From a virus, in the IMG/VR virus record IMGVR_UViG_3300049049_000112, positions 1 through 58,949 of that record: 58,949 bases of DNA; one strand, written 5' to 3'. The notes below the pieces were generated by a model. The model was not told the origin of the DNA. It worked only from the letters and a program-made list of their open reading frames with translations, and did no database searches. Positions 1-58,949 of this stretch are shown piece by piece. How positions within the stretch are numbered: the first letter of the stretch is position 1; every line of letters starts with the position of its first letter. The translations under genes were made by a program, and so were the position numbers.

Positions 1-127
1 GTGGCGAGCGCATCGCGCCTCCCGAGGAGGTGGAGTTCGTGATCGTCTCTGGGGGCACAGGCGTGACCGCCACCGAGGTCACGATCGACGGTCTCTCTTC
101 GCCGGACCTCGGCGGCGGGACGTTCGC
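1..127. repeat. 127-nt exact terminal overlap with 58823..58949; the contig closes into a 58,822-bp circle
   Basis: Both ends read gtggcgagcgcatcgcgcc...ggcgggacgttcgc; an ORF reads in frame through the junction. Confidence 0.95.
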
Positions 128-194
128 TGTCGCGAACTCCCGCTGGCAAGAGGAAGCGGACGACAACGAGAACTTCTTGACGGTCGAGGGATAG
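1..194 (+). CDS. 3' part of an 85-aa ORF that starts at GTG 58759 and crosses the circular junction; hypothetical virion-module protein
   Basis: Frame continues from 58759..58949 (codons from position 3); TAG at 192..194; next gene ATG follows at 198. Confidence 0.5.
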   Translation, partial: GERIAPPEEVEFVIVSGGTGVTATEVTIDGLSSPDLGGGTFAVANSRWQEEADDNENFLTVEG

Positions 195-197
195 GAA

Positions 198-2912
198 ATG
201 GCGCGCGGCAGCATCAACGTCACCGTAAGGCACGAGGGCGTGTTGGGCAGCGCGCTGTCCGCCTCTCGCGGCACCATCCCTGGCGAAGTGGTCACCCTAC
301 TAGGCAGCACCGCCGAAGGCGATTCTGGTGCAGGCCTGGCCCGCTGGGATGCTACCTCGGAGGCAGCAGAAGACGGTAACGACGTGTGGGGCACGGGGGC
401 CCCCGGCCGATGGCTGCGCATCACCACAGTAGGCGGGACCAGCGATCTAAATAGCGTCCTAGCCGCAGCCCTAGAGACCGAGGGCGGCACCGCTGGCCGC
501 GTCTTGCAGCTATCCGGGCAGCTGTCGCAACTCGACGGCGGGCACCGTCAGATGCTGCTGACCACGCTGGGCGGCGACACCGTCAACGACGCGACGTGCT
601 TCGAGAGCGCGTCGGCGGGCCTGTATTGGAAGATCATCGGCCCCGCGCGCCCGCAGATGTTCGGCTGCGTGTTTGGCCACGCGTTCAATCTTACCTCGAC
701 GCCAGGCACGTACGACGGCGAGCGTAAGATCCACGGCCGCAATCGTACGTATCCCGCAGCTGCTGGCACCAACAACGGCTGGCTATTCCAGTGGGATGCA
801 TCCTCCACAGCATCCACCTCGGACACGGTCATCCAGGCGACGGGAACGCCCACGGGCCGATGGCTGTACGTGAGCGACGCCGCTGCGGCAAACGTGACCG
901 GGCTGAACGCGTTTTTCGCGTGGTATGCCGCGCGGTCGGCAGAGGACCCGCACGCAGGCGACGTGGTCGACTGGTCTGGTATTTGGTGTATTGACGACAC
1001 TGTTACCCTCACAGGCGCAGACGAAAGCAACTTCAAGAGCGGGAAGCTCGTCGTCGTGCGCGAGCTAGATATCGGGCTCATCGTCACCGCGTACAAAGCG
1101 ACACACTCAGATTTCATTCGCGTAGTTGGCGTGGTCGAAAACACGACCAACTACGACAACCGCCTAATCACTCGCGCGTGCGTCCGCGTCTACGGCCGCA
1201 ACGGCACGTCACAGTACGAGGGATTCTACACAGACGGCTCCAAAAAATGGGGCGTAGAGATCTCGGACGAGTATGATGAGTTCGGCGTGGTCACCGTAAA
1301 CGCGGGGGTAATATCCTCCGACCTGGGCCTAATCAACGCGTGGAACTGCGGCTCGGCTGGCCCGAACGCTGGCTCGTGGAGCCAGACCTGGTCCTACACC
1401 GCGCGGTCGGACACGGGCACCACGAACAGCGTGAATCAGCGCACGGTATTGACCGTTCCGAGCATGTCTGAGTATGTGCATAAGAGCGCGTCGATTTACG
1501 TCGAGGCATCGGGCTGGCACTCAGTAGAGGCCGTTGACTATGACGCTAAGACGATCACGATCTACCCATGGCTGCGAATAGACAAGCAGAACCTAGGGTT
1601 CATGGATGGTGTCTACAACGAAGATCAGGAGACCATGGAGGGGGTCTTCGATGGGGAGAAGAGATTTCATACTGACGGCGATTGCTGGACGTGGGACGCA
1701 GACTCTGTAGCAGCCGCGTCTGCTACTGTCCTGCATCCTGTCACGGCGGGCTATCTGTCCGGCATCCCGAATGGTCGGTGGGTTAGTCCAGTCGCCAACA
1801 ATCAAAGCACTGGCGTGGTGCACTCGGCGCACGGCGGCGGGCTGTACATATACAGTCAGGACCAGACCGGCACTCGGCTAGGACTCTACGCGCAGCGTTG
1901 CGGCGCTGGCGTACTGGTAGAGGGAGCATTCGGCGGCGAGATCCGTAGCTTCGTCACGCAGACGACGGGCGCGTCATTCGTCTTGCGCGGGATCAACCTG
2001 GGCACGACGGTTTCGCATTTTCACCCCGAGACGCCTGCGCAAAACGTCGACTTTCTGGCGCACAAAACGAGCAACTACGAGCAGCCCACGACCTTTCAGG
2101 GGATGAGCGTCTACCGCCCCAAAAAGTGGATACAGCTCAATCCGTTATCGAGCTCAGGCGGCGCGTACTCAGAGGGTCAGCGCGGCATGCCCAGCGTGCT
2201 CATCCTGGACAATACCCCGCTTGGACGGCAATACGGCGTCCAGCCTCGGCGCAATGACGAGGGGACGTTCATCTCTCTGACGACTAAGCCCGGTCACAAC
2301 CTCGGGCTGACCACGCGATACCAGACTGCACCGACTATCTACCTTGGATTTGACTTTGAGGCCGACCGTCTGATCGGCGCGAAAGAGATCGCGTTCATCC
2401 GCGGTGGGAATCTTGCGGGCGGCGGCGCTGCTACCACGTTCTCCGTGGCCCTCGCTGACAGCGAGATTGCCGCGGGGCGCACGCTCATGAAATCGGTGCA
2501 GGGCCGCACCTCGACGGATCAGAGCAACTACACCCTACCGGCCTTCATTCGCCCCACTAAAGTATTCGCATATTACGATTACCTGCAAACAGACTGGCGC
2601 GTTTTTTGGGCTTTGGATGGTGCGGCGCCCGAGCTGCAGAAAACTGTAATTACCCCTGGAACCACGGGCAATGCGACGATTTACACAGCTTACGGACGTG
2701 TGAACTTTGCTGCAGGTGGTGCCACAACCCTTACTGTGACGAATCCACTCGCGAAGACAACGAGCGCGATCATGGTGCAATTCGTCGAAGCGCCTGACAC
2801 GACAGCTACTAAGGTCTGGGTCCCTGCAGCGTCGCGCCTAGCAGGCTCGTTCGTGATCAACATCAACGCAGCGGCAACAGCTGAGACAGCGGTGGAGTTC
2901 GTGATCTTATGA
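198..2912 (+). CDS. Large fibre/tailspike-like structural protein (904 aa)
   Basis: Longest late ORF; three copies of a W-x-W-D-A-x-S...G-R-W module (nt 345-413, 789-863, 1689-1781); stop overlaps next start (ATGA at 2909). Confidence 0.7.
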   Translation: MARGSINVTVRHEGVLGSALSASRGTIPGEVVTLLGSTAEGDSGAGLARWDATSEAAEDGNDVWGTGAPGRWLRITTVGGTSDLNSVLAAALETEGGTAGRVLQLSGQLSQLDGGHRQMLLTTLGGDTVNDATCFESASAGLYWKIIGPARPQMFGCVFGHAFNLTSTPGTYDGERKIHGRNRTYPAAAGTNNGWLFQWDASSTASTSDTVIQATGTPTGRWLYVSDAAAANVTGLNAFFAWYAARSAEDPHAGDVVDWSGIWCIDDTVTLTGADESNFKSGKLVVVRELDIGLIVTAYKATHSDFIRVVGVVENTTNYDNRLITRACVRVYGRNGTSQYEGFYTDGSKKWGVEISDEYDEFGVVTVNAGVISSDLGLINAWNCGSAGPNAGSWSQTWSYTARSDTGTTNSVNQRTVLTVPSMSEYVHKSASIYVEASGWHSVEAVDYDAKTITIYPWLRIDKQNLGFMDGVYNEDQETMEGVFDGEKRFHTDGDCWTWDADSVAAASATVLHPVTAGYLSGIPNGRWVSPVANNQSTGVVHSAHGGGLYIYSQDQTGTRLGLYAQRCGAGVLVEGAFGGEIRSFVTQTTGASFVLRGINLGTTVSHFHPETPAQNVDFLAHKTSNYEQPTTFQGMSVYRPKKWIQLNPLSSSGGAYSEGQRGMPSVLILDNTPLGRQYGVQPRRNDEGTFISLTTKPGHNLGLTTRYQTAPTIYLGFDFEADRLIGAKEIAFIRGGNLAGGGAATTFSVALADSEIAAGRTLMKSVQGRTSTDQSNYTLPAFIRPTKVFAYYDYLQTDWRVFWALDGAAPELQKTVITPGTTGNATIYTAYGRVNFAAGGATTLTVTNPLAKTTSAIMVQFVEAPDTTATKVWVPAASRLAGSFVININAAATAETAVEFVIL

Positions 2913-3670
2913 GCAGGCGCCAAAGCAGACGCGACGCGCGTGGAAGCATATCCGCTGCACCATCTTTCGCAGCGCAGATCTTAGCGTCCGGTGCAATCGT
3001 GCACTGGGATCCATCGTCAGGCGCGACCGACGACGGCACCACGAGCACGTGGGTAGACCGCATCGGCGGGTACTCTGTCGCGTCCACGTCGCAAGCCACG
3101 CGCGCGGTTTACTCAGCCTCGGTCGCGGGACTGAATAACCTTCCCGGCTGGGCGTTCACCGCAGCGAATTCAACGAAGCTCGTCGGCGCTGCAGCGCTCG
3201 CCGCCTTCCTCGACGGGACACAGCCGTATACCTGCATCGCCGCGCGAAAAGCTGTGCCTGCAGGGCCATTGAAGGTGGTGTGCGGCGCTGGCTCAACCAC
3301 TGTCGGCAACTGGGCTTATAATTACGTCAGTACGACTAACGCTGCAGCCGGTTTGTCGCGCAGGCAAGCGTCCACCGTGGCTAATGCTGGCACGATCTTG
3401 TCTGGCGCTAACCTTACTGTCGATTCATACGTGTACGACGGAGCAAACGTTCTCGCGCGGTCTAACGGCGTCTCGTCGCTGTCGTCTACAGCGAACGCTC
3501 AGGTGCCCGTGTGCGACATATTCGCGATCGGATGCGCTGTTTCATCCGGGGTTTATCAGAACTTTTTCGACGGCACGCTGGGCGACATCGTGATCTACAG
3601 CTCGGCCCTCTCGGGGGCGCCACTAGACGCAGTCGAGGCGCTGTTCATGGCGCGATACGGGACGACGTAA
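2909..3670 (+). CDS. LamG/concanavalin A-like lectin-domain protein, probable fibre accessory
   Basis: C-terminal FDGTLGDIVIYSSALSGAPLDAVEALF resembles the LamG (Laminin_G_3) signature; translationally coupled to the fibre gene. Confidence 0.6.
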   Translation: MSRRQSRRDARGSISAAPSFAAQILASGAIVHWDPSSGATDDGTTSTWVDRIGGYSVASTSQATRAVYSASVAGLNNLPGWAFTAANSTKLVGAAALAAFLDGTQPYTCIAARKAVPAGPLKVVCGAGSTTVGNWAYNYVSTTNAAAGLSRRQASTVANAGTILSGANLTVDSYVYDGANVLARSNGVSSLSSTANAQVPVCDIFAIGCAVSSGVYQNFFDGTLGDIVIYSSALSGAPLDAVEALFMARYGTT

Positions 3671-3685
3671 CGGGGGCGGCAGGTC

Positions 3686-3707
3686 GTAGTATCGCTCGTG
3701 CTATCCT
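3686..3707 (+). promoter_or_regulatory. Late-promoter-like box GTAGTATCG-N4-TGCTATCCT with no start codon behind it
   Basis: Near copy of 58374..58395; at the position where that copy has ATG this one reads AGT; faces the antisense side of the HNH gene. Confidence 0.5.
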
Positions 3708-3760
3708 GTGAGTAGTTTCTCTACTACCATCGGAGTAGCCTGTGAGCGAGTTGGACCAGA

Positions 3761-4285
3761 TCAGGTCAACGCTCTGGCCGGAGGGCTCAGCAGGTAGGCT
3801 TCGTACTGAGAGATCACTAACCCTGCGGGGCGCTGCGCGGCCTCGTACATGCCCAGTGCCCGGTTGCATGTAGAGCAAAGCAAGCCGCGTGCCTCTCCCG
3901 TCTGGTGGCAATGATCTGCCACCTCGCAGTACCGCCCCTGCCCGCCCACCTTCATGAACACGGCACATACGCAACATACGCCTCGCTGCACCTCTCTCAG
4001 TTTGGAGACAAGCGCGGCTGTGAAGCCTGTGGTCTTCTCTCGGGCGTAGGCCCGCCGGTAGGCTCTGTAGGCACTATCTTTTGCGTACCTCTCGCGGTGC
4101 CACCGACGCTGATAGTCGCGGCTCTTCTCCTTACCTTTGCCCGCGATGTAGGCCTTGTTCCGCTTCTTATCTCGCTCTCTCACCGCAGGGTCTGCTTGGT
4201 ACCGAATGCGCTGACGACACGTGCGGCAGTGGTGTTTGTAGACTCTCTTTCTACTACACCCCTCTGTCTGGCAGGGCTTGTCCAT
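3761..4285 (-). CDS. Endonuclease VII-type HNH homing endonuclease (paralog 1 of 3)
   Basis: ADHCHQTGEARGLLCSTCNRALG matches the DHxH-TG-x-RG-LC-x2-CN endo VII motif; opposite strand inside the late operon; ATG 4285 preferred over GTG 4300. Confidence 0.85.
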   Translation of the reverse strand: MDKPCQTEGCSRKRVYKHHCRTCRQRIRYQADPAVRERDKKRNKAYIAGKGKEKSRDYQRRWHRERYAKDSAYRAYRRAYAREKTTGFTAALVSKLREVQRGVCCVCAVFMKVGGQGRYCEVADHCHQTGEARGLLCSTCNRALGMYEAAQRPAGLVISQYEAYLLSPPARALT

Positions 4286-4290
4286 CTCGC

Positions 4291-4299
4291 ACACTAACA
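4291..4299 (-). promoter_or_regulatory. Extended -10 box TGTTAGTGT, 5 nt before ATG 4285 (leaderless)
   Basis: Minus strand reads tgttagtgt-gcgag-ATG. Confidence 0.5.
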
Positions 4300-4301
4300 C
4301 G

Positions 4302-4323
4302 GTAGTATCGTCCGTGCTAGCTT
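4302..4323 (+). promoter_or_regulatory. Late promoter box GTAGTATCG-N4-TGCTAGCTT upstream of the sheath gene
   Basis: Second copy of the 3686 box on the other side of the HNH gene; 35-nt leader with gagggg before ATG 4359. Confidence 0.55.
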
Positions 4324-4358
4324 GTGTATTGACTTTCTACTCCATTTTGAGGGGTCTC

Positions 4359-5678
4359 ATGAGTGAGTTGAGCGAAATCGTCAGCGTAAGTATCAGCGCG
4401 AACAGCGCTACTCCGAGCCGCCAAGGTTTCGGAACTCCTCTGCTTTTGAGCTACCACACCCGCTTTGCTGAGCGGTACCGTGTGTATGCTTCCACTGCGG
4501 AGATGGTGTCGGACGGCTTCACGACCTACGACGAAGCCTACCGCATGGCCGCTGCTGCGTTCGTGCAGGACCCGACTGTCGAGGAAGTCATCGTCGGGCG
4601 TCTGCCCAGCGCGCCGGCCTACTCAAAGGTGCTGACGATCACTACGGCTGTCGAGGGGCAGGTCATCAAGGCCACGGTCATCGAGCCCACAACCGGCACT
4701 GCTGTCGACCTGAGCTACACGGTCCTGGCTGCCGCAACGCTTACCACTGTTGCCACGGCGTTCGAGCTCTTGGTCGAAGCTGTGACCGGAGTGAACGCTG
4801 CGTCCAGCGTCGCAGACATCACCGTGACGCCCGCTGTCGCAGGGCGCCCCGTGCACATCTACGGCCTGCAGAACTGCACGATCGAAGAGAACACGGCGGA
4901 CGCTGGCTACGACACCGAGCTCGCAGCGCTGCAGCTCGAGAATGACGATTGGTACTTCGTCACGACCGACTCAGCCTCTCCGGCCAACGTGGCGGACGTA
5001 GCTGCCTGGGTACTCACGAACAAGAAGCTGTATTTCGTGGCGACCAACAGCTCGGGGGAGCTCGCGGGCACCGGTACGCTGGGCAGCGACCTCGAGGCAC
5101 TGAGCAACGATCGAACCGCCATCATCTACGCCAAGAACTCGCACGAGTACGCTGGCGTAGCGTGGGCTGCGAACGGCGCAGCGCAGACTCCGGGCAGCAT
5201 CACCTGGGCGTTCAAGACGCTTGCGGGCGTGACGGCGCAAGCGCTGACCAGCACCCAGCGCAACTTCCTCGAGGCCGACAACATCAACCACTACCAGACG
5301 GTAGCTGGGCTGTCGGTTACTCGCCAAGGCGTCACGACCGAGGGCGAGTTCATCGACATCCGGCACGGTATCGATGCGCTCGAGGCACGCGTGAAGGAGG
5401 ACGTCTTCGCTCTCATGGCGAACAGCTCGAAGGTGCCCTTCACGGCCTCCGGCCTGGACCTCGTGGCGAGCGCTATCCTCGGCGCCATGCGCGCCTTCGA
5501 GGGCACGGTAGAGTCGCCGGGGCTCATCGTGGCCGACACCTCGTACGCGATCATGCCCAACATCGCGGACATCTCCACCGCGGACAAGGCAGCTCGACGC
5601 TTGACGGGTGTACGCTTCGGTGGAACGCTCGCTGGGGCTATCCACTACGCCTCTTTGGTGGGCACGCTAACCGTTTAG
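4359..5678 (+). CDS. Tail sheath protein (DUF3383-like by recollection)
   Basis: 439 aa; N-terminus MSELSEIVSVSISANSATPSRQGFGTPLLL resembles the sheath family that pairs with DUF3277-type tubes; a tube gene follows. Confidence 0.7.
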   Translation: MSELSEIVSVSISANSATPSRQGFGTPLLLSYHTRFAERYRVYASTAEMVSDGFTTYDEAYRMAAAAFVQDPTVEEVIVGRLPSAPAYSKVLTITTAVEGQVIKATVIEPTTGTAVDLSYTVLAAATLTTVATAFELLVEAVTGVNAASSVADITVTPAVAGRPVHIYGLQNCTIEENTADAGYDTELAALQLENDDWYFVTTDSASPANVADVAAWVLTNKKLYFVATNSSGELAGTGTLGSDLEALSNDRTAIIYAKNSHEYAGVAWAANGAAQTPGSITWAFKTLAGVTAQALTSTQRNFLEADNINHYQTVAGLSVTRQGVTTEGEFIDIRHGIDALEARVKEDVFALMANSSKVPFTASGLDLVASAILGAMRAFEGTVESPGLIVADTSYAIMPNIADISTADKAARRLTGVRFGGTLAGAIHYASLVGTLTV

Positions 5679-6041
5679 CAGACGCTTCTTCTTTCTCTGG
5701 TTCTCTGACCACTTACGCTTGGCCTCCCTGCGCTTCTCCTGCAACTCAGGAGAAGCAGCTACCACAGCCCGTCTGGCCTCCTTTCTCGCCTGGTAGGCCT
5801 CCGGGTTCTGGGCTTTCCAGCGCGCCATGCAGTCTCTCTGAGACTGCAGCTTCCTCTCCCTGGCAACTGGGTCGCTCTCGTACTTCTTTTTGTCGGCCTT
5901 CCACTGGAGGCGATGGTCGTGCGCCGTCCGCTCTTTCTTGGCGTGGTTGAGGAGGTGCATGCTTTCAAAGCAGCCTCCGTCTACGCACACGCTCAGCCGG
6001 GAGAACGTCGCTTCGATCTCTTCGTGTAGGTCGGTGAACAT
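5667..6041 (-). CDS. Basic Arg/Lys-rich protein resembling the N-terminal regions of the endo VII paralogs but lacking the catalytic motif
   Basis: 124 aa; RERKLQSQRDCMARWKAQNPEAYQARKEARR repeats; TAGTGT box 6 nt before ATG 6041. Confidence 0.5.
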   Translation of the reverse strand: MFTDLHEEIEATFSRLSVCVDGGCFESMHLLNHAKKERTAHDHRLQWKADKKKYESDPVARERKLQSQRDCMARWKAQNPEAYQARKEARRAVVAASPELQEKRREAKRKWSENQRKKKRLLNG

Positions 6042-6058
6042 GTCCCGACACTACAGAA

Positions 6059-6298
6059 CTACTCACGGCGGCGCAACAGGATTCGCTCGTTCGCCAAGTA
6101 GGAAGTGAGCGCATTGATAGCGTCTTCGCTATTCGCGAATCCCGAAGTAGTCGCGCCGGCCAGGACGTACTCCCAGGTACCGTCGTCTTTGCGACGCACG
6201 ACGCCCGCGCGGCCGTCCGTCAGGTTCACCCAAGCCACGCCCGCCACGAGCCGAGAGGTCCAGAGCCAAGCCTGCGCTGTGTAGTACCGGTTGGCCAT
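6059..6298 (-). CDS. Hypothetical protein (79 aa), reverse-strand moron between sheath and tube
   Basis: Intact ORF with ATG 6298 placed 6 nt after a minus-strand TGGTACTCT box. Confidence 0.55.
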   Translation of the reverse strand: MANRYYTAQAWLWTSRLVAGVAWVNLTDGRAGVVRRKDDGTWEYVLAGATTSGFANSEDAINALTSYLANERILLRRRE

Positions 6299-6304
6299 GT
6301 ATCA

Positions 6305-6313
6305 AGAGTACCA
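6305..6313 (-). promoter_or_regulatory. Extended -10 box TGGTACTCT, 6 nt before ATG 6298 (leaderless)
   Basis: Minus strand reads tggtactct-tgatac-ATG; back to back with the plus-strand box at 6322. Confidence 0.5.
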
Positions 6314-6321
6314 CGGCCCTG

Positions 6322-6330
6322 TGCTACTCT
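6322..6330 (+). promoter_or_regulatory. Extended -10 box TGCTACTCT upstream of the tube gene
   Basis: 41-nt leader containing gaaagg before GTG 6372. Confidence 0.5.
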
Positions 6331-6371
6331 TGTAGTAGCCGCTACCCAGCTGTCGGCGAAAGGTACCCAAC

Positions 6372-6809
6372 GTGGCCGCTACTCCTCAGCTCACTATTTA
6401 TGACTTCGACCAAGTTACGGTCGCGCTTGGCCCGATTCTTATTGACGGCTTTCAGGAGGGCGAGGGCGTCACGCTCGAGGTCAAGGACACCTTCACGATG
6501 AAGGTCGGAGCAGACGGCAAAGTCACGCGCTCCAAGACGCTGGACCTCAGCGCCATCGTAACGATCACGGTCATGCAATCCTCGGCAGCGATGGACCTGT
6601 TGGGTGCCCTGCACTTGCTGGACCGCAACGCGCCCAACGGCGCTGGCGTCGTGCCGCTCTACATCCGCGACCGCGGCGGGCGCTCGGTCTACACCGGAGC
6701 CCAGGCCTGGATCGCGAAGGCCCCGGACATCACGTTCGGCAACGAAGCTACGCCCCGCGCATGGATTATTCATGTCGCCCGCCAGAACCGGATCGACGGC
6801 GGCAACTAA
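6372..6809 (+). CDS. Tail tube protein (DUF3277-like by recollection)
   Basis: 145 aa; position after the sheath gene; ILIDGFQEGEGVTLEVKDTFTMKVGADGKVTRS resembles this tube family. Confidence 0.7.
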   Translation: MAATPQLTIYDFDQVTVALGPILIDGFQEGEGVTLEVKDTFTMKVGADGKVTRSKTLDLSAIVTITVMQSSAAMDLLGALHLLDRNAPNGAGVVPLYIRDRGGRSVYTGAQAWIAKAPDITFGNEATPRAWIIHVARQNRIDGGN

Positions 6810-6863
6810 ATCTTGACGGCGGCAACTAGGCGCAGTAGCTTTTGACCGTCCGCGAGGCCAGTA

Positions 6864-6954
6864 CGGAGCTTGCTCCGGAAAACTTCCGCAGGTTCGAATC
6901 CTGCAAGCCTTCGTGGCTTTGGTGTGAGAGGTTGAAACAGGCGGACAAGCCGCC
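6864..6954 (+). other. Run of four hairpins in a non-coding gap, one being a canonical tRNA T-arm sequence
   Basis: cggag-cttg-ctccg (6864-6877); gcagg-TTCGAAT-cctgc (6888-6904); aagcc-ttcgt-ggctt (6905-6919); ggcgg-acaag-ccgcc (6940-6954). I could not fold a full cloverleaf. Confidence 0.35.
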
Positions 6955-6994
6955 AGAGTTGGGCCTGAACAAAACTAAGGCTAACTCTGGCGGC

Positions 6995-7003
6995 TGCTAC
7001 TAT
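6995..7003 (+). promoter_or_regulatory. Extended -10 box TGCTACTAT, 5 nt before ATG 7009 (leaderless)
   Basis: tgctactat-caagg-ATG. Confidence 0.55.
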
Positions 7004-7008
7004 CAAGG

Positions 7009-7689
7009 ATGAAGATCCTACGCAGCCTCATGATTCACGGCGTGGGCGAACAGACCTCCAGCTTTGCTGAGGACGCCCGCTACAACCTGCGCAAGGGGCT
7101 CAGGGAAAAAGGCTGGCAGCTGCACTGCACTCAGGTGCACTGGGCGCCCCTCGCTGACCGCGTGCAGCGCAAGTTCCTGAAGTCCGTCGAGGCCAAGGGC
7201 AGCCGCGGCAACATGACGCAGAAGCTAGTAGTTGGTACGCTGGCGGACGCTCTCATGTACCGGTCCAGCCCCGAGCTGCAGCAGCAGATCTTCCACATCA
7301 TTGACCAGCAGATCTGGATGCTGGGCGAGCCTGTTACTATCTTCGCCCACTCGCTGGGCGGGCTCATCGCGACCGACTACCTACGCGCGCGGCCCAGCTG
7401 CAAGAACGTGAAGCTCGTTACGTTCGGCTGCAACATCGGGCTCTTCACGCTGGGCGCGAACTTCGACTGCCCGCAGCAGCTGCGTAGGCCGAACAGCTGG
7501 GTCAACCTCTACGCGAAGTCGGACATGCTGGGCTTCCCCGTGGCCGTAGACCCCGCCCTGAAGCACGTGCAAGACGTGCAAGTCTCAGTAGGCAGGTGGT
7601 GGCAGGGCTGGACCGGCCTGGCTCACGTTCGATACTGGGATACCGACCGGCTGTGGCGCCGTACCATTCCGAAGCTTTTGGGTATCTAG
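7009..7689 (+). CDS. Alpha/beta-hydrolase fold serine esterase/lipase-like protein
   Basis: 226 aa; IHGVG oxyanion-type motif near the N-terminus; nucleophile elbow AHSLGG (GxSxG); later Asp (KSDMLG) and His (LAHVRYW) candidates. Confidence 0.75.
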   Translation: MKILRSLMIHGVGEQTSSFAEDARYNLRKGLREKGWQLHCTQVHWAPLADRVQRKFLKSVEAKGSRGNMTQKLVVGTLADALMYRSSPELQQQIFHIIDQQIWMLGEPVTIFAHSLGGLIATDYLRARPSCKNVKLVTFGCNIGLFTLGANFDCPQQLRRPNSWVNLYAKSDMLGFPVAVDPALKHVQDVQVSVGRWWQGWTGLAHVRYWDTDRLWRRTIPKLLGI

Positions 7690-7690
7690 C

Positions 7691-7699
7691 TGCTACTAT
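7691..7699 (+). promoter_or_regulatory. Extended -10 box TGCTACTAT, 7 nt before ATG 7707 (leaderless)
   Basis: tgctactat-cttactc-ATG. Confidence 0.55.
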
Positions 7700-7706
7700 C
7701 TTACTC

Positions 7707-8153
7707 ATGAGCCAGTTTCTCACCTGCGAATCCCGCACCATCGGCGGGAAAGAATATCAGATCAGGGTCTTGTCTGTGGGCGAGGGGGCCCGCAAGATCT
7801 ACCACCGCATCCAGCGCCTGCTGTCCATCGTGGGCGACAAGGAGAACCTCGCCGGCCTGGACCCAGTGTTCACCGCGATCATGGCAGGAGCGCTCTCGGA
7901 GGAGGACACCGACGCCCTGGTCAAGACGTTCGCCCCGACCACCACGGTCGACATGGGCGGAGACCCGCAGCGGACCGTGTCGCTGAAGGACCCCAAGGTT
8001 CAGGACGAGATCTTCTCTGCCAACCTCGAGGAGATGTTCGAGTGGCTGAGCGCCTGCGTCGAAGTGAACTTCGGGGGCGTCATTGCAAAAATGCGCGGCG
8101 CTCTGTCCAGCTTCGGCGACAAGGCGCAAACAAGCCAGCCGAAGGACAAGTAA
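7707..8153 (+). CDS. Tail assembly chaperone (G-like)
   Basis: 148 aa acidic protein directly upstream of the tape measure gene; ATG 7707 chosen over the longer track ORF (7596) because of the promoter box. Confidence 0.7.
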   Translation: MSQFLTCESRTIGGKEYQIRVLSVGEGARKIYHRIQRLLSIVGDKENLAGLDPVFTAIMAGALSEEDTDALVKTFAPTTTVDMGGDPQRTVSLKDPKVQDEIFSANLEEMFEWLSACVEVNFGGVIAKMRGALSSFGDKAQTSQPKDK

Positions 8154-8332
8154 GCGTCGCCACGCCAGAGGGCGTCGACTGGGAGATCATGCGCATCGTG
8201 ACGTCTCCTCGGTACTCGGTCAGCGCCTGGGAGATTCGAGACCGATGGTCGCTCGAGGATCTGCTCGACGCTCACCTCTGCGAGGACATGTACATCGAGC
8301 TGGAGCGCAAGGCCGCGAAACCCGCCATATAG
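8042..8332 (+). CDS. -1 frame extension of the chaperone (GT-like frameshift product)
   Basis: ORF open in the -1 frame across the last 110 nt of the chaperone gene and ending 19 nt before the tape measure start; G5 run at 8073-8077 and A5 run at 8087-8091 in the overlap. Confidence 0.55.
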   Translation: MAERLRRSELRGRHCKNARRSVQLRRQGANKPAEGQVSVATPEGVDWEIMRIVTSPRYSVSAWEIRDRWSLEDLLDAHLCEDMYIELERKAAKPAI

Positions 8333-8350
8333 TCAAGCCCTACACCTTTC

Positions 8351-10012
8351 GTGGTAGGCTTGTACGTGGCGATACTACGAGACGTTTTGGCGCGCTTTGC
8401 TGTCTCGGTGGACGACGCCCCGCTGTCCAAGCTGGACAAGCGAATCAATGTTGTCAAGGACAACATTGCCAAGATGGCCTCTATCGCCGGGGCGGGCTTC
8501 GCTGCTGTGGCGTACGGCGCCTACAAGGCAGTATCCGCCGCCAGCAACGCAGACGAGTCGCTGAACGTCCTGAGGCAGACGTTCAAGGGCAACAGCGACG
8601 CTGTTGTGCAGTGGAGCAAGACGATCGGCAAGGAGGTTGGGCGCTCGGAGTACACGCTCCAAGAAGCAGCCGGACGCTTCGGCTCGTTCTTGTCGCCTGT
8701 GTTCAAGGACTCCGGCGTCGACATCACGAAGATGTCGGAACGGCTGGCGGAGCTCGCTGTCGATCTTGGCAGCTTCTACAACACGTCGGACGAAGAAGCC
8801 GCTATGCGCCTCTTCTCGGGCATGTCTGGCGAGACGGAAGCTGTACGTCGACTGGGCATCGATATCAGCGATTCCAGCCTCAAAGACCTGCACAAGAAGA
8901 GTGGGGACAAGAGGGCGTACGAAAGCCTCGATCTCGCAACCAAGACGCAACTGCGCTTCACGAAGATTCTTGCGGACACCGTCGACAAGCAGGGCGACGC
9001 AGCGCGCACCGCAGGCGGCTGGGCGAACAGCGTCAAGCGCGTTCAGGAGCGCATCAAGACGCTGACCGTAGAGATCGGGCGCCGGCTCATGCCGACAGCC
9101 AAGAAGTTCCTGAACGCGCTCGAGCACACCGTTCTCTTCGTCGGTAAGGCTTACGACTTCATCACCCGCCAGACGCACTCTCTGGAGGTCGCGTTTGGCT
9201 TGGCTACGATAGCGCTTACTCGGTTCGCCTACGCCCAGGCTGCGCTGGTGGTGACGGCTCCCGGTTTCCTTGCCCAGCTGGTGGCCTACACAGGCGCAGC
9301 GCTCAAGAGCGCTGCAGCGTTCGCGAAACTGGCGCTGACGTTCCTGGTCATCGAGGACTTCATCGGCTTCTTGCGCGGGCACAAGAGCGTGTTCGGCGAC
9401 TTCTTGACCGAGGTCACCGGGCTCCAGAAGCCCCTCCAAGCTTTTGAAGACGTCATGGCAGATCTCGCCTCGCACTTCATGAACGTCATGACAGCCATAA
9501 AGAACATGGCCCTCTTCATTCCAAGAGTCAGCGCGGCGTTGATGCTAGGTAAGCCTTTGGGGGAGGCGGTGTCCGGAGCCAGCGACATGCGCCAGGACAT
9601 GGTCGACGTAGACAAGCACGCCCGCCAGCGCGACACCGATCGCAGGGCCGCGTTCCAGTCTGCTGTCGAGGCAGGCGACTACAAGGGCGCCATGCAGCAC
9701 AGTGACCCTCTCGAGACTAAGTCTGAGGCCAAGAGGCGCGCCCTCCAAACCCGAGTGGACTACGTCTCCGCGAACCCGGACAAGGCCACGGAGCAGGACT
9801 ACGCGACGGGCCTCGCTAGCTGGTCTGCTGCCAAGCCATCGATGCAGATGCAGCCTCAGAACATCTCGCCGGCAGCCAGTAAGAAAGCTCCTGTGGTCAT
9901 CCAGAGCGTCACGATCAACGGGGTGAAGAGCGCAGAGGAGGCCATCGATAGGCTTATGAGAGAGGCCGATTCGGCCGAGGCGCGCGGGGCGTACAAGGAG
10001 CTTACAGACTAA
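8351..10012 (+). CDS. Tail tape measure protein
   Basis: 553 aa; Ala/Gly-rich helical N-terminal half, hydrophobic central segments; canonical position after the chaperone pair; start GTG 8351 is uncertain. Confidence 0.85.
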   Translation: MVGLYVAILRDVLARFAVSVDDAPLSKLDKRINVVKDNIAKMASIAGAGFAAVAYGAYKAVSAASNADESLNVLRQTFKGNSDAVVQWSKTIGKEVGRSEYTLQEAAGRFGSFLSPVFKDSGVDITKMSERLAELAVDLGSFYNTSDEEAAMRLFSGMSGETEAVRRLGIDISDSSLKDLHKKSGDKRAYESLDLATKTQLRFTKILADTVDKQGDAARTAGGWANSVKRVQERIKTLTVEIGRRLMPTAKKFLNALEHTVLFVGKAYDFITRQTHSLEVAFGLATIALTRFAYAQAALVVTAPGFLAQLVAYTGAALKSAAAFAKLALTFLVIEDFIGFLRGHKSVFGDFLTEVTGLQKPLQAFEDVMADLASHFMNVMTAIKNMALFIPRVSAALMLGKPLGEAVSGASDMRQDMVDVDKHARQRDTDRRAAFQSAVEAGDYKGAMQHSDPLETKSEAKRRALQTRVDYVSANPDKATEQDYATGLASWSAAKPSMQMQPQNISPAASKKAPVVIQSVTINGVKSAEEAIDRLMREADSAEARGAYKELTD

Positions 10013-10791
10013 TGGCTATCATTACATTCGATACCACAGGTCTAGGGCTCTTCAGCTACATCCGCTTTGATGCGGTCATGTCTGAGGTGCACAACGACTC
10101 CTCTATTGTGACCGAGCACCCTATCGAGAAGGGCGCCAACATCTCCGATCACGTCATGCCCGAGCAGCCGAAGCTGAATATCGAGGCCTTCATCACCAAC
10201 ACGCCCATCGAGTCGGAGGTGCTGCTGTACGGCACGACCGTGGGCGCGCTTTTCGGTCTGTCGCTGCCTATCTCACTGCAGGGCGCAATGAACCGCTGGG
10301 TCAACGGTGCGCAGGTTCGAGGCGGAGATCTGTTCCCTCTCCAGACGAACGGCTTCCAGCGCCCGCAGACGCCTATTGTTACGACACCGTCGCAGCGGGT
10401 GCAGATCCCCAACGTCGTGGCTGGGACGTCTCTGCAGTTCCCCAAGCGCGTAGACCGCGTCCGTAAGGTCTACGCAGCGCTGCAGGAGGTCATGCAGAAG
10501 GGTGTGCCCGTCGCGTACTTCGGCTCGCTTCGAGACTACCCCCGCATGTTTATAAGCAGGCTCTCCGCGCCTCTCGTGGCAGAGGACAGCATCACCTTTT
10601 CCATGGAGCTCGTGTCCGTTAGCTTCGCGGACTCGCGCACGGTCGAAGTGACCAAGAAGCGCCCCGAAGAGAAGCGCGCGGCAGAGACAGCAGTGCAGGG
10701 ACCGCAAGCCCCTGCGAGCATTGACTTTGGAGACGACGAGCAGACCACGAGTACAAACGCCCGAGAGATACTTCAGTCGATAGCGAGCTAA
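10012..10791 (+). CDS. Tail/baseplate-proximal structural protein
   Basis: 259 aa; start overlaps the tape measure stop (taATG); SSIVTEHPIEKGANISDHV motif recalled from distal-tail/baseplate proteins. Confidence 0.55.
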   Translation: MAIITFDTTGLGLFSYIRFDAVMSEVHNDSSIVTEHPIEKGANISDHVMPEQPKLNIEAFITNTPIESEVLLYGTTVGALFGLSLPISLQGAMNRWVNGAQVRGGDLFPLQTNGFQRPQTPIVTTPSQRVQIPNVVAGTSLQFPKRVDRVRKVYAALQEVMQKGVPVAYFGSLRDYPRMFISRLSAPLVAEDSITFSMELVSVSFADSRTVEVTKKRPEEKRAAETAVQGPQAPASIDFGDDEQTTSTNAREILQSIAS

Positions 10792-10794
10792 CCG

Positions 10795-11130
10795 ATGCCT
10801 TTCTTGAGCCTACCAGAAACCCCTGTCCCGTTCTCCACCCAGAAGGCGGAGCTCGACGGCGTCAGTTACCTAGTCAAGATCGAGTGGAACATGCGCTCGG
10901 GGTGGTATCTCGGCCTGAGCGACGCAGCCGGAAACGTAATCTTCCAGCCCAAGAAGCTGGTAGCCGATTGGGACATCCTGCGCAGCGTGACAGACTCTCG
11001 TAGGCCTCCTGGGAAGCTAGCCCTGATTGACATCTCAGGACGAGGTCTCGAGGCAACCTACGACGGCCTGGGCAGTACGCACAAGATCGCCTACCTCTCC
11101 CTCGAGGAGATAGCAGCGCTGAGGGCATAA
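10795..11130 (+). CDS. Hypothetical baseplate-module protein
   Basis: 111 aa; tightly packed between structural genes. Confidence 0.5.
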   Translation: MPFLSLPETPVPFSTQKAELDGVSYLVKIEWNMRSGWYLGLSDAAGNVIFQPKKLVADWDILRSVTDSRRPPGKLALIDISGRGLEATYDGLGSTHKIAYLSLEEIAALRA

Positions 11131-12005
11131 TGATTCTCAGGGACCGAGACTGGAAGATCCGTGTAGCGGGCATTGAGTTCGAGAAGCTCAACGTCGAGTT
11201 CGAGATCGAGAAGATTCTCCGGCCCGAGCCGAACAAGTGCTCTTTGACGATCTACAACCTAAGCGCGAACTCTCGAGCGATCATCGAGCAGCTGAATATC
11301 TACGATCCGAAGAAGGGCACCACGTCCCGCCGGAACGTGGGCGCCTCCAGCAAGGCAGCGAAGTCGGGCAACATCCGAGTGGAGATCGAGGCCGGGTACA
11401 AAGGCGAGCGCTCCCTGTTGTTTCGAGGGGACCTTCGCCGCGCCATAAGCACAAAGCAAGGAGGCACCTGGGTCACCAAGATCGAAGGCGAGGACGGAGG
11501 GCGCAGCGTGCTGTCGGCCCGCGTGGCTGAGTCTTTCCCCGCAGGCACGCCGAAGCTAACTGTCGTACGCAAGTGCGCCGAGGCCATGGGCGTAGGCCTC
11601 GGCAACATCGTCGAGGTAGCCGACCTGCTCGGAGGCGTCTACTCGAGCGGCACCGTGCTCGACGGGAGCGCCCCTGATGAACTGAAGGGCGTTCTCCGCC
11701 GATCAGGCCTCGTGTACAGCATCCAGAATGGCGTGCTGCAGTTCCAGCGCACGGGGCAGGGCGTCGGGCTGAAGGTTCAGGCGTTGTTCCTGTCGGAGAA
11801 GACTGGGCTCGTGCTCTCGCCCGAGCGCGACGCCACAGGCGAGCTCAAAGTTACGTGCCTGCTGATTCCGAACGTCGTACCGGGCGGCTATGTCCTGCTC
11901 GAATCGATTACGTACAACGGAGTCTATCGGATAGTAGCTGTCTCCTCCAAAGGCCAGTCGCGGGGCACGGAGTGGTACCACGTGCTGAGCTTGGTGCCGG
12001 GGTAG
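11130..12005 (+). CDS. Baseplate hub-like protein
   Basis: 291 aa; taATG overlap; FEIEKILRPEPNKCSLTIYNLSANSRAII resembles baseplate hub proteins. Confidence 0.6.
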   Translation: MILRDRDWKIRVAGIEFEKLNVEFEIEKILRPEPNKCSLTIYNLSANSRAIIEQLNIYDPKKGTTSRRNVGASSKAAKSGNIRVEIEAGYKGERSLLFRGDLRRAISTKQGGTWVTKIEGEDGGRSVLSARVAESFPAGTPKLTVVRKCAEAMGVGLGNIVEVADLLGGVYSSGTVLDGSAPDELKGVLRRSGLVYSIQNGVLQFQRTGQGVGLKVQALFLSEKTGLVLSPERDATGELKVTCLLIPNVVPGGYVLLESITYNGVYRIVAVSSKGQSRGTEWYHVLSLVPG

Positions 12006-12014
12006 TGCTACCCT
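12006..12014 (+). promoter_or_regulatory. Extended -10 box TGCTACCCT, 6 nt before GTG 12021 (leaderless)
   Basis: tgctaccct-gagact-GTG. Confidence 0.55.
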
Positions 12015-12020
12015 GAGACT

Positions 12021-12671
12021 GTGGCTCGAGTACACGGCAACATCTCTCTCGCTCAGGTCATCGGCAACGCTGCCGACCGTCGAGCTAACGACTTGGCAGT
12101 GTCGCTGCCAGGCATCGTAGTCTCCTACAACCCGGCCACCGAAACCGCTACTATCAAGCCGGGCGTGAGTCGGCTCGTCCCTTCGGTAGAGGACCCAGAC
12201 GACGACGTAGTAGAGGAACTGCCGGCGATTCACGACGTGCCTGTCGCTTGGTACCGGGCGCGCGGTGTCTCCATCGTGCCGCCTGTGGGACTCACGCCGG
12301 GCGACCCCGTCACGCTGTTGTGCATGGACCGGGACATCTCTGCCTGGCTCCGCAGCGGGGCGCTCAGCGAGCCTGACGACGCTCGCAGTCACAGCTGGGC
12401 AAACGCCATAGCGATCCCCGGCCTGGTGCCGAGCTCGAACCCGTTCACCGCGCCGGTCGACGCGGCAGCGCTGGCCAGCAAGCTGGACGCAATATTTCAA
12501 GCCATCTCAGCGATCCCTCCAGTGCCTTCAGTGAGCCCGGCTGTCGATGGGGCCCCTGCTTTAGTGATCGCCAACGCTATTTTGACTGCCGTTCGAGCGG
12601 TCTACCTGACCGTGCCCCCGACTCCGAGTGTTGTCTCGTGCGCTTCCCAGATACTGAAGGTGGACCTGTAA
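12021..12671 (+). CDS. Baseplate central spike protein (gp138-N / gpV-like)
   Basis: 216 aa; LPGIVVSYNPATETATIKPG...LPAIHDVPVAW...PGDPVTLLCMDRDISAW fits the spike N-terminal domain pattern. Confidence 0.7.
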   Translation: MARVHGNISLAQVIGNAADRRANDLAVSLPGIVVSYNPATETATIKPGVSRLVPSVEDPDDDVVEELPAIHDVPVAWYRARGVSIVPPVGLTPGDPVTLLCMDRDISAWLRSGALSEPDDARSHSWANAIAIPGLVPSSNPFTAPVDAAALASKLDAIFQAISAIPPVPSVSPAVDGAPALVIANAILTAVRAVYLTVPPTPSVVSCASQILKVDL

Positions 12672-12683
12672 TGAAAAAGCTGT

Positions 12684-13154
12684 GTGTTTACTTGGCCATT
12701 GAGGCCGTTCTACTACACGCAGAGTGGCACGAAATCTACTACAGGCTGGTGTAAAATCGAACTCGGCGTCACATTGACCTCCTCTCTGGTGAACCCAGAT
12801 GTAGGGGACCTCGCACTCGAAGACACCGGGCTCGAGGTCGTACGCACCTCTCTCGCGGACGAGGTGGCGCAGCGCTTGCACGTCCGACTCAAGTTCTTCC
12901 GGGGTGAGTGGTTTCTCAACCTGAACGAAGGCGTGCCCTGGTACCAGCTCATCTTCGTCAAGGCGCCCCAGGACCGGGTCATCCGCTTTGTGTTCGGGGA
13001 GGTCATCCGCGGCACCGAAGGCGTGGCCGAGCTCGTCACGCTCGACTACTCCATCAGCAGCACCCGGCAGCTCAGCCTCTCGTTCACCGCGCGCCTCCAG
13101 GACGGTACGTTGCTCCGCTCTTTCGACTACGCCCCGTTCGTCTTGGCGGTGTAG
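12684..13154 (+). CDS. Baseplate wedge protein (gp25/W- or DUF2634-like); start uncertain
   Basis: LKFFRGEWFLNLNEGVPWYQ motif; the first ~35 codons are low GC and contain two tctactac boxes, so GTG 12789 is an alternative start. Confidence 0.6.
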   Translation: MFTWPLRPFYYTQSGTKSTTGWCKIELGVTLTSSLVNPDVGDLALEDTGLEVVRTSLADEVAQRLHVRLKFFRGEWFLNLNEGVPWYQLIFVKAPQDRVIRFVFGEVIRGTEGVAELVTLDYSISSTRQLSLSFTARLQDGTLLRSFDYAPFVLAV

Positions 13155-13160
13155 CGACCG

Positions 13161-13169
13161 TGCTACCTT
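13161..13169 (+). promoter_or_regulatory. Extended -10 box TGCTACCTT, 6 nt before ATG 13176 (leaderless)
   Basis: tgctacctt-gtgagt-ATG. Confidence 0.55.
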
Positions 13170-14351
13170 GTGAGTATGGCGGGACTCACAAGCGCAGGGT
13201 ACGAAGCCAAGAGCCTCGCCGACATTGAAGCAGAGATTGGGGCGGCCGTAAGGGCGGGCATCTCGCCCACGCTCAACACGAGCTCGACGTCGATCCTCGG
13301 TCAAGCCATCGGCGCCACGGCCTCGCAGCTTCGCCAAGTCTGGGAAGCGGGCCAGGACAACTACGCAGCAGCGGACATTGACCAGGCCACGGGCGACGCC
13401 CTCACGGCGCTGTGCAAGCTGACTGGCACCGTCCGCAACGCGGCCACGCCGAGCACCGTGCTGATGACTGTGACGCTGGCAGCGGGCACCTACGCAGCCG
13501 GCAGCCTGATCGTTCACGTAGTAGGCGACGCAACCAAGCGATTCACCAACGACGAAGAGATCACTACTGCCGGCGCTACGCTCACCGGCCAGGCTTTCAC
13601 CTGCGAAGACAACGGCCCCACGCGCGCGAACGCAGGCACGTTGACCGTAATCGCGAGCCCCGTTACCGGCTTCTCTGCCCCAACGAACCCGGCCGAAGCC
13701 GTGCTGGGCCTCGAGGAAGAGACCGACTCCGCCCTACGCCTGCGGCACTCTCAGGAGCTGGCGCGCACCGGCTCGAGTACGGTGGACGCGATCCGCGTTG
13801 ACGTAGACGACGCTGTCGAGGACATCAGCTTCGCGTCCTGCTTCGAGAACGACACCGACGCCACCGTAGACAGTAGGCCTCCTCACAGCATCGAGTTGCT
13901 GGTCCAGGGCGGCACGGACGCGGACGTAGCTGCAGCCATATTCCTGGCCAAGCCTGCAGGTATCCAGGCGTACGGAACGACTACGGTCGTGGTCTCCGAT
14001 ACGCAAGGCAACAACCACTCCATCGGCTTCACTCGGCCTACGGTCATCACGATCTTCATCGACTTGGTACTCACCGTGATCTCGGGGGAGTACGCGGGCG
14101 ACAGCGTCGTGAAGCAGGCTATCACCGACTGGTGCGACGCCAACCTGTCCGTGGGGCACGACGTGATCCGCTCGCGCATCCAGTACATCTGCATGGGCGT
14201 TGCCGGAGTGATTGACGCTGTCGCAGAGATAGGCCTGAGCGCAGGCGCAGGTACAGCCGCAGCCAACTACGTGATCGGCTCAAGAGAGATTGCCAGCGTC
14301 GACACCGCCAACATCGCGATCGTTCAGTCCGTAGTAACCGCGCCCCCGTAA
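13170..14351 (+). CDS. Baseplate J-like protein
   Basis: 393 aa; N-terminal SAGYEAKSLADIEAEIGAAVRAGISPTLNTS...GDALTALCKLTG pattern typical of gpJ; true start is probably ATG 13176. Confidence 0.8.
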   Translation: MSMAGLTSAGYEAKSLADIEAEIGAAVRAGISPTLNTSSTSILGQAIGATASQLRQVWEAGQDNYAAADIDQATGDALTALCKLTGTVRNAATPSTVLMTVTLAAGTYAAGSLIVHVVGDATKRFTNDEEITTAGATLTGQAFTCEDNGPTRANAGTLTVIASPVTGFSAPTNPAEAVLGLEEETDSALRLRHSQELARTGSSTVDAIRVDVDDAVEDISFASCFENDTDATVDSRPPHSIELLVQGGTDADVAAAIFLAKPAGIQAYGTTTVVVSDTQGNNHSIGFTRPTVITIFIDLVLTVISGEYAGDSVVKQAITDWCDANLSVGHDVIRSRIQYICMGVAGVIDAVAEIGLSAGAGTAAANYVIGSREIASVDTANIAIVQSVVTAPP

Positions 14352-14358
14352 AGGACCC

Positions 14359-14967
14359 ATGGCCGACGAACTCACAGGCGCAGTAGACGGCGTCTACTCG
14401 CACAACGAAGAGCACGTCGCGGAAGCGATCAGTCACCTGATCGAGTTCTTCCGGCATGGCCCGCGCAACCAGGCGCTGCTCACTGCGTTGAACGAGCAAG
14501 TGCAGGAGATCGAGGACGCGAACTGGGCGCACCACAACGCCTTCGACGTAGATACGGCAGTGGGCGAGCAGCTCGACTTCTTGGGCAAGCAAGTAGGCGA
14601 GCGCAGAGACGATCGCACCGACGACGCCTACAGGGCAGCGGTCCGCGTTCGTATTCTCGTGAACCTGAGCAACGGTAGGCTCGAGGAGCTTATCGCCATA
14701 GCGTTAGGGATATCGCCCACGGCAGTACTGGTTGTGCGCGAGCTCTATCCTGCAACAGTAAGTATCGAGCCCGATACCCTTGGCTCGGCTACTCTTCAGC
14801 AAGCGTATCGACTGCTGAAGAAAGCGAAGCCGGCAGGCGTGAGGCTGCTGCTTTCCGGCGCTGGCGACGTCGCGTCTCTCGGCGCAGTGGACGGCAGCCC
14901 GGTCGGCGGTACTATGGGCGCCGTAGACGGCAGTCCGCTCGGCTTCCTCATGAGCGGCGGCACGTAG
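14359..14967 (+). CDS. Baseplate/tail-fibre adaptor (DUF2612-like)
   Basis: 202 aa following gpJ; LDFLGKQVGERRDDRTDDAYRAAVRVRI motif. Confidence 0.6.
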   Translation: MADELTGAVDGVYSHNEEHVAEAISHLIEFFRHGPRNQALLTALNEQVQEIEDANWAHHNAFDVDTAVGEQLDFLGKQVGERRDDRTDDAYRAAVRVRILVNLSNGRLEELIAIALGISPTAVLVVRELYPATVSIEPDTLGSATLQQAYRLLKKAKPAGVRLLLSGAGDVASLGAVDGSPVGGTMGAVDGSPLGFLMSGGT

Positions 14968-14986
14968 GAGTAGCCGCATACCCGCA

Positions 14987-14995
14987 TGCTACTCT
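14987..14995 (+). promoter_or_regulatory. Extended -10 box TGCTACTCT, 5 nt before ATG 15001 (leaderless)
   Basis: tgctactct-gagag-ATG. Confidence 0.55.
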
Positions 14996-15000
14996 GAGAG

Positions 15001-15939
15001 ATGGCGAAGCCTCTCAGTACCACCACGTGGGCCACCGACACCAACATCGCTTCCGGTACCGAGACAGGCACGCCCACCAAGGTCGACCCCGGTGCAGGGT
15101 ACCGCGCCCAGGGCGGCGTTCCGGGGCTGGCGTTCATCGCCCCCTACTGGAACTACGTCGTCAACTTGCTGTGTCAGTGGATGGTGTACCTAGACGGTAT
15201 CACGACTGACTCTCAGTTCTTGGGCTCGCTGTTCGCCTGGACCGGTATTCACACGTTCACGCCCAGCACGGCGGCTACGGACGGCCTCACCGCCACAGGC
15301 AACACTACCGGCGCAGGCTTGAGAGGTCTCGGCGGCAGCACGGGGGCAGGCGTTCGCGGCACAGGCGGGACCTTGGGCGGGAACGGCGGGAACTTTTACG
15401 CAACGGCTTCCGGCGCAGACGGCGTCCAGTGTTCGGGTGTCGGTGCCGGGCACGGCTGCAAAGGCTTCGGCGGTACTACCGGCGCGGGTCACATAGGTAC
15501 AGGTGGCTCTACGAGCGGCGCGGGCGTGCTGGGCCTCGGCACCGGCGCAGCTGCGCCGACCATGACCAAAGAGGGCGTCTACGGCGTAGGCGGGACGAGC
15601 GCCCCAGGCGTGAAAGGAGAAGGCGGAGCTTTCGCGGCTGGAGGAGAGTTTTCGGGTGTAGACGGTGTGGTCGGCGAATCTACCGGCGCAGGAGCGGGAG
15701 GGCGCTTCCTTGGGCCTGTCGCCTATAACGCGGGCGACCACGCGCTCGAAGTCGAGGCCCGAAACATAAACACCCCGCACATCCAACTGGTGACCGGCAT
15801 CAACGCAAACCCCGCAGGAGCAGCGCACGGGAGCATCTGGCTTACTACCACAGCAGACGGGATGTACTTCCAAGTAGGCTTGAACGTCTACTCGTTTGAG
15901 GCGGCTGGGTTGTATCGCAACGGCGTACTCATAGCGTAG
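15001..15939 (+). CDS. Glycine-rich tail fibre protein
   Basis: 312 aa; about 130 aa of G-x-G-G/TGAG repeats (GAGLRGLGGSTGAGVRGTGGTLGGNGG...) after a conserved N-terminus. Confidence 0.7.
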   Translation: MAKPLSTTTWATDTNIASGTETGTPTKVDPGAGYRAQGGVPGLAFIAPYWNYVVNLLCQWMVYLDGITTDSQFLGSLFAWTGIHTFTPSTAATDGLTATGNTTGAGLRGLGGSTGAGVRGTGGTLGGNGGNFYATASGADGVQCSGVGAGHGCKGFGGTTGAGHIGTGGSTSGAGVLGLGTGAAAPTMTKEGVYGVGGTSAPGVKGEGGAFAAGGEFSGVDGVVGESTGAGAGGRFLGPVAYNAGDHALEVEARNINTPHIQLVTGINANPAGAAHGSIWLTTTADGMYFQVGLNVYSFEAAGLYRNGVLIA

Positions 15940-15952
15940 TCGGAGGTGCGTT

Positions 15953-16654
15953 GTGAGTAACGAAGAAGTATTGCGCGGCGTAGCGGCGGATCTGGCCGTC
16001 GTCAAGTCGAAGGTGGAGTGCCTGCCCGAACTGGTTCGTCGCATCGACGAACTGGAGCGGACGGACCTGAAGCGCTCGGCGTGGGCAGCAGGGGCCGGAG
16101 CGACGGTCTCTGCGATGTTCGTCTCTGCGATGTGGGTGCTCTCGCGGCTTCACATCCTGGTGCTGTCCGTGCTCCTCTTGGCTTGCGCTCCAGTGCCGCT
16201 GCTCCGAGAGGCTGCGGCTCCCGAAGCAGCGCAGCCCGTAGCGGCTCGCTGGCCGACCCAGGTGGAGATGTTCGTGGACGTGGGGCTAGGCACCGAGTGC
16301 GTGCTGGCCATCGCGACAGCGCTCGACTTCTGGGAGGCCCACGGCGTGGTCAAAGTCTCTCAGCTCATCCTGACGAGAGACCTCGAACCGAAGCTCGGGT
16401 ACGTCACTGCCACGCTGGGCGAGCCCGAGCTCGACAGCGCTGCCGCGATCACGACCTACGACGTCCTGGGCCCGCACATGCTGTGGGCAAACATCCAGTT
16501 CCGAGACGGCTACTGCAACCCGCTCGTCGCTGCTCACGAGATAGGCCACGCGCTCGGGCTCGACGACAGCTACGTCGAGGAAGGCAACGTCATGTACTGG
16601 GAGGTCAGCGGCCAAGGGGCGCAGGTCTCGCAAGAACAACTGGACTCGCTGTGA
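15953..16654 (+). CDS. Holin-like two-TM N-terminus with lipobox, fused to a metzincin-type zinc metalloprotease domain
   Basis: GGAGGT SD before GTG 15953; TM segments AWAAGAGATVSAMFVSAMWVL and HILVLSVLLLAC (lipobox LLLAC); HEIGHALGLDD plus a VMYW Met-turn-like motif. Confidence 0.7.
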   Translation: MSNEEVLRGVAADLAVVKSKVECLPELVRRIDELERTDLKRSAWAAGAGATVSAMFVSAMWVLSRLHILVLSVLLLACAPVPLLREAAAPEAAQPVAARWPTQVEMFVDVGLGTECVLAIATALDFWEAHGVVKVSQLILTRDLEPKLGYVTATLGEPELDSAAAITTYDVLGPHMLWANIQFRDGYCNPLVAAHEIGHALGLDDSYVEEGNVMYWEVSGQGAQVSQEQLDSL

Positions 16655-17250
16655 ACGACATCCTAGTCAGCGGCCGAGCCATCCCGGTCAAGTCTTTCGT
16701 TCATCGCAGCCCGAGCCTCAGCTTCAACTGCGGTCTCCGTACCGAGACGCGCGCCGTCGCTCTTCATTGGACCGGGGGCGAAGGCGGCGGAGAGCAGGTG
16801 TACCGGGTGCTCCGAGAGCGCGGCCTGAGCGTCCAGTTCTTCATCGATCAGGAAGGGCACATCTGGCAGTACGCTGACGCCAGCGTGCGCTGCGCGCACA
16901 TCGGCACAGCCAACGGCTACACGATCGGAATCGAGATAGCGAACCGGGCCAACGGTAAGCCTCACCCGAAGTGGCCGAGGGAGGCGTACGAGGAGCGCGT
17001 GCACGGCAAGAGCTTCCAGTGCTCCGCCTTCTACCCGGCGCAGGTCGCAGCCGCGACCGAGCTCACGCAGACGCTGTGCCGAGCTTACGGTCTGCCTTAC
17101 GAGACGCCCGCCAGCGACACCGAGCTCTCTGCTGCTGAGCTCAAGACGGTGCGCGGCGTGCTCGCGCACTTTCACGTCACCCGGCGCAAGGTCGACTGCG
17201 GGACGCGCCTGCTGCGAGAGATGGGCTTACGGAAACCGGATCCGGTTTAG
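16651..17250 (+). CDS. N-acetylmuramoyl-L-alanine amidase endolysin (Amidase_2/PGRP, T7-lysozyme-like)
   Basis: 199 aa; GTGA overlap with the upstream stop; AVALHWTGGE, IGIEIAN, GVLAHFHV...KVDCG motifs; the long N-terminal part of track ORF 16018 is rejected. Confidence 0.8.
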   Translation: MNDILVSGRAIPVKSFVHRSPSLSFNCGLRTETRAVALHWTGGEGGGEQVYRVLRERGLSVQFFIDQEGHIWQYADASVRCAHIGTANGYTIGIEIANRANGKPHPKWPREAYEERVHGKSFQCSAFYPAQVAAATELTQTLCRAYGLPYETPASDTELSAAELKTVRGVLAHFHVTRRKVDCGTRLLREMGLRKPDPV

Positions 17251-17259
17251 CTGCCGGTT
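17238..17259. repeat. 22-bp direct repeat copy 1 (ggatccggtttAgctgccggtt), candidate att/arm-type site
   Basis: One mismatch to 17432..17453; embedded in the 16-bp palindrome aaaccggatccggttt (17233-17248); gatccggttt occurs again at 17261. Confidence 0.5.
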
Positions 17260-17395
17260 CGATCCGGTTTCTGGTAGAACGGCAGTCTTCGTCACAGCAC
17301 CAAAGCTGCCAGATGTGTCCGGTATAGGCCGTCAAAGCACACCACAGGCCATATCGGCATGAAGATGCGGTCCACACGAGACCTCGCGTTCTGCC

Positions 17396-18571
17396 TTATT
17401 TCGTGGGCTTTTTGCGCTTCGGCTTCGTAAAGGATCCGGTTTCGCTGCCGGTTAGGGCCTGCCCCAGGCGCTCCCCGAGCGCGAGCACGTTCTCATCGGG
17501 CGGACGGTTGTAGAGGGCGTGGACTTGATCGGTTTTGTGTCCCACCACAGTCTTCAGCAGGCCGCTAGGCATCTGCTCTAGCGTGTTCGCAATCGAGATC
17601 AGCGTGTGTCGGGCGACGTGGGTCGTGGCCCCGGCAAGGGGAAAGCCGAGCCTCTTGTACGCCTCTCGGATCTTGCCGTCTGCTGTGCTCGCTGCCCAGA
17701 AGTTTGAGCCCCGCCGGCTTCCGCTCAGAGGGCGAGGGAACACGAGCTCTCGCCAGCCTGGCCATCGCTCTACGGACATGCGCTGGGCGTGCCTTCGGAT
17801 TAGCTCGACGGCAGAGGAAGGGAGCCCTGCACGCCGCGCGTACTTTCCCTTGGTGCCGCCCTCGACGCCGCGGTACTGCCCTCGGCGAATCTTCACGAGC
17901 CCTGTCTCTAGGTCGACGTCTTCGTGGCGCAGACTGGAGACCTCGGCGAAGCGGCAGCCGAGACAGAACTGGACGTAGACGAGCGGGTAAAGCTCAGGCT
18001 CGTGCTGCTCGAGGTGCGCAAAGTACAAGGTCACCTGCTGCGGAGACAGCGCCTTCTCTGGCGCGTCTTCTAAGACTTGGTGCGGCTTACGTTCGACGTC
18101 GGTCAGCTTGACGAGGTTCGCCTCCAGGTAGCCGCGGCGCACAGCGAACCGAAACAGACCGAGCAGCGGGGGCCTCAGCAAGTTGGCGCTGCGATCTTCG
18201 TCCAGGCAGAGTTGCAGATCTGCGCGAGTGACCGCGTCTAGGTACCAGCCGTCGAAGCGCTTACCGGCGCGCTTGAGCCGGGACGCATACGAGAGCTTCG
18301 TCGAATGCGTCGCGATGGTCGGGATGTATTCCTCTACGGCCTCCCGGAAGCGAAGGCGAGAGGCTCTCCCCTCTGTCCCGGACTTCGCCTTCTCGAGCTC
18401 TTCGTCCCTGCGGACGATAGCGAGAGTTTTGGACGCAGCGAAGAACGTTCTGCGCGCCTCGCACTGCTTGCCGGTCTTCTCGTCGGTCCAGTAGATCCGA
18501 GCGATCCACTGCTTCTTGCCGTTGACGAGACCTACGTACTTTACACCGGAGCCGCCTCTACCCGTTGTCAT
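17396..18571 (-). CDS. int: Tyrosine integrase
   Basis: 391 aa; C-terminal catalytic pattern ...HVARHTLIS...VVGHKTDQVHALYNR (R..HxxR..Y); adjacent to an excisionase-like gene. Confidence 0.9.
   Translation of the reverse strand: MTTGRGGSGVKYVGLVNGKKQWIARIYWTDEKTGKQCEARRTFFAASKTLAIVRRDEELEKAKSGTEGRASRLRFREAVEEYIPTIATHSTKLSYASRLKRAGKRFDGWYLDAVTRADLQLCLDEDRSANLLRPPLLGLFRFAVRRGYLEANLVKLTDVERKPHQVLEDAPEKALSPQQVTLYFAHLEQHEPELYPLVYVQFCLGCRFAEVSSLRHEDVDLETGLVKIRRGQYRGVEGGTKGKYARRAGLPSSAVELIRRHAQRMSVERWPGWRELVFPRPLSGSRRGSNFWAASTADGKIREAYKRLGFPLAGATTHVARHTLISIANTLEQMPSGLLKTVVGHKTDQVHALYNRPPDENVLALGERLGQALTGSETGSFTKPKRKKPTK
17432..17453. repeat. 22-bp direct repeat copy 2 (ggatccggtttCgctgccggtt) inside the int 3' end
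   Basis: See 17238..17259; 194 bp apart, same orientation. Confidence 0.5.
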
Positions 18572-18773
18572 TCTCCGCGCCCCGGAGCCAGCGGTCCAAG
18601 CTCTCCCGCAAGAAACGGTGACGCTTGAAGCCTGGGCGGGCGCGGGAGTCGGGTATGAGGTCCCCTTTTGCGATCTGTTGCAGCAAAGCGGACCGGGTCA
18701 TGCGGCAGTAGGCCGCTGCCTCTACGACTGTGAGCCATGGCGAATCTTGATTGAGCTTTGCTGCAGTGTCCAC
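18558..18773 (-). CDS. xis: Excisionase-family HTH DNA-binding protein
   Basis: 71 aa; WLTVVEAAAYCRMTRSALLQQIAKGDL...FLRESLDRWL matches the MerR-type excisionase pattern; overlaps the int start. Confidence 0.75.
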   Translation of the reverse strand: MDTAAKLNQDSPWLTVVEAAAYCRMTRSALLQQIAKGDLIPDSRARPGFKRHRFLRESLDRWLRGAENDNG

Positions 18774-18774
18774 G

Positions 18775-19191
18775 TCAGCCCTCTCTCACGTAGAAGTCGT
18801 GCGGCTCGTCTCCTTGGCCTCGCCCCAAGTAGAAACGGGCAACGATGGACTCCGGCCACACACCGAGAGTGAAGTCGTTGTACGTGACCGTAGGAGGGTC
18901 GCCTATCCCGCATACGTCTCTCTCCAACGCGGACCTCGGGTAGGCGTCCAGGTACGCGTTCATCTCTTCCTTGGTTACCTTTTTCATGGTTCTCCCTTTG
19001 CCCGCCTTCTCGAGCTCGGCGATCCGAGCCTCAAGCGCTGCTATGCGAAGGTCCTTACTGTCCGGCTCGTCTTCCATCTGCGTGATGCGCATGCCTGCCT
19101 TCGAGCAGCTGTGCGCGTATTGCGCACCTCTCCCGTAGTCCGGCGAAGACACGTACCACTCCAGCGTCCCGCAGTACCGACACGGGTTCAT
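18775..19191 (-). CDS. Hypothetical protein (138 aa) with N-terminal Cys pair and coiled coil
   Basis: Intact ORF; ATGA-type overlap with the ligase gene. Confidence 0.55.
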   Translation of the reverse strand: MNPCRYCGTLEWYVSSPDYGRGAQYAHSCSKAGMRITQMEDEPDSKDLRIAALEARIAELEKAGKGRTMKKVTKEEMNAYLDAYPRSALERDVCGIGDPPTVTYNDFTLGVWPESIVARFYLGRGQGDEPHDFYVREG

Positions 19192-20078
19192 GGGCTGCCC
19201 ATGTCGTCAGGGTGGCGCCAGCCAAGGAACACCGGAAAGCGTGGAGCGTTTACCACACCGACCTGAGCGAAATGCTTGAACTTGATCCACTTGCCCACAA
19301 GGTTGTGTCGATCTTCCCATAGCGCTTTCCTCTGCGTTGAGGTGAGCCCAGTACCGACACCGAAACGAACTCCGTCTGGAGTGCAGCAGACGAACGACCC
19401 TAGGTCCCCGGCAGGCACCATGTTCTCTTGGTGAGTGCTGCGCTTGGTGTTGCCTAGCTCATCCTCCTCTGCAGGATTCTCGTTATGCATGCGCTCTTCG
19501 ACGCCGACCACGACAGCCTCTCCGTCAACGAAGCGCTTGATTTTTGTAAGCTCTCCGCCCCTCGCCGTGGCTCGGCCGAACTTGTAGAGACCCTCGGGGT
19601 CTCGCACCATCACGCCTTCGTAGCCCTCGGTCAGGGCCCAGGCCTCGTACCTGTCGAGCTCTTCCTGATCGTTGATCAGCGTCTGCGTCAAGAAACGGAT
19701 AGGGGCACCGAAGCAGTCTAGCCCGCACTTAGCCGGGTCTCGCTCGTGGAAGGGGATCTCGGGCCTGTCCCATACATCGAAGACGTGAAACGTTACCTCG
19801 GGCTCTCCGTCCTTCGACATGACACCCGACATGGTCTTCTGCATAAGGTCGGAGGCGTTCGACGGCCCGACGCACAGTTCGCCGTCGAAGCCGCTCAGGT
19901 TACGGTACCCGAACAGCTTCTGCACGTGCTTGTTCGGGATAGGCTTCAATGTACGGGATACTACTACCCCGTCGACCACCAGAGCCCGTACCCCGTCAAG
20001 CTTCACGCTCGCGAGTAGAGGGAACTTCAGCTTGCTAGCGTCCTTGGCAGCGAGCATCGGCTTGAGATCTTTCATCAC
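19188..20078 (-). CDS. ATP-dependent DNA ligase
   Basis: 296 aa; adenylation motif SVKLDGVRAL (KxDG) near the N-terminus; EGVMVRDP and later ligase motifs. Confidence 0.85.
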   Translation of the reverse strand: MMKDLKPMLAAKDASKLKFPLLASVKLDGVRALVVDGVVVSRTLKPIPNKHVQKLFGYRNLSGFDGELCVGPSNASDLMQKTMSGVMSKDGEPEVTFHVFDVWDRPEIPFHERDPAKCGLDCFGAPIRFLTQTLINDQEELDRYEAWALTEGYEGVMVRDPEGLYKFGRATARGGELTKIKRFVDGEAVVVGVEERMHNENPAEEDELGNTKRSTHQENMVPAGDLGSFVCCTPDGVRFGVGTGLTSTQRKALWEDRHNLVGKWIKFKHFAQVGVVNAPRFPVFLGWRHPDDMGSP

Positions 20079-20674
20079 TTCTTCCCCCTTCGCGCGGATA
20101 CTCGCGCCGTACGCTTGAACGTTACTCCCGGAACTGCCGGGGGCTTCTCTGACTTGCGGCTCTCTGCGGCGAGAGCCTCGAGCTTGGCGTAGTCTACTAC
20201 CCAGTACTCTTCCGGGAGTACCTTCACGTCCACGCTCTCGATCTCCCAGACGAAGCTACCTCCGACCTCGGGGGCGCTCTCCAGCGCCAGCGCTACGGCT
20301 TCGTGGTCTCCTGCCTGGGCTGCGAGGCGGGCTGTTTCGTGGGCAGCTTGCTGGAGCGCCAGAGCAGCCTCAGCTGCCGCTGCCAGCTTGCCCTTGATCA
20401 GGGTCTTCGTCCGCTCGGGGGCGGCAGCCGCCTCCTTGAAGATCTTATCGAGCCTGGCCTTGTCGTCGATCAGCGGGCGCACGAGAACTTGGCGTTCTGC
20501 CTCGAGAGCCACGACAACGTCCTGGACCTGAGACAGCTTCTCCTTCCACCATGCCATGTGCTCTTCGGTGGGCTCGCAGGGTAGCTCCTTCAGAGCACCT
20601 TCGGCTGCGGTCCAGTCGGCTTTGACCTTGGCGAGCTTGGTGTAGTCGACTGGGTCTATGGCTGCAGTGGTCAT
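20075..20674 (-). CDS. Hypothetical coiled-coil protein (199 aa)
   Basis: ATG 20674 preceded by AAGGAG; Ala/Glu/Lys-rich helical sequence. Confidence 0.6.
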   Translation of the reverse strand: MTTAAIDPVDYTKLAKVKADWTAAEGALKELPCEPTEEHMAWWKEKLSQVQDVVVALEAERQVLVRPLIDDKARLDKIFKEAAAAPERTKTLIKGKLAAAAEAALALQQAAHETARLAAQAGDHEAVALALESAPEVGGSFVWEIESVDVKVLPEEYWVVDYAKLEALAAESRKSEKPPAVPGVTFKRTARVSARRGKK

Positions 20675-20760
20675 GAGTGCTTCTCCTTCAGAGTGCGTGT
20701 GGTTAGGTACAGAGCTACTACGGAGACTTGCCCCGCAGCGAACGCGAGTAGTAGGGTCAT
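20671..20760 (-). CDS. Mini-ORF, 29-aa single-TM peptide
   Basis: MTLLLAFAAGQVSVVALYLTTRTLKEKHS; ATGA overlaps at both ends; below the track size cut-off. Confidence 0.35.
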   Translation of the reverse strand: MTLLLAFAAGQVSVVALYLTTRTLKEKHS

Positions 20761-20846
20761 GGGAGTAAACCAAGCTGGATGAGGGCTTCTCCGAAGCCGC
20801 ACCCGAGGACAAAGCCCACTGCCGCCACAAGAATATCTCTCAACAT
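20757..20846 (-). CDS. Mini-ORF, 29-aa peptide with lipobox
   Basis: MLRDILVAAVGFVLGCGFGEALIQLGLLP; agaaagaggg SD-like sequence upstream; ATGA overlap with the next mini-ORF. Confidence 0.35.
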   Translation of the reverse strand: MLRDILVAAVGFVLGCGFGEALIQLGLLP

Positions 20847-20907
20847 TGTTGCCCTCTTTCTTCGTCTGAAGGTAGTACGTTACTACTACAGACGGCAAGA
20901 GGAATCG

Positions 20908-21375
20908 TCAAGCGGCTGTACGTTTGCCTCGGTGAGCTCGCCCCAGGACATGCAGACCGATGCCCACGGCCGACCAAGCGTTGTGTGCCTTGCTCTTCGG
21001 TTTGATCTCTTCAAGCAGCAGGAGCTCGGCAAGGCTGAGAGCCTCCCGCGTTCGCTCCTGTTCCACGTCGCGCGGGACAGCCCCCTTCCACTGGTCCGAG
21101 GTGACGAACTCAGTGCCCACGCACCCCGCCACGAGGTTCACGTCGATCAGGTCCTGGGCGTCAACGATCGAGAACTTACCTCGAGTGACCATCCGCTCGC
21201 ATACCACTCGGCACGGGTAGAAGTGATCCAGGAACAAACGGTGCTCGATCACGCGAGTACCGAGCTCTCTGGTCTTTGCGGTAGACACGCCGCAGCCCCG
21301 CAAGCGACCGTCCTCCCAGACGGCGAAGCCTAGGTGAACGACTCCGGGGTCCACGCTGAGGAAGAACCTACTCAT
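20908..21375 (-). CDS. RuvC-like Holliday junction resolvase
   Basis: 155 aa from ATG 21375; N-terminal FLSVDPGVVHLGFAVW (DPG...G.A) RNase H-fold motif. Confidence 0.65.
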   Translation of the reverse strand: MSRFFLSVDPGVVHLGFAVWEDGRLRGCGVSTAKTRELGTRVIEHRLFLDHFYPCRVVCERMVTRGKFSIVDAQDLIDVNLVAGCVGTEFVTSDQWKGAVPRDVEQERTREALSLAELLLLEEIKPKSKAHNAWSAVGIGLHVLGRAHRGKRTAA

Positions 21376-21728
21376 TCGAGTTCGTCGCAGATAACACCGA
21401 GCGCCTCCTCTGCAGGGGAGGACTCCAAGGCCATGAATATTTCGTACAGGCGGGTATGGAGCGCCTTCCGCCAACCTTCTTTGGTTGCTCTCAGCTCCTG
21501 CCAGGCAGTGTGCACTACATCGCCTGGCTGAGGCTTAGTCAGGCGCTGCTTGACCGTCTCCTGCACGCGCTCTTCGATGATCGCTTCGTACTTCTGGGCG
21601 GTGAGCCTCTCCTGGGCGGCTAGCAGCGTGTCCACCGCGTGCTGGTTGACGATGTCGTAGTGATCTGCGCCCAGCTCCAATCGAGCGTCCGCCACCGCGG
21701 TCTCTAGCTCTTCGATTGTCTTACTCAT
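21372..21728 (-). CDS. Hypothetical protein (118 aa)
   Basis: ATGA overlaps with the polymerase stop and the resolvase start. Confidence 0.55.
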   Translation of the reverse strand: MSKTIEELETAVADARLELGADHYDIVNQHAVDTLLAAQERLTAQKYEAIIEERVQETVKQRLTKPQPGDVVHTAWQELRATKEGWRKALHTRLYEIFMALESSPAEEALGVICDELE

Positions 21729-23668
21729 GCTGCCTTCTCCTGGTTCCTGTCTTCGTAGCATATTAGTCTACCCTTTGCATCGTGTACAGGGTCTCCTGCT
21801 GCCTTTGATAGTCGAAGCATAGCCGCAGGTGACGCAGTTAGTGGTACGTCCGGTACGAACGTCTGGGCCCCGCCTACGAACCTGTCGCGCGCTGCATACG
21901 CCGCTTCGTGCAGTCTCTCGAGCGGTATCTCGAGCACCACTTCGTCGTGAATGAAGATCAGTTCCCGACAGCCGTAGACCAAGTCGTCGTAGCCCTTCTC
22001 GTACATGGCGTACATAAGCTCGACCTTGCCCGCCTTGGCCGCGTCTGCTGCCAGCCCCTGGAAGAACGAGTTCGCAGCGTCGCAGTACCCAACGCCCCCG
22101 CGCAGGCGCTTGCTGAAGAGGTGCTCGATCTGAACTCGACTCCCCTTACGCCCCACCAGCCGGCTTATAAGATCGAGGTACCTTCCAGCTTCGCGCCACT
22201 GCTCCCGCCACAAGTCAAGCAGCTCCCGAGCGCGCGCTTCGGAGACGTCTACCCCGTAGGTACCGCGGGCGAAGTCTCCGAAGCGCGCTGCCCCCAGCCC
22301 TCCAGGCGCCCCGAAGTTGATTGCTTTGGAGAGCTGACGCATCTCCTTGAACGTCTTCGGGTCCGTCTTCTTGAGCGCGTACATCTCAGCTGCAGAGATA
22401 CCCAGCACCATTGCGCCCATCTCGGCATGCGGGCAGCGGGAAGGGTCCCTGAGTACCTCTGCCATGTCGGACACGCCGAGCTTGTTCAGGCAGACCTGAG
22501 ACCATGTCCTGAGCTCGAACTGATCGAAGTCGATGGACACTAGGGCGTGCCCAGGGCGCGCTACGAAGCACTCCCGCACTCCAGGGACTCGAGGGAGGTT
22601 CTGCATCTGCATCCCATACGAGGTCCACGCCTCGCCGGGCTTGGGGTCGTCCCCTTGCGAGCAGGAGGTGCGCCCTGTCGCCACCAGCACGTTATACCGG
22701 CACTGAATAGGGGAGTGCAGCAGACGGCGCGCTTTGCCCAGCAGAGTACCTGCCTGAGAGAAGCGGGTGTAGGACTCCAGGATCTTATCTCCGCTGAGGC
22801 TGCAGGCCTCTTCATCCAGCTTGACGTTACCCTGCTCCGCTCCCTTGGCCTCCATCTTCTCGGTGACAGCGCCGCGAGGCACAGGGCGCCCGGATTTCTG
22901 GTACGCGGCTACGAGCCTAGCTTCCGCTGCCTTCTTGTCCTTGGTCACGACCATGACGCCGGCCTTCTTCTGCCAGCGCGCCAGCCCCTCGCGCAGGAGG
23001 ATCTCCTTGTCTGCCTCGAGCAGTGCCTCGGTCGCCCTGACGAGCTCGGCTGCCGCCACTGGGTCCGTGGTGATGCCCCAGGCGCTCGTGAGCGACAGCG
23101 CGACGGACGCCCGCACTTGATGGTGCTGGTCTACTAAGTACTCGGGCCCCGCTGTCTCTTGCTTCCAGTACAGGTCCCGGACCGCAATGTCCCCCTGCAC
23201 GTAGTTGACCGCTTCTGCCGGCCACTCGCTGATAGGCTTGTCGGCGAGCAGACCGAACCGGGTGCGCCAGTAGTCCTTCTTGTCGAGCTTGATGGGGATC
23301 TCCCACTGCTCTAGGCAGGCATCGAGAGCGAAGCCGTCGCGCCTATCTCCGCGCCCGATGCGGATGAGCTTCTCGCGCACCATCGTGCAGCGGATCTCAC
23401 CCTTGCGGAGCTTGTCAAAGATGAGCTTAGTCCACTCCGGTTCGTAGGCCATCGTGACCAGGACCTCGAACGCAGCGTTGTGCGCAACGATAATGTCACT
23501 GCTCTCGAGGGCGGCTGCCAGCAGCGCCCTGAAGGCAGGGTCGCGGACGTGGGCGAGTCTGGGAGGCTTGTTATCGAAGGCGTACAGCATGCAGACCGGA
23601 GGCGGGGCGCTGCATCCGGGCTGGATGAGAGTCGTTTCGTAGTCGAGCCAAAAGAAGCGTTCGAGCAT
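21725..23668 (-). CDS. Family A DNA polymerase with 3'-5' exonuclease domain
   Basis: Exo motif WLDYETT; pol motif A VSIDFDQFELR, motif B RQLSKAINFGAPGG, motif C IHDEVVLE; ATG 23668 with GAGGAG SD preferred over GTG 23686. Confidence 0.9.
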   Translation of the reverse strand: MLERFFWLDYETTLIQPGCSAPPPVCMLYAFDNKPPRLAHVRDPAFRALLAAALESSDIIVAHNAAFEVLVTMAYEPEWTKLIFDKLRKGEIRCTMVREKLIRIGRGDRRDGFALDACLEQWEIPIKLDKKDYWRTRFGLLADKPISEWPAEAVNYVQGDIAVRDLYWKQETAGPEYLVDQHHQVRASVALSLTSAWGITTDPVAAAELVRATEALLEADKEILLREGLARWQKKAGVMVVTKDKKAAEARLVAAYQKSGRPVPRGAVTEKMEAKGAEQGNVKLDEEACSLSGDKILESYTRFSQAGTLLGKARRLLHSPIQCRYNVLVATGRTSCSQGDDPKPGEAWTSYGMQMQNLPRVPGVRECFVARPGHALVSIDFDQFELRTWSQVCLNKLGVSDMAEVLRDPSRCPHAEMGAMVLGISAAEMYALKKTDPKTFKEMRQLSKAINFGAPGGLGAARFGDFARGTYGVDVSEARARELLDLWREQWREAGRYLDLISRLVGRKGSRVQIEHLFSKRLRGGVGYCDAANSFFQGLAADAAKAGKVELMYAMYEKGYDDLVYGCRELIFIHDEVVLEIPLERLHEAAYAARDRFVGGAQTFVPDVPLTASPAAMLRLSKAAGDPVHDAKGRLICYEDRNQEKAA

Positions 23669-23686
23669 GAGTTCTCCTCGAGGCAC

Positions 23687-23716
23687 AAGCTACTACGATC
23701 GTAGTAGATAAGTCAA
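23687..23716 (-). promoter_or_regulatory. Early sigma70-like promoter TTGACT-N18-TAGCTT containing an 18-bp perfect palindrome
   Basis: Minus strand reads ttgact-tatctactacgatcgtag-tagctt, 18 nt before ATG 23668; palindrome ctactacgatcgtagtag at 23690..23707. Confidence 0.6.
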
Positions 23717-23717
23717 C

Positions 23718-24095
23718 TCAGAAAGGCCGCTGCGCGTTCACCAGCTTGTCGTGGTGGGCCTGCTCCCACAGCGCGGCGTCGGTGTAGTGCGGGAACTTGT
23801 GCTCCGCGTACTTGAAAGCCAGGTCGTGCTCCATGCCTACTATGTGGTGCAGCGCTTCGTGGTAGACGGTGCCGACCACCACGAAGTCAGGTACCCAGCC
23901 CCAGGCCAACGTACGGTTGACCAGGATAAGACCCTCGCAGTAGGTCGCGTAGAGAAACCCCGCGCCCGGCTTGGCGGGCTTCCAGGGCATCCACTTGATA
24001 GTAACCGGGTACTCGCTGCAGTGGCTCTCGAAGAACACGAGGTCCACGGCGTTGAGCGCTCGCTGCAGCCACGCTCGGTCCCGCAGCTCACTCAC
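23718..24095 (-). CDS. SprT/DUF45-like zinc metallopeptidase-motif protein
   Basis: 125 aa; VYHEALHHIVGMEHDLAFK (HExxH ... EH). Confidence 0.65.
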   Translation of the reverse strand: MSELRDRAWLQRALNAVDLVFFESHCSEYPVTIKWMPWKPAKPGAGFLYATYCEGLILVNRTLAWGWVPDFVVVGTVYHEALHHIVGMEHDLAFKYAEHKFPHYTDAALWEQAHHDKLVNAQRPF

Positions 24096-24270
24096 CGGGC
24101 ACCTCGCGCCCGTCAGCGTCTACGTTGACCGGCCCGCACGTAGCGAGCTTGCGCGCGTCGGCTTCAGCGAACCTCCACCGATGATCATCGCAAAATGCGC
24201 AAAGAACGCGAAATGTAGGGTACCCGCAGTCTGCGCAGGGATACCTCCCGTAGAAGTCCGGCAGGGTCAT
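24088..24270 (-). CDS. Small zinc-ribbon protein (60 aa)
   Basis: CADCG...CAFCDDH Cys pairs; ATGA overlap upstream. Confidence 0.5.
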   Translation of the reverse strand: MTLPDFYGRYPCADCGYPTFRVLCAFCDDHRWRFAEADARKLATCGPVNVDADGREVPGE

Positions 24271-24956
24271 ACGGCCTTCTTGACTAAGGCGAGCTTCGCC
24301 TTCTTCTGGGCCTGGAGCTCGTCCTGCACCTGGCTCGACTTGCCGGGGGGCGGGCGATTGTCGATCAAGATCCCGAGGGCCTCGGAGTCGAGCACGATGG
24401 CGCAGCACGCCATGACCTGCCCCAGGTTGTGCACGCCGTCCGACGAGATGCGCTCCCCGTCCAGGTAGTTGGCCAGGTGGCGCTGGGCTGCCGCAAGGTA
24501 CGTCATCGCCTCCACGGGGTCCTTCCGCCAGTTGTAGGCCCCGTACTTGGCGTCGCCCACCTCGAGGGCTGAGGCCATGTGCAGCTGCCCTACAGGCGGT
24601 ATGAGAGCCAAGTCCGGCTTGGTCGCGCCGAACGCCTTCTTGGGGTTCGGGTTCTTCGGCGCGGGCGGAGTCTCCTTTGAACAAATGTTCAGTGTCGGGT
24701 CTGAGTCGTTCAGCGCTGTCTGCATCGCAGACTTTCGGAACGACTCTTCCCGTTCGATATCGGAGAGCAGGCGGTACCACGGGTCGGCTTGCTGCCTTGC
24801 AGAGCAAGCTGAGCGAAACCAGCGGGTGGTGTCCGGGCGGAAGTACTCTAGGTTGCCGTCCAGAACGCGGTAGGTGTTCCCCTCAAAGGAGTACCTACGC
24901 TCTGGGTCTGCGGTCATTTCCTCGATTGCCTGGCTGTACGTTCGCTTGTTGCTCAT
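24267..24956 (-). CDS. Protein with C-terminal dATP/dGTP diphosphohydrolase-like domain (DUF5664-like by recollection)
   Basis: 229 aa; KPDLALIPPVGQLHMASALEVGDAKYGAYNWRK...AAAQRHLANYLDGERISSDGVHNLGQV fits the remembered family pattern. Confidence 0.55.
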   Translation of the reverse strand: MSNKRTYSQAIEEMTADPERRYSFEGNTYRVLDGNLEYFRPDTTRWFRSACSARQQADPWYRLLSDIEREESFRKSAMQTALNDSDPTLNICSKETPPAPKNPNPKKAFGATKPDLALIPPVGQLHMASALEVGDAKYGAYNWRKDPVEAMTYLAAAQRHLANYLDGERISSDGVHNLGQVMACCAIVLDSEALGILIDNRPPPGKSSQVQDELQAQKKAKLALVKKAV

Positions 24957-25279
24957 GTTAGGCTCTCCGTGTCTACTTCGACGTCTGCTAGCGAAACCCA
25001 AACATCCGACCCGTACACCTCCATGAGCACCCCCGGCACCAGGGATACGGTTTGTGTCTCTCGACCGTGATCCGAGTACCCTCCGTGAACCTTCTTGTGG
25101 GCGACGGGCAGCTGCGCCTCGTGTCCGTCGCGGAAACGCACGCGGATGGCCTTCCCCTCCTTCAGAGTCAAAGCGTCGCGCTGATAGCTGCAACAACCGT
25201 GCAGGCGTACGGTGCCGGGCTTCTCGAAGTACTCTGTGCCCCAGTCGTTTCCTTTGTTTAGTTTTACGAAGTTGCTCAC
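24953..25279 (-). CDS. Hypothetical protein (108 aa)
   Basis: Intact ORF, ATGA overlaps on both sides. Confidence 0.55.
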   Translation of the reverse strand: MSNFVKLNKGNDWGTEYFEKPGTVRLHGCCSYQRDALTLKEGKAIRVRFRDGHEAQLPVAHKKVHGGYSDHGRETQTVSLVPGVLMEVYGSDVWVSLADVEVDTESLT

Positions 25280-26622
25280 TGCATGCCTCCCCGGTAACGC
25301 CCCTTGACCAGTACTACGATCTGACGCTTGCCGTCAGCTGCTAAATGGATGTGCGCCTGAACCCAGCCTCCGGGCAAGTCGTTATACCCATGGTCTACTA
25401 CCGCTGTTACTCCTGCTTGGCAAGCGCCATCGAGCATGCCCGGCTGGTGAGAGTGGCCGATACTGACCTTGACCCCGAGCCGCGTGTATCCGATGAACGT
25501 GCCTCTACTACCGTTTGGGCCCTTATCTCCGTGGAACCCGTGCTCTACGTCCAGAAGACGCAAGCTGTCGTTCCGCTTGAGGAACTTGACGGTCTCCGGG
25601 ACCTTATGCCTGCGGGCTTCAGCCTCGAATAGGTTCAGCCACTTGCCTGCGGAAGTGCGGCTCCGCAGGTCGCGAGACTTCATCTCGTGCCAGTACGGAG
25701 CGTTGAGCGGATCTTCCGAGTCTTTGTGCTCTTCCAACCAGCGCTCGAAGTGCTCGTCGTGGTTGGATCGTACTACGTGCGTAGTATGTTTGCCCCAGCC
25801 GCTCACCAGCTTGAGCGCGTCGCAGGCGTTCCGTACCTCTTGCTCGACGCTGTCGAAGCGCCCCTCGAACCGATGGCGACTCGACTTCTTGTGGTGGGAC
25901 CTCGAGCCGAAGTCGAGTACGTCGTGCAGGACGATGTGCTGAGGGCGAACAGCGTCAATGAGCGCCTTGGTCGCATCCAGGGCTTCGAAGTCCTCGTGCC
26001 CCGCGTGCCAGTCGCCGAGCACGAGAGACATGGCCGGGGGCGCATTCTTGACCCCGTTGGGTGTGTATACTTTATCGAGATCTGTGAAGCTGCCGTCCTT
26101 GTTCGCAGTCACGTGGCGGGCGAAGTAGCAGGCGTCTTTGTCGACCTCTACCACCAGCGCCCCGATCACGTGGTGGTGCTCCCCTTTCTTGCCTGCCTTG
26201 CTGGGCGTGTAGTTGGGCACCGTGCACGCGCCCGTGGTCCACATGATGCGGGGCGAACGGCTTGCCGTAGCCACGACCTGCAGCGTGCGCTTGGCGTGGC
26301 CGAAGATGCCCGAGCACTTGCCCAGGAAGCCCTCGAAGCCGGTCAGCGGCCTGTTGGCCGTGGGCTGGATCGAGATGTCAGAGAAGATCTTCAGGTTCTT
26401 GCAGAGGCTCCTGCGCGACGTGGCGAGGTAGGGAGTGATCTCCGCAGCCCACCAGTCGTCCGTCTCTTGCTGCTGAGACCAGCGGGAGGTGGGGTTCTTA
26501 TAGCGCCCTGGCACCACGATCAGCTCGGCCCTGTTGGCCTTGCAAAAGTTCTGCATCGAAGCGAAGAACTTAGGGTTGACCGGCGAGGCATTCTGGGCGT
26601 AGGTGACCAGGTACGTTTTCAT
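25276..26622 (-). CDS. Calcineurin-like metallophosphoesterase with an uncharacterised N-terminal half
   Basis: 448 aa; LGDWHAGHED, HIVLHDVLD, VRSNHDEHF, GFHGDKG, IGHSHQPG motifs. Confidence 0.7.
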   Translation of the reverse strand: MKTYLVTYAQNASPVNPKFFASMQNFCKANRAELIVVPGRYKNPTSRWSQQQETDDWWAAEITPYLATSRRSLCKNLKIFSDISIQPTANRPLTGFEGFLGKCSGIFGHAKRTLQVVATASRSPRIMWTTGACTVPNYTPSKAGKKGEHHHVIGALVVEVDKDACYFARHVTANKDGSFTDLDKVYTPNGVKNAPPAMSLVLGDWHAGHEDFEALDATKALIDAVRPQHIVLHDVLDFGSRSHHKKSSRHRFEGRFDSVEQEVRNACDALKLVSGWGKHTTHVVRSNHDEHFERWLEEHKDSEDPLNAPYWHEMKSRDLRSRTSAGKWLNLFEAEARRHKVPETVKFLKRNDSLRLLDVEHGFHGDKGPNGSRGTFIGYTRLGVKVSIGHSHQPGMLDGACQAGVTAVVDHGYNDLPGGWVQAHIHLAADGKRQIVVLVKGRYRGGMQ

Positions 26623-26807
26623 AAAAACTCGCCGTATTTAGCCTCGAACCTGTCAGAACACGCAACGCTGCAGAACAGCACCCGCCTCAGCACCGGCTCG
26701 CAGCACTCACCGCAAACGAACTCCTCGTTAGGGTCTACGTCTTGCTCGAACAGCGGGCGAATGGCCTTGAACCAAGCAGTCTTTAGTCGCCTGTACGCGC
26801 CTCTCAT
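26619..26807 (-). CDS. Small Cys-rich (zinc-binding-like) protein (62 aa)
   Basis: CGECCEP...CSVAC; coupled overlaps. Confidence 0.5.
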   Translation of the reverse strand: MRGAYRRLKTAWFKAIRPLFEQDVDPNEEFVCGECCEPVLRRVLFCSVACSDRFEAKYGEFL

Positions 26808-27280
26808 CGAATCCCACCGCCCTCGACGAACTTAGCGTTTGGGTACCGAGCGCTAAGCTTCTCGTAGTTCGCCTGGGCGATCTGCATCAGATCCTTGCCG
26901 GTCACGTCCTGGAGGCGCATCGCACTGCTGAGTAAGAGCCCGCTCAGCAGCTCTGAGTCCAGGTCTTTGCCGTGCCACAGCGCCTTCTTCACGTGGTCAC
27001 AGATGCGCGCCACGTTCGTGCTCAGGGGTAGGTTGTTGGGCTCGCCCCTCGCCTCGACGGCCACACCTTCGCAAGTGAGCGCCCACACCAGTGCAGTGTG
27101 GTACCAGAGGACGTCTCCTGCCTCGAGAAGAGCCTCTTGGAGAGTGCCGGTGAGTAGCGCCTCCTCGAGCTCGCCCGTCTCGCCAGCGAGGCCCAGGCAG
27201 ATGCACGCAAGCGGCATCCTTACGCCGTCCTTGTGCGCTAGCTGGATGACGAAATCTGCGTAGATTTCGGGCGTAATCAT
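26804..27280 (-). CDS. mazG: MazG-like nucleoside triphosphate pyrophosphohydrolase
   Basis: 158 aa from ATG 27280; LGLAGETGELEEAL...EAGDVLWY all-alpha NTP-PPase motifs. Confidence 0.75.
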   Translation of the reverse strand: MITPEIYADFVIQLAHKDGVRMPLACICLGLAGETGELEEALLTGTLQEALLEAGDVLWYHTALVWALTCEGVAVEARGEPNNLPLSTNVARICDHVKKALWHGKDLDSELLSGLLLSSAMRLQDVTGKDLMQIAQANYEKLSARYPNAKFVEGGGIR

Positions 27281-27621
27281 ACTACTGCCTCTTGGGCCAG
27301 GGCGCCCTGCTTGATCGCGTGGCGGACCTTGCGACGGATGCCCTCGTACATCGTTTCGTAGTTGGTGGGTAGTAGGCCAGCGCCGGAAACGGTCGTGCCG
27401 CGGACGTACAGGCTCTCGTGGTACTGGTCCATCGAGCGGGGAGTAGCAACGTAGTGCCCGCAGATCTTGAGTAGTGACGAGACGATCGCCTGCCCGGCCC
27501 ACATCTTCTGCTGGATCGCCTTGCGACGGCGCATCACTTCCTTGACCGGGTTCGGGTGCTTGTTTCCCGCAATACGCGTATCTGTGGCTTGGCGTCGCGC
27601 CAGCTTACGTCGAGCAGACAT
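27277..27621 (-). CDS. Hypothetical basic protein (114 aa)
   Basis: ATG 27621 preceded by gggggag; upstream part of track ORF 27277..27744 rejected. Confidence 0.55.
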   Translation of the reverse strand: MSARRKLARRQATDTRIAGNKHPNPVKEVMRRRKAIQQKMWAGQAIVSSLLKICGHYVATPRSMDQYHESLYVRGTTVSGAGLLPTNYETMYEGIRRKVRHAIKQGALAQEAVV

Positions 27622-27706
27622 CTTAGTACTCCCCCAGAGTTTATGAAGTGAGGCGCCCAGGCAGCCTTTTCGCGGCCGAGCGTTGCAGTTCTCGTTTCCT
27701 AGGCGC

Positions 27707-27775
27707 CTCAAGCAGCACACCGACTGCTGTCTACGGGCTCTCATTTGTGGAGAGCCAGTCGGTGTGCTGCTTGAG
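27707..27775. promoter_or_regulatory. 20-bp perfect inverted repeat with nested hairpin in the early operon
   Basis: ctcaagcagcacaccgactg (27707-27726) pairs with cagtcggtgtgctgcttgag (27756-27775); loop contains gctctc/gagagc; flanked by gaggcgcc/ggcgcctc and ctaccc-gaa-gggtag. Confidence 0.6.
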
Positions 27776-27809
27776 AAACCCTACCCGAAGGGTAGCGGAA
27801 ATCTCCGGA

Positions 27810-28529
27810 CTACCGACCCAACATCTTCTTCAGATCGTCTACGTGCACCGGGTCCTGGGTGTCGTCTTCCTCGTTCCAGAAGTAGTTCGGGTCTTCAGGG
27901 TGAACTTTCCAGGGATGTGGAGGGAACGGGGCGGAAGGCGATCGACGAACGCTGGGGGCAGCCGGAGGAGCCTTCGGCGTCGCCTTCGCTTCGAAGGGCG
28001 CTGGCTTGGTCTCCGGCAGCTCGACGGGAGCGAAGCCGGCAGGAATCTCGCCCTTCCAGGCAGAGACCGGGTACACCTCGAGGTAGCTCGTGGGGCCGTT
28101 CTTGCCCACGTAGGCCACGGACTTGATCACGACCAAGCGGCCAGCGAGGGGCGAGACAGGGCGCTGTGAGATGGCCTTTTCGTAGGCCTCCTGGTTGACC
28201 GTCGAAGCGTTGCTCCGAGGGTGCCCGAAGCATGCCGCTACCGCGACCTGGATCTTCCCGATGTCCTTCGCTTTCGCCTGAGCGGGCGTCACGCCCTTGC
28301 CACCGCGGGCTTCGTCCGGGCACACCGAGTACGCCACTTCATATCCTGCCGGGATACCGCTCTCGGGAGCGGGCGAGATGATCTTGCCGTCGAGAAAGAA
28401 GCGAGGGGCATTGAAGCCGTCGGCCTTCCAGCGGAGATTCAGTACCTCTGTGAGGTAGTCTCCCGCAGGGAGCTTGTAGTTCCTGTTGTAGTTCCCGCCG
28501 ACCTTCGCTTCGCTCATGGAGATAGACAT
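27810..28529 (-). CDS. Hypothetical protein, possible OB-fold ssDNA-binding protein (DUF669-like)
   Basis: 239 aa; N-terminal KLPAGDYLTEVLNLRWKADG pattern; Pro/Ala-rich linker and acidic tail; function uncertain. Confidence 0.4.
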   Translation of the reverse strand: MSISMSEAKVGGNYNRNYKLPAGDYLTEVLNLRWKADGFNAPRFFLDGKIISPAPESGIPAGYEVAYSVCPDEARGGKGVTPAQAKAKDIGKIQVAVAACFGHPRSNASTVNQEAYEKAISQRPVSPLAGRLVVIKSVAYVGKNGPTSYLEVYPVSAWKGEIPAGFAPVELPETKPAPFEAKATPKAPPAAPSVRRSPSAPFPPHPWKVHPEDPNYFWNEEDDTQDPVHVDDLKKMLGR

Positions 28530-28586
28530 TTGAGTGCTTCCTTTTGTGTGCGTGGATGACTTCAGTGCTGAGTTGCTACTATCCCA

Positions 28587-28805
28587 CTACTCTTCGTCTG
28601 CGTCAAGCTTTCCGCTCGAAAGTTTGATGGCCGTGTCCAGAGCTTGTGACATGGCGTCGTCTTCGCTGTGGGTCATGACCTCGGTGACACGATGGATGAT
28701 CTCTCCCATCGAGCGCACCGTTACTACGACCTTCACCTCGACGGTGCTGTCCTGATACCCAAGCGCCACGTCCCGAACCAGCTCGTCGTACTGTACTGCA
28801 ATCAT
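28587..28805 (-). CDS. Hypothetical protein (72 aa)
   Basis: ATG 28805 preceded by aggggggaa; longer track ORF start rejected. Confidence 0.5.
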   Translation of the reverse strand: MIAVQYDELVRDVALGYQDSTVEVKVVVTVRSMGEIIHRVTEVMTHSEDDAMSQALDTAIKLSSGKLDADEE

Positions 28806-28871
28806 TGGTTCCCCCCTGTAGTTCTCAAGCTCGCATGGCCCTAAGGTTAGGGCAAACAGAAACGTCAAAAG

Positions 28872-30779
28872 TTACTCACTTTCACTCTCGTCTTCATCAA
28901 CGCCACCCGACCAACGGGCTAGCTCCGGCCCACGCTGTTCGAGCTCGCGCATGGTCGGCATGCAGGTCTTCGCGTAGCGGATCTTCTGCGGAGAAAATAG
29001 GATTTCTGCGGCGAATCTGCCCTTTTGCGTAGAGGCTCCGTAGAAGCTCCGCAGGTGCTCCACGCACCCCAGGTAGATCCAGTTTTCGACCACGGCTGCC
29101 GTTTGCCCGGGGCGATGCGTGCGGCCGAGGCTCTGCTCGTTCGGCATTGTGAGCCACAGATTCTTCGACCAGAACCCCTGCAGGTTCTTGCCGGTGCCGT
29201 TGCTCATGATCGAGGCGACAGCTGCCCCGCCTGGGTGCTGCTTGATATGTCGGCCCTTCTTGTCAACGCTGCCTGCACCGTAGTAAGGCACGCCAGCGGC
29301 CTCTGCGATGCGCTCGCCCAGACCGATGTGCAGAACCCACACGACACCACCGTGCTCTTTGATCCAGTCGACAGCGGTGTCTACAGCTTCGTCAGACACC
29401 CACACCGCGACACTGGGCGGCTCGAGAAGGCCGGTGCGGGCTCGCTCCGCGTCCCTGGCCAGCTCCCACGCCACGAGGGCGCCTTCGTCGTCGTAGAGGC
29501 CCTTGCGGACTGCGGCTTTCATACGAGCTTCGGAGTCGATGCCCCTGCGGTTCGCCTTGATTGCCTTGCGGCACCACTTCGCCCAAGCGTTGCGCTTCTC
29601 GCGCCAGTCGTCGGGCGGTGCAGGGGACCATTGTTGCCAAAAACCCAGGCCGATAGTGGTGAGCTTGGCGCTCAGCTGCATCGCGTCCATGAGCTGATTG
29701 CCGTCTGGTAGGGTCATCGTGCGCTTGAGCTCGGCGTAGGCTTCCTCTACCTCGGGGTCTTCGTCGCTGGGGAAGATGGCGTCGACCGTCAGGCCGATGT
29801 CCATCGGCGGGTCTTGGGTGCCGATGAAGCCTGGCGTTTCGAACATGCGGCGGGCGACTGCATGCCTGACGATCGTCCGCTCGTCGTCCGCGAGCTCGCA
29901 CTGAGAAGCCGCTGCCTTCTCCTCGGGCGTCAAGATGTCCCGCAGCGCGCCGATGCCAGCGCGCGGGCCCACGCCTGCCTTCGCGTCGAGGTAGCTCGCC
30001 CACATCTCGCGCTCGAGGTAGTCGTACGGCAGCGGAGAGCCCTCGCCGAGGCACCACTCCATGATGTGGCTGGCGTCCTTGATCGACGTCTTGAACGGAG
30101 TGCCGCTCATGGCGACGATGATCGTGTTGGGGAACTTCTTCTTGTACGCCTTGATGCGCTTGGTTGTCGTGGTCGTCGAGCCCGAGCAGCGGTGGGCTTC
30201 GTCCAGCACGATAAGGTCGGGAGCCATAAGCTCGATGCGCGAGAGCTTGAGCACGTTGCCGTCTGCGTCGAGGTCCTCGCCAGCGCTCGGGCTCGCGAGC
30301 ATCTCGTACGAGAGCATCGGGTACACCGCAGGCCCGTGCCAGTCCTTGCGGAACTTCACGAACTCGGCAGAGACATCCGGGATCATGTTCGCAGGGCAGA
30401 CGTACAGCGGGCGCTTGCAGCCCAGTACCTGGGGCAAGAGGAAAGACAATAGGGTTTTGCCTCCGCCGACCTTGATAGGGGCGAAGAGCCCGCGAACCTT
30501 CCACGCCTCTGCAAGCGCAATCGCCTGAATAGGCCGCATGGGTCCGGGGTAAGGGGCGGGTCCCTTAGCGAACTTCTCAGTCAAGAAGCGCGCGAGCTCG
30601 ATGTTCTCTGGGTCGTCTTGCTGAGGTATGGGCCTACGGGGTAGGCCCATGACCCGCATAAACTCGGGCCCACGCTCGACGTCAGTGAACTTCTTAGCTT
30701 CCTCGACAGGAGCTTCGGCCTCCATCTGCGAGAGCGTCACGCCCATTCTGACGAGTTGTTCGGTTGCAGAGAGCAGCAC
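28872..30779 (-). CDS. SNF2/DEAD-like superfamily 2 helicase
   Basis: Walker A KVGGGKTLLS, DEAH box VLDEAHRC, motif VI GRTHRPGQ; start GTG 30779 is uncertain. Confidence 0.8.
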   Translation of the reverse strand: MLLSATEQLVRMGVTLSQMEAEAPVEEAKKFTDVERGPEFMRVMGLPRRPIPQQDDPENIELARFLTEKFAKGPAPYPGPMRPIQAIALAEAWKVRGLFAPIKVGGGKTLLSFLLPQVLGCKRPLYVCPANMIPDVSAEFVKFRKDWHGPAVYPMLSYEMLASPSAGEDLDADGNVLKLSRIELMAPDLIVLDEAHRCSGSTTTTTKRIKAYKKKFPNTIIVAMSGTPFKTSIKDASHIMEWCLGEGSPLPYDYLEREMWASYLDAKAGVGPRAGIGALRDILTPEEKAAASQCELADDERTIVRHAVARRMFETPGFIGTQDPPMDIGLTVDAIFPSDEDPEVEEAYAELKRTMTLPDGNQLMDAMQLSAKLTTIGLGFWQQWSPAPPDDWREKRNAWAKWCRKAIKANRRGIDSEARMKAAVRKGLYDDEGALVAWELARDAERARTGLLEPPSVAVWVSDEAVDTAVDWIKEHGGVVWVLHIGLGERIAEAAGVPYYGAGSVDKKGRHIKQHPGGAAVASIMSNGTGKNLQGFWSKNLWLTMPNEQSLGRTHRPGQTAAVVENWIYLGCVEHLRSFYGASTQKGRFAAEILFSPQKIRYAKTCMPTMRELEQRGPELARWSGGVDEDESESE

Positions 30780-30782
30780 CAG

Positions 30783-30878
30783 TTACCTCAGTACTTTGTA
30801 TGCAAGAAAGAAGAACATCGCCAGCCACACGGGCAGCCAACCGTTCAACATGGCCACAGCCAAGAGCAACGGGACCAT
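30783..30878 (-). CDS. Mini-ORF, 31-aa hydrophobic peptide
   Basis: MVPLLLAVAMLNGWLPVWLAMFFFLAYKVLR; its ATG shares one base with the upstream TGA. Confidence 0.3.
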   Translation of the reverse strand: MVPLLLAVAMLNGWLPVWLAMFFFLAYKVLR

Positions 30879-32665
30879 CAGAAGCCCCGGACGACTTCGC
30901 TCGCGAAGCTGCTCAGCGTCTCGAGCAGCACGCTGCCTTCTGGGGTGCGCGAGTCGATCACGAGGCTACCGAACATGCTGAAGTAGCCTTGCTCGTGAAG
31001 CATCTTCACCGCAACGCAGAGGTCCCCTGCGCCCGTGAACTGGATGAAGCGCCAGTCGTCTTTGCCGTGGTGCTTCTTGATCAGCTTGTTGGCCTCGGCC
31101 ATGACGTCGCGGAGCTCGAGTTCTCGGAACGTGGGCGCGCAGTTGACGTAGAGCACGAACTCGTTCTTGGGCAGCGGAGCGGGCTGCTCGTCCACAGCAT
31201 CGACGGCGATCGCGATCTTGTCGAGGATGCGCTCCTCCAGCTCGCCTGCCCTCTCTACCTCTGCCCAGCTCTCCATGCCGGACGCCGCTGCAAGAGCGGA
31301 CTTGCCTGGCAGCTTCGGCGCAGTCTTGACGGGCGGAGTGCCGCAGGCGAGCTCTTCCTCGTAGTAGCCCGCTCCTTTGATCTTGGTGAGAGCGTGGTGT
31401 GTTGCTTGGTCAAGGTCTGCCTGCTCCTGGATCGTTCCGTCCGCAACCTTGGCGCGGTGGGCGCGGATCGACTCTCGCAGAGCTGCGTCTCGAGCGCGGG
31501 AGTTCTCCGCTACTGCGCCGAGAGTAACCGCCAGAGCCTTCAGCTGGTCTCGAGAGAGCCCGTCCAGGTCGTCGGTCGCTTCGGCCTGCGCCTCGGCAAC
31601 TACCGGCTGAGTAATGCCCTGCAGCTCAGCGGCGTGCTCGGGCGAGAGGGCAGCGACCTTGGGCGCCTCGGGAGGGTTCACGAAGCCGCTCTCGGGCGTA
31701 GTAATGTCCTTGCTATGCTGAGCCCAGCGCTCATCGATTGCCTTCTTGGGCAAGGGGGGTACGGCTACGAGCTTCGGCGGAAGCTTCGGAGGCGCCTTCG
31801 GTGCCGAGCCTGGGAAACCTGCCGTGATTGCGTCCTTGAAATCTTGCATCGGTGCTGCTCCTGTCATTGAGATCTGGATGTTCGGTTTGCAGAGTTCCAT
31901 GTGCGGGCACTGCTGGCGGTAGGCGTAGCATTGCCCGGTATTAGTTGGTAAGTCAAGCACGTTCAGCTCGCCCGCGCGATGAGCTGCGTAGTAGGCCTGT
32001 ATCACTTTTGCGTGCTGGTTCAGGCGGGCGACGTGTGCGAACACGGTGTTACGATCGAAGTCGAACCATACTACCTTGACGGTAGCGCTGCCGTTCATCT
32101 GGACGTAGACCCAGCGGCCGGACACGCGCTCTGCTCCGCCGAGGAAAGCTTCGTAGGCGTAGAGGTTCGCGGCTGGGTCCTCGAGCAGCTCGTGGGGCTC
32201 CTTGGCGTTGCGCAGGGAGCCGGTGAACTTGTAGTCCTGGATGACTACCCAGCTGGTGCGCCCGATTCGGCGCATTTTGCCGAGGCGCTTTTCTACGCCC
32301 GCCTGGAACGGATCTCGTGCTATATCCGGCTGCCAACAGAACGCGGCGTCTATGTAGCCGACCCACGGCGAGTGAGGCGTGTCGAAGCGGACCGGTACCT
32401 CGATCTCGGCTACGCCCTTCGGCGGGGCGTACTTCAGGGCAGCGAGAGCCGGCTTCGTGGTGGGCAGTATGCCGTGCAGGGACCACGCTTCCATCTCGGC
32501 GTGGTGGGCCGTACCGCGTACGGCTGCGTCGCCTTGAGGCTCCTTGAGGCCCAGGAGGCGGGCGAAGCCCCAACGGCGCCAGCACTCGGTCTGCTTGAGC
32601 TGGCTCGCGGAGATAAGCGGTAGGCGGTAGGGGCCTGTCCGCTGCGCTGTAGAAGATCTGCTCAT
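30878..32665 (-). CDS. Cas4/RecB-like PD-(D/E)xK nuclease fused to a Pro/Ala-rich linker and an unknown C-terminal domain
   Basis: 595 aa; GYIDAAF, IQDYKFTG (D..DxK) and Cys cluster CYAYRQQCPHMELC plus an N-terminal Cys (TECW). Confidence 0.7.
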   Translation of the reverse strand: MSRSSTAQRTGPYRLPLISASQLKQTECWRRWGFARLLGLKEPQGDAAVRGTAHHAEMEAWSLHGILPTTKPALAALKYAPPKGVAEIEVPVRFDTPHSPWVGYIDAAFCWQPDIARDPFQAGVEKRLGKMRRIGRTSWVVIQDYKFTGSLRNAKEPHELLEDPAANLYAYEAFLGGAERVSGRWVYVQMNGSATVKVVWFDFDRNTVFAHVARLNQHAKVIQAYYAAHRAGELNVLDLPTNTGQCYAYRQQCPHMELCKPNIQISMTGAAPMQDFKDAITAGFPGSAPKAPPKLPPKLVAVPPLPKKAIDERWAQHSKDITTPESGFVNPPEAPKVAALSPEHAAELQGITQPVVAEAQAEATDDLDGLSRDQLKALAVTLGAVAENSRARDAALRESIRAHRAKVADGTIQEQADLDQATHHALTKIKGAGYYEEELACGTPPVKTAPKLPGKSALAAASGMESWAEVERAGELEERILDKIAIAVDAVDEQPAPLPKNEFVLYVNCAPTFRELELRDVMAEANKLIKKHHGKDDWRFIQFTGAGDLCVAVKMLHEQGYFSMFGSLVIDSRTPEGSVLLETLSSFASEVVRGF

Positions 32666-33555
32666 TTGACCTTACCTTTCCACTCGTCGACCACCGCCCT
32701 GAGCTCGTCGCGCTCCTTCGAAACAGCCACGATCTCCGCAGCCACCTCGCGCACGCCCGCCAGCACTGACTGGAGGTGCACTAGCAAGTAGCGACAGGCG
32801 ACAGCGGGGGACTCTTGGGACATGCTTGCGAGCAGCCAGCCGCCATACCGCCGCTCCCCATCCCCATCCCCATCCGCCACAGGCAGCACAGACGACGCGT
32901 CGGGCTCGCTCGGTTCGCGCCTGCACGCTGACACGGCCCACACCACCCAGTGGGGCTCGCCGTCTATGTCTACACGGACGTGGTCGGGGTCGCCATCGTG
33001 GAGGCCGAGCACCTTCCCAACGCGCCCCGTGCCCATGTTGCGGACGCGCTCTCCTACTGCGATGGGGTCGACGCTTATAGCCTTGCACGGTTCTATAAGC
33101 TTACTATCAGCGTGGGCGGGCTCGGGCGGGAGGCGGGTGACGTACTCGGCCAGGATGGCGTACCTATTGTCGAGGTCGATCCATCCGTCGCTCAGTAACG
33201 CTGTGACGACATGCTCGTTGCCGCCAGTGCGCGTGCGGACTCTATCGCCCACCGCGATCGGCGCCTCAACCTTACTGTCGTCGAGTTCTGCAATCCGCGC
33301 GACAAGATCATCACGGGCGTCGTAAGACTCCCCGATCTTCCTGTCCCGGTCCGACACCTCCTTTTCCAAGTCGGCCACGAGCTCGTTTGCGGTGATGAGC
33401 TGCTGCCGCAGCTCCGCAATCTCGCGCTCGTCATCGCGCAGGCGCCGGGCGGCTTCATGGCACGTGGTAAGCGCCTCTAGCGTCGCGCAGCCTCGGGATT
33501 TTGCGAGTAGCAAGTCCGCCAACTCCTGGCGCGATAGCTTCGTAAGGTCGGTCAT
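32662..33555 (-). CDS. Hypothetical protein with coiled coil and two SH3/KOW-like repeats
   Basis: 297 aa; repeated VGDRVRTRTGGNEHVV / VGERVRNMGTGRVGKV segments. Confidence 0.55.
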   Translation of the reverse strand: MTDLTKLSRQELADLLLAKSRGCATLEALTTCHEAARRLRDDEREIAELRQQLITANELVADLEKEVSDRDRKIGESYDARDDLVARIAELDDSKVEAPIAVGDRVRTRTGGNEHVVTALLSDGWIDLDNRYAILAEYVTRLPPEPAHADSKLIEPCKAISVDPIAVGERVRNMGTGRVGKVLGLHDGDPDHVRVDIDGEPHWVVWAVSACRREPSEPDASSVLPVADGDGDGERRYGGWLLASMSQESPAVACRYLLVHLQSVLAGVREVAAEIVAVSKERDELRAVVDEWKGKVK

Positions 33556-33701
33556 CGTGGGCTCCGTAGGAGGCTTCGGGCTTCCGGTGAAAGGGGAGGT
33601 ATGGCGCGCAGTGTGCGAAAACCTGGAGGCATCTCAAGGCCTCTGATGTTACCGCCGAACACCAGGGCGAGCTGGGCGTTGATTTCGTCTAGAGAGTTCA
33701 T
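33552..33701 (-). CDS. Small hypothetical protein (49 aa), leaderless start
   Basis: ATG 33701 lies 7 nt after the -10 of a TTGACT-N17-GAGTGT promoter. Confidence 0.45.
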   Translation of the reverse strand: MNSLDEINAQLALVFGGNIRGLEMPPGFRTLRAIPPLSPEARSLLRSPR

Positions 33702-33708
33702 ACTCACG

Positions 33709-33737
33709 ACACTCTCATTTCCTACTACCAGAGTCAA
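33709..33737 (-). promoter_or_regulatory. Early sigma70-like promoter TTGACT-N17-GAGTGT
   Basis: Minus strand reads ttgact-ctggtagtaggaaatga-gagtgt-cgtgagt-ATG. Confidence 0.5.
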
Positions 33738-33738
33738 C

Positions 33739-34359
33739 TTATTTGTCGTAGCGGGATCGGGATACTCTCTCTGCGATCCAGTCGCCGACCTTCATTCCGT
33801 TGGGTAGTACGGCCTCGTGGTTCGGGATGGCGAAGAAGACAGCCGAGACCTGCGTCGTTTCGCTCGGTAGTACGGAATGCTTCGTGGCCGGCCCCGTGCC
33901 GAGGATCTCGGTTATCTCACCGAGATGACATTGCTCGTTCAGTTTACGTACGCTCGGAGGTATGTGGTCCCGACCGTCGTGCACGAACTTGTCTGGTTGA
34001 TTGCGATACAACATGAGGGTGAACAGGTTGAAATCGGTGTGCTCGTGAGAACCTGCGCCGGGTGGGTACTCAAGTACCCGGAGTGCGCAGTGCTCGTAGG
34101 ACGGAGCGTAGTAGTGATGCACCAGCCGACTGCCAACCCGGCACGCGAGATTGAAGGCTTGTTGGTAGAAGGACCTAAGCCGCACCCGCTCCAGTTCTCC
34201 GGGGTGTCGGTACTTAGGGGCAACGTGAGCGTAGCGCTTCTCCGTGTCCACCTTGCCGTCTCCGTTTGGTGACTCGACGATCGTGGGGCGGTACCCTGGG
34301 TACTGCGGCTGGAAGACTATGTTCCGAAGGGTGCTCATCTCGTCTTCGGTGAACATCAC
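33739..34359 (-). CDS. 2-oxoglutarate/Fe(II)-dependent oxygenase
   Basis: 206 aa; HxD (SHEHTDFNLFTL) and distal His (ATKHSV) in an IPNS/ACCO-like arrangement. Confidence 0.7.
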   Translation of the reverse strand: MMFTEDEMSTLRNIVFQPQYPGYRPTIVESPNGDGKVDTEKRYAHVAPKYRHPGELERVRLRSFYQQAFNLACRVGSRLVHHYYAPSYEHCALRVLEYPPGAGSHEHTDFNLFTLMLYRNQPDKFVHDGRDHIPPSVRKLNEQCHLGEITEILGTGPATKHSVLPSETTQVSAVFFAIPNHEAVLPNGMKVGDWIAERVSRSRYDK

Positions 34360-34568
34360 ACCCTCGGCAGTAGGTATTTGAGAGCCATACGATCCGCTCG
34401 GGAGTAGAGCGCGAGAAACATTACGGGGTCAGGGACATCCGCCAGCCGGCGCTCCCCTTCGACGAAGAGAGCGATGCCGATCTCCCGCGAGCCTTCTCGG
34501 AAATGTTGCTCTGCCTGTTGGTAGAGCTGAGTGCAATCTAGAGCTAAGTTTTTCATGTCGTACTCCAT
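34356..34568 (-). CDS. Hypothetical protein (70 aa; alternative start ATG 34556)
   Basis: The internal ATG 34556 forms an ATGA overlap with the upstream mini-ORF stop. Confidence 0.5.
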   Translation of the reverse strand: MEYDMKNLALDCTQLYQQAEQHFREGSREIGIALFVEGERRLADVPDPVMFLALYSRADRMALKYLLPRV

Positions 34569-34675
34569 CGACGGCGTTCAACCGTCACCTTGTTACCGAT
34601 TCCGCAGACCAGCATAAAAGAAGCGAGCGCGTACACTGCGGCATGTACGGCCAGGACTTGAAAGTTGCGCTTCAT
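34553..34675 (-). CDS. Mini-ORF, 40-aa lipobox peptide
   Basis: MKRNFQVLAVHAAVYALASFMLVCGIGNKVTVERRRWSTT, translated base by base; ATGA overlaps at both ends. Confidence 0.4.
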   Translation of the reverse strand: MKRNFQVLAVHAAVYALASFMLVCGIGNKVTVERRRWSTT

Positions 34676-35151
34676 GGCGACACGTCGAGCAAGGCTGTCG
34701 CCTCCCCCTCTGCCCCTCCTCGCCAAACGAGCTCGTGGGCGTGGGCCGCATCGAAGATGTCCGGCAGCCTCCCGAGCTTAGTGCAGTGCGTGAGGTAGTG
34801 CAGCGTCTCGTGCACTACCAGTCCGTCGTCCTCGTGGTAGCCCGGCGCGATGTGAATCACGTACGACCGTTCGCTGAGTAGGCCGCTCATCTTCGAGCGG
34901 GTGCAGCCCGCCGTGCGTTTTGCCTTCTCTTTGTAGAACGCAGGAAAACCACGCGAGCAGGCGTTCGCGTAGCTGTTCAGGCTGCTGTGGCGCACGACCT
35001 CGAGCGGGCTGCAGCTTCCCGTACCCGGCAGGCCCTGGTCTTCCCAGGCCTCCTCTGTGAGCGCAACAGTCCGCGCGTCGTGCTCGCTGAGCTCCGGGCG
35101 CGCACAGCCCACCAGTAACAGAACCAACCCCACCGCTTTGTTGAACGTCAT
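34672..35151 (-). CDS. Lipoprotein with HExxH zinc-peptidase-like motif
   Basis: 159 aa from ATG 35151 (AGGAGG SD); signal/lipobox MTFNKAVGLVLLLVGC; VVHETLHYLTH. Confidence 0.65.
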   Translation of the reverse strand: MTFNKAVGLVLLLVGCARPELSEHDARTVALTEEAWEDQGLPGTGSCSPLEVVRHSSLNSYANACSRGFPAFYKEKAKRTAGCTRSKMSGLLSERSYVIHIAPGYHEDDGLVVHETLHYLTHCTKLGRLPDIFDAAHAHELVWRGGAEGEATALLDVSP

Positions 35152-35168
35152 CGCAACCTCCTGAAGCG

Positions 35169-35198
35169 AGACTACGATCGTAGTATCTCGTGAGTCAA
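35169..35198 (-). promoter_or_regulatory. Early sigma70-like promoter TTGACT-N18-TAGTCT with ACTACGATCGTAGT palindrome
   Basis: Minus strand reads ttgact-cacgagatactacgatcg-tagtct, 17 nt (with AGGAGG) before ATG 35151; palindrome at 35171..35184. Confidence 0.6.
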
Positions 35199-35236
35199 AT
35201 AAAAACGGCTGGGTACCGTGCAAGATACCCAGCCGT
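35199..35236 (-). terminator. Rho-independent terminator after the primase/helicase gene
   Basis: Minus strand: acggctgggta-loop-tacccagccgt followed by TTTTTATTT. Confidence 0.7.
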
Positions 35237-35287
35237 CAGGAGGAGAAGCAGTATGACGCAACCGAACACTGAGAGCTTACTACGATT

Positions 35288-38152
35288 CTACTGCTCGTCA
35301 AGCCCGCTCGCCCAAGAAAACAGCTGCTCGTGGGTTGCCCGCCTTTTTGGTTGCATTTCAGACAGAAGCCCCACGCCGTCCGGCACCGAAGGGAGGGACA
35401 GCCGACGTAGCGCCGGCAGGTCTTTGGTGAGGGGCTGAAGAGCTCGCGCGTAGTGGGGGCCCAGGACCTCAGCCAGCTCAGCCTGCGGGTACCAGAGCAG
35501 CGCCCCCTCGAGCAGCCCGCTCGGCGTCTCAATCAGGTCGTCCTCGATCCACTCGTCTATGCTCTCGGCGTGCCAGCTGGCAGGCGCCACGTCGCCCTCC
35601 ACGAAAACGGTGCAGGGCTTGGTGCGCCTTGGCAGCCGGAGCCTGCCCTCGGCCTGTGTGAGCTCCCCAGCGGCGTACGCAACCCAGGCCTGGTCCGCAG
35701 CCTCGCCGGTCAGCCCCAGCTGGTAGAGCGTAGGCATGACCGCGAAGCGTGGGGTGCCCAGCAGGTAGATCACACTGCACTCCTTCGGGGCCCGCTCCTG
35801 CCAGTTATTTTTCCCCCGGAGCGCCCCGTAGTGCCCGAGCTCGACGTTCTCAGGTACACCGCGCTCGCGGATAGCGTCGATAACTGTCTTGAACGACACG
35901 AACAATACACGTTTGCAATCGTACCGGCTCGCCTCGCGAGCAGCGCGGGCCAGCGCTTCGTCTATCGCCGGCCAAGGAATGCCGGGGGCTTCGCCGGGCT
36001 CCCGGCCTCTGCGCTGCCGCAGGCCCGCTTCGTCGTCGTAGTAGCTCTCGGTGAGAGCCTTCGAGCCTCGCTGCCCCCGAACCACCATCTTCCTCGTGAC
36101 CTTCGCGCCGTCTGTCACTGCGCATTCCCGGAGCTTGAAGCCGGGTAGGGCTGCCATCAGCGGCGTAGCGCTCAGTAGCACCCCGGCGCGCCTCACCAGC
36201 GCCTGGTGGCAGGCGTCCGGGAGCATCGCTGCTATGTCGCCCTGCTCCCAGAGCCCGATGCCGCCTACGGTGCCTCCCTGGGCCTTGTGCGCGCAGAGCC
36301 GGATCAGCGCATCTGCCGCCTTGAGCAGCGGGCGCTCAGCAGCGCGAGGTTCTGCGTCGTCTCGGAGGCGCAACCGGCCCCACTCGACAGCGAGCTCGAC
36401 GGCATTGCCCACGGGCTCCTGGTTCGGTCCCCACTGGACCTTGCCGGGCTCGACGCCCACGCACCACGCCCGAGCGATCGTTGCCGCGAGGTGCGCGCAG
36501 CCGACTTCTGCGGACGTGAGCCGAGCGCCCTTGGCCAAGAGCTTGAGGTGCTCTCTGCTCAGGCTCACGCACTCGTACGTGCCGGGCATTTCGTCCACGA
36601 TCAGCTGCAGGTCGTCGCCCTTGTCCTCGCCGAATAGCTGGCGGATTCCCGCATGCGAGACGAAGATCACGCTGGCTTCTGCCATGGCCTTGGCTCGCTG
36701 CGTAGCGGCTGCGAACGCGGGACAGTCTGGGCGCTGCGGGCAGCGAGGGCAGATGCTCCCGAGCAGACTCACGCCAAACTCAAACACGCGCTCCTTGAGC
36801 TCGTCTGCACGTTTGCAGATGGGGTCCTCGCCTACCTGAATCAACGGGCTGTGCACGTGCACGCTCCGAGCTCGAACGTCAGGCGGCAGCAGGTTGCGCG
36901 TCTCGTTCGCGACGACATGCTCCTGCGTGCTGTACACCAGTCGGTACCCCTGCCGAGCATACTCCGCGAGCACCTTAGCGCTGGCGAAGCTCTTGCCCGT
37001 GCCGGCTGGGTACTGGATGATCGTGGGCTCGCGCGCTGCGAGGCCTTCGCGGATGTCCACCACGAGCTTCGCTACGGCTGCGTCTACGCTCACGGCCTCA
37101 GCCGCTGGGGCCTGCACAGCCAGCTGCTCTTCCACCAGCAACCGAAGAGCTGTCGGCGGGGCGAACGCTCCGGTAGACGTAAGCCCCAGAGCGCCCAGCA
37201 ACTCCTTGCGAGAGCATCCTGCATGGCAGCGCAGGTCTACACCGTTGCCGTTCGCTCGCACTGTGAACGAAGGCGAGCGCTGGTGCCCGCTCGGTGCGCA
37301 TGCGGGGCACGCTGCGCGCTGCCAGCCCTCGTAGCCTTGCGCCTCCACACCGGTCTTCTTGCTCAGCAGGTCTACGATACGCGCCAGAGCTCCCACAGCT
37401 TGCTCGTCTGGTGCTTGGTAAGGGCGGAACTTTGCCTGGCTCGGGCGAGCTGTTGTGTCGCGCTGTAAGATGTCGTCCACGTAGAGCGGGTTGCCTTGGT
37501 AGACGTCGATCGTGCTGTGCGCACTGGGGATGAAATACCCTCTCGAAGGGGTAGAGCACGTGGGATCCCAGCCCCTCGGCGAGGCTGCGCGCGGGCGTCC
37601 GTTCGCGTCCTCGATCCACTTTCCGAGTACCTCTTTAGCGTAGTGAGCTGGGTCCGCGGGGACCTCGTGGCCGAAGAGCGCCGGGACTATCGCGGCGTGC
37701 TCCGCTGGGCTTACTTCTCGCGAGTAAGGCAGGACGATGCGGAAGCTGTCGAACGGGCCCGACTTTCCGGTGCCCTTGTGGACCTTGTCGACCTTGCCGT
37801 GAGACCAGCTCGTGTAGGCGATGTGCGCGTAGCCTGCGGCGCGAATCGAAGAGCTGATTCTGTCGAGCTCCCCCACGTCGGCATGGTCGCAATCGAGCAC
37901 GGCAGCGCATACGCTGTTGAGCCCCGCGTTGCCTCGCTTCGTGCCCTCTTTGTAGATCGCTGCACCGAAGAGCTGTTGAGCGTGCTTGCTCGTAGCTGGA
38001 TCGCTGCCGAACACCTCGAGGATGTCGGTCTCGGTCCACGGTACACAGAACGCGCGCTCTATGCGCGTGCCTTTGTGCCCGGTCCGCTCGAACAAAACTC
38101 CGACGAACTTCAGCAAGAGTGCAGCTTGGCACGGCTGCTCTCCAAGCGTCAA
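35288..38152 (-). CDS. Large replication protein: primase-polymerase-like N-terminus, zinc finger and P-loop NTPase/helicase-like domain
   Basis: 954 aa; AAVLDCDH acidic motif; CPACAPSG...CHAGC zinc finger; Walker A YPAGTGKSF; Walker B LIVDEMPG; TTG start. Confidence 0.65.
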   Translation of the reverse strand: MTLGEQPCQAALLLKFVGVLFERTGHKGTRIERAFCVPWTETDILEVFGSDPATSKHAQQLFGAAIYKEGTKRGNAGLNSVCAAVLDCDHADVGELDRISSSIRAAGYAHIAYTSWSHGKVDKVHKGTGKSGPFDSFRIVLPYSREVSPAEHAAIVPALFGHEVPADPAHYAKEVLGKWIEDANGRPRAASPRGWDPTCSTPSRGYFIPSAHSTIDVYQGNPLYVDDILQRDTTARPSQAKFRPYQAPDEQAVGALARIVDLLSKKTGVEAQGYEGWQRAACPACAPSGHQRSPSFTVRANGNGVDLRCHAGCSRKELLGALGLTSTGAFAPPTALRLLVEEQLAVQAPAAEAVSVDAAVAKLVVDIREGLAAREPTIIQYPAGTGKSFASAKVLAEYARQGYRLVYSTQEHVVANETRNLLPPDVRARSVHVHSPLIQVGEDPICKRADELKERVFEFGVSLLGSICPRCPQRPDCPAFAAATQRAKAMAEASVIFVSHAGIRQLFGEDKGDDLQLIVDEMPGTYECVSLSREHLKLLAKGARLTSAEVGCAHLAATIARAWCVGVEPGKVQWGPNQEPVGNAVELAVEWGRLRLRDDAEPRAAERPLLKAADALIRLCAHKAQGGTVGGIGLWEQGDIAAMLPDACHQALVRRAGVLLSATPLMAALPGFKLRECAVTDGAKVTRKMVVRGQRGSKALTESYYDDEAGLRQRRGREPGEAPGIPWPAIDEALARAAREASRYDCKRVLFVSFKTVIDAIRERGVPENVELGHYGALRGKNNWQERAPKECSVIYLLGTPRFAVMPTLYQLGLTGEAADQAWVAYAAGELTQAEGRLRLPRRTKPCTVFVEGDVAPASWHAESIDEWIEDDLIETPSGLLEGALLWYPQAELAEVLGPHYARALQPLTKDLPALRRLSLPSVPDGVGLLSEMQPKRRATHEQLFSWASGLDEQ

Positions 38153-38228
38153 GAGTTACCACGATCTCAGTAAGAGCTTGACCGCTACTACGATCTATGA
38201 GAGCGTGGGAGTAACAAAGGAGAGCGAC

Positions 38229-38396
38229 ATGGAAGATGAACGCTTGAAGGTACCGGAGACCTACACCCGTGAAGAGCGAGAGGCTTGGGATCGATATCTG
38301 GCCGGGGTTCTGATACCGGCAGGCTCGGTCGCGAGCTCTGCCGCACTCGCAGACCTGATGCTCGAAGAGCGTCGGAAACGGTTCGGTGCGCGGTGA
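38229..38396 (+). CDS. Small hypothetical protein (55 aa)
   Basis: aaaggag SD before ATG 38229; first gene of a coupled triplet. Confidence 0.5.
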   Translation: MEDERLKVPETYTREEREAWDRYLAGVLIPAGSVASSAALADLMLEERRKRFGAR

Positions 38397-38557
38397 TTAC
38401 GATCTACGCCTTCTCCGCGTTCATTGCCGCTATGAGCTGGATCTCCCTGCTCGCGGGCGGGGCGGAGCCTAGGCTACTGTCGAAGCTCGCGCTCGGGCTG
38501 CTGTTCGGCGTGAGCGGTGTAGTAGGTTTGATTTACGAAGCGTGGAGGGCACTATGA
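38393..38557 (+). CDS. Small two-TM membrane protein (54 aa)
   Basis: VITIYAFSAFIAAMSWISLLAGG...LALGLLFGVSGVVGLIY; GTGA overlap. Confidence 0.5.
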   Translation: MITIYAFSAFIAAMSWISLLAGGAEPRLLSKLALGLLFGVSGVVGLIYEAWRAL

Positions 38558-38877
38558 GAGTAGACATGAAGCGCTGTTGGGCCCACGGCCCGCACACCGG
38601 AACGACTTGCCTGGCTTGCTCTGAGCAGCGGGCTGTGGCGAGCAGGGAAGCCCTTATGGCGCCCAAGCTCCCGCCTACTGTGACTGGCAGGTTCGTCGCG
38701 GAGCCCGCCCACAAGCGGCTGACGATGACTCCGACCGTGTACGTCGAGGCCGTTGCCGGCATCCCTGCCGCCCACCTTGACCGCTGGGCAGGCTACTGCA
38801 ACGTGGCGCGGGCGCGAGGCGAGACGGACGCGCAACTACGGCAGCGACTGGCAGCCGACTACGCATCGAAGTATTGA
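38554..38877 (+). CDS. Hypothetical protein (107 aa) with N-terminal Cys/His cluster
   Basis: ATGA overlap; CWAHGPHTGTTCLAC. Confidence 0.5.
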   Translation: MRVDMKRCWAHGPHTGTTCLACSEQRAVASREALMAPKLPPTVTGRFVAEPAHKRLTMTPTVYVEAVAGIPAAHLDRWAGYCNVARARGETDAQLRQRLAADYASKY

Positions 38878-38909
38878 GAATCATTCGGAGCTCCCCTCAA
38901 GATCACGCG

Positions 38910-38971
38910 GAGCTCCCTCGATCAAAAACTCGAAAACGTTTAGAGCTCCCTCGATCAAAAACTCGAAAACG
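38910..38971. repeat. 29-bp direct repeat x2 (gagctccctcgatcaaaaactcgaaaacg), 4-nt spacer
   Basis: Copies at 38910-38938 and 38943-38971; GAGCTCCC box also at 38888 and 38976; gatcaaaac/gttttgatc inverted pair. Confidence 0.9.
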
Positions 38972-39000
38972 CCCGGAGCTCCCTGTTTTGATCAGGCAGG

Positions 39001-39067
39001 CCCACATCCACCCACATCCACCCACATCCACCCACATCCACCCACATCCACCCACATCCACCCACAT
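39001..39067. repeat. Perfect 10-bp tandem repeat cccacatcca x6.7
   Basis: Six identical 10-nt blocks plus cccacat, read directly from the listing. Confidence 0.95.
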
Positions 39068-39078
39068 GTAGGTATTCT

Positions 39079-39175
39079 GCGCAGTAGCACCTACCTGTAG
39101 TTATACCGAGTAGAATGATTACACTTCCCTACTCAGCCCGACATGTAGTTATACCGCGCAGTAGCACCTACCTGT
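39079..39175. repeat. Permuted repeat pair X-Y ... Y-X
   Basis: X = gcgcagtagcacctacctgt (39079-39098, 39156-39175); Y = tgtagttataccg (39096-39108, 39144-39156). Confidence 0.9.
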
Positions 39176-39178
39176 GGG

Positions 39179-39290
39179 TGGCCCGATTCTTGCAAGGGCG
39201 CTCTGTGCGCAAGCTAGGCGGCACGATCCTTGCAAAGGACGGTGTGCGCTGATGTCAGTGGCCCGATTCTTGCAAGGACAGCTGTAGGTC
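39179..39290. repeat. About 40-bp period repeat x2.5 centred on the palindromic core CTTGCAAG
   Basis: tggcccgattcttgcaagg at 39179 and 39259 (80 bp apart); variant gcacgatccttgcaaagg at about 39221; each followed by (c/g)tgtgcgc in the first two units. Confidence 0.85.
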
Positions 39291-39467
39291 TATCTCTGCT
39301 TTCCAGTCCGGCCGCATACCCGTGCGATCCTTGCGCACACCTTCCTTCCAGACAGTCTTGCCGGACCGTAGACACACAAGAGACCATGCCTCGTAGGTTT
39401 CGCTCTCTCCGCGCACATCAGGGTACATGTATACGCGTTCGCTGCCTTCGGTGTGAATCTTATACAC
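39255..39467 (-). CDS. Hypothetical protein (70 aa)
   Basis: GTG 39467 overlaps the stop of the upstream 43-aa ORF (GTGTATAA); 3' end overlaps the third 40-bp repeat unit. Confidence 0.45.
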   Translation of the reverse strand: MYKIHTEGSERVYMYPDVRGESETYEAWSLVCLRSGKTVWKEGVRKDRTGMRPDWKAEIDLQLSLQESGH

Positions 39468-39591
39468 GGCTTGCCTCCCATTCGCGCACTAGCGCTTCAC
39501 TGTACTCGCGTTCTACTCTAGACAGCACAGACCGGCGGCAACCGCGCGATGCGAGGTAGCGGAACATCTCGAGTAACTCTTGGCTCGTCAT
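39460..39591 (-). CDS. Small hypothetical protein (43 aa), first gene of a leftward pair
   Basis: MTSQELLEMFRYLASRGCRRSVLSRVEREYSEALVREWEASRV; divergent from 39758; below the track cut-off. Confidence 0.4.
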   Translation of the reverse strand: MTSQELLEMFRYLASRGCRRSVLSRVEREYSEALVREWEASRV

Positions 39592-39719
39592 ATTTATATT
39601 AGACGCGATCTTGAGCCTTCCGTCAATACCCTATTACTACGATCTGCAGGCCCCGACGAAAGCGACGCGAGGTAGTAAAAGAGTAGTGGCGCGCGGGTGC
39701 TGGGCATGAGAGGATATCT

Positions 39720-39748
39720 GAGTAGGACGCAATCGGCACTCGAAAGGA
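39720..39748 (+). promoter_or_regulatory. Conserved 5' leader box, copy 1 (gagtaggacgcaatcggcactcgaaagga)
   Basis: Identical apart from one extra g to 41371..41398; ends 9 nt before ATG 39758; contains GCACTC and an AAAGGA SD. Confidence 0.6.
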
Positions 39749-39757
39749 CGGCATTCA

Positions 39758-40141
39758 ATGAAGCTCTCGCATACGCTCTCACCTGACTCTAAACTAGAAC
39801 GACATGTAGCCCAGTGGGTGCGCGATAGAGCGCGCAACGGTTACGATGGCAACGTTGCCGCGGTATTCAAGGATCTAATGCACGGTGGGTGTTCATCCGG
39901 CATTGTCGGACACTTAATCTACAACGTCGATTGCGAGCGCTTCTTTCGCACACACCGTAAGGAAATAGGCGCGATGCTAGGCAACCTCTTACGTGAGGCT
40001 TGCCTTGACTTGAGCGGACATAGCGTGTGGGATGAAACGGACCCTCTCGCACTAGAGACACCAAACCAAGTGTTTCTCGCACACCTTGGTTTTGAAGAAG
40101 CCGCGCGCGCCTTGGCAGACAGGGCCGGGATCGACGTATGA
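39758..40141 (+). CDS. Hypothetical protein (127 aa) with GGCSSGIVGHLIY motif
   Basis: First of four ATGA-coupled genes; lower-GC island. Confidence 0.6.
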   Translation: MKLSHTLSPDSKLERHVAQWVRDRARNGYDGNVAAVFKDLMHGGCSSGIVGHLIYNVDCERFFRTHRKEIGAMLGNLLREACLDLSGHSVWDETDPLALETPNQVFLAHLGFEEAARALADRAGIDV

Positions 40142-40356
40142 CACAGTCAGAATGGGAGAAACTACCATGGGACACCTTGCGTTTCCCGCGCGCCGTACTT
40201 TCGCCTCAGAAAGCAGCGTACGTACTCCGCGCACATGGCCTGACCTGCAGACTACCTAAGCCGGGGTGGGTGATAAACCTCGGGCAAGGTCGCGCGTTAG
40301 AAAACGAAGGTGGCGCGTACCGCGCTTACAATGCGACACAAGAGGGGTGGATATGA
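40138..40356 (+). CDS. Hypothetical protein (72 aa)
   Basis: ATGA overlaps at both ends. Confidence 0.55.
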   Translation: MTQSEWEKLPWDTLRFPRAVLSPQKAAYVLRAHGLTCRLPKPGWVINLGQGRALENEGGAYRAYNATQEGWI

Positions 40357-40556
40357 CGTCCCGGCGCATCGTGCTCCTAACGTGCGTCTCTGGACTTGTG
40401 TGTATCGCTGTCGCGTGTGGTCCGGTTGACGACGTACCTAAGCCGAACGGCGCACATGTAAACCAAACCCAGATAATGCTCGAGAAATGCAAGCGTGTAG
40501 GATCAGGTAAGCCCTGGGTCGAATGTTTCAACGCTAATTGGAGGGTAAGCGAATGA
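40353..40556 (+). CDS. Small lipoprotein (67 aa)
   Basis: MTSRRIVLLTCVSGLVCIAVACG signal peptide plus lipobox; ATGA overlaps. Confidence 0.6.
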   Translation: MTSRRIVLLTCVSGLVCIAVACGPVDDVPKPNGAHVNQTQIMLEKCKRVGSGKPWVECFNANWRVSE

Positions 40557-41146
40557 CACACACCGAAACCTTCACACTCACAGTTGCTCAAATGTGCGCC
40601 GATATTGACGGATGGAACGATCGTGATCTCTTGGAAGGCATGGGGCAAGATGAGGCGCTCGCCATTCTCGCCGACGGGACTCTAGTGCGTGCTGTCGGGG
40701 GCCCAGCCTTCGGTAGTTTCAAACTTTCACCTCGACAGCACGAGCATGCGCACGCTCTAGCCCTGTCCAATGCCGCGGAGTCCCGCGGTATCCTAGTGGC
40801 GAACGACAATGCAGGCATGGGCCAGACATGCTGGCTTCTGTGGTTTGGCGCCTACGGTAGCACCAAGGTGCTCGCATGGGGCTCATTGGAAGATGCGTTA
40901 GAGGACGCCGCACGTGTCTTACATGAGGGGCACTTTTCCGACTTGTCAGAAGAGTACGAATATGCGCTTGCGGAACTAGTCAAGGGTGGTGCAGACCCTA
41001 CGGATGAAAGTGTCATGCAGAAGGCGCAAGAAACCGCGGAAACCGACATGACCTACACTGAGAGAGGTTACCTCGCATCGGGGGAGTGGGGCTACTCGAT
41101 CGAGAATCCCACGCTTGCCGATATTCTTGAGTTACCCGAAAAGTAA
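40553..41146 (+). CDS. Hypothetical acidic protein (197 aa)
   Basis: ATGA-coupled last gene of the 39758 operon. Confidence 0.6.
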   Translation: MTHTETFTLTVAQMCADIDGWNDRDLLEGMGQDEALAILADGTLVRAVGGPAFGSFKLSPRQHEHAHALALSNAAESRGILVANDNAGMGQTCWLLWFGAYGSTKVLAWGSLEDALEDAARVLHEGHFSDLSEEYEYALAELVKGGADPTDESVMQKAQETAETDMTYTERGYLASGEWGYSIENPTLADILELPEK

Positions 41147-41370
41147 TACTTGCCTTTCCGAGATCGCCTCTGTGAGGCCCATCAAGGCGCTACTACCCCG
41201 TGAGGCTAGGGTAGTTCGTACTTTCCGTTTACTGACGGCCAGCGAGTTTTGTATCACGAAAGCACTGTAAAACGAGCGCTCTCGATACCCTCGATACCGC
41301 TTGCAAAGTACGCGCCGGAATAAGGTCAAAATAGTAGTACCATCCGACTACGATTCATGCGATTCTAAAT

Positions 41371-41398
41371 GAGTAGACGCAATCGGCACTCGAAAGGA
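41371..41398 (+). promoter_or_regulatory. Conserved 5' leader box, copy 2 (gagtagacgcaatcggcactcgaaagga)
   Basis: Ends 7 nt before ATG 41406; a related gcactcacgaaagg box lies before ATG 42142. Confidence 0.6.
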
Positions 41399-41405
41399 AC
41401 TCACA

Positions 41406-41558
41406 ATGCCTACCGCAATCTTGAAGCCCGCACACGAAGTCGCCCTCCTGCTCACCATGCGCCGCGCGAAGTCTGAAAAAGGCGCTCAGGTCCAGGCCGC
41501 TGTCTTGTTCCGAGTCGAAGTTGGCATGTGGATCAATGAAGCCCTGAAGGGAGCCTGA
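41406..41558 (+). CDS. Small hypothetical protein (50 aa)
   Basis: SD AAAGGA in the conserved leader; below the track cut-off. Confidence 0.45.
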   Translation: MPTAILKPAHEVALLLTMRRAKSEKGAQVQAAVLFRVEVGMWINEALKGA

Positions 41559-41560
41559 TC

Positions 41561-41797
41561 ATGTATCCCTTCCCGAAAAACAACTCTGATTACCGTGTCT
41601 CTTTTCAGGCCAAGTTTGATGCATGCCGTATCAGTAGCGTTGCGTTCTGTCTAAACTCATACCTGACGCACGATGGAGCAGCGGCGCGCGCTTGGCTGAA
41701 AAACGCGGTAGATGCGGCCGGCTCAATCTACCACCCTGAGATCAGGGCACGTGCGTTCGCTCTAGTGTTTGCTGCAAAAGAGGTTGTCAATGGATAA
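41561..41797 (+). CDS. Hypothetical protein (78 aa)
   Basis: ATG 2 nt after the upstream stop. Confidence 0.5.
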   Translation: MYPFPKNNSDYRVSFQAKFDACRISSVAFCLNSYLTHDGAAARAWLKNAVDAAGSIYHPEIRARAFALVFAAKEVVNG

Positions 41798-41820
41798 GCG
41801 TCAAGAAAACATCACCTTGA

Positions 41821-42075
41821 TTGGGACGTGGGGAATGGACGCTGACGGCTACTGTCGGCCTGGCCTTGATCTCGTTCCGCAACGCGTGCCGCAACCCTCG
41901 GATCGATGAAGAGTACAATCAACCTACGCCCGAACATGCCCTTGCGTGGGCCGCCAGAGAGCAGCAAGCCAGCGCTTGGTGGGCTAGTATCGGCGACACC
42001 TTTCACTCACAGATCTGTGACGATGCGGCGCATGCGTTCCGCCAACTGGCAACGAAACTGCACGATCTAGGTTGA
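41821..42075 (+). CDS. Hypothetical protein (84 aa, TTG start; weak)
   Basis: Only long ORF here; a 39-aa ATG ORF in another frame (from 41790) competes with it. Confidence 0.35.
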   Translation: MGRGEWTLTATVGLALISFRNACRNPRIDEEYNQPTPEHALAWAAREQQASAWWASIGDTFHSQICDDAAHAFRQLATKLHDLG

Positions 42076-42141
42076 CGTTACTCTCTGGCTACTGTACTCT
42101 TTTCTTACGCTCTCAACTGCACTCACGAAAGGCACTCCCAA

Positions 42142-42591
42142 ATGTCCACGTATATCGTCGCCAACGTTTCCAAGATGTTCGCTGAAACCGATCCACGTCA
42201 AGTGTCAGGATCGCAAGCTGAGTTAGGTTCGCTAGCCGGCAAGATCGCTTGGGCGAACGCTATGGAGATTTCGGAGGATCAGCCACCCGCTTGGCTTGTC
42301 TCCGATGCGCCTGAAGCGCTTGCGGGCATCCGAGAATGGGCGGGCGAGTTCGGCGCATGGGACGATGAAGAGATCGCCGCATGGTCCGCCCAGGAATGTT
42401 TCGCTCTATTCGCTCAGCAGATCGCTCACGAAATGCGCATGCTCGGATCTGACGATTGCGAGGATATCGCGGATCTTGCGGAAGTTTATGATTCGACCGA
42501 TTGGGATAGTGAGTCTGAGTATCCTACCGGATCCTACTATCTCGAGAACGCCGATCTCACTGTCCAGTTTTATACCGGCTGCCTAGACTAG
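42142..42591 (+). CDS. Strongly acidic hypothetical protein (149 aa)
   Basis: About 30 Asp/Glu versus about 5 Lys/Arg by my count; own leader with gcactcacgaaagg. Confidence 0.6.
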   Translation: MSTYIVANVSKMFAETDPRQVSGSQAELGSLAGKIAWANAMEISEDQPPAWLVSDAPEALAGIREWAGEFGAWDDEEIAAWSAQECFALFAQQIAHEMRMLGSDDCEDIADLAEVYDSTDWDSESEYPTGSYYLENADLTVQFYTGCLD

Positions 42592-42628
42592 GCACGGGTC
42601 TTTCTGGGCAAGGCCCATGCCAGCTTTG

Positions 42629-42837
42629 TCAGCAAAACCCATGCCAACCTGCCAAGGGCGCAAGCATGAGTGCATGCACATAGAGACATGCTTGGCACAC
42701 CGCTTGCCTAGTTTACAACCGCTTTACACGACCCGCTTGCTCTACGTTGTCGCACACTTGGCGCACAAACCTCACCTAACTCGGAGCCTTCTTTACAACC
42801 GCTTTACAGCCCTCTTCTCAGCAAAACCCATGCCAAC
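42629..42837. repeat. Interleaved direct repeats: a 20-mer x2 and a 17-mer x2
   Basis: tcagcaaaacccatgccaac at 42629 and 42818 (each followed by aagcatg-n-gtgcatg); tttacaaccgctttaca at 42712 and 42792. Confidence 0.9.
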
Positions 42838-42927
42838 TTGTCAACCCAGAAAGCATGTGTGCATGTAGTGTAGTGCAACGTATGGTCATGACCATATGAC
42901 ACCAATGTCATGCAAGCCCACCTGCAC

Positions 42928-42969
42928 CACGACAACGGAGTCATAGCCCACGACAACGGAGTCATAGCC
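42928..42969. repeat. 21-bp iteron-like tandem pair (cacgacaacggagtcatagcc x2)
   Basis: Perfect tandem, followed by cacacaggtcagagct. Confidence 0.9.
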
Positions 42970-43049
42970 CACACAGGTCAGAGCTGGCACAGACTGGCAC
43001 ACCTTGCCTACCTTGCACACCTCTGCTACACAGCGCACCTTGCCTACAC

Positions 43050-43091
43050 CACGACACAGATGTCATAGCCCACGACAACGGAGTCATAGCC
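43050..43091. repeat. Second 21-bp iteron-like tandem pair (variant copy plus perfect copy)
   Basis: cacgacacagatgtcatagcc then cacgacaacggagtcatagcc, followed by cacaggtcagagct; caccttgcctac x2 (43000, 43036) lies between the two pairs. Confidence 0.9.
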
Positions 43092-43199
43092 CACAGGTCA
43101 GAGCTCTCGCCTACTTGCGCACATGTAAACCGAGACCCACACCGGGGTACCTTGTGTGCAAGGCTCGCTGGGTTGGGCTGCCCCTCGGCCCGCTGGGAA

Positions 43200-43246
43200 A
43201 TATTTTTTGAAAAACGAAGGCCTCGGCTCATATTTTTTGAAAAACG
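43200..43246. repeat. AT-rich 17-mer x2 (atattttttgaaaaacg), 30 bp apart
   Basis: Most AT-rich spot I noticed in this GC-rich genome; each copy is followed by (a/g)ggcctcg. Confidence 0.9.
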
Positions 43247-43699
43247 GGGCCTCGAGCGGCGATTCCAGATTCCGAAAGCCGGAACGTAGCAAACTCGATA
43301 CCCTAGCCAGCGGGCTGAGCTGAAGTTCGTAGTCTCGCTGGGAGGCGCTAGAAGGCCCTGACCGAGGCCAAGACGTCCGCACCTAGCGACCCCCTACGGG
43401 GAATCGATTCTAGACCCCGCCACGGAGCGGGAATCACCATCCTCGCCCTCCCTTGGCGGTGAGGCATGCGGTAGTAGCGCCGTAGTCGCCTTCGGCTTAT
43501 CCCTACACAACGTGGTGCCAGCGGAGGAGGTCGAAAACATCAGGTACTGAAGGAAGAGGGCTGGCTGAATGCAGCGCTGGCTCAGCGATAGTCTTCAGCA
43601 ACCGCCTTCGGCATCTGGTGTGGTGCTCCGTCTATAAGAGAAAGGGCGAAGCCGATACACTAATCACGCGCGCATGCGCTTGCTCTCCGCCCTCCTTTT

Positions 43700-43857
43700 T
43701 CACCGGAGCTGCAAGCTTGCTTAGCAGGCCAGTAGTACGCCGCGCGCATGAATATATGCGCTCCGTCCTCCCATATTCATGCGCAGGTACGCCTGGTCTC
43801 CGTTGTCCCTCATCACCGGAGCTGCAAGCTTGCTTAGCAGGCCAGTAGTACGCCGCG
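43700..43857. repeat. 45-bp perfect direct repeat x2 flanking a 12-bp inverted repeat
   Basis: tcaccggagctgcaagcttgcttagcaggccagtagtacgccgcg at 43700-43744 and 43813-43857; gcgcatgaatat (43744) / atattcatgcgc (43783). Confidence 0.9.
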
Positions 43858-43872
43858 ACGCGTGATATATGG

Positions 43873-43901
43873 TTGACTACGAACGTAGTACCGGGTAGTG
43901 T
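43873..43901 (+). promoter_or_regulatory. Sigma70-like promoter TTGACT-N17-TAGTGT with ACTACGAACGTAGT palindrome
   Basis: Followed by AAGGAG and ATG 43920. Confidence 0.6.
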
Positions 43902-43919
43902 TGCTCAAAAGGAGACTAA

Positions 43920-44348
43920 ATGACCGAAACAACAGGCAAGCCCGCGAAAACTCTCACAATGTCCGACATTGCCCGACTTTTGAACAGGGAGGCCACCTAC
44001 ATCAAGCAGTGGCTACTTGATGCGCAGCTCGTCCGCTACAGGACAGACGGCAAAACCCAACTGAATGCCTACGAACTTACGGATCTAGGAAAAGAAGCAG
44101 GCGCCTTTGTCGTAAAAGGGGTGAAGCACTATACCTACCAACACTATGAAATGATTGTGTTTCCCGAGAGCATTCTCCTGCGCATCGAACCCACGCATGT
44201 ACCCGTAAAGAAACCCACCCGAAAGGACGTTGCCGGTAGGGTCGAGCTGCTCGAGGCGCAGGTCAAGAAGCTGGCAACGGAGCTCGCGGACGCCAACGAC
44301 AGGATCAACCATCTGTTCATGCGGATAAACGAAAAGAAGGTGGGCTAA
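43920..44348 (+). CDS. Putative DNA-binding protein with C-terminal coiled coil (paralog A)
   Basis: 142 aa; aligns by eye with the next gene (DIARLL...GK...LTDLG / RISNRV...GK...PTEEG; PTRKD...LEAQVKKL / PTRDE...LEEKVNKL). Confidence 0.55.
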   Translation: MTETTGKPAKTLTMSDIARLLNREATYIKQWLLDAQLVRYRTDGKTQLNAYELTDLGKEAGAFVVKGVKHYTYQHYEMIVFPESILLRIEPTHVPVKKPTRKDVAGRVELLEAQVKKLATELADANDRINHLFMRINEKKVG

Positions 44349-44666
44349 ATGTTTGTAAGCGTTACCAGAATCAGCAACCGAGTCGGCATGACGCGCGATG
44401 CGGTGAACCCGGCGCTCGAGTCCATCGGGCTCCAAACGAGGCTCGTCGAAGGCAAGCGGACCAAGTGGATTCCGACCGAAGAAGGAGCAAAGCACAGCAA
44501 GATCGTCATCGGTACTGACAAGAAGGGGGAGTACCAGATGGTCGTATGGGACGAGGCTGCGGTAGTTGCGAAGCTTGCCAGCTTTGCCCCTCCTACTCGC
44601 GATGAGTTCAATAGCAAAATCGCAGAGTTAGAAGAGAAGGTGAACAAGCTGATAGCCGAAAGGTAG
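44349..44666 (+). CDS. Putative DNA-binding protein with C-terminal coiled coil (paralog B)
   Basis: 105 aa; ATG immediately after the upstream TAA. Confidence 0.55.
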   Translation: MFVSVTRISNRVGMTRDAVNPALESIGLQTRLVEGKRTKWIPTEEGAKHSKIVIGTDKKGEYQMVVWDEAAVVAKLASFAPPTRDEFNSKIAELEEKVNKLIAER

Positions 44667-44757
44667 CAACGATACTTGCGGGTAGTGCCCTTTTCGCTTG
44701 AAGCCGACTATCTATTCCCGTAATACTCTCTCTACGCAACGAACACAGGAGAGAGTG

Positions 44758-45066
44758 ATGAGAAAAGTACGACTTCAAGCGGTAGTGTCGACCCAGGTAG
44801 CGAACAGGCTCAAGGAAGAGGCGGATAAGAGGGGATCATCAGTCTCTGCAGTCCTCGGATTGGCTGCAGAGGCTTTCCTCGCGCCGAAGAAAGCCCCTCC
44901 GATTCCGCAACGTTACGCCACGGAAAGGGAGGTTTTGGAGCTCAAAGAGAAGCTGAACAGGCTACTGCAGGCAACTCCGAGCCTCGCACTAGAAGAAAGC
45001 CAGCCTACAAACCCGAGAGTCAGCAGCGGCATTTATTCGCGTACGGGAAATACTCGAACGGGCTGA
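44758..45066 (+). CDS. Ribbon-helix-helix (CopG/Arc-like) DNA-binding protein
   Basis: ATG 44758 after aggagagag; VRLQAVVSTQVANRLKEEADKRGSSVSAVLGLAAEAFL is a typical RHH N-terminus. Confidence 0.7.
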   Translation: MRKVRLQAVVSTQVANRLKEEADKRGSSVSAVLGLAAEAFLAPKKAPPIPQRYATEREVLELKEKLNRLLQATPSLALEESQPTNPRVSSGIYSRTGNTRTG

Positions 45067-45107
45067 GGAGCGCCCCTAGGGGCGAGTCAGTTACGTTCCA
45101 GGAAGTA

Positions 45108-45116
45108 GGCTACACT
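45108..45116 (+). promoter_or_regulatory. -10 box GGCTACACT, 5 nt before ATG 45122 (leaderless-type, lacks the TG)
   Basis: ggctacact-attgc-ATG; preceded by the 14-nt palindrome cgcccctaggggcg (45071-45084). Confidence 0.4.
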
Positions 45117-45121
45117 ATTGC

Positions 45122-45592
45122 ATGGCCGCACCTCCCCTCCCGGACAGAGCGAAAAAGACACGAAGCTTCAAGACTACGATCGAGCCTTGGATGACCCCGG
45201 TAGTCGTCAAAGCGATCGAAGCAGGCATGCCCTTGCACCTCGTAGGCGGCCTCGTAGGAGTTACTCGACGTACGCTGACCTCGTGGCGAGACCTGGGCTC
45301 TACAGAGGGCTGCCCGGAGCCGCTACTCGTAGAGTTCGCCCTTGCCGTGGAGGAGGCCCGAGCGAAGGCGTCCATGGCCGGCGTCCAGCTGATGCAGCAA
45401 CATGCCGCTGTGGACTGGCGAGCGGCCAAGACGCTGCTCGAGGCGCAGGACCCAGAAACATGGGGCACGAAGACGAACATGAAGATCGAGGCGACGGTCG
45501 CCCCCGGCCCGGCCCGAGACCTCAGCAAGCTGACCGACTCCGAGCTCCAGCAGCTCGCGATGCTCGAGACGAAGCTTCTGCCGAGTGGCTAA
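45122..45592 (+). CDS. terS: Terminase small subunit
   Basis: 156 aa; HTH-like VGGLVGVTRRTLTSW, then AAVDWRAAKTLLEAQDPETWG typical of small terminases; upstream of terL. Confidence 0.75.
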   Translation: MAAPPLPDRAKKTRSFKTTIEPWMTPVVVKAIEAGMPLHLVGGLVGVTRRTLTSWRDLGSTEGCPEPLLVEFALAVEEARAKASMAGVQLMQQHAAVDWRAAKTLLEAQDPETWGTKTNMKIEATVAPGPARDLSKLTDSELQQLAMLETKLLPSG

Positions 45593-46046
45593 GCCTCTCG
45601 CAAGGCTGCGTCACACGCAGGCCACGAAGGTCAAGATCTCGGATGCCAAGAAAGGCAGGCCGCGCTCCGCCGAGACCAAGGCGAAGATCAGCGCGGCGCG
45701 GACCGGGCAGAAGCACTCACCGGAGACGATCGCCAAGATCACGGCGAAGCGTCGAGCCTTGGCAGCGATGACCGACGAAGAGAAAGCGGAGCTCGCGATA
45801 CAGAAGCTACGAGCGGAGCAGGCGAAAGTTACCGACGCTCGGGTCAATCGCTGGAAACTCGATCTCATGGCCTGCTCCCGTATCGGGAACGCCCAGCTGT
45901 ACCTCGACGTCAAGCAAAGCGGCGGCTGGCGCTCGAAGCGCGTCATGCGCAAGGCGGACCCGAGAGTATCCGAGGGATGGTGTCACAAACAAGGTAAGGT
46001 CTTGTGGCCTACCCAAGAGAAGGCAGTAGAAGATGGCATCGCCTGA
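45585..46046 (+). CDS. NUMOD3-repeat DNA-binding protein without a recognisable nuclease domain
   Basis: Three tandem S/T-x-E-T-x-x-K-I-S/T motifs (TKVKISDAKKG, SAETKAKISAARTG, SPETIAKITAKR); overlaps both terS and terL. Confidence 0.6.
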   Translation: MAKPLARLRHTQATKVKISDAKKGRPRSAETKAKISAARTGQKHSPETIAKITAKRRALAAMTDEEKAELAIQKLRAEQAKVTDARVNRWKLDLMACSRIGNAQLYLDVKQSGGWRSKRVMRKADPRVSEGWCHKQGKVLWPTQEKAVEDGIA

Positions 46047-47523
46047 AGTTGATGTTGAGATGGTCAAGCGGTACGGCTTTTCGGCGTTCGTCAAGCTGGC
46101 GTGGCACGTCATAGAGGAAGAAGAGCTCGTATACGAAAATCACATGGGTGTAGTTTGTGACCACCTGCAAGCAGTCTCCAGAGGGGAAATCAAAAAGCTC
46201 GTCGTAAATGTTCCGCCAGGCACCTCAAAATCACGACTGTGCTCCGTCCTTTTCAATGCATGGGACTGGATCGAGAACCCTTGGAGAAAGTTTCTCTATA
46301 CCTCTTTCGACGAGAAGCTCTCCCACGAGTTCGCTAAGATCACCATGGACCTTATCTCTAGCGAGTGGTTCCAGGCGCGGTGGCCCCACGTTCAGATCAA
46401 AGGAGACCGCCCTGCGGCAGGGTGGTTCCACACCATCGGTGGAGGGCAGAGGGTCAGTACGATGTTCGGAGGCGGCGCTACTGGCCGTCACGCGCACTTT
46501 CTATTCGTAGACGACCCGCATAAACCCCGCGATCTCGACGCAGGAGGAGAGTCGGCCAAGGCGGTTCTCGACGCAGCATGGAAAGTATGGACGGGTACAT
46601 TCCTACGCCGCGTCGCGAACGCAAAAACGTTCGCCTACGTCTGCATCATGCAGCGCCTTCACGAGGAAGACCTTGCGGGTAAGATCCTACGCAACCCGGA
46701 CGTGGTGCACGTCTCGCTTCCGATGAAGTTCGAGCCGGACCACGCCTGCGTAACCAAGTGGGGCAGGGACTGGCGCACCGAAAAGGACGAGCTCCTCTGC
46801 CCGCTCCGCTTCCCAGCCGAGTACGTTCACGACGTCGAGCACAGCGCCGAGGGCATGACGCCCATGGGCTTCGCGGCCCAGATGCAACAAAGACCGACTC
46901 CCGCCGGCGGCGCTCTGTTCAAGACAGAGTACTTCGCTCAGCGCTGGACCAACCTACCGATCGGCGGGCGGTACCTGATGTCGGTCGACGCCTCGCTCAA
47001 GGACCTGAAGGACTCCGACTACTGCGTGATTCAAGTTTGGTACTATCTTCGTAACGAGTACTACCTAGTAGACCAGGTCCGCAAGCGCATGGCGTTCTCG
47101 GCCACAGTCGACGAGGTCAAGCGCATGAAAGAGACCTGGCCCAAGATCGGCCAGGTGCTGATCGAGGACAAGGCCAACGGCACAGCCATCGTCGACGTCC
47201 TGAAGCAGAACATGGCTGGTGTGCTGGCTGTCAATCCAGAGGGCGGCAAGTACAGCCGAGCGTCGGCCGTCGAGCCGTTCATGCGCGCCATGAACTGCTG
47301 GTTCCCGACCCACGCGTCCTGGATGAACCAGCTGATCGAGGAGCACACGACGTTCCCAGTGGGCTCGCACGACGACACCGTGGACGCCCTGTCGCAGGCG
47401 CTGTTGTTCATGAGCGGCAAGAAGAAGGGCCAGCGCCTGAAGAAGGCCATGGCCGCGGTACGAGCGGGGGCGATGGCAGCTCGGCCAAGCAGGACAGCCC
47501 CGAGTCAGTTCTCTTTTTCTTGA
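46033..47523 (+). CDS. terL: Terminase large subunit
   Basis: 496 aa; Walker A-like VNVPPGTSKS, Walker B HFLFVDDP, MQRLHEEDL, nuclease-domain DSDYCVIQVW and GSHDDTVDAL. Confidence 0.9.
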   Translation: MASPEVDVEMVKRYGFSAFVKLAWHVIEEEELVYENHMGVVCDHLQAVSRGEIKKLVVNVPPGTSKSRLCSVLFNAWDWIENPWRKFLYTSFDEKLSHEFAKITMDLISSEWFQARWPHVQIKGDRPAAGWFHTIGGGQRVSTMFGGGATGRHAHFLFVDDPHKPRDLDAGGESAKAVLDAAWKVWTGTFLRRVANAKTFAYVCIMQRLHEEDLAGKILRNPDVVHVSLPMKFEPDHACVTKWGRDWRTEKDELLCPLRFPAEYVHDVEHSAEGMTPMGFAAQMQQRPTPAGGALFKTEYFAQRWTNLPIGGRYLMSVDASLKDLKDSDYCVIQVWYYLRNEYYLVDQVRKRMAFSATVDEVKRMKETWPKIGQVLIEDKANGTAIVDVLKQNMAGVLAVNPEGGKYSRASAVEPFMRAMNCWFPTHASWMNQLIEEHTTFPVGSHDDTVDALSQALLFMSGKKKGQRLKKAMAAVRAGAMAARPSRTAPSQFSFS

Positions 47524-47561
47524 CGCCCTGGAGGACAGCGGGTAGGGTTGCTGGGCGCTCA

Positions 47562-47679
47562 GCACTCAGCACTCAGCAGGGCTTGTCAGATGCACTCGGG
47601 GCACTCCGCACTCCGCCCAGAAGGCGGGGCACTCTGCATTCTGCTCTCAACGCACTCAGCACTCCGGGGATACGCACTC
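47562..47679 (+). repeat. Array of 9 perfect same-strand GCACTC hexamers in 118 bp
   Basis: Starts at 47562, 47569, 47592, 47601, 47608, 47629, 47652, 47659, 47674; the last abuts TTGACG; intergenic between terL and portal. Confidence 0.9.
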
Positions 47680-47714
47680 TTGACGTATCAACCTTGGAAC
47701 TCGGTTGTGTCGCA

Positions 47715-47723
47715 TGGTAGTAT
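47715..47723 (+). promoter_or_regulatory. Extended -10 box TGGTAGTAT, 5 nt before ATG 47729 (leaderless)
   Basis: tggtagtat-gcggc-ATG. Confidence 0.55.
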
Positions 47724-47728
47724 GCGGC

Positions 47729-49255
47729 ATGGCCGAGTCTCCTACTTTCGCGAACAAGATCTCAACTCTCAAAGGGCTCGGTAAGTCCCGCACGGCTCAA
47801 GCAGTCATCGACGCGTTCGCGAACCAGCTCACCGGAGCAGGCACGTCTCGGTCGAAGGTCGCAGCCGGCGAGTACGTCAACGCCCCCCTGTTGACGCCCG
47901 AGGAGCTCGAGGTCCTGTTCGCGGACCACGACCTGGCCTCGATCATCGTCCAGCGCCCAGTCGACGACGCCCTGCGCGACGGCTTCTGCATCGAGAAGGA
48001 GGGAGGCACAGCCGACGAGGACAAGGACAAGGCGAAGGCCCTGAAGGACGCCTTCGATAAGCTCGACGCGGACCCTACGGTCGGCAGCCTCATTCACCGA
48101 GGCGGGGTCATGGGGCGCCTGTTCGGCGGGGGAGGGCTCATCATAGGGGCGGCAGGCGCCGGCTCGCTCGAGAGCCCTCTGGACGACGAGAAGGTCAAGA
48201 AGCTCGAGTTCCTGCACGACTGGGATCGGCAGGACATGGTGGAGAACACCTACCACCTGGACGGGACGGTAGAGACCTACCTCTGGACCCGCCCAGCGCG
48301 GGGCAACAGAAGCTGGCTGCCGGTCAAGGTGCACGCCTCTCGGCTCATTCAGTTCCCCGGCGCGACCACCACGAACCGCAAGCGCAACCAGAACCAGGGG
48401 TGGGACTTGTCGGTCCTGCAGCGCGTTTATGCGACCCTGAAGAGCTTCGACAGCATGTTCTCGAGCACGGACGCCATGTTCGCGGATGCGAGCCAGGCCG
48501 TCTTCAAGCTCCAGGGCCTGATCGATGCGCTCGGCGAGTCAGACGGCTCCGGCGAGAACGACGTCCGCACCCGCCTGCAGCTCATGGACATGATGCGCTC
48601 TTCGGGCAAGGCGATCATGCTCGACGCAGGCGACGAGAACGGAGACGGCGCTGAAGACTTCTCCACCGTCGACAGAGCGACGCTAGGCAGCCTCGACGGC
48701 ACGATGCAGCAGTACTACATCCGCCTGGCCGCCGCCGCAGGTATGCCGCTGACGGTACTCCTCGGCATGAGCCCGGCGGGCATGGACGCCACGGGCGAGT
48801 CGGACATGATTCTGTACTACAACCGAGTAGACATCTACCGGAAGAAGGTACTCGAACCTCGCATTCTGCGCATCGTTCGCATGCTGGCGCGCGAGCTCGG
48901 AGACGAAGACCCCAGCGAGTGGAAGATCTCATGGCCTGAGTTGGCTAGACCCAAACCCCTCGATGTAGCCACAGAGGCCAAGATGAAGGTCGACGCCTGC
49001 GTGGCGCTGGTCACCGCCCAGATTGCGCTCCCGGAGGAGGTCGCGCTGTCTATGAGCAAGATCGCGCCCACTCTGGGGTTGACCTTGGACAAGGAGTCTC
49101 GCCTCACGGCACTGAAGGACGGCCTCAAGGAGATCGCGAACCGGGAGATGACTGGACCGGGGGCGCTGCCGGAAGAGGAGCCGGAGGGAGTAAGCCCTCC
49201 TACGAAGTCCTCAGAGCGAAAGACGCCGTCGAAGGCGGCTCGCAAACAGGTGTAG
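47729..49255 (+). CDS. Portal protein (DUF1073-like)
   Basis: 508 aa after terL; EELEVLFADHDLASIIVQRPVDDALRDGF and overall pattern recalled from the DUF1073 portal family. Confidence 0.8.
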   Translation: MAESPTFANKISTLKGLGKSRTAQAVIDAFANQLTGAGTSRSKVAAGEYVNAPLLTPEELEVLFADHDLASIIVQRPVDDALRDGFCIEKEGGTADEDKDKAKALKDAFDKLDADPTVGSLIHRGGVMGRLFGGGGLIIGAAGAGSLESPLDDEKVKKLEFLHDWDRQDMVENTYHLDGTVETYLWTRPARGNRSWLPVKVHASRLIQFPGATTTNRKRNQNQGWDLSVLQRVYATLKSFDSMFSSTDAMFADASQAVFKLQGLIDALGESDGSGENDVRTRLQLMDMMRSSGKAIMLDAGDENGDGAEDFSTVDRATLGSLDGTMQQYYIRLAAAAGMPLTVLLGMSPAGMDATGESDMILYYNRVDIYRKKVLEPRILRIVRMLARELGDEDPSEWKISWPELARPKPLDVATEAKMKVDACVALVTAQIALPEEVALSMSKIAPTLGLTLDKESRLTALKDGLKEIANREMTGPGALPEEEPEGVSPPTKSSERKTPSKAARKQV

Positions 49256-49260
49256 GGCTA

Positions 49261-49503
49261 CTACTTTCTCCACCCGTTCGGGTCTTCTCTGTAGGAAGGG
49301 CCCTTCAGCTGCTGAGAGCCCTCGTGAGAGTAAACAATGACGTGTCCCTCCCCGCGTTTCGGGCGCTCCTTGAGCACATTCCAAGGGCGGCGTGTGTGGC
49401 AGCGCAAGCACGGACCAGGGGCAGCCTCGAGGGCACGTAGCCAAATCTTCACCGAAAGGCATCGCGGGCACGCAAGGATTGTCTCTTCTGCCGGGTTACT
49501 CAT
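49261..49503 (-). CDS. Reverse-strand zinc-ribbon protein (80 aa), moron in the head module
   Basis: GGAGGT SD 5 nt before ATG 49503; CPRC...CLRC. Confidence 0.6.
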   Translation of the reverse strand: MSNPAEETILACPRCLSVKIWLRALEAAPGPCLRCHTRRPWNVLKERPKRGEGHVIVYSHEGSQQLKGPSYREDPNGWRK

Positions 49504-49536
49504 CTCTACCTCCACTGCGGAGGGTACTCCTTATCC

Positions 49537-49545
49537 TGCTACGAT
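49537..49545 (+). promoter_or_regulatory. Extended -10 box TGCTACGAT, 7 nt before ATG 49553 (leaderless)
   Basis: tgctacgat-gtaaagt-ATG. Confidence 0.45.
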
Positions 49546-49552
49546 GTAAAGT

Positions 49553-49717
49553 ATGATCATCAGAGTAGCTCCGCACTACCCAGTCCTCACGTGGAGCGTC
49601 GGGACCCACGGCTTCCAGTTCATGCACCTACTGAAGCCACGCCTGCCCGAGCTGGTAGTAGCTCTTGAGCGCTTTGTGATTGACAGGGGCCCCAGCAAAA
49701 GAGCATTCTGTTGCTAG
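49553..49717 (+). CDS. Small hypothetical protein (54 aa)
   Basis: MIIRVAPHYPVLTWSVGTHGFQF...; leaderless-type start; below the track cut-off. Confidence 0.35.
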   Translation: MIIRVAPHYPVLTWSVGTHGFQFMHLLKPRLPELVVALERFVIDRGPSKRAFCC

Positions 49718-49725
49718 AGGGGAAC

Positions 49726-49977
49726 ATGAAGCAAACCGAAAAGACTGTGTACGTAGTAGTTGCGGGCGGAAAGTACGTGAGGATCCACGTAGGACACGGA
49801 GACAAGCTGCCGGAGCGATACGAGATCTTGCGCCCCGAAGACATCGAGTACGACGCTCGTCAGATTGCAACGACAGCTCGACCAAAGGTGAAGGTCAACA
49901 GAATCGCTGTTCTTGAGGTCCTCAAGGGAGGGCTGCACGCCAAGAAGAGCAAGCCCACCGCCCACAGCGTCGCGTAG
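49726..49977 (+). CDS. Hypothetical protein (83 aa)
   Basis: ATG 49726 after gagggga; MKQTEKTVYVVVAGGKYV... Confidence 0.5.
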   Translation: MKQTEKTVYVVVAGGKYVRIHVGHGDKLPERYEILRPEDIEYDARQIATTARPKVKVNRIAVLEVLKGGLHAKKSKPTAHSVA

Positions 49978-50792
49978 TGGCCCGCCGCACCCTCGCTGAA
50001 GCCTTCGCGGAGACGCGAGCCGCTCGCGCCCAGCGCGGAGACAGCGGGCGCCGAGTTGCGCGAGCCAAGCGGGAGGCCATGGCGCCGCGCCCGCCAGCGG
50101 CAGCCGTCACGGCCTACACGAGCGTCATGGAGACGTACGCCGAACGCGTAGAACGGCTCGTGGAGCGCAAGGTTCTGTCACGTCTGCCTATCCTGGGCTC
50201 CGGTGACACGCTGGACCTCGAGGGCGGGCTCCTCGAGCTGGAGGCAGAGCTCGACTCCCTGGCGGGGAAGGTCGGCCGCTCTGCGCTCGCTGCCGGCAAG
50301 CGGGTGTCGACGCACGGCCGCTCCGAAGTCGGCCGCATGATGAAAGTCAAGATGCCGCTGCCAGACCTCCGGACGAAGGCAGCCATAGACGCCTTCGCCG
50401 AGCGGAACATCGAGCTCGTACGCAAGGCAGGGCGGGCCCAGGTAGCGCGCATCCGCAAGGCGATAGCGGAGCACGAAGAGGGCGACTCGCTGCGCAGAGA
50501 CATCACGGACGCGCTCTGGGTCAGCCGCAACCGGGGTAAGATGATCGCCCGCGACCAGGCTTACAAGTTCCACGCCCAGACGATCGAGGAGTGGTCGCGG
50601 GCTGCGGGCTCGGAAGAATATCTGTGGGCGGCGCACAAGGACGAGCGGACGCGCCCCGGCCACGCTCGGCTGGACGGCACGAGGCACCGGTATGACAACC
50701 CGCCCAACACGGGGCGGCTCGAAGGCTTCAACCGTCCAGGTCAGGCCGCGAACTGCCGGTGCCGCATGGTCCCTGTCGAGGCACTCTACTAG
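49977..50792 (+). CDS. Head morphogenesis protein (Mu F / SPP1 gp7-like)
   Basis: 271 aa; TAGTG overlap start; DERTRPGHARLDGTRH...NCRCRMVPV C-terminal signature. Confidence 0.8.
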   Translation: MARRTLAEAFAETRAARAQRGDSGRRVARAKREAMAPRPPAAAVTAYTSVMETYAERVERLVERKVLSRLPILGSGDTLDLEGGLLELEAELDSLAGKVGRSALAAGKRVSTHGRSEVGRMMKVKMPLPDLRTKAAIDAFAERNIELVRKAGRAQVARIRKAIAEHEEGDSLRRDITDALWVSRNRGKMIARDQAYKFHAQTIEEWSRAAGSEEYLWAAHKDERTRPGHARLDGTRHRYDNPPNTGRLEGFNRPGQAANCRCRMVPVEALY

Positions 50793-50794
50793 GG

Positions 50795-50803
50795 TGCTAC
50801 CCT
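50795..50803 (+). promoter_or_regulatory. Extended -10 box TGCTACCCT, 6 nt before ATG 50810 (leaderless)
   Basis: tgctaccct-tgtagt-ATG. Confidence 0.55.
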
Positions 50804-50809
50804 TGTAGT

Positions 50810-51805
50810 ATGAAGTGCACTATCGATCGCGCTGGCGTCCTGAGCAACTCGCGCCGCACGGCTACCGGGGGCTACCTAGTCGACGCCACGCTGGCCAAGG
50901 TTGGGGTGATGCTCTACGCCGACGAGAGCGGCAAGCCGGTCCGGCACTACAACCCGCCCGAGGTCCTGCAGTCTGCGCTCGACGGCTTGGCCACGGCACC
51001 TGTTACGAATCGTCACCCGGCGCAGTTCGTGAGCCCCGAAACGTATCAGAAGGTGGCCGCAGGGCACGTGGTGGGCACGGCCGCGTTCGAGGACGGGCAC
51101 GTCAAGGCGACGCTGGCGATCAACGATGCCGCGCTCATCCGCGACATCGAGCTCGGGGTCTGCCGCGAAGTCAGCATGGGCTACATGGTCGACACGGCAC
51201 CGGCAGAGGTAGCCGACGAGTACGACGTAGTCCGCACCAAGATCGAGTGGAATCACGTCGCGATAGTACCGAGCGGCCGAGCCGGCAAGTCCGTCCGACT
51301 GCTGCTAGATTCAAACGAGATACCCAACCAAGACGAGGTAAAAGTGGCACTGAAGATCAATGGCGCCGAAGTGGCGGATGACAAGGCACAGGCGGCGATT
51401 GACTCTCTCGAGGGCCAGCTCGTGGCGGTCTCGAAGGAACGCGATGCGCTGAAGGCAGCGAAGGACGCGGCGGACGCAGCGCTGGCGAAAGCCACGAGCG
51501 ACGAGGCGATCGACGCTGCTGTGGCGGAGAGACTTGACCGCGAGGCCAAGGCCAAGGCGCGGCAGGATAAGCTGGACCGCGTCAAGGCGGGCTACCCCGA
51601 CGTGGCAGTCGACGGCAAGTCCGACGACTACATTGACGCTCTGGACGTCGCGCTCGCGAAGCTGAAGGCCGCGGACCCCGACGGCCTCAAGCAGATCAAG
51701 AACGACAGCCCAGGCGGCAAGAACGAGCAGACGGACGCTGCGCCGGTACTCAGCGCGCGAGAGCAGATGCTGGCCCGCCAGCGTAAGCCGCTCCTCCAGG
51801 CGTAG
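50810..51805 (+). CDS. Prohead protease/scaffold-like protein (DUF2213-like) with Ala/Lys/Asp coiled-coil tail
   Basis: 331 aa; RRTATGGYLVDATLAKVGVMLY...APVTNRHP...EVSMGYMVD pattern; C-terminal scaffold-like helix. Confidence 0.7.
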   Translation: MKCTIDRAGVLSNSRRTATGGYLVDATLAKVGVMLYADESGKPVRHYNPPEVLQSALDGLATAPVTNRHPAQFVSPETYQKVAAGHVVGTAAFEDGHVKATLAINDAALIRDIELGVCREVSMGYMVDTAPAEVADEYDVVRTKIEWNHVAIVPSGRAGKSVRLLLDSNEIPNQDEVKVALKINGAEVADDKAQAAIDSLEGQLVAVSKERDALKAAKDAADAALAKATSDEAIDAAVAERLDREAKAKARQDKLDRVKAGYPDVAVDGKSDDYIDALDVALAKLKAADPDGLKQIKNDSPGGKNEQTDAAPVLSAREQMLARQRKPLLQA

Positions 51806-51823
51806 TATCGGCCGTGCTACGCT
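51802..51823 (+). promoter_or_regulatory. Late promoter box GTAGTATCG-N4-TGCTACGCT
   Basis: Overlaps the upstream TAG; 87-nt leader with gaagga before ATG 51911. Confidence 0.5.
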
Positions 51824-51910
51824 AGTGTCAAGCGCCACTATCGGCGCGAGTTGGCGCCCCGGCTGCGAGAGCAGTGTTACGGCTACGGGCCAAAGAAGGA
51901 CACTACCCAG

Positions 51911-52816
51911 ATGGCACTACAGAGTTCATATTCCCAGGCCCCTTCTTTGGCGCTGCTCGGTCAACTGACCGACGCATTCTCGCCGCAGGGCTGCTCGGCC
52001 AAGGTCGCGCGCGGCATGGTCAAGGCTGGCTACGGCGTGTTCAAGGTGAACACGGTTGGCGGCTCGGGCGGCGGCGCCTCGGGCACCAGCATGCTGGCTC
52101 CTGGCTCCGTGCTGCAGACTCCGAGCCCCGCGCTCACGGTCGACGTGGACGCCATCGGCAGCGTCGCCTCGAGCGGCAGCATTCAGACCCTGACGACTTT
52201 CAACGGTGTCGTGGGCCTCACCGAGATGCAGCCCGCTCGTCAGGTGACTTTCACCTGCGACGCGTCTACGGACTGGGATGCCACCAACGTCACGCTGACC
52301 GGCGTGAATCACCTCGGTCAGACCGTGAGCGAGACTCTCGCCATCGCAACGTCGACCACGGCCACCAGCGTGAACCGCTACCGCTCGGTGACGAGCGTCG
52401 TGATTCCCGTGCAGACCGGCGCAGGCGGCACCGGGACGATCGGTATCTCTGCCGTGACCGCGCTCACGATCGCTGACTTCCGCGGCGTCGCGGTCCGTCA
52501 GGAGACCAAGACCACCAACTCCACCGCTGGCCTCTACGGCTACCCCGGCCTGACGGCTGCGCAACTCGCGGTGACCGCGGACTACGTGGACGGCGAGTCG
52601 GTGCCCTGCTTGTACTCGGGCGGTATCTGGTGCTTCACCGAAGAGGCTGTGTCGGATGGTGACCCCGTGTACGTCCGTATCGCTGCCGGCGCTGGCGGCT
52701 CCGCTCTCGGCGCGTTCCGAAACGACGCCGACACCGCGAGCTGCGTGCTCGTAGTAGGCGCCCGCTTCACGGCGGACTGCGCGGCTGGCCTCGGGCGCCT
52801 ACGTCTGACATACTAA
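51911..52816 (+). CDS. Head decoration-like structural protein
   Basis: 301 aa between the scaffold and major capsid genes; termini (VKAGYGVFKV ... GDPVYVRIAAG) resemble DUF2190-type decoration proteins with an insert. Confidence 0.5.
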   Translation: MALQSSYSQAPSLALLGQLTDAFSPQGCSAKVARGMVKAGYGVFKVNTVGGSGGGASGTSMLAPGSVLQTPSPALTVDVDAIGSVASSGSIQTLTTFNGVVGLTEMQPARQVTFTCDASTDWDATNVTLTGVNHLGQTVSETLAIATSTTATSVNRYRSVTSVVIPVQTGAGGTGTIGISAVTALTIADFRGVAVRQETKTTNSTAGLYGYPGLTAAQLAVTADYVDGESVPCLYSGGIWCFTEEAVSDGDPVYVRIAAGAGGSALGAFRNDADTASCVLVVGARFTADCAAGLGRLRLTY

Positions 52817-52856
52817 CGCTGGGCGTAGCCCACGAGGTCGTCGTTACGAGGGCCGA

Positions 52857-52899
52857 GCAAAGAGGCCTCCCTGGGAAACCTGGAGGCCTCTTGCTTTGG
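52857..52899 (+). terminator. Rho-independent terminator
   Basis: gcaaagaggcctcc-loop-ggaggcctcttgc followed by TTTGG. Confidence 0.65.
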
Positions 52900-52927
52900 T
52901 GCCTCGGCGACATGTATCAAACGTGCA

Positions 52928-52936
52928 TGCTACTCT
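52928..52936 (+). promoter_or_regulatory. Extended -10 box TGCTACTCT upstream of the major capsid gene
   Basis: 55-nt leader containing the gtcgc-cgg-gcgac hairpin. Confidence 0.5.
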
Positions 52937-52991
52937 CAAGGTAGTAAAGCCGCGGCGTAGTCGCCGGGCGACGAAAGGGTCCCGGCAGCAT

Positions 52992-53984
52992 ATGAAAATA
53001 GTATTCGACGCAGAAGTCCTCGCGGCAGTCCCCGATCTGGCGAGCGTCTCAGACGAAGTCAAGCGCGCGGCGCTAGCTCACGGCGTCAAGGACGCGAGCG
53101 AGACTCTCGTCTTTGCCCGCCAGCTGGAACACATCAAGAACCGTCTTTACAAGAAGGTGTACGCAGAGCTCAAGGGCCGGCAGTTCGTGCCCATGTCGAA
53201 CGAGGCAGGCCCGAACAAGGAGTTCGTGACCTACCGCGTGTGGACCGGTGTGACGATGGCCAAGCTCGTCACCAACTACTCCACGGACTTCGAGACCGTG
53301 ACCGCGATGGCCGAAGAGCAGTTCCTGAAGTTCCATGACTTCGGTAACGCCTACGAGTTCAGCATGCGCGACCTGCAGCTGGCTGCGGCGGCTGGCGTGC
53401 AGCTGCAGAGCATGAAGGCCGAGCTCGCTCGAGACGGCCACGAGCTCGCCATCGACGAAGCGATCGCCATCGGCGTGCCGCAGGTGAAGACCTACGGTCT
53501 CACCAACCACCCGAACATCCCGCTCCTGTCGCTGACCACGGGCAACTGGCCCGCGTCGACCGGCATTCAGATCCTCGCTGATATGGAGTCGATCATCACG
53601 CAAATGGAGAACACGACCCTCGAGATTCACCGTCCGAACGTGATTCTCATGTCGACGCTCGCTCGTCGACTGATCGCGACCAAGCCGTACGACAGCGCCT
53701 CGGGCGCCCTTACGGTCCTCCAGGTCTTCCAGGCGCGCAACCCCGGCGTCCGTGTGGAGTCCTGGACCAAGCTGGCCACCTCGGCAGCGAGCGGCACCAC
53801 GGGCCGCATCATCGCCTACAAGTACGACCCCACGATTCTCGAGTTCGAGGTAGGCGAGGAGTTCCATGCCTACCCCGCGTTCCAGAAGGGCATGAGCCTC
53901 GTTACTCCCTGCATGAGTCGCTTCGCTGGTGTGGTCATCCACCAACCGTTGGCTATTTCACACTTTGACAATCAACTCATTTGA
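52992..53984 (+). CDS. Major capsid protein (HK97-fold, DUF2184-like)
   Basis: 330 aa from ATG 52992; FARQLEHIKNRLYKKVYAELKGRQFVP...YEFSMRDLQLAAAAG pattern. Confidence 0.8.
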   Translation: MKIVFDAEVLAAVPDLASVSDEVKRAALAHGVKDASETLVFARQLEHIKNRLYKKVYAELKGRQFVPMSNEAGPNKEFVTYRVWTGVTMAKLVTNYSTDFETVTAMAEEQFLKFHDFGNAYEFSMRDLQLAAAAGVQLQSMKAELARDGHELAIDEAIAIGVPQVKTYGLTNHPNIPLLSLTTGNWPASTGIQILADMESIITQMENTTLEIHRPNVILMSTLARRLIATKPYDSASGALTVLQVFQARNPGVRVESWTKLATSAASGTTGRIIAYKYDPTILEFEVGEEFHAYPAFQKGMSLVTPCMSRFAGVVIHQPLAISHFDNQLI

Positions 53985-53992
53985 CAGTACCT

Positions 53993-54001
53993 TGCTACCA
54001 T
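53993..54001 (+). promoter_or_regulatory. Extended -10 box TGCTACCAT at the start of HNH paralog 2
   Basis: Overlaps ATG 54000; the second in-frame ATG 54006 lies 4 nt after the box. Confidence 0.4.
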
Positions 54002-54662
54002 GCGAATGGTAGCTGTCTGTCAGGGAACCGAAAAACACAAAGGCTGCGGCGAAGTGAAAACACTCAACGCCCGCAGCCTTTGTGGTGCTTGTTACGCAAA
54101 GCACCAAGCCAAAGGCTGGCTGGAACCCTCCCGGCAGAGGGTGCGCAAAGAAGGGCAAAAACAATGCAGCCAGTGCCCTTCCCCTGTCTACGGACGCGGT
54201 TTGTGTAGAGCTTGCTACAAGAAAGAGTACGTCGCGCCCACGAAGCCGTGCAAGGCTTGCGGGGAGAGTAAACCCACTCAAGGGCACGGCATGTGCCAGC
54301 GCTGCTACATGCAGAGCAACTCTCCCCAGTACAACAAGAACCGTAGGACAGCGTTCGGTTCGCTCTGCGACGAGGACAAGGAAAAACTGAGGGCGCACCA
54401 GCGCCGCTATCGACGAACCCGTCTGTACGGGCTGAGCCCTCAGGACCAGCGAGCAATGCTTGAAGGGCAGAACAACACCTGCGCGATCTGCCCTCACGAG
54501 TTCAGCGACGGGTCTTATCACGTCGACCACTGCCACAAAACAGGCAAGGTGCGCGGGCTACTGTGCCAGAAGTGCAACCGAGGCCTCGGTCACTTCAACG
54601 ACGAGACGCTCAGGCTGGAGCGAGCCAAGGCGTATCTCGAAGCGCACAACCAGCTCATCTAA
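54000..54662 (+). CDS. Endonuclease VII-type HNH homing endonuclease (paralog 2 of 3)
   Basis: VDHCHKTGKVRGLLCQKCNRGLG; several CxxC pairs in the N-terminal half; inserted after the major capsid gene. Confidence 0.85.
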   Translation: MRMVAVCQGTEKHKGCGEVKTLNARSLCGACYAKHQAKGWLEPSRQRVRKEGQKQCSQCPSPVYGRGLCRACYKKEYVAPTKPCKACGESKPTQGHGMCQRCYMQSNSPQYNKNRRTAFGSLCDEDKEKLRAHQRRYRRTRLYGLSPQDQRAMLEGQNNTCAICPHEFSDGSYHVDHCHKTGKVRGLLCQKCNRGLGHFNDETLRLERAKAYLEAHNQLI

Positions 54663-54694
54663 GACCTGCCGGTATCTTCCTTCAGGCAATACTA

Positions 54695-54722
54695 CACCCT
54701 GTCGATTTCGGTCGACAGGGTG
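54695..54722 (+). terminator. Perfect 11-bp stem hairpin after HNH paralog 2
   Basis: caccctgtcga-tttcgg-tcgacagggtg; only a weak T tract follows. Confidence 0.5.
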
Positions 54723-54748
54723 TAGTAGTTTCTGGCACCATCGTGAGT

Positions 54749-55333
54749 ATGAGCAACCACGCAGTACTGACGTCTTCGCAGGACATGGGCTGGCAGACAC
54801 CGGAGTCGTACCTCGAGCTGGTGCGCAAGGTCGGCCCGATACTCTTCGACCCGTGCACGGTGTCATCGAACCCAACGAAGGCGGCGTACTACGTTCCGCA
54901 CGACAAAGGAGCCAACGCCCTCGCGTTCCTGGTCTCTTGGGCGAAGCACGTGCAGTCCTTCCGCCTTCAAGGCCACCAGGGCCTGACGTTCGTAAACCCG
55001 CCATACGGCGACGCGCTGCCTGGCTGGACGGAGAAAGTTCTGGAAGAGACCGCTCAAGGCCTCGAGGTTGTATTCCTGGTCCCGGCTCGCCCCGACACTC
55101 GCTGGCACAACCGAGCGCTTCACGAAGCAGATTGTACGCTCTTCCACGGCAAGCGTATTCAGTTCCTGGACGCCGCGACAGGCAAGCCGCGTATGACCCA
55201 GTGCAAGAAGACGGGCAAGTGGACGAAGAACTCTGCGGCCTTCCCGAGTAGCACTTTCTACTTCGGCCCCAACGTGGACAAGTTTCGCGCAGCTTTCGCC
55301 GGCCAAGGCACTTTCGTGAAGGTCCTCGGCTGA
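54749..55333 (+). CDS. DNA N6-adenine methyltransferase (phage Dam-family fold)
   Basis: 194 aa; WQTPESY, LFDPC, FVNPPYG (NPPY), FLVPARPDTRW, GKRIQF match the phage Dam family; target sequence unknown. Confidence 0.8.
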   Translation: MSNHAVLTSSQDMGWQTPESYLELVRKVGPILFDPCTVSSNPTKAAYYVPHDKGANALAFLVSWAKHVQSFRLQGHQGLTFVNPPYGDALPGWTEKVLEETAQGLEVVFLVPARPDTRWHNRALHEADCTLFHGKRIQFLDAATGKPRMTQCKKTGKWTKNSAAFPSSTFYFGPNVDKFRAAFAGQGTFVKVLG

Positions 55334-55343
55334 TTTCTCTGGC

Positions 55344-55367
55344 GTAGTATCGTAGTCGAATCATACT
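55344..55367 (+). promoter_or_regulatory. GTAGTATCG element plus CATACT -10-like hexamer, 6 nt before ATG 55374
   Basis: gtagtatcg-tagtcgaat-catact-caccgt-ATG; lacks the TG. Confidence 0.4.
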
Positions 55368-55373
55368 CACCGT

Positions 55374-55835
55374 ATGAGTATCGGAAACGTCCTGCGTATC
55401 GAGAACAACACGGCCCGCAAGCTCGGGCTGCCTCCCACCCAAACCTTCCCGGCTGGCGTCGCCCTGATCCCCGGACTCAACACGGTCCCGGCCGGCTACA
55501 TGGCCGAGCTCGACGCCGTCGAAGTCGAGTGCGAAATCCAAGGCAAGAAAGGCACGCGCCGCCCCGGCCGCGAGGCCGTTGAGCTGCTGCTGCGGCCGAC
55601 TACGATCGTGACGCCGAACAGCAAGACCTTCGGTCCCCAGATTACGATCTTCAGCGACGACCAAGCAGGCCGCGCGGACGGCCCTCCGATGCCTCCCGAC
55701 TTGCTTGACCTGAAGGTCGCGGCAGCCGTCAAGTTCGTGCAGGTCACGAACGACGCAGAGGCGCTGAAGCGCTGGCAGAAGGCAGACAAGCGTCCCGAGG
55801 TGCTCACCGCCATCTCCGCGAAGCTCGGGGGCTAG
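55374..55835 (+). CDS. Hypothetical virion-module protein (153 aa)
   Basis: Intact ORF between the methyltransferase and connector genes. Confidence 0.55.
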   Translation: MSIGNVLRIENNTARKLGLPPTQTFPAGVALIPGLNTVPAGYMAELDAVEVECEIQGKKGTRRPGREAVELLLRPTTIVTPNSKTFGPQITIFSDDQAGRADGPPMPPDLLDLKVAAAVKFVQVTNDAEALKRWQKADKRPEVLTAISAKLGG

Positions 55836-55837
55836 TC

Positions 55838-55999
55838 GTGAGCAAGACTCCCGAGTTCGATGACTGCTGGGTGTGCGAGGGCTGCGGCCGAGCGACCGAG
55901 GGAGTCAACCCGCCTGACAAGTGCAGCATGTGCGACCACGAGTACTTCGAGAACATTTCTGACATGCTCCAGCAGTCGAAGTCGGCCACCCAACACTAG
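55838..55999 (+). CDS. Rubredoxin-like zinc-ribbon mini-protein (53 aa)
   Basis: GTG 2 nt after the upstream TAG; CWVCEGCG...CSMCDH; below the track cut-off. Confidence 0.5.
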   Translation: MSKTPEFDDCWVCEGCGRATEGVNPPDKCSMCDHEYFENISDMLQQSKSATQH

Positions 56000-56000
56000 G

Positions 56001-56009
56001 TGCTATCCT
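56001..56009 (+). promoter_or_regulatory. Extended -10 box TGCTATCCT, 5 nt before ATG 56015 (leaderless)
   Basis: tgctatcct-gaggg-ATG. Confidence 0.55.
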
Positions 56010-56014
56010 GAGGG

Positions 56015-56371
56015 ATGGCCGACATAGTCAGCAACGCGACCTTCCTCGAAGCGCACCCGGAGTTCTCCGGCGCCACGGAAGCGCTGGTGACCAACGCGAT
56101 AGCACGCGCCGCGCGCAGGACGAACGCGACGGTCTACCAGAGCGCAGAGCTCGCTGCCGACGCGGTCATTCTCCGCGCTGCCGTTATACTTGTGCTCAGC
56201 CCTTACGGGCGGAAGATGCGCAGCGAGAGCCCGGAGCAGGTGCTGGCCTGGGAGTATCAGCTCCGGCAGCTGCAGCGCCAGGCTACCACTGGGCTGCGTG
56301 TGTTCGTCTCCCTTCTGGGGTTGCTAACGGTGAGTAAGTTGCTACTATTCGTAGTGTGCGCAGCTGCCTAA
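56015..56371 (+). CDS. Head-tail connector/adaptor (DUF4054-like) with an odd hydrophobic C-terminal extension
   Basis: FLEAHPEFSGATEALVTNAIARAARR...AAD pattern; the last ~25 codons run through the promoter box and start of HNH paralog 3. Confidence 0.65.
   Translation: MADIVSNATFLEAHPEFSGATEALVTNAIARAARRTNATVYQSAELAADAVILRAAVILVLSPYGRKMRSESPEQVLAWEYQLRQLQRQATTGLRVFVSLLGLLTVSKLLLFVVCAAA
56340..56348 (+). promoter_or_regulatory. Extended -10 box TGCTACTAT, 7 nt before GTG 56356 (leaderless)
   Basis: tgctactat-tcgtagt-GTG. Confidence 0.5.
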
Positions 56372-56919
56372 CTCCCGATTGCCCAAGAGACGCAGAGCGT
56401 AAAGGGCGCTGCAGACCGTGCAGCAATGCACGTCGTAGAGCGCTCTACGTTCCGGGCAGTACAAGCACACAGCGTAAAGAGTACAGAAGCAGGAACCTCG
56501 AGCGCATACGCGCCTACGATCGTGCTCGAGGTAGCCACTCAACACCAGAGAAAGCCAGGATGTACTCAAAAGTGAGTAGGCTGAAGCCGAAAAACCTGGA
56601 GGCCGAGACGCAGAGGCAGCGGAGACGAAGAGCGGGGTTCTACGACGGCTTGGCGGATGCTTGTCGGGAGCTACAGAAGGGCGTGTGCGCCATGCCGGGG
56701 TGCGGGCAGATCCTGACGAAAACAGGAAACCGCGGCAAGCACGGAGAGTGCGCGGATCACGATCACGATACGGGGAAAGCGCGCGGCTTGCTCTGCAAGC
56801 GGTGCAACGTGCAGCTCGGAGCGTGGGAGATCCTAGAGAAAAACAACGCAGCGCGGGAGTACATACGAAACACTCCGGTGATGCAGGTGGAAGCCCAGAT
56901 GCAGCACAAGGCCAGCTAG
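56356..56919 (+). CDS. Endonuclease VII-type HNH homing endonuclease (paralog 3 of 3)
   Basis: ADHDHDTGKARGLLCKRCNVQLG; N-terminal CxxDC/CxxC pairs. Confidence 0.85.
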   Translation: MRSCLTPDCPRDAERKGRCRPCSNARRRALYVPGSTSTQRKEYRSRNLERIRAYDRARGSHSTPEKARMYSKVSRLKPKNLEAETQRQRRRRAGFYDGLADACRELQKGVCAMPGCGQILTKTGNRGKHGECADHDHDTGKARGLLCKRCNVQLGAWEILEKNNAAREYIRNTPVMQVEAQMQHKAS

Positions 56920-57434
56920 TGGCGAAGACGTCCGTCACAATCAAAGATCGGGACCTGGGCTTCAAAAAGCTCGCAGCCACGCTCGGCGAGATGGGCTCGA
57001 TCACGCTCGGCGTGCAGGGCAAGGAGGCGCTCGAGAAGCACCCCGAGTCGGAGCTCACGGTCGGGGAGATAGCCGCCATCCACGAGCTCGGCCTCGGCGT
57101 GCCGAAGCGCTCATGGCTGCTGTCCTGGATGGACGCCAACAGCGCGCGCATGCTGCGCGAGGCGCAGACCTCGCTGGCGCTGGTCATGAAAGGCGTGATC
57201 TCGCGCAACAAGGCCATGGCCGCGCTCGGCTTCGAGTGGACCAAGGAGATTCGAGAGGTCGTGTCCAGCGGCGGAGTAACGCCTGGGCTGCCTCAGCCCC
57301 GCCCAGACGGGACTACAGCTCCACTGTACGATACACATACACTCCACAACTCAATCACCTACAAGGTCTTCTTGCCGGCCTTCAAGTCCATCCACGATCC
57401 GGCCCAGCGCGCAGCCGCACGCGGCGGCAAGTAG
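56919..57434 (+). CDS. HK97 gp10-like head-tail joining protein
   Basis: 171 aa from GTG 56919 (TAGTG overlap); EIAAIHELGLGVPKRSWL signature. Confidence 0.7.
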   Translation: MAKTSVTIKDRDLGFKKLAATLGEMGSITLGVQGKEALEKHPESELTVGEIAAIHELGLGVPKRSWLLSWMDANSARMLREAQTSLALVMKGVISRNKAMAALGFEWTKEIREVVSSGGVTPGLPQPRPDGTTAPLYDTHTLHNSITYKVFLPAFKSIHDPAQRAAARGGK

Positions 57435-57712
57435 TGGACGGCCCCGAGCTAAAAGGGCTACCGCAGCCCCCGGACAAGCCCAAGCGACACGGACCCAAGC
57501 TGCCGCGTAGTCGCGGGCGCAGCGCAGTAGGGAAACTGAGTAAGCGCAGCGGCTTCCGTGCTTTTGGCAAGAGGAGGAAGAGCGGGCTCCTCAAGTTCAT
57601 AGTGAAGCTGATCAAGAAGGCTGCGCGCACCAAGCGCTCCAGCGACTTCAGGAACAGGGGCTTCACAAACAGCGGGCGCGGCGGACGCACAGGGTTCGCG
57701 GGCATGCGGTAG
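57434..57712 (+). CDS. Extremely basic small protein (92 aa)
   Basis: GTG 57434 (TAGTG overlap); about 28 Lys/Arg versus 4 Asp/Glu by my count; GC-rich third positions. Confidence 0.45.
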   Translation: MDGPELKGLPQPPDKPKRHGPKLPRSRGRSAVGKLSKRSGFRAFGKRRKSGLLKFIVKLIKKAARTKRSSDFRNRGFTNSGRGGRTGFAGMR

Positions 57713-57717
57713 TGCAG

Positions 57718-57726
57718 TGCTACTCT
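57718..57726 (+). promoter_or_regulatory. Extended -10 box TGCTACTCT, 5 nt before GTG 57732 (leaderless)
   Basis: tgctactct-agagg-GTG. Confidence 0.55.
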
Positions 57727-57731
57727 AGAGG

Positions 57732-58373
57732 GTGACTTGGGCAACTACAAAAGAGGCGTGTCGGCTCGCCATCGCTGCCGCTCTTGACCTGGACGACTAC
57801 ACCGGGGCGGACGGCGTAGTCGGCGGCATTCACAAAGTAGAATGGGCGAACAAGCAAAAGGCTGTTCGCTACCTGAACAACGACAGCGCCTGGGCGGACC
57901 TGCGGATGGGGGCAATCGTAGCCCAGGGCACAGACGAGATCCGTTACGAGTACGTGGCCGGCGCGACGGCAGCGCTCAGCCGCAACGTGCCGACCTACGC
58001 AGGCAGGCGCTTGTTCTCGGTGCAGGTTCTGATCGGCGTGGAGTCGCAGGAGGACGCCGAGGAGGCCGTAGGCACGCTGGCGGGCAGGCTCCGCACTCGC
58101 CTACGTCGAGTCGAGATCCTGGCCATCCTGCAAGACGCAGGCGTGGCCTTGCGCAGCATCGGCCCTACCGTGGACGCCGACTACCGGAACAGGGACGGGC
58201 ACTGGGTCTCGGCCTCGATCACGGAGATCTTCCTAGCCCGCACCGAGCAGGACACGGACGAAGACAACGCGGGCGACTTCATCACCGAGACCTCGGGCAC
58301 GAGCGAGCTCACCCGGACAGACGGCACGACAGCCGAAGGGGACTTCGAGGTCGTCTATGTGGAGCCGCAGTAG
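57732..58373 (+). CDS. Putative neck/tail-terminator protein
   Basis: 213 aa; assigned by position after the gp10-like gene; no diagnostic motif recognised. Confidence 0.45.
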   Translation: MTWATTKEACRLAIAAALDLDDYTGADGVVGGIHKVEWANKQKAVRYLNNDSAWADLRMGAIVAQGTDEIRYEYVAGATAALSRNVPTYAGRRLFSVQVLIGVESQEDAEEAVGTLAGRLRTRLRRVEILAILQDAGVALRSIGPTVDADYRNRDGHWVSASITEIFLARTEQDTDEDNAGDFITETSGTSELTRTDGTTAEGDFEVVYVEPQ

Positions 58374-58395
58374 GTAGTATCGCCCGTGCTATCCT
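58374..58395 (+). promoter_or_regulatory. Late promoter box GTAGTATCG-N4-TGCTATCCT, 6 nt before ATG 58402 (leaderless)
   Basis: gtagtatcgcccgtgctatcct-gggagt-ATG. Confidence 0.6.
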
Positions 58396-58401
58396 GGGAG
58401 T

Positions 58402-58755
58402 ATGAGTGACGCCCCGGTAAAGATTGACCAGCTCGGCGCACGGATGGCTGCCGTTACTACCGGCACGCAAGAGTCGATCGACTTGACGACGCTGGGGCGT
58501 CGATGGATCAAGGTCTGGGCGGACCAGGACTTCTACTACTTCATGGCGCCCGGTTCGAGCGTGGTGACGTACGCCATGGACACGGCAGCGGCGGACAAGG
58601 CGCTCGGCTCGCTCATTCCGTTCGAGTGCGCCAGCGGCGCTGCGGGGCAGCCCGTTCTCGTGGACCCGAAATACCCTTGGCTGCACGTCAAGGCGAAGAC
58701 GGCCACAGCGCAGATTCAGATCAAGACGACGTCTGACGCGCAGAGCGACGAGTAA
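58402..58755 (+). CDS. Hypothetical virion-module protein (117 aa)
   Basis: Intact ORF with a leaderless-type start. Confidence 0.55.
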   Translation: MSDAPVKIDQLGARMAAVTTGTQESIDLTTLGRRWIKVWADQDFYYFMAPGSSVVTYAMDTAAADKALGSLIPFECASGAAGQPVLVDPKYPWLHVKAKTATAQIQIKTTSDAQSDE

Positions 58756-58758
58756 CCC

Positions 58759-58949
58759 GTGGCGCGCTTCTCCCCGTCCGTCGAGCGTTTTCGACGCCCT
58801 CGAGCGGTGTCGGTGTACCGCCGTGGCGAGCGCATCGCGCCTCCCGAGGAGGTGGAGTTCGTGATCGTCTCTGGGGGCACAGGCGTGACCGCCACCGAGG
58901 TCACGATCGACGGTCTCTCTTCGCCGGACCTCGGCGGCGGGACGTTCGC
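58759..58949 (+). CDS. 5' part of the 85-aa junction-spanning ORF (continues at 1..194)
   Basis: GTG 3 nt after the upstream TAA; the frame continues through the 127-nt overlap. Confidence 0.5.
   Translation, partial: MARFSPSVERFRRPRAVSVYRRGERIAPPEEVEFVIVSGGTGVTATEVTIDGLSSPDLGGGTF
58823..58949. repeat. Second copy of the 127-nt terminal overlap
   Basis: Identical to 1..127. Confidence 0.95.

Follow-up and report, generated by a model that had tools for sequence, protein, structure and literature searches.

A repeat-dense, partly conserved non-coding region ahead of the packaging genes of an uncultivated phage: a control region with a probable packaging start?

What purpose does a gene-free stretch of some 1.3 kb serve when it lies just ahead of the packaging genes of a phage? 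This question is raised by positions 42592-43919 (hereafter the gap) of the window, by which we mean the whole stretch of 58,949 nucleotides that was analysed. The window closes as a circle in assembly and represents a circular phage genome of 58.8 kb. The phage is a member of an uncultivated lineage without a close sequenced relative. For its capsid protein, the best matches among GenBank phages are T1-like siphophages of Klebsiella and E. coli at ~28% identity, and no GenBank phage has a TerL more than 35% identical to its own. The first-pass annotation of this DNA had read the gap primarily as a theta-type origin, with iterons and an AT-rich element. In our analysis the gap is a real, repeat-dense and partly conserved entity, which looks more like a control and probable packaging-start region placed before the packaging genes. 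Positions are those of the window, and features lie on its plus strand unless otherwise indicated.

The absence of a convincing gene was borne out, as the longest open reading frame with a start codon does not exceed 94 aa and no reading frame is conserved. A six-frame tblastn of the gap against relatives returned matches in all frames over identical DNA blocks; the conservation is therefore at the nucleotide level, and the all-frame pattern, together with the ORF lengths, rules out a hidden ORF. At a size of 1.3 kb the gap ranks first in the genome for repeat density, followed by a second module at ~38.9 kb (module I), and 177 of its positions fall in repeated 12-mers, compared to a genome median of 0 for windows of the same size and 0.15 in shuffled sequences. 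The repeats, the inverted repeat and the promoter reported by the first-pass annotation were all recovered exactly where it had placed them, and none of the listed repeat motifs occurs anywhere else in the genome.

While a DNA similarity search of GenBank phages and PLSDB plasmids produced no match, a syntenic non-coding gap of 0.8-1.3 kb is present in six related phage contigs (seven phages including the window). In all seven, the packaging operon (terS, a NUMOD3 gene and terL) follows directly to the right of this gap, with zero to three small DNA-binding genes between the gap and terS; in L021 there are none, and the gap abuts terS. The genes to the left of the gap are mutually unrelated and different in each phage. 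Near-identical metagenome contigs of the same phage are 100% identical across the gap and so offer no usable variation. The contig breaks at 42969 and 43828 fall where repeats exceed the k-mer length of the assembler, and are thus repeat artefacts rather than evidence of termini; the gap also accounts for the tendency of assemblies of these phages to end a short way upstream of the terminase genes. An attP site is unlikely, since the integrase gene lies 25 kb away.

The left part of the gap is a C-rich, G-poor block of direct repeats (42602..42865), with 25-mers at 42602, 42626 and 42815. It includes a 51-nt repeat (42626-42676 and 42815-42865; 82% identity), which contains the 20-mer found at 42629 and 42818 and of which one copy is ~90% conserved in L037, the closest relative, as well as a 23-nt TTTACA repeat (42706-42728 and 42786-42808) that holds the exact 17-mer TTTACAACCGCTTTACA at 42712 and 42792. 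This is followed, within 42928..43105, by two tandem pairs of the 21-bp unit CACGACAACGGAGTCATAGCC (42928-42969 and 43050-43091), with copies at 42928, 42949 and 43071 and a variant at 43050. Each pair is trailed by CAGGTCAGAGCT (42974 and 43094), and between the pairs lie three 15-mers, GCRCACCTYKSCTAC, at a spacing of 18 nt (two copies of CACCTTGCCTAC, at 43000 and 43036, and a third that is degenerate). The closest relative carries a single homologous 21-mer, CACGACACGGATGTCATAGCT, from which it follows that the array of the window arose by local duplication. In the other relatives the repeats are unrelated to the 21-mer and each phage has its own independent duplications, such that the direct repeats around the core described below differ in every phage compared.

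This core of ~70 bp (43140..43209) consists of CACCGGGGTA (43140-43149), 31 nucleotides, CCCCTC (43181-43186), a further 12 nucleotides and the start of an A/T tract. Its signature, CACCGGGGT(A)-N31/32-CCCCTC-N12-A/T tract, is kept in motifs, order and spacing (N31 or N32) in six of the seven phages, with CCCTCC replacing CCCCTC in L229 and a looser variant in L021; CACCGGGGT is the sole 9-mer common to the six regions compared. Pattern scans returned 37 loci from metagenomes, among which L037 is the only real relative, and just two chance matches from IMG/VR, while in scans of GTDB genomes and IMG/VR with a TerL profile the core was present in none of the 160 loci fetched. The core yields no consistent fold as RNA on either strand and its z-scores are ordinary; an RNA hairpin or intrinsic terminator was accordingly rejected.

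The A/T tract is doubled in the window (ATATTTTTTGAAAAACG at 43200-43216 and 43230-43246; element 43198..43246). L037, L018 and L020 have it once and L145 has it in a diverged form; L021 and L229 have each duplicated it independently, with their copies at distances of 41 and 44 nt, respectively, making three duplications among the seven phages. The earlier description of this doublet as the most AT-rich spot of the genome holds at 17 nt (with 16/17 and 15/17 the two copies are the genome's top two) and at 50 nt, but fails at 30, 60 and 100 nt; at none of these three sizes does the doublet rank with the genome's six least stable windows. Being short (17 nt) and sharply bounded, the tract is better suited to bending or protein binding than to melting. 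A sigma-70 promoter within it (TTGAAA-N16-CATATT) was dismissed, as it arises only via the duplication in the window and the relatives lack it. The element also fits the UP-element consensus of E. coli; no -35 or -10 follows it, and this candidate was dropped too.

Could the gap be a mostly neutral spacer that collects the products of slippage and duplication, with the promoter its only functional part? Many of the window's repeats are indeed perfect or near-perfect local duplications missing in the closest relative, and each phage has duplicated independently. However, conservation of the core, the A/T tract and a series of ordered islands extends across phages with TerL proteins of only 53-65% identity, the gap is held at 0.8-1.3 kb in compact genomes, and the A/T element has been duplicated on three separate occasions, which together make a neutral spacer very unlikely.

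The ordered islands lie in GC-rich DNA (43284..43558) and comprise ACGTAGCAAACTCGA (43284), GACGTCCGCACCTAGCGACCC (43372), AATCGATTCTAG (43402), CGCCACGGAGC (43418), CGGTAGTAG (43469), TACACAACGTGG (43504) and AAGGAAGAG (43550). Their order is the same across four to five phages, and this, together with the absence of coding potential, is what would be expected of a structured non-coding RNA gene, which the first-pass annotation had suggested for 43260-43640 on account of many short GC hairpins. Those hairpins, however, are within the expectation for the composition (folding z of -1.0 on the plus and -0.3 on the minus strand), and across four phages and both strands the folding z-scores range from -1.1 to +0.7. 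RNAalifold gave -4.6 and -11.5 kcal/mol with a covariation term that is positive, i.e. a penalty, and of the 77 pairs that changed between the window and L037, 26 (34%) have kept the ability to pair, where chance predicts ~37% (6 of the 16 base combinations are able to pair). No Rfam family reached its gathering score, with two sub-threshold, chance-level matches at E<=10, and ARAGORN reported no tRNA or tmRNA. Furthermore, one island has been relocated in L145, where CCGCACCTAGCG is found on the far side of an upstream gene, ~1 kb from the core. Folding, Rfam, RNAalifold and pair conservation being uniformly negative, the structured-RNA reading is already largely refuted computationally, and an RNA gene here or elsewhere in the gap is extremely improbable.

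The 3' end of the gap carries a 113-bp tandem duplication with 84-nt copies at 43661-43744 and 43774-43857 (83% identity), each of which contains an exact 45-mer (43700 and 43813) and AGTAGTAC, which resembles an operator half-site. The copies enclose a 12-bp inverted repeat, GCGCATGAATAT / ATATTCATGCGC (43744-43755 / 43773-43784). L037 lacks this duplication, the second copy falling in a gap of the pairwise alignment. Immediately downstream is a promoter (43873..43919) with a -35 TTGACT (43873-43878), a 17-nt spacer and a -10 TAGTGT (43896-43901) that ends 18 nt before the ATG at 43920, which is preceded by the ribosome-binding site AAGGAG (43909-43914). It is one of only eight TTGAC-N16-18-TAnnnT sites in the genome, and L037 and L227 retain TTGACT-ACTACTGCGGTAGT...-TAGTGT. 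Its spacer harbours a palindromic candidate operator, ACTACGAACGTAGT (ACTACG-NN-CGTAGT; 43876-43889), that occurs exactly at 43876, 35171 and 23692, each time within a promoter spacer, with a fourth copy in a gene at 25772; the two other promoters, 23716 and 35198 (both on the minus strand), are those of replication genes. Spacing, conservation and reuse of the palindrome all agree with a predicted sigma-70-type promoter with an operator. A short palindrome that recurs in several promoter spacers is likewise typical of the operators reused by a single phage repressor, as with the lambdoid operators and the stoperators of L5, although the window has only three or four copies and the binder is only a candidate.

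Such a promoter leads to the question of whether the gap is purely a transcriptional boundary between the early and the packaging operons, with no role in packaging or replication. C-rich, G-poor untranslated RNA would load Rho and end read-through, and the repeats and islands would be regulator sites that tune the 43873 promoter. Consistent with this, neither strand of 42592-43872 carries a TTGAC-type promoter, and a consensus-like one at 42072 is directed into the gap. The 80-nt windows at 42769 (C32/G8) and 43000 (C34/G11) are the third and fifth most C-over-G-biased in the genome, and the gaps of L018 and L145 begin with a similar bias. The operator-bearing promoter has half-site-like repeats nearby, and three small DNA-binding proteins are encoded next door. 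On the other hand, L020 and L021 do not show the bias in their gaps, the search for a conserved intrinsic terminator was negative, and the 70-bp core, with its invariant spacing and ~700 bp from the promoter, is left unexplained. We therefore consider a boundary function as the sole explanation to be unlikely.

The promoter is followed by genes for two KilAC/ANT-like paralogs of 142 aa and 105 aa (43920..44666), small DNA-binding proteins that each have a C-terminal coiled coil and are candidate binders of the phage-specific repeats. No other genes of the block diverge as fast: in these two, the window and L227 share 40-41% identity, as against 61-72% for the others (71-72% for RHH and TerS). 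The 142-aa protein is an orphan in both large protein searches and has no PDB relative by sequence, and its single-sequence AlphaFold model has a pLDDT of 50. The block linked to the gap (44698..47523) then encodes an RHH protein (44698-45066), TerS with an N-terminal HTH (45122-45592), the NUMOD3 protein (45585-46046) and TerL (46033-47523), the last with a Terminase_6C domain; neither TerS nor TerL found a homolog among PDB sequences. TerS of the window is 72, 60, 57, 44, 42 and 32% identical to those of the relatives. The core is kept where TerS identity is 32-72% and is loosest in L021 (42%), a pattern that also tracks overall divergence.

The origin reading can be weighed at this point. 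It takes the repeats as iterons, the A/T doublet as the unwinding element and the 43873 promoter as the autoregulated promoter of an initiator, for which the candidates are the primase-helicase and the tandem pair of winged-helix-like proteins encoded at 43920 and 44349. The order of elements does resemble plasmid or lambda-type origins, namely repeats phased at 21 bp, an A/T tract, an inverted repeat with an operator promoter and a DNA-binding gene. Moreover, the two paralogs are fused into one 234-aa ORF with two domains in L227, reminiscent of Rep proteins with two domains; co-evolution of initiators with their iterons would be expected to leave phage-specific repeats next to a conserved A/T element; and the cumulative GC skew has its minimum at 44220. 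Nevertheless, most of the features of this proposal that were testable failed. The 21-mer array (four copies in the window) is not kept as an array, L037 having one copy, and the A/T tract, of only 17 nt, is surpassed in instability by other sites at 30-100 nt. No DnaA, CtrA or IHF consensus is present in the gap, where TTATCCACA (one mismatch allowed), WATCAANNNNTTR and TTAA-N7-TTAA are all lacking, although the consensus sequences of the host may differ from these. The proposed initiators at 43920 and 44349 match KilAC/ANT families and are no recognisable Rep proteins. The GC-skew minimum is largely made by the C-rich repeats themselves, and was discarded as origin evidence. The gap is linked to packaging and not to replication genes, the primase-helicase gene lies 5.4 kb away, and L021 has no DNA-binding gene between gap and terS. 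Module I, beside the primase-helicase gene and also conserved, is an equal or better candidate. The known iteron origins (lambda ori, those of plasmids with RepA, RepE or pi, and SaPI ori) share with the gap direct repeats of ~21 bp in helical phase, an A/T tract close by, and a promoter with an inverted repeat that leads into a neighbouring DNA-binding gene. The gap differs from them in that its array is not conserved, its A/T tract is too short and not particularly unstable, DnaA boxes are absent, the neighbouring proteins are KilAC/ANT-like instead of Rep-like, and its linkage is to packaging rather than replication genes. An origin in this gap seems rather improbable.

The comparative data favour what the first-pass annotation had mentioned as an alternative, a cos or pac role near terS, as the linkage to packaging genes is kept in seven of seven phages. 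We tentatively prefer, as plausible if short of probable in its full form, a composite cis region that heads the packaging operon, in which the core would be a terminase (pac-type) site, the repeats would be arrays for the KilAC-like proteins, and the 3' end would be the operator-bearing promoter. As sequence and comparison indicate, the host-type promoter at 43873 would drive the operon of two KilAC-like genes, RHH, terS, NUMOD3 and terL. Since the same palindrome is found in the promoters of two replication genes, one phage regulator may gate all three promoters, and the conserved RHH protein is our guess for this regulator. The core and the adjacent A/T tract or tracts would form a site of fixed geometry on which equally conserved machinery assembles, the HTH-type TerS being the most likely recogniser, possibly together with the NUMOD3 protein. 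As a pac-type site, it would have the terminase assemble on bent DNA and make the first cut for headful packaging. The 21-mers and the other phage-specific repeats would be site arrays for the fast-evolving KilAC-like paralogs, arrays that may grow and shrink through local duplication. More speculatively, the C-rich, G-poor untranslated left half may stop read-through from early genes in a Rho-dependent manner.

Known packaging sites provide a measure of this proposal. In the SPP1 family, the pac site lies upstream of terS and consists of boxes for TerS binding and bent A-tract DNA, with an HTH-ring TerS bound (PMC4737164). This site (pacL-pacC-pacR), like the gap, heads a terS-terL operon, combines repeated boxes with A-tract or bent DNA, goes with an HTH-type TerS and has promoters embedded in or beside it. 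In contrast, the core described here is ~2 kb from terS with up to three genes between, and the gap is four to five times larger and without sequence similarity. Lambda cos (cosQ-cosN-cosB, with an IHF bend between R sites) similarly lies upstream of the gene for the small terminase and has a conserved element at a fixed distance from an A/T-rich bend, with phage-specific repeats for protein binding at its side and with separable conserved and specificity parts; however, TerL of the window is not of the lambda GpA family, the IHF consensus is absent, and the genome assembles as a circle. P1 pac resembles the gap in that clustered short direct repeats flank a central conserved segment on either side, but it lies inside pacA and uses Dam-methylated hexamers containing GATC, a motif with zero occurrences in the gap.

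Headful packaging agrees with the Terminase_6C domain of TerL, with the circular assembly of the window and with the presence, among the distant GenBank relatives of TerL, of B054-like Listeria phages, which are reported to be circularly permuted (PMC6033974). Several observations count against the pac reading. These TerL relatives are only ~31-35% identical. The core, at ~2 kb from terS in the window, is farther away than in well-studied pac phages. The gap (0.8-1.3 kb) exceeds what a pac site and a promoter need, ~300 nt of ordered islands lying beyond this reading. Finally, repeats, an A/T tract, an autoregulated promoter and a DNA-binding gene fit an iteron origin as well. It is conceivable, if distinctly unlikely, that the core and A/T tract with their replaced repeats make up an undescribed type of phage origin, or a hub for origin and packaging, with the tandem KilAC/ANT-like winged-helix proteins as initiators. 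If so, this pair would act like a plasmid Rep for a phage with its own polymerase and primase-helicase.

The conserved core offers a short, concrete target (43140-43246) for locating the start of packaging or replication in this group, and CACCGGGGT-N31/32-CCCCTC-N12-A/T tract is a signature by which members may be recognised in metagenomes. An invariant core set against replaced repeat arrays and fast-evolving DNA-binding neighbours also represents a clean natural case of specificity switching, and it cautions that "repeats plus A/T run" should not be read as an origin by itself. Readings of the gap in Bacteroidetes-type, sigma-54 or CtrA/CcrM terms did not fit its sequence. As a separate observation, GANTC occurs eight times in the gap, where 3.6 are expected, which is a mild excess.

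The first 127 bases of the window are identical to its last (58823-58949), and this end overlap identifies the stretch as a complete, circularly assembled phage genome of 58,822 bp with a GC content of ~61%. Coding on the + strand starts at ~38.2 kb, passes through the junction and stops at 17.2 kb, with small early genes followed by the packaging, head and tail genes. The - strand genes, at 17.4-38.1 kb, specify an integrase, an ATP-dependent ligase, PolA, a helicase, a PD-(D/E)XK nuclease and a 954-aa primase-helicase. No DNA-level similarity to the window was detected among GenBank phages or in PLSDB; TerL and the capsid protein are at most 35% and ~28% identical, respectively, to those of GenBank phages, and the primase-helicase has no match among GenBank phage proteins. 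The repeat-rich region at 42592-43919 (hereafter the gap) lies between a 149-aa ORF (phrog_24784) on its left and the packaging operon on its right, the latter encoding, all on the + strand, a 142-aa winged-HTH protein (43920-44348), a 105-aa protein (44349-44666), an RHH protein (44698-45066), TerS (phrog_4102; 45122-45592), a NUMOD3 protein (45585-46046), TerL (46033-47523) and the portal (47705-49255). The kind of biology that the gap represents is ordinary for phages, while the lineage is very novel.

The gap is a real, non-random feature. All repeats listed in the first-pass annotation are present at the stated positions, each motif being found in this region only, and in repeat density the gap ranks first among the 1.3-kb windows of the genome: repeated 12-mers take up 177 of its positions, the genome median being 0 and the value for shuffles 0.15. 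Second rank falls to a cluster in non-coding DNA at 38.9-39.3 kb, which is presumably the "module I" of that annotation. GATC is absent from the gap, where its genome-wide density predicts 6.7 occurrences, and GANTC is mildly above expectation (8 versus 3.6). The A/T doublet (43200-43216 and 43230-43246), described earlier as the most AT-rich spot, does take the first two places among the 17-mers of the genome and the first among its 50-nt windows, but at 30, 60 or 100 nt less stable DNA exists elsewhere. The absence of a convincing gene is borne out: the longest ORF with a start codon is at most 94 aa, and the ORFs present are made of repeats. Matches of the six-frame translations to relatives involve every frame and always the same blocks of DNA, which implies that conservation operates at the nucleotide level.

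More than ten metagenome contigs of the same phage are 100% identical to the window across the gap. Logan contigs of this phage end at window positions 42969 (L015/L016) and 43828 (L005); since both positions are the ends of repeats longer than k = 31, these breaks are assembly artefacts and not genome ends. Breaks recur in assemblies of the phage group, within the repeat-rich DNA that immediately precedes the packaging genes (L021:1, L024:1, L144:1, L005:1 and the L015/L016 ends). The L024 contig, from a related phage, begins within CGTTTCCGATTT tandem repeats and a ~130-nt direct repeat; this phage also has a longer TerL (681 aa) than the other phages, and a 1024-aa gene with intein-splicing and LAGLIDADG domains (L024:12023-15097).

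Six other phages with a syntenic gap were found via their TerL and TerS homologs. In the closest, represented by contigs L037/L227 (gap L037:6284-7412; TerS 72% identical to that of the window), terS is preceded by a 234-aa fusion of two KilAC-like paralogs and by an RHH gene. Two KilAC-like genes and an RHH gene occupy this position in L229 (gap ~334 to ~1157; TerS 60%; KilAC-like products of 135 and 107 aa) and in L018 (NCBI MAG contig JALYEH010000029.1; gap 5418-6524; TerS 57%), and one KilAC-like gene does so in L020 (gap 6915-7688; TerS 44%). In L021 the gap (1-1179, at the contig end; TerS 42%) abuts terS directly, and in L145 (gap 6263-7137; TerS 32%) a 171-aa RHH-like ORF, read from the sequence, and a 358-aa ORF intervene. 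A 73-aa ORF call between the gap and terS of L229 (1158-1379) may be spurious. The ORFs directly left of the gap show no mutual similarity in the five phages that could be compared, and the right side is the packaging operon in all seven; the element therefore travels with the packaging genes.

Mosaic phage genomes keep cis sites together with their trans partners. The role in packaging (cos/pac) that the first-pass annotation offered as an alternative is favoured on linkage, as the element stays with terS-NUMOD3-terL in 7/7 phages and touches terS in L021, and the gap is best described as a cis-acting control region of the packaging operon rather than an origin. Its conserved core (43140-43209; CCCCTC at 43181-43186) has the consensus CACCGGGGT(A)-N31/32-CCCCTC-N12-AATATTTTTTG(A/T)AAA, with N31 in the window, L018, L020 and L229 and N32 in L037 and L145. 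The second motif is CCCTCC in L229, the A/T part has diverged in L145, and L021 carries a looser version; CACCGGGGT is the sole 9-mer common to all six regions compared. The conservation of the core and its spacing is firm. The two spacers, N31 and N12, are variable in sequence, and on neither strand are they predicted to fold consistently or with a remarkable z-score; the core is therefore read as a DNA-level site with fixed geometry. The A/T tract is doubled in three of the seven phages: the window (43200-43246; 30 nt apart), L021 (253-326; 41 nt) and L229 (775-845; 44 nt). The duplicated units differ, so the duplications are three independent events, and this hints at selection for two copies. 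Downstream of the core, conserved islands (43284-43558 in the window) follow in the same order over ~300 nt: ACGTAGCAA..., (G)ACGTCCGCACCTAGCG, AATCGATTCTAG, CGCCACGG, GCAATCGG and CGGTAGTAG. In L145 the CCGCACCTAGCG island is displaced ~1 kb upstream, beyond a gene.

In the gap, a core of fixed spacing adjoins a short A/T tract and has putative specificity repeats close by, an arrangement that follows the logic of SPP1 pac and lambda cos. The core may tentatively be proposed as a terminase (pac-type) site, at somewhat less than even odds. An N-terminal HTH, weakly matched by Pfam HTH_23 and HTH_Tnp_1, is found in the TerS homologs together with a conserved TL..W helix; HTH-ring TerS proteins and pac sites are among the subjects of PMC4737164. 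Headful packaging is weakly suggested by the Terminase_6C domain of TerL, by its distant relatives, which include B054-like Listeria phages reported to be circularly permuted (PMC6033974), and by the circular assembly of the window. The 153-aa NUMOD3 protein (45585-46046), whose gene overlaps both terS and terL, has no Pfam nuclease-domain match. Of the five relatives in which the terS-terL interval is fully sequenced, four (L227, L018, L020 and L145) have a homolog there; the protein looks like a fixed terminase accessory and not a stray homing endonuclease.

The direct repeats that precede the core differ from phage to phage: a 21-mer x4 in the window, an 18-mer x4 in two pairs plus a 29-mer x2 in L037, a 43-mer x3 in L018, TTGTACA-type repeats in L229, GTAACA x3 in L020, a 19-mer x2 in L021 and GTATGGYCA x3 in L145. 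Such phage-specific turnover is firmly established. L037 has a single homolog of the window 21-mer, a single A/T element and no counterpart of the 113-bp duplication (43661-43857), which implies that much of the repetition in the window arose by recent local duplication (of 21 bp, 30 bp, 113 bp and ~120 bp). The 142-aa and 105-aa ORFs (43920-44666) are paralogs of one family, four of whose eight members match Pfam ANT/KilAC (best E = 5.4e-6) and phrog_63 "anti-repressor Ant"; the former has an additional sub-threshold winged-HTH match, and both are fused in the 234-aa ORF L227:6890-7594. Between the window and L227 the KilAC-like proteins are 40-41% identical, diverging about twice as fast as the products of the adjoining RHH (71%), TerS (72%) and NUMOD3 (61%) genes. 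Thus the most rapidly diverging proteins adjoin the most rapidly diverging DNA (the repeats), and the conserved ones accompany the core, islands and operator, which are conserved too. We infer from this a pairing of proteins with DNA sites, the repeats being candidate binding arrays for the KilAC-like proteins.

The same repeats had been taken as iterons of a replication origin, a claim that now appears weak and a function that we consider unlikely. The 21-mer array is not conserved in relatives, the A/T tract is short, the adjoining proteins match KilAC/ANT and are not Rep-like, and the genes to which the gap is linked are those of packaging. The gap lacks host-factor consensus sites, although those of the actual host may differ, and the cumulative GC-skew minimum at 44220 stems mostly from the C-rich repeats themselves. 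Module I (38880-39350) is at least as plausible a site. It is situated within the early region of the + strand; the primase-helicase gene, which is transcribed divergently, has its start codon ~0.75 kb away. The module contains a 33-mer x2, a CCCACATCCA x8 run, a 49-mer x2 and sites resembling GGCCCGATTCTTGCAAGG at intervals of ~40 nt. No window of the genome has a stronger C>G bias than the CCCACATCCA run (C42/G4 in 80 nt), which gives G3N7 runs on the opposite strand; the GGCCCGATTCTTGCAAGG repeats recur in L018, the contig end of which (1-108) carries a related motif in 54-nt tandem repeats. Module I is a candidate origin or early control region.

A structured RNA had also been suggested for the stretch at 43260-43640, described as hairpin-rich; its folding is no better than that of shuffled sequence. 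The Rfam search of the gap returned no family (only two chance-level matches at E<=10), and folding z-scores range from -1.1 to +0.7 in four phages, with only L021 reaching -4.5, on both strands. RNAalifold consensus energies are -4.6 kcal/mol (six sequences) and -11.5 kcal/mol (four sequences), the covariation terms being penalties. Between the window and L037, 26 of 77 changed MFE base pairs (34%) still pair, which is about chance, as 6 of 16 base combinations can pair (~37%). There is firmly no sign of a structured RNA in the gap.

A transcriptional boundary is plausible, and compatible with a role in packaging. The TTGAC-type promoter of this phage is absent inside the gap, a promoter at 42072 reads into it, and the top strand at 42700-43100 is C-rich and G-poor (third- and fifth-ranking C>G windows of the genome, module I being first), as a Rho loading site would be; the gaps of L020 and L021 lack this property. 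The 3' end of the gap is firmly an ordinary operator-controlled promoter: TTGACT-N17-TAGTGT (43873-43901), followed by AAGGAG and ATG. Only eight TTGAC-N16-18-TAnnnT sites occur genome-wide, all but one at or near gene boundaries. The spacer contains the palindrome ACTACGAACGTAGT (43876-43889), and exact ACTACG-NN-CGTAGT copies recur at 35171-35184, in the spacer of the - strand promoter 35198 before a 183-aa ORF next to the primase-helicase gene, at 23692-23705, in the spacer of the - strand promoter 23716 before PolA, and once more inside a gene (25772-25785). The shared palindrome points to one regulator for replication and packaging genes together. The three palindrome-bearing promoters, of the PolA operon, the operon next to the primase-helicase gene and the packaging operon, share the form TTGACT...TAGnnT, and half-sites lie at 38186 and 39635. 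L037/L227 retain TTGACT-ACTACTGCGGTAGT...-TAGTGT, and the L145 promoter (TTGACG-N17-TAGATT) is overlapped by three GGTACCAGTGGTACC palindromes.

A further 30-42-nt element, GGTAGTATCGCCCGTGCTAnCYTGTGAGTAT, occurs between genes of the structural region at 3673-3714, 4296-4330, 13135-13176 and 58361-58402. For at least two copies the end coincides with a start codon (13170 and 58402); possible roles are those of a late promoter or a translational element. A weak look-alike is present in the gap at 43469-43496.
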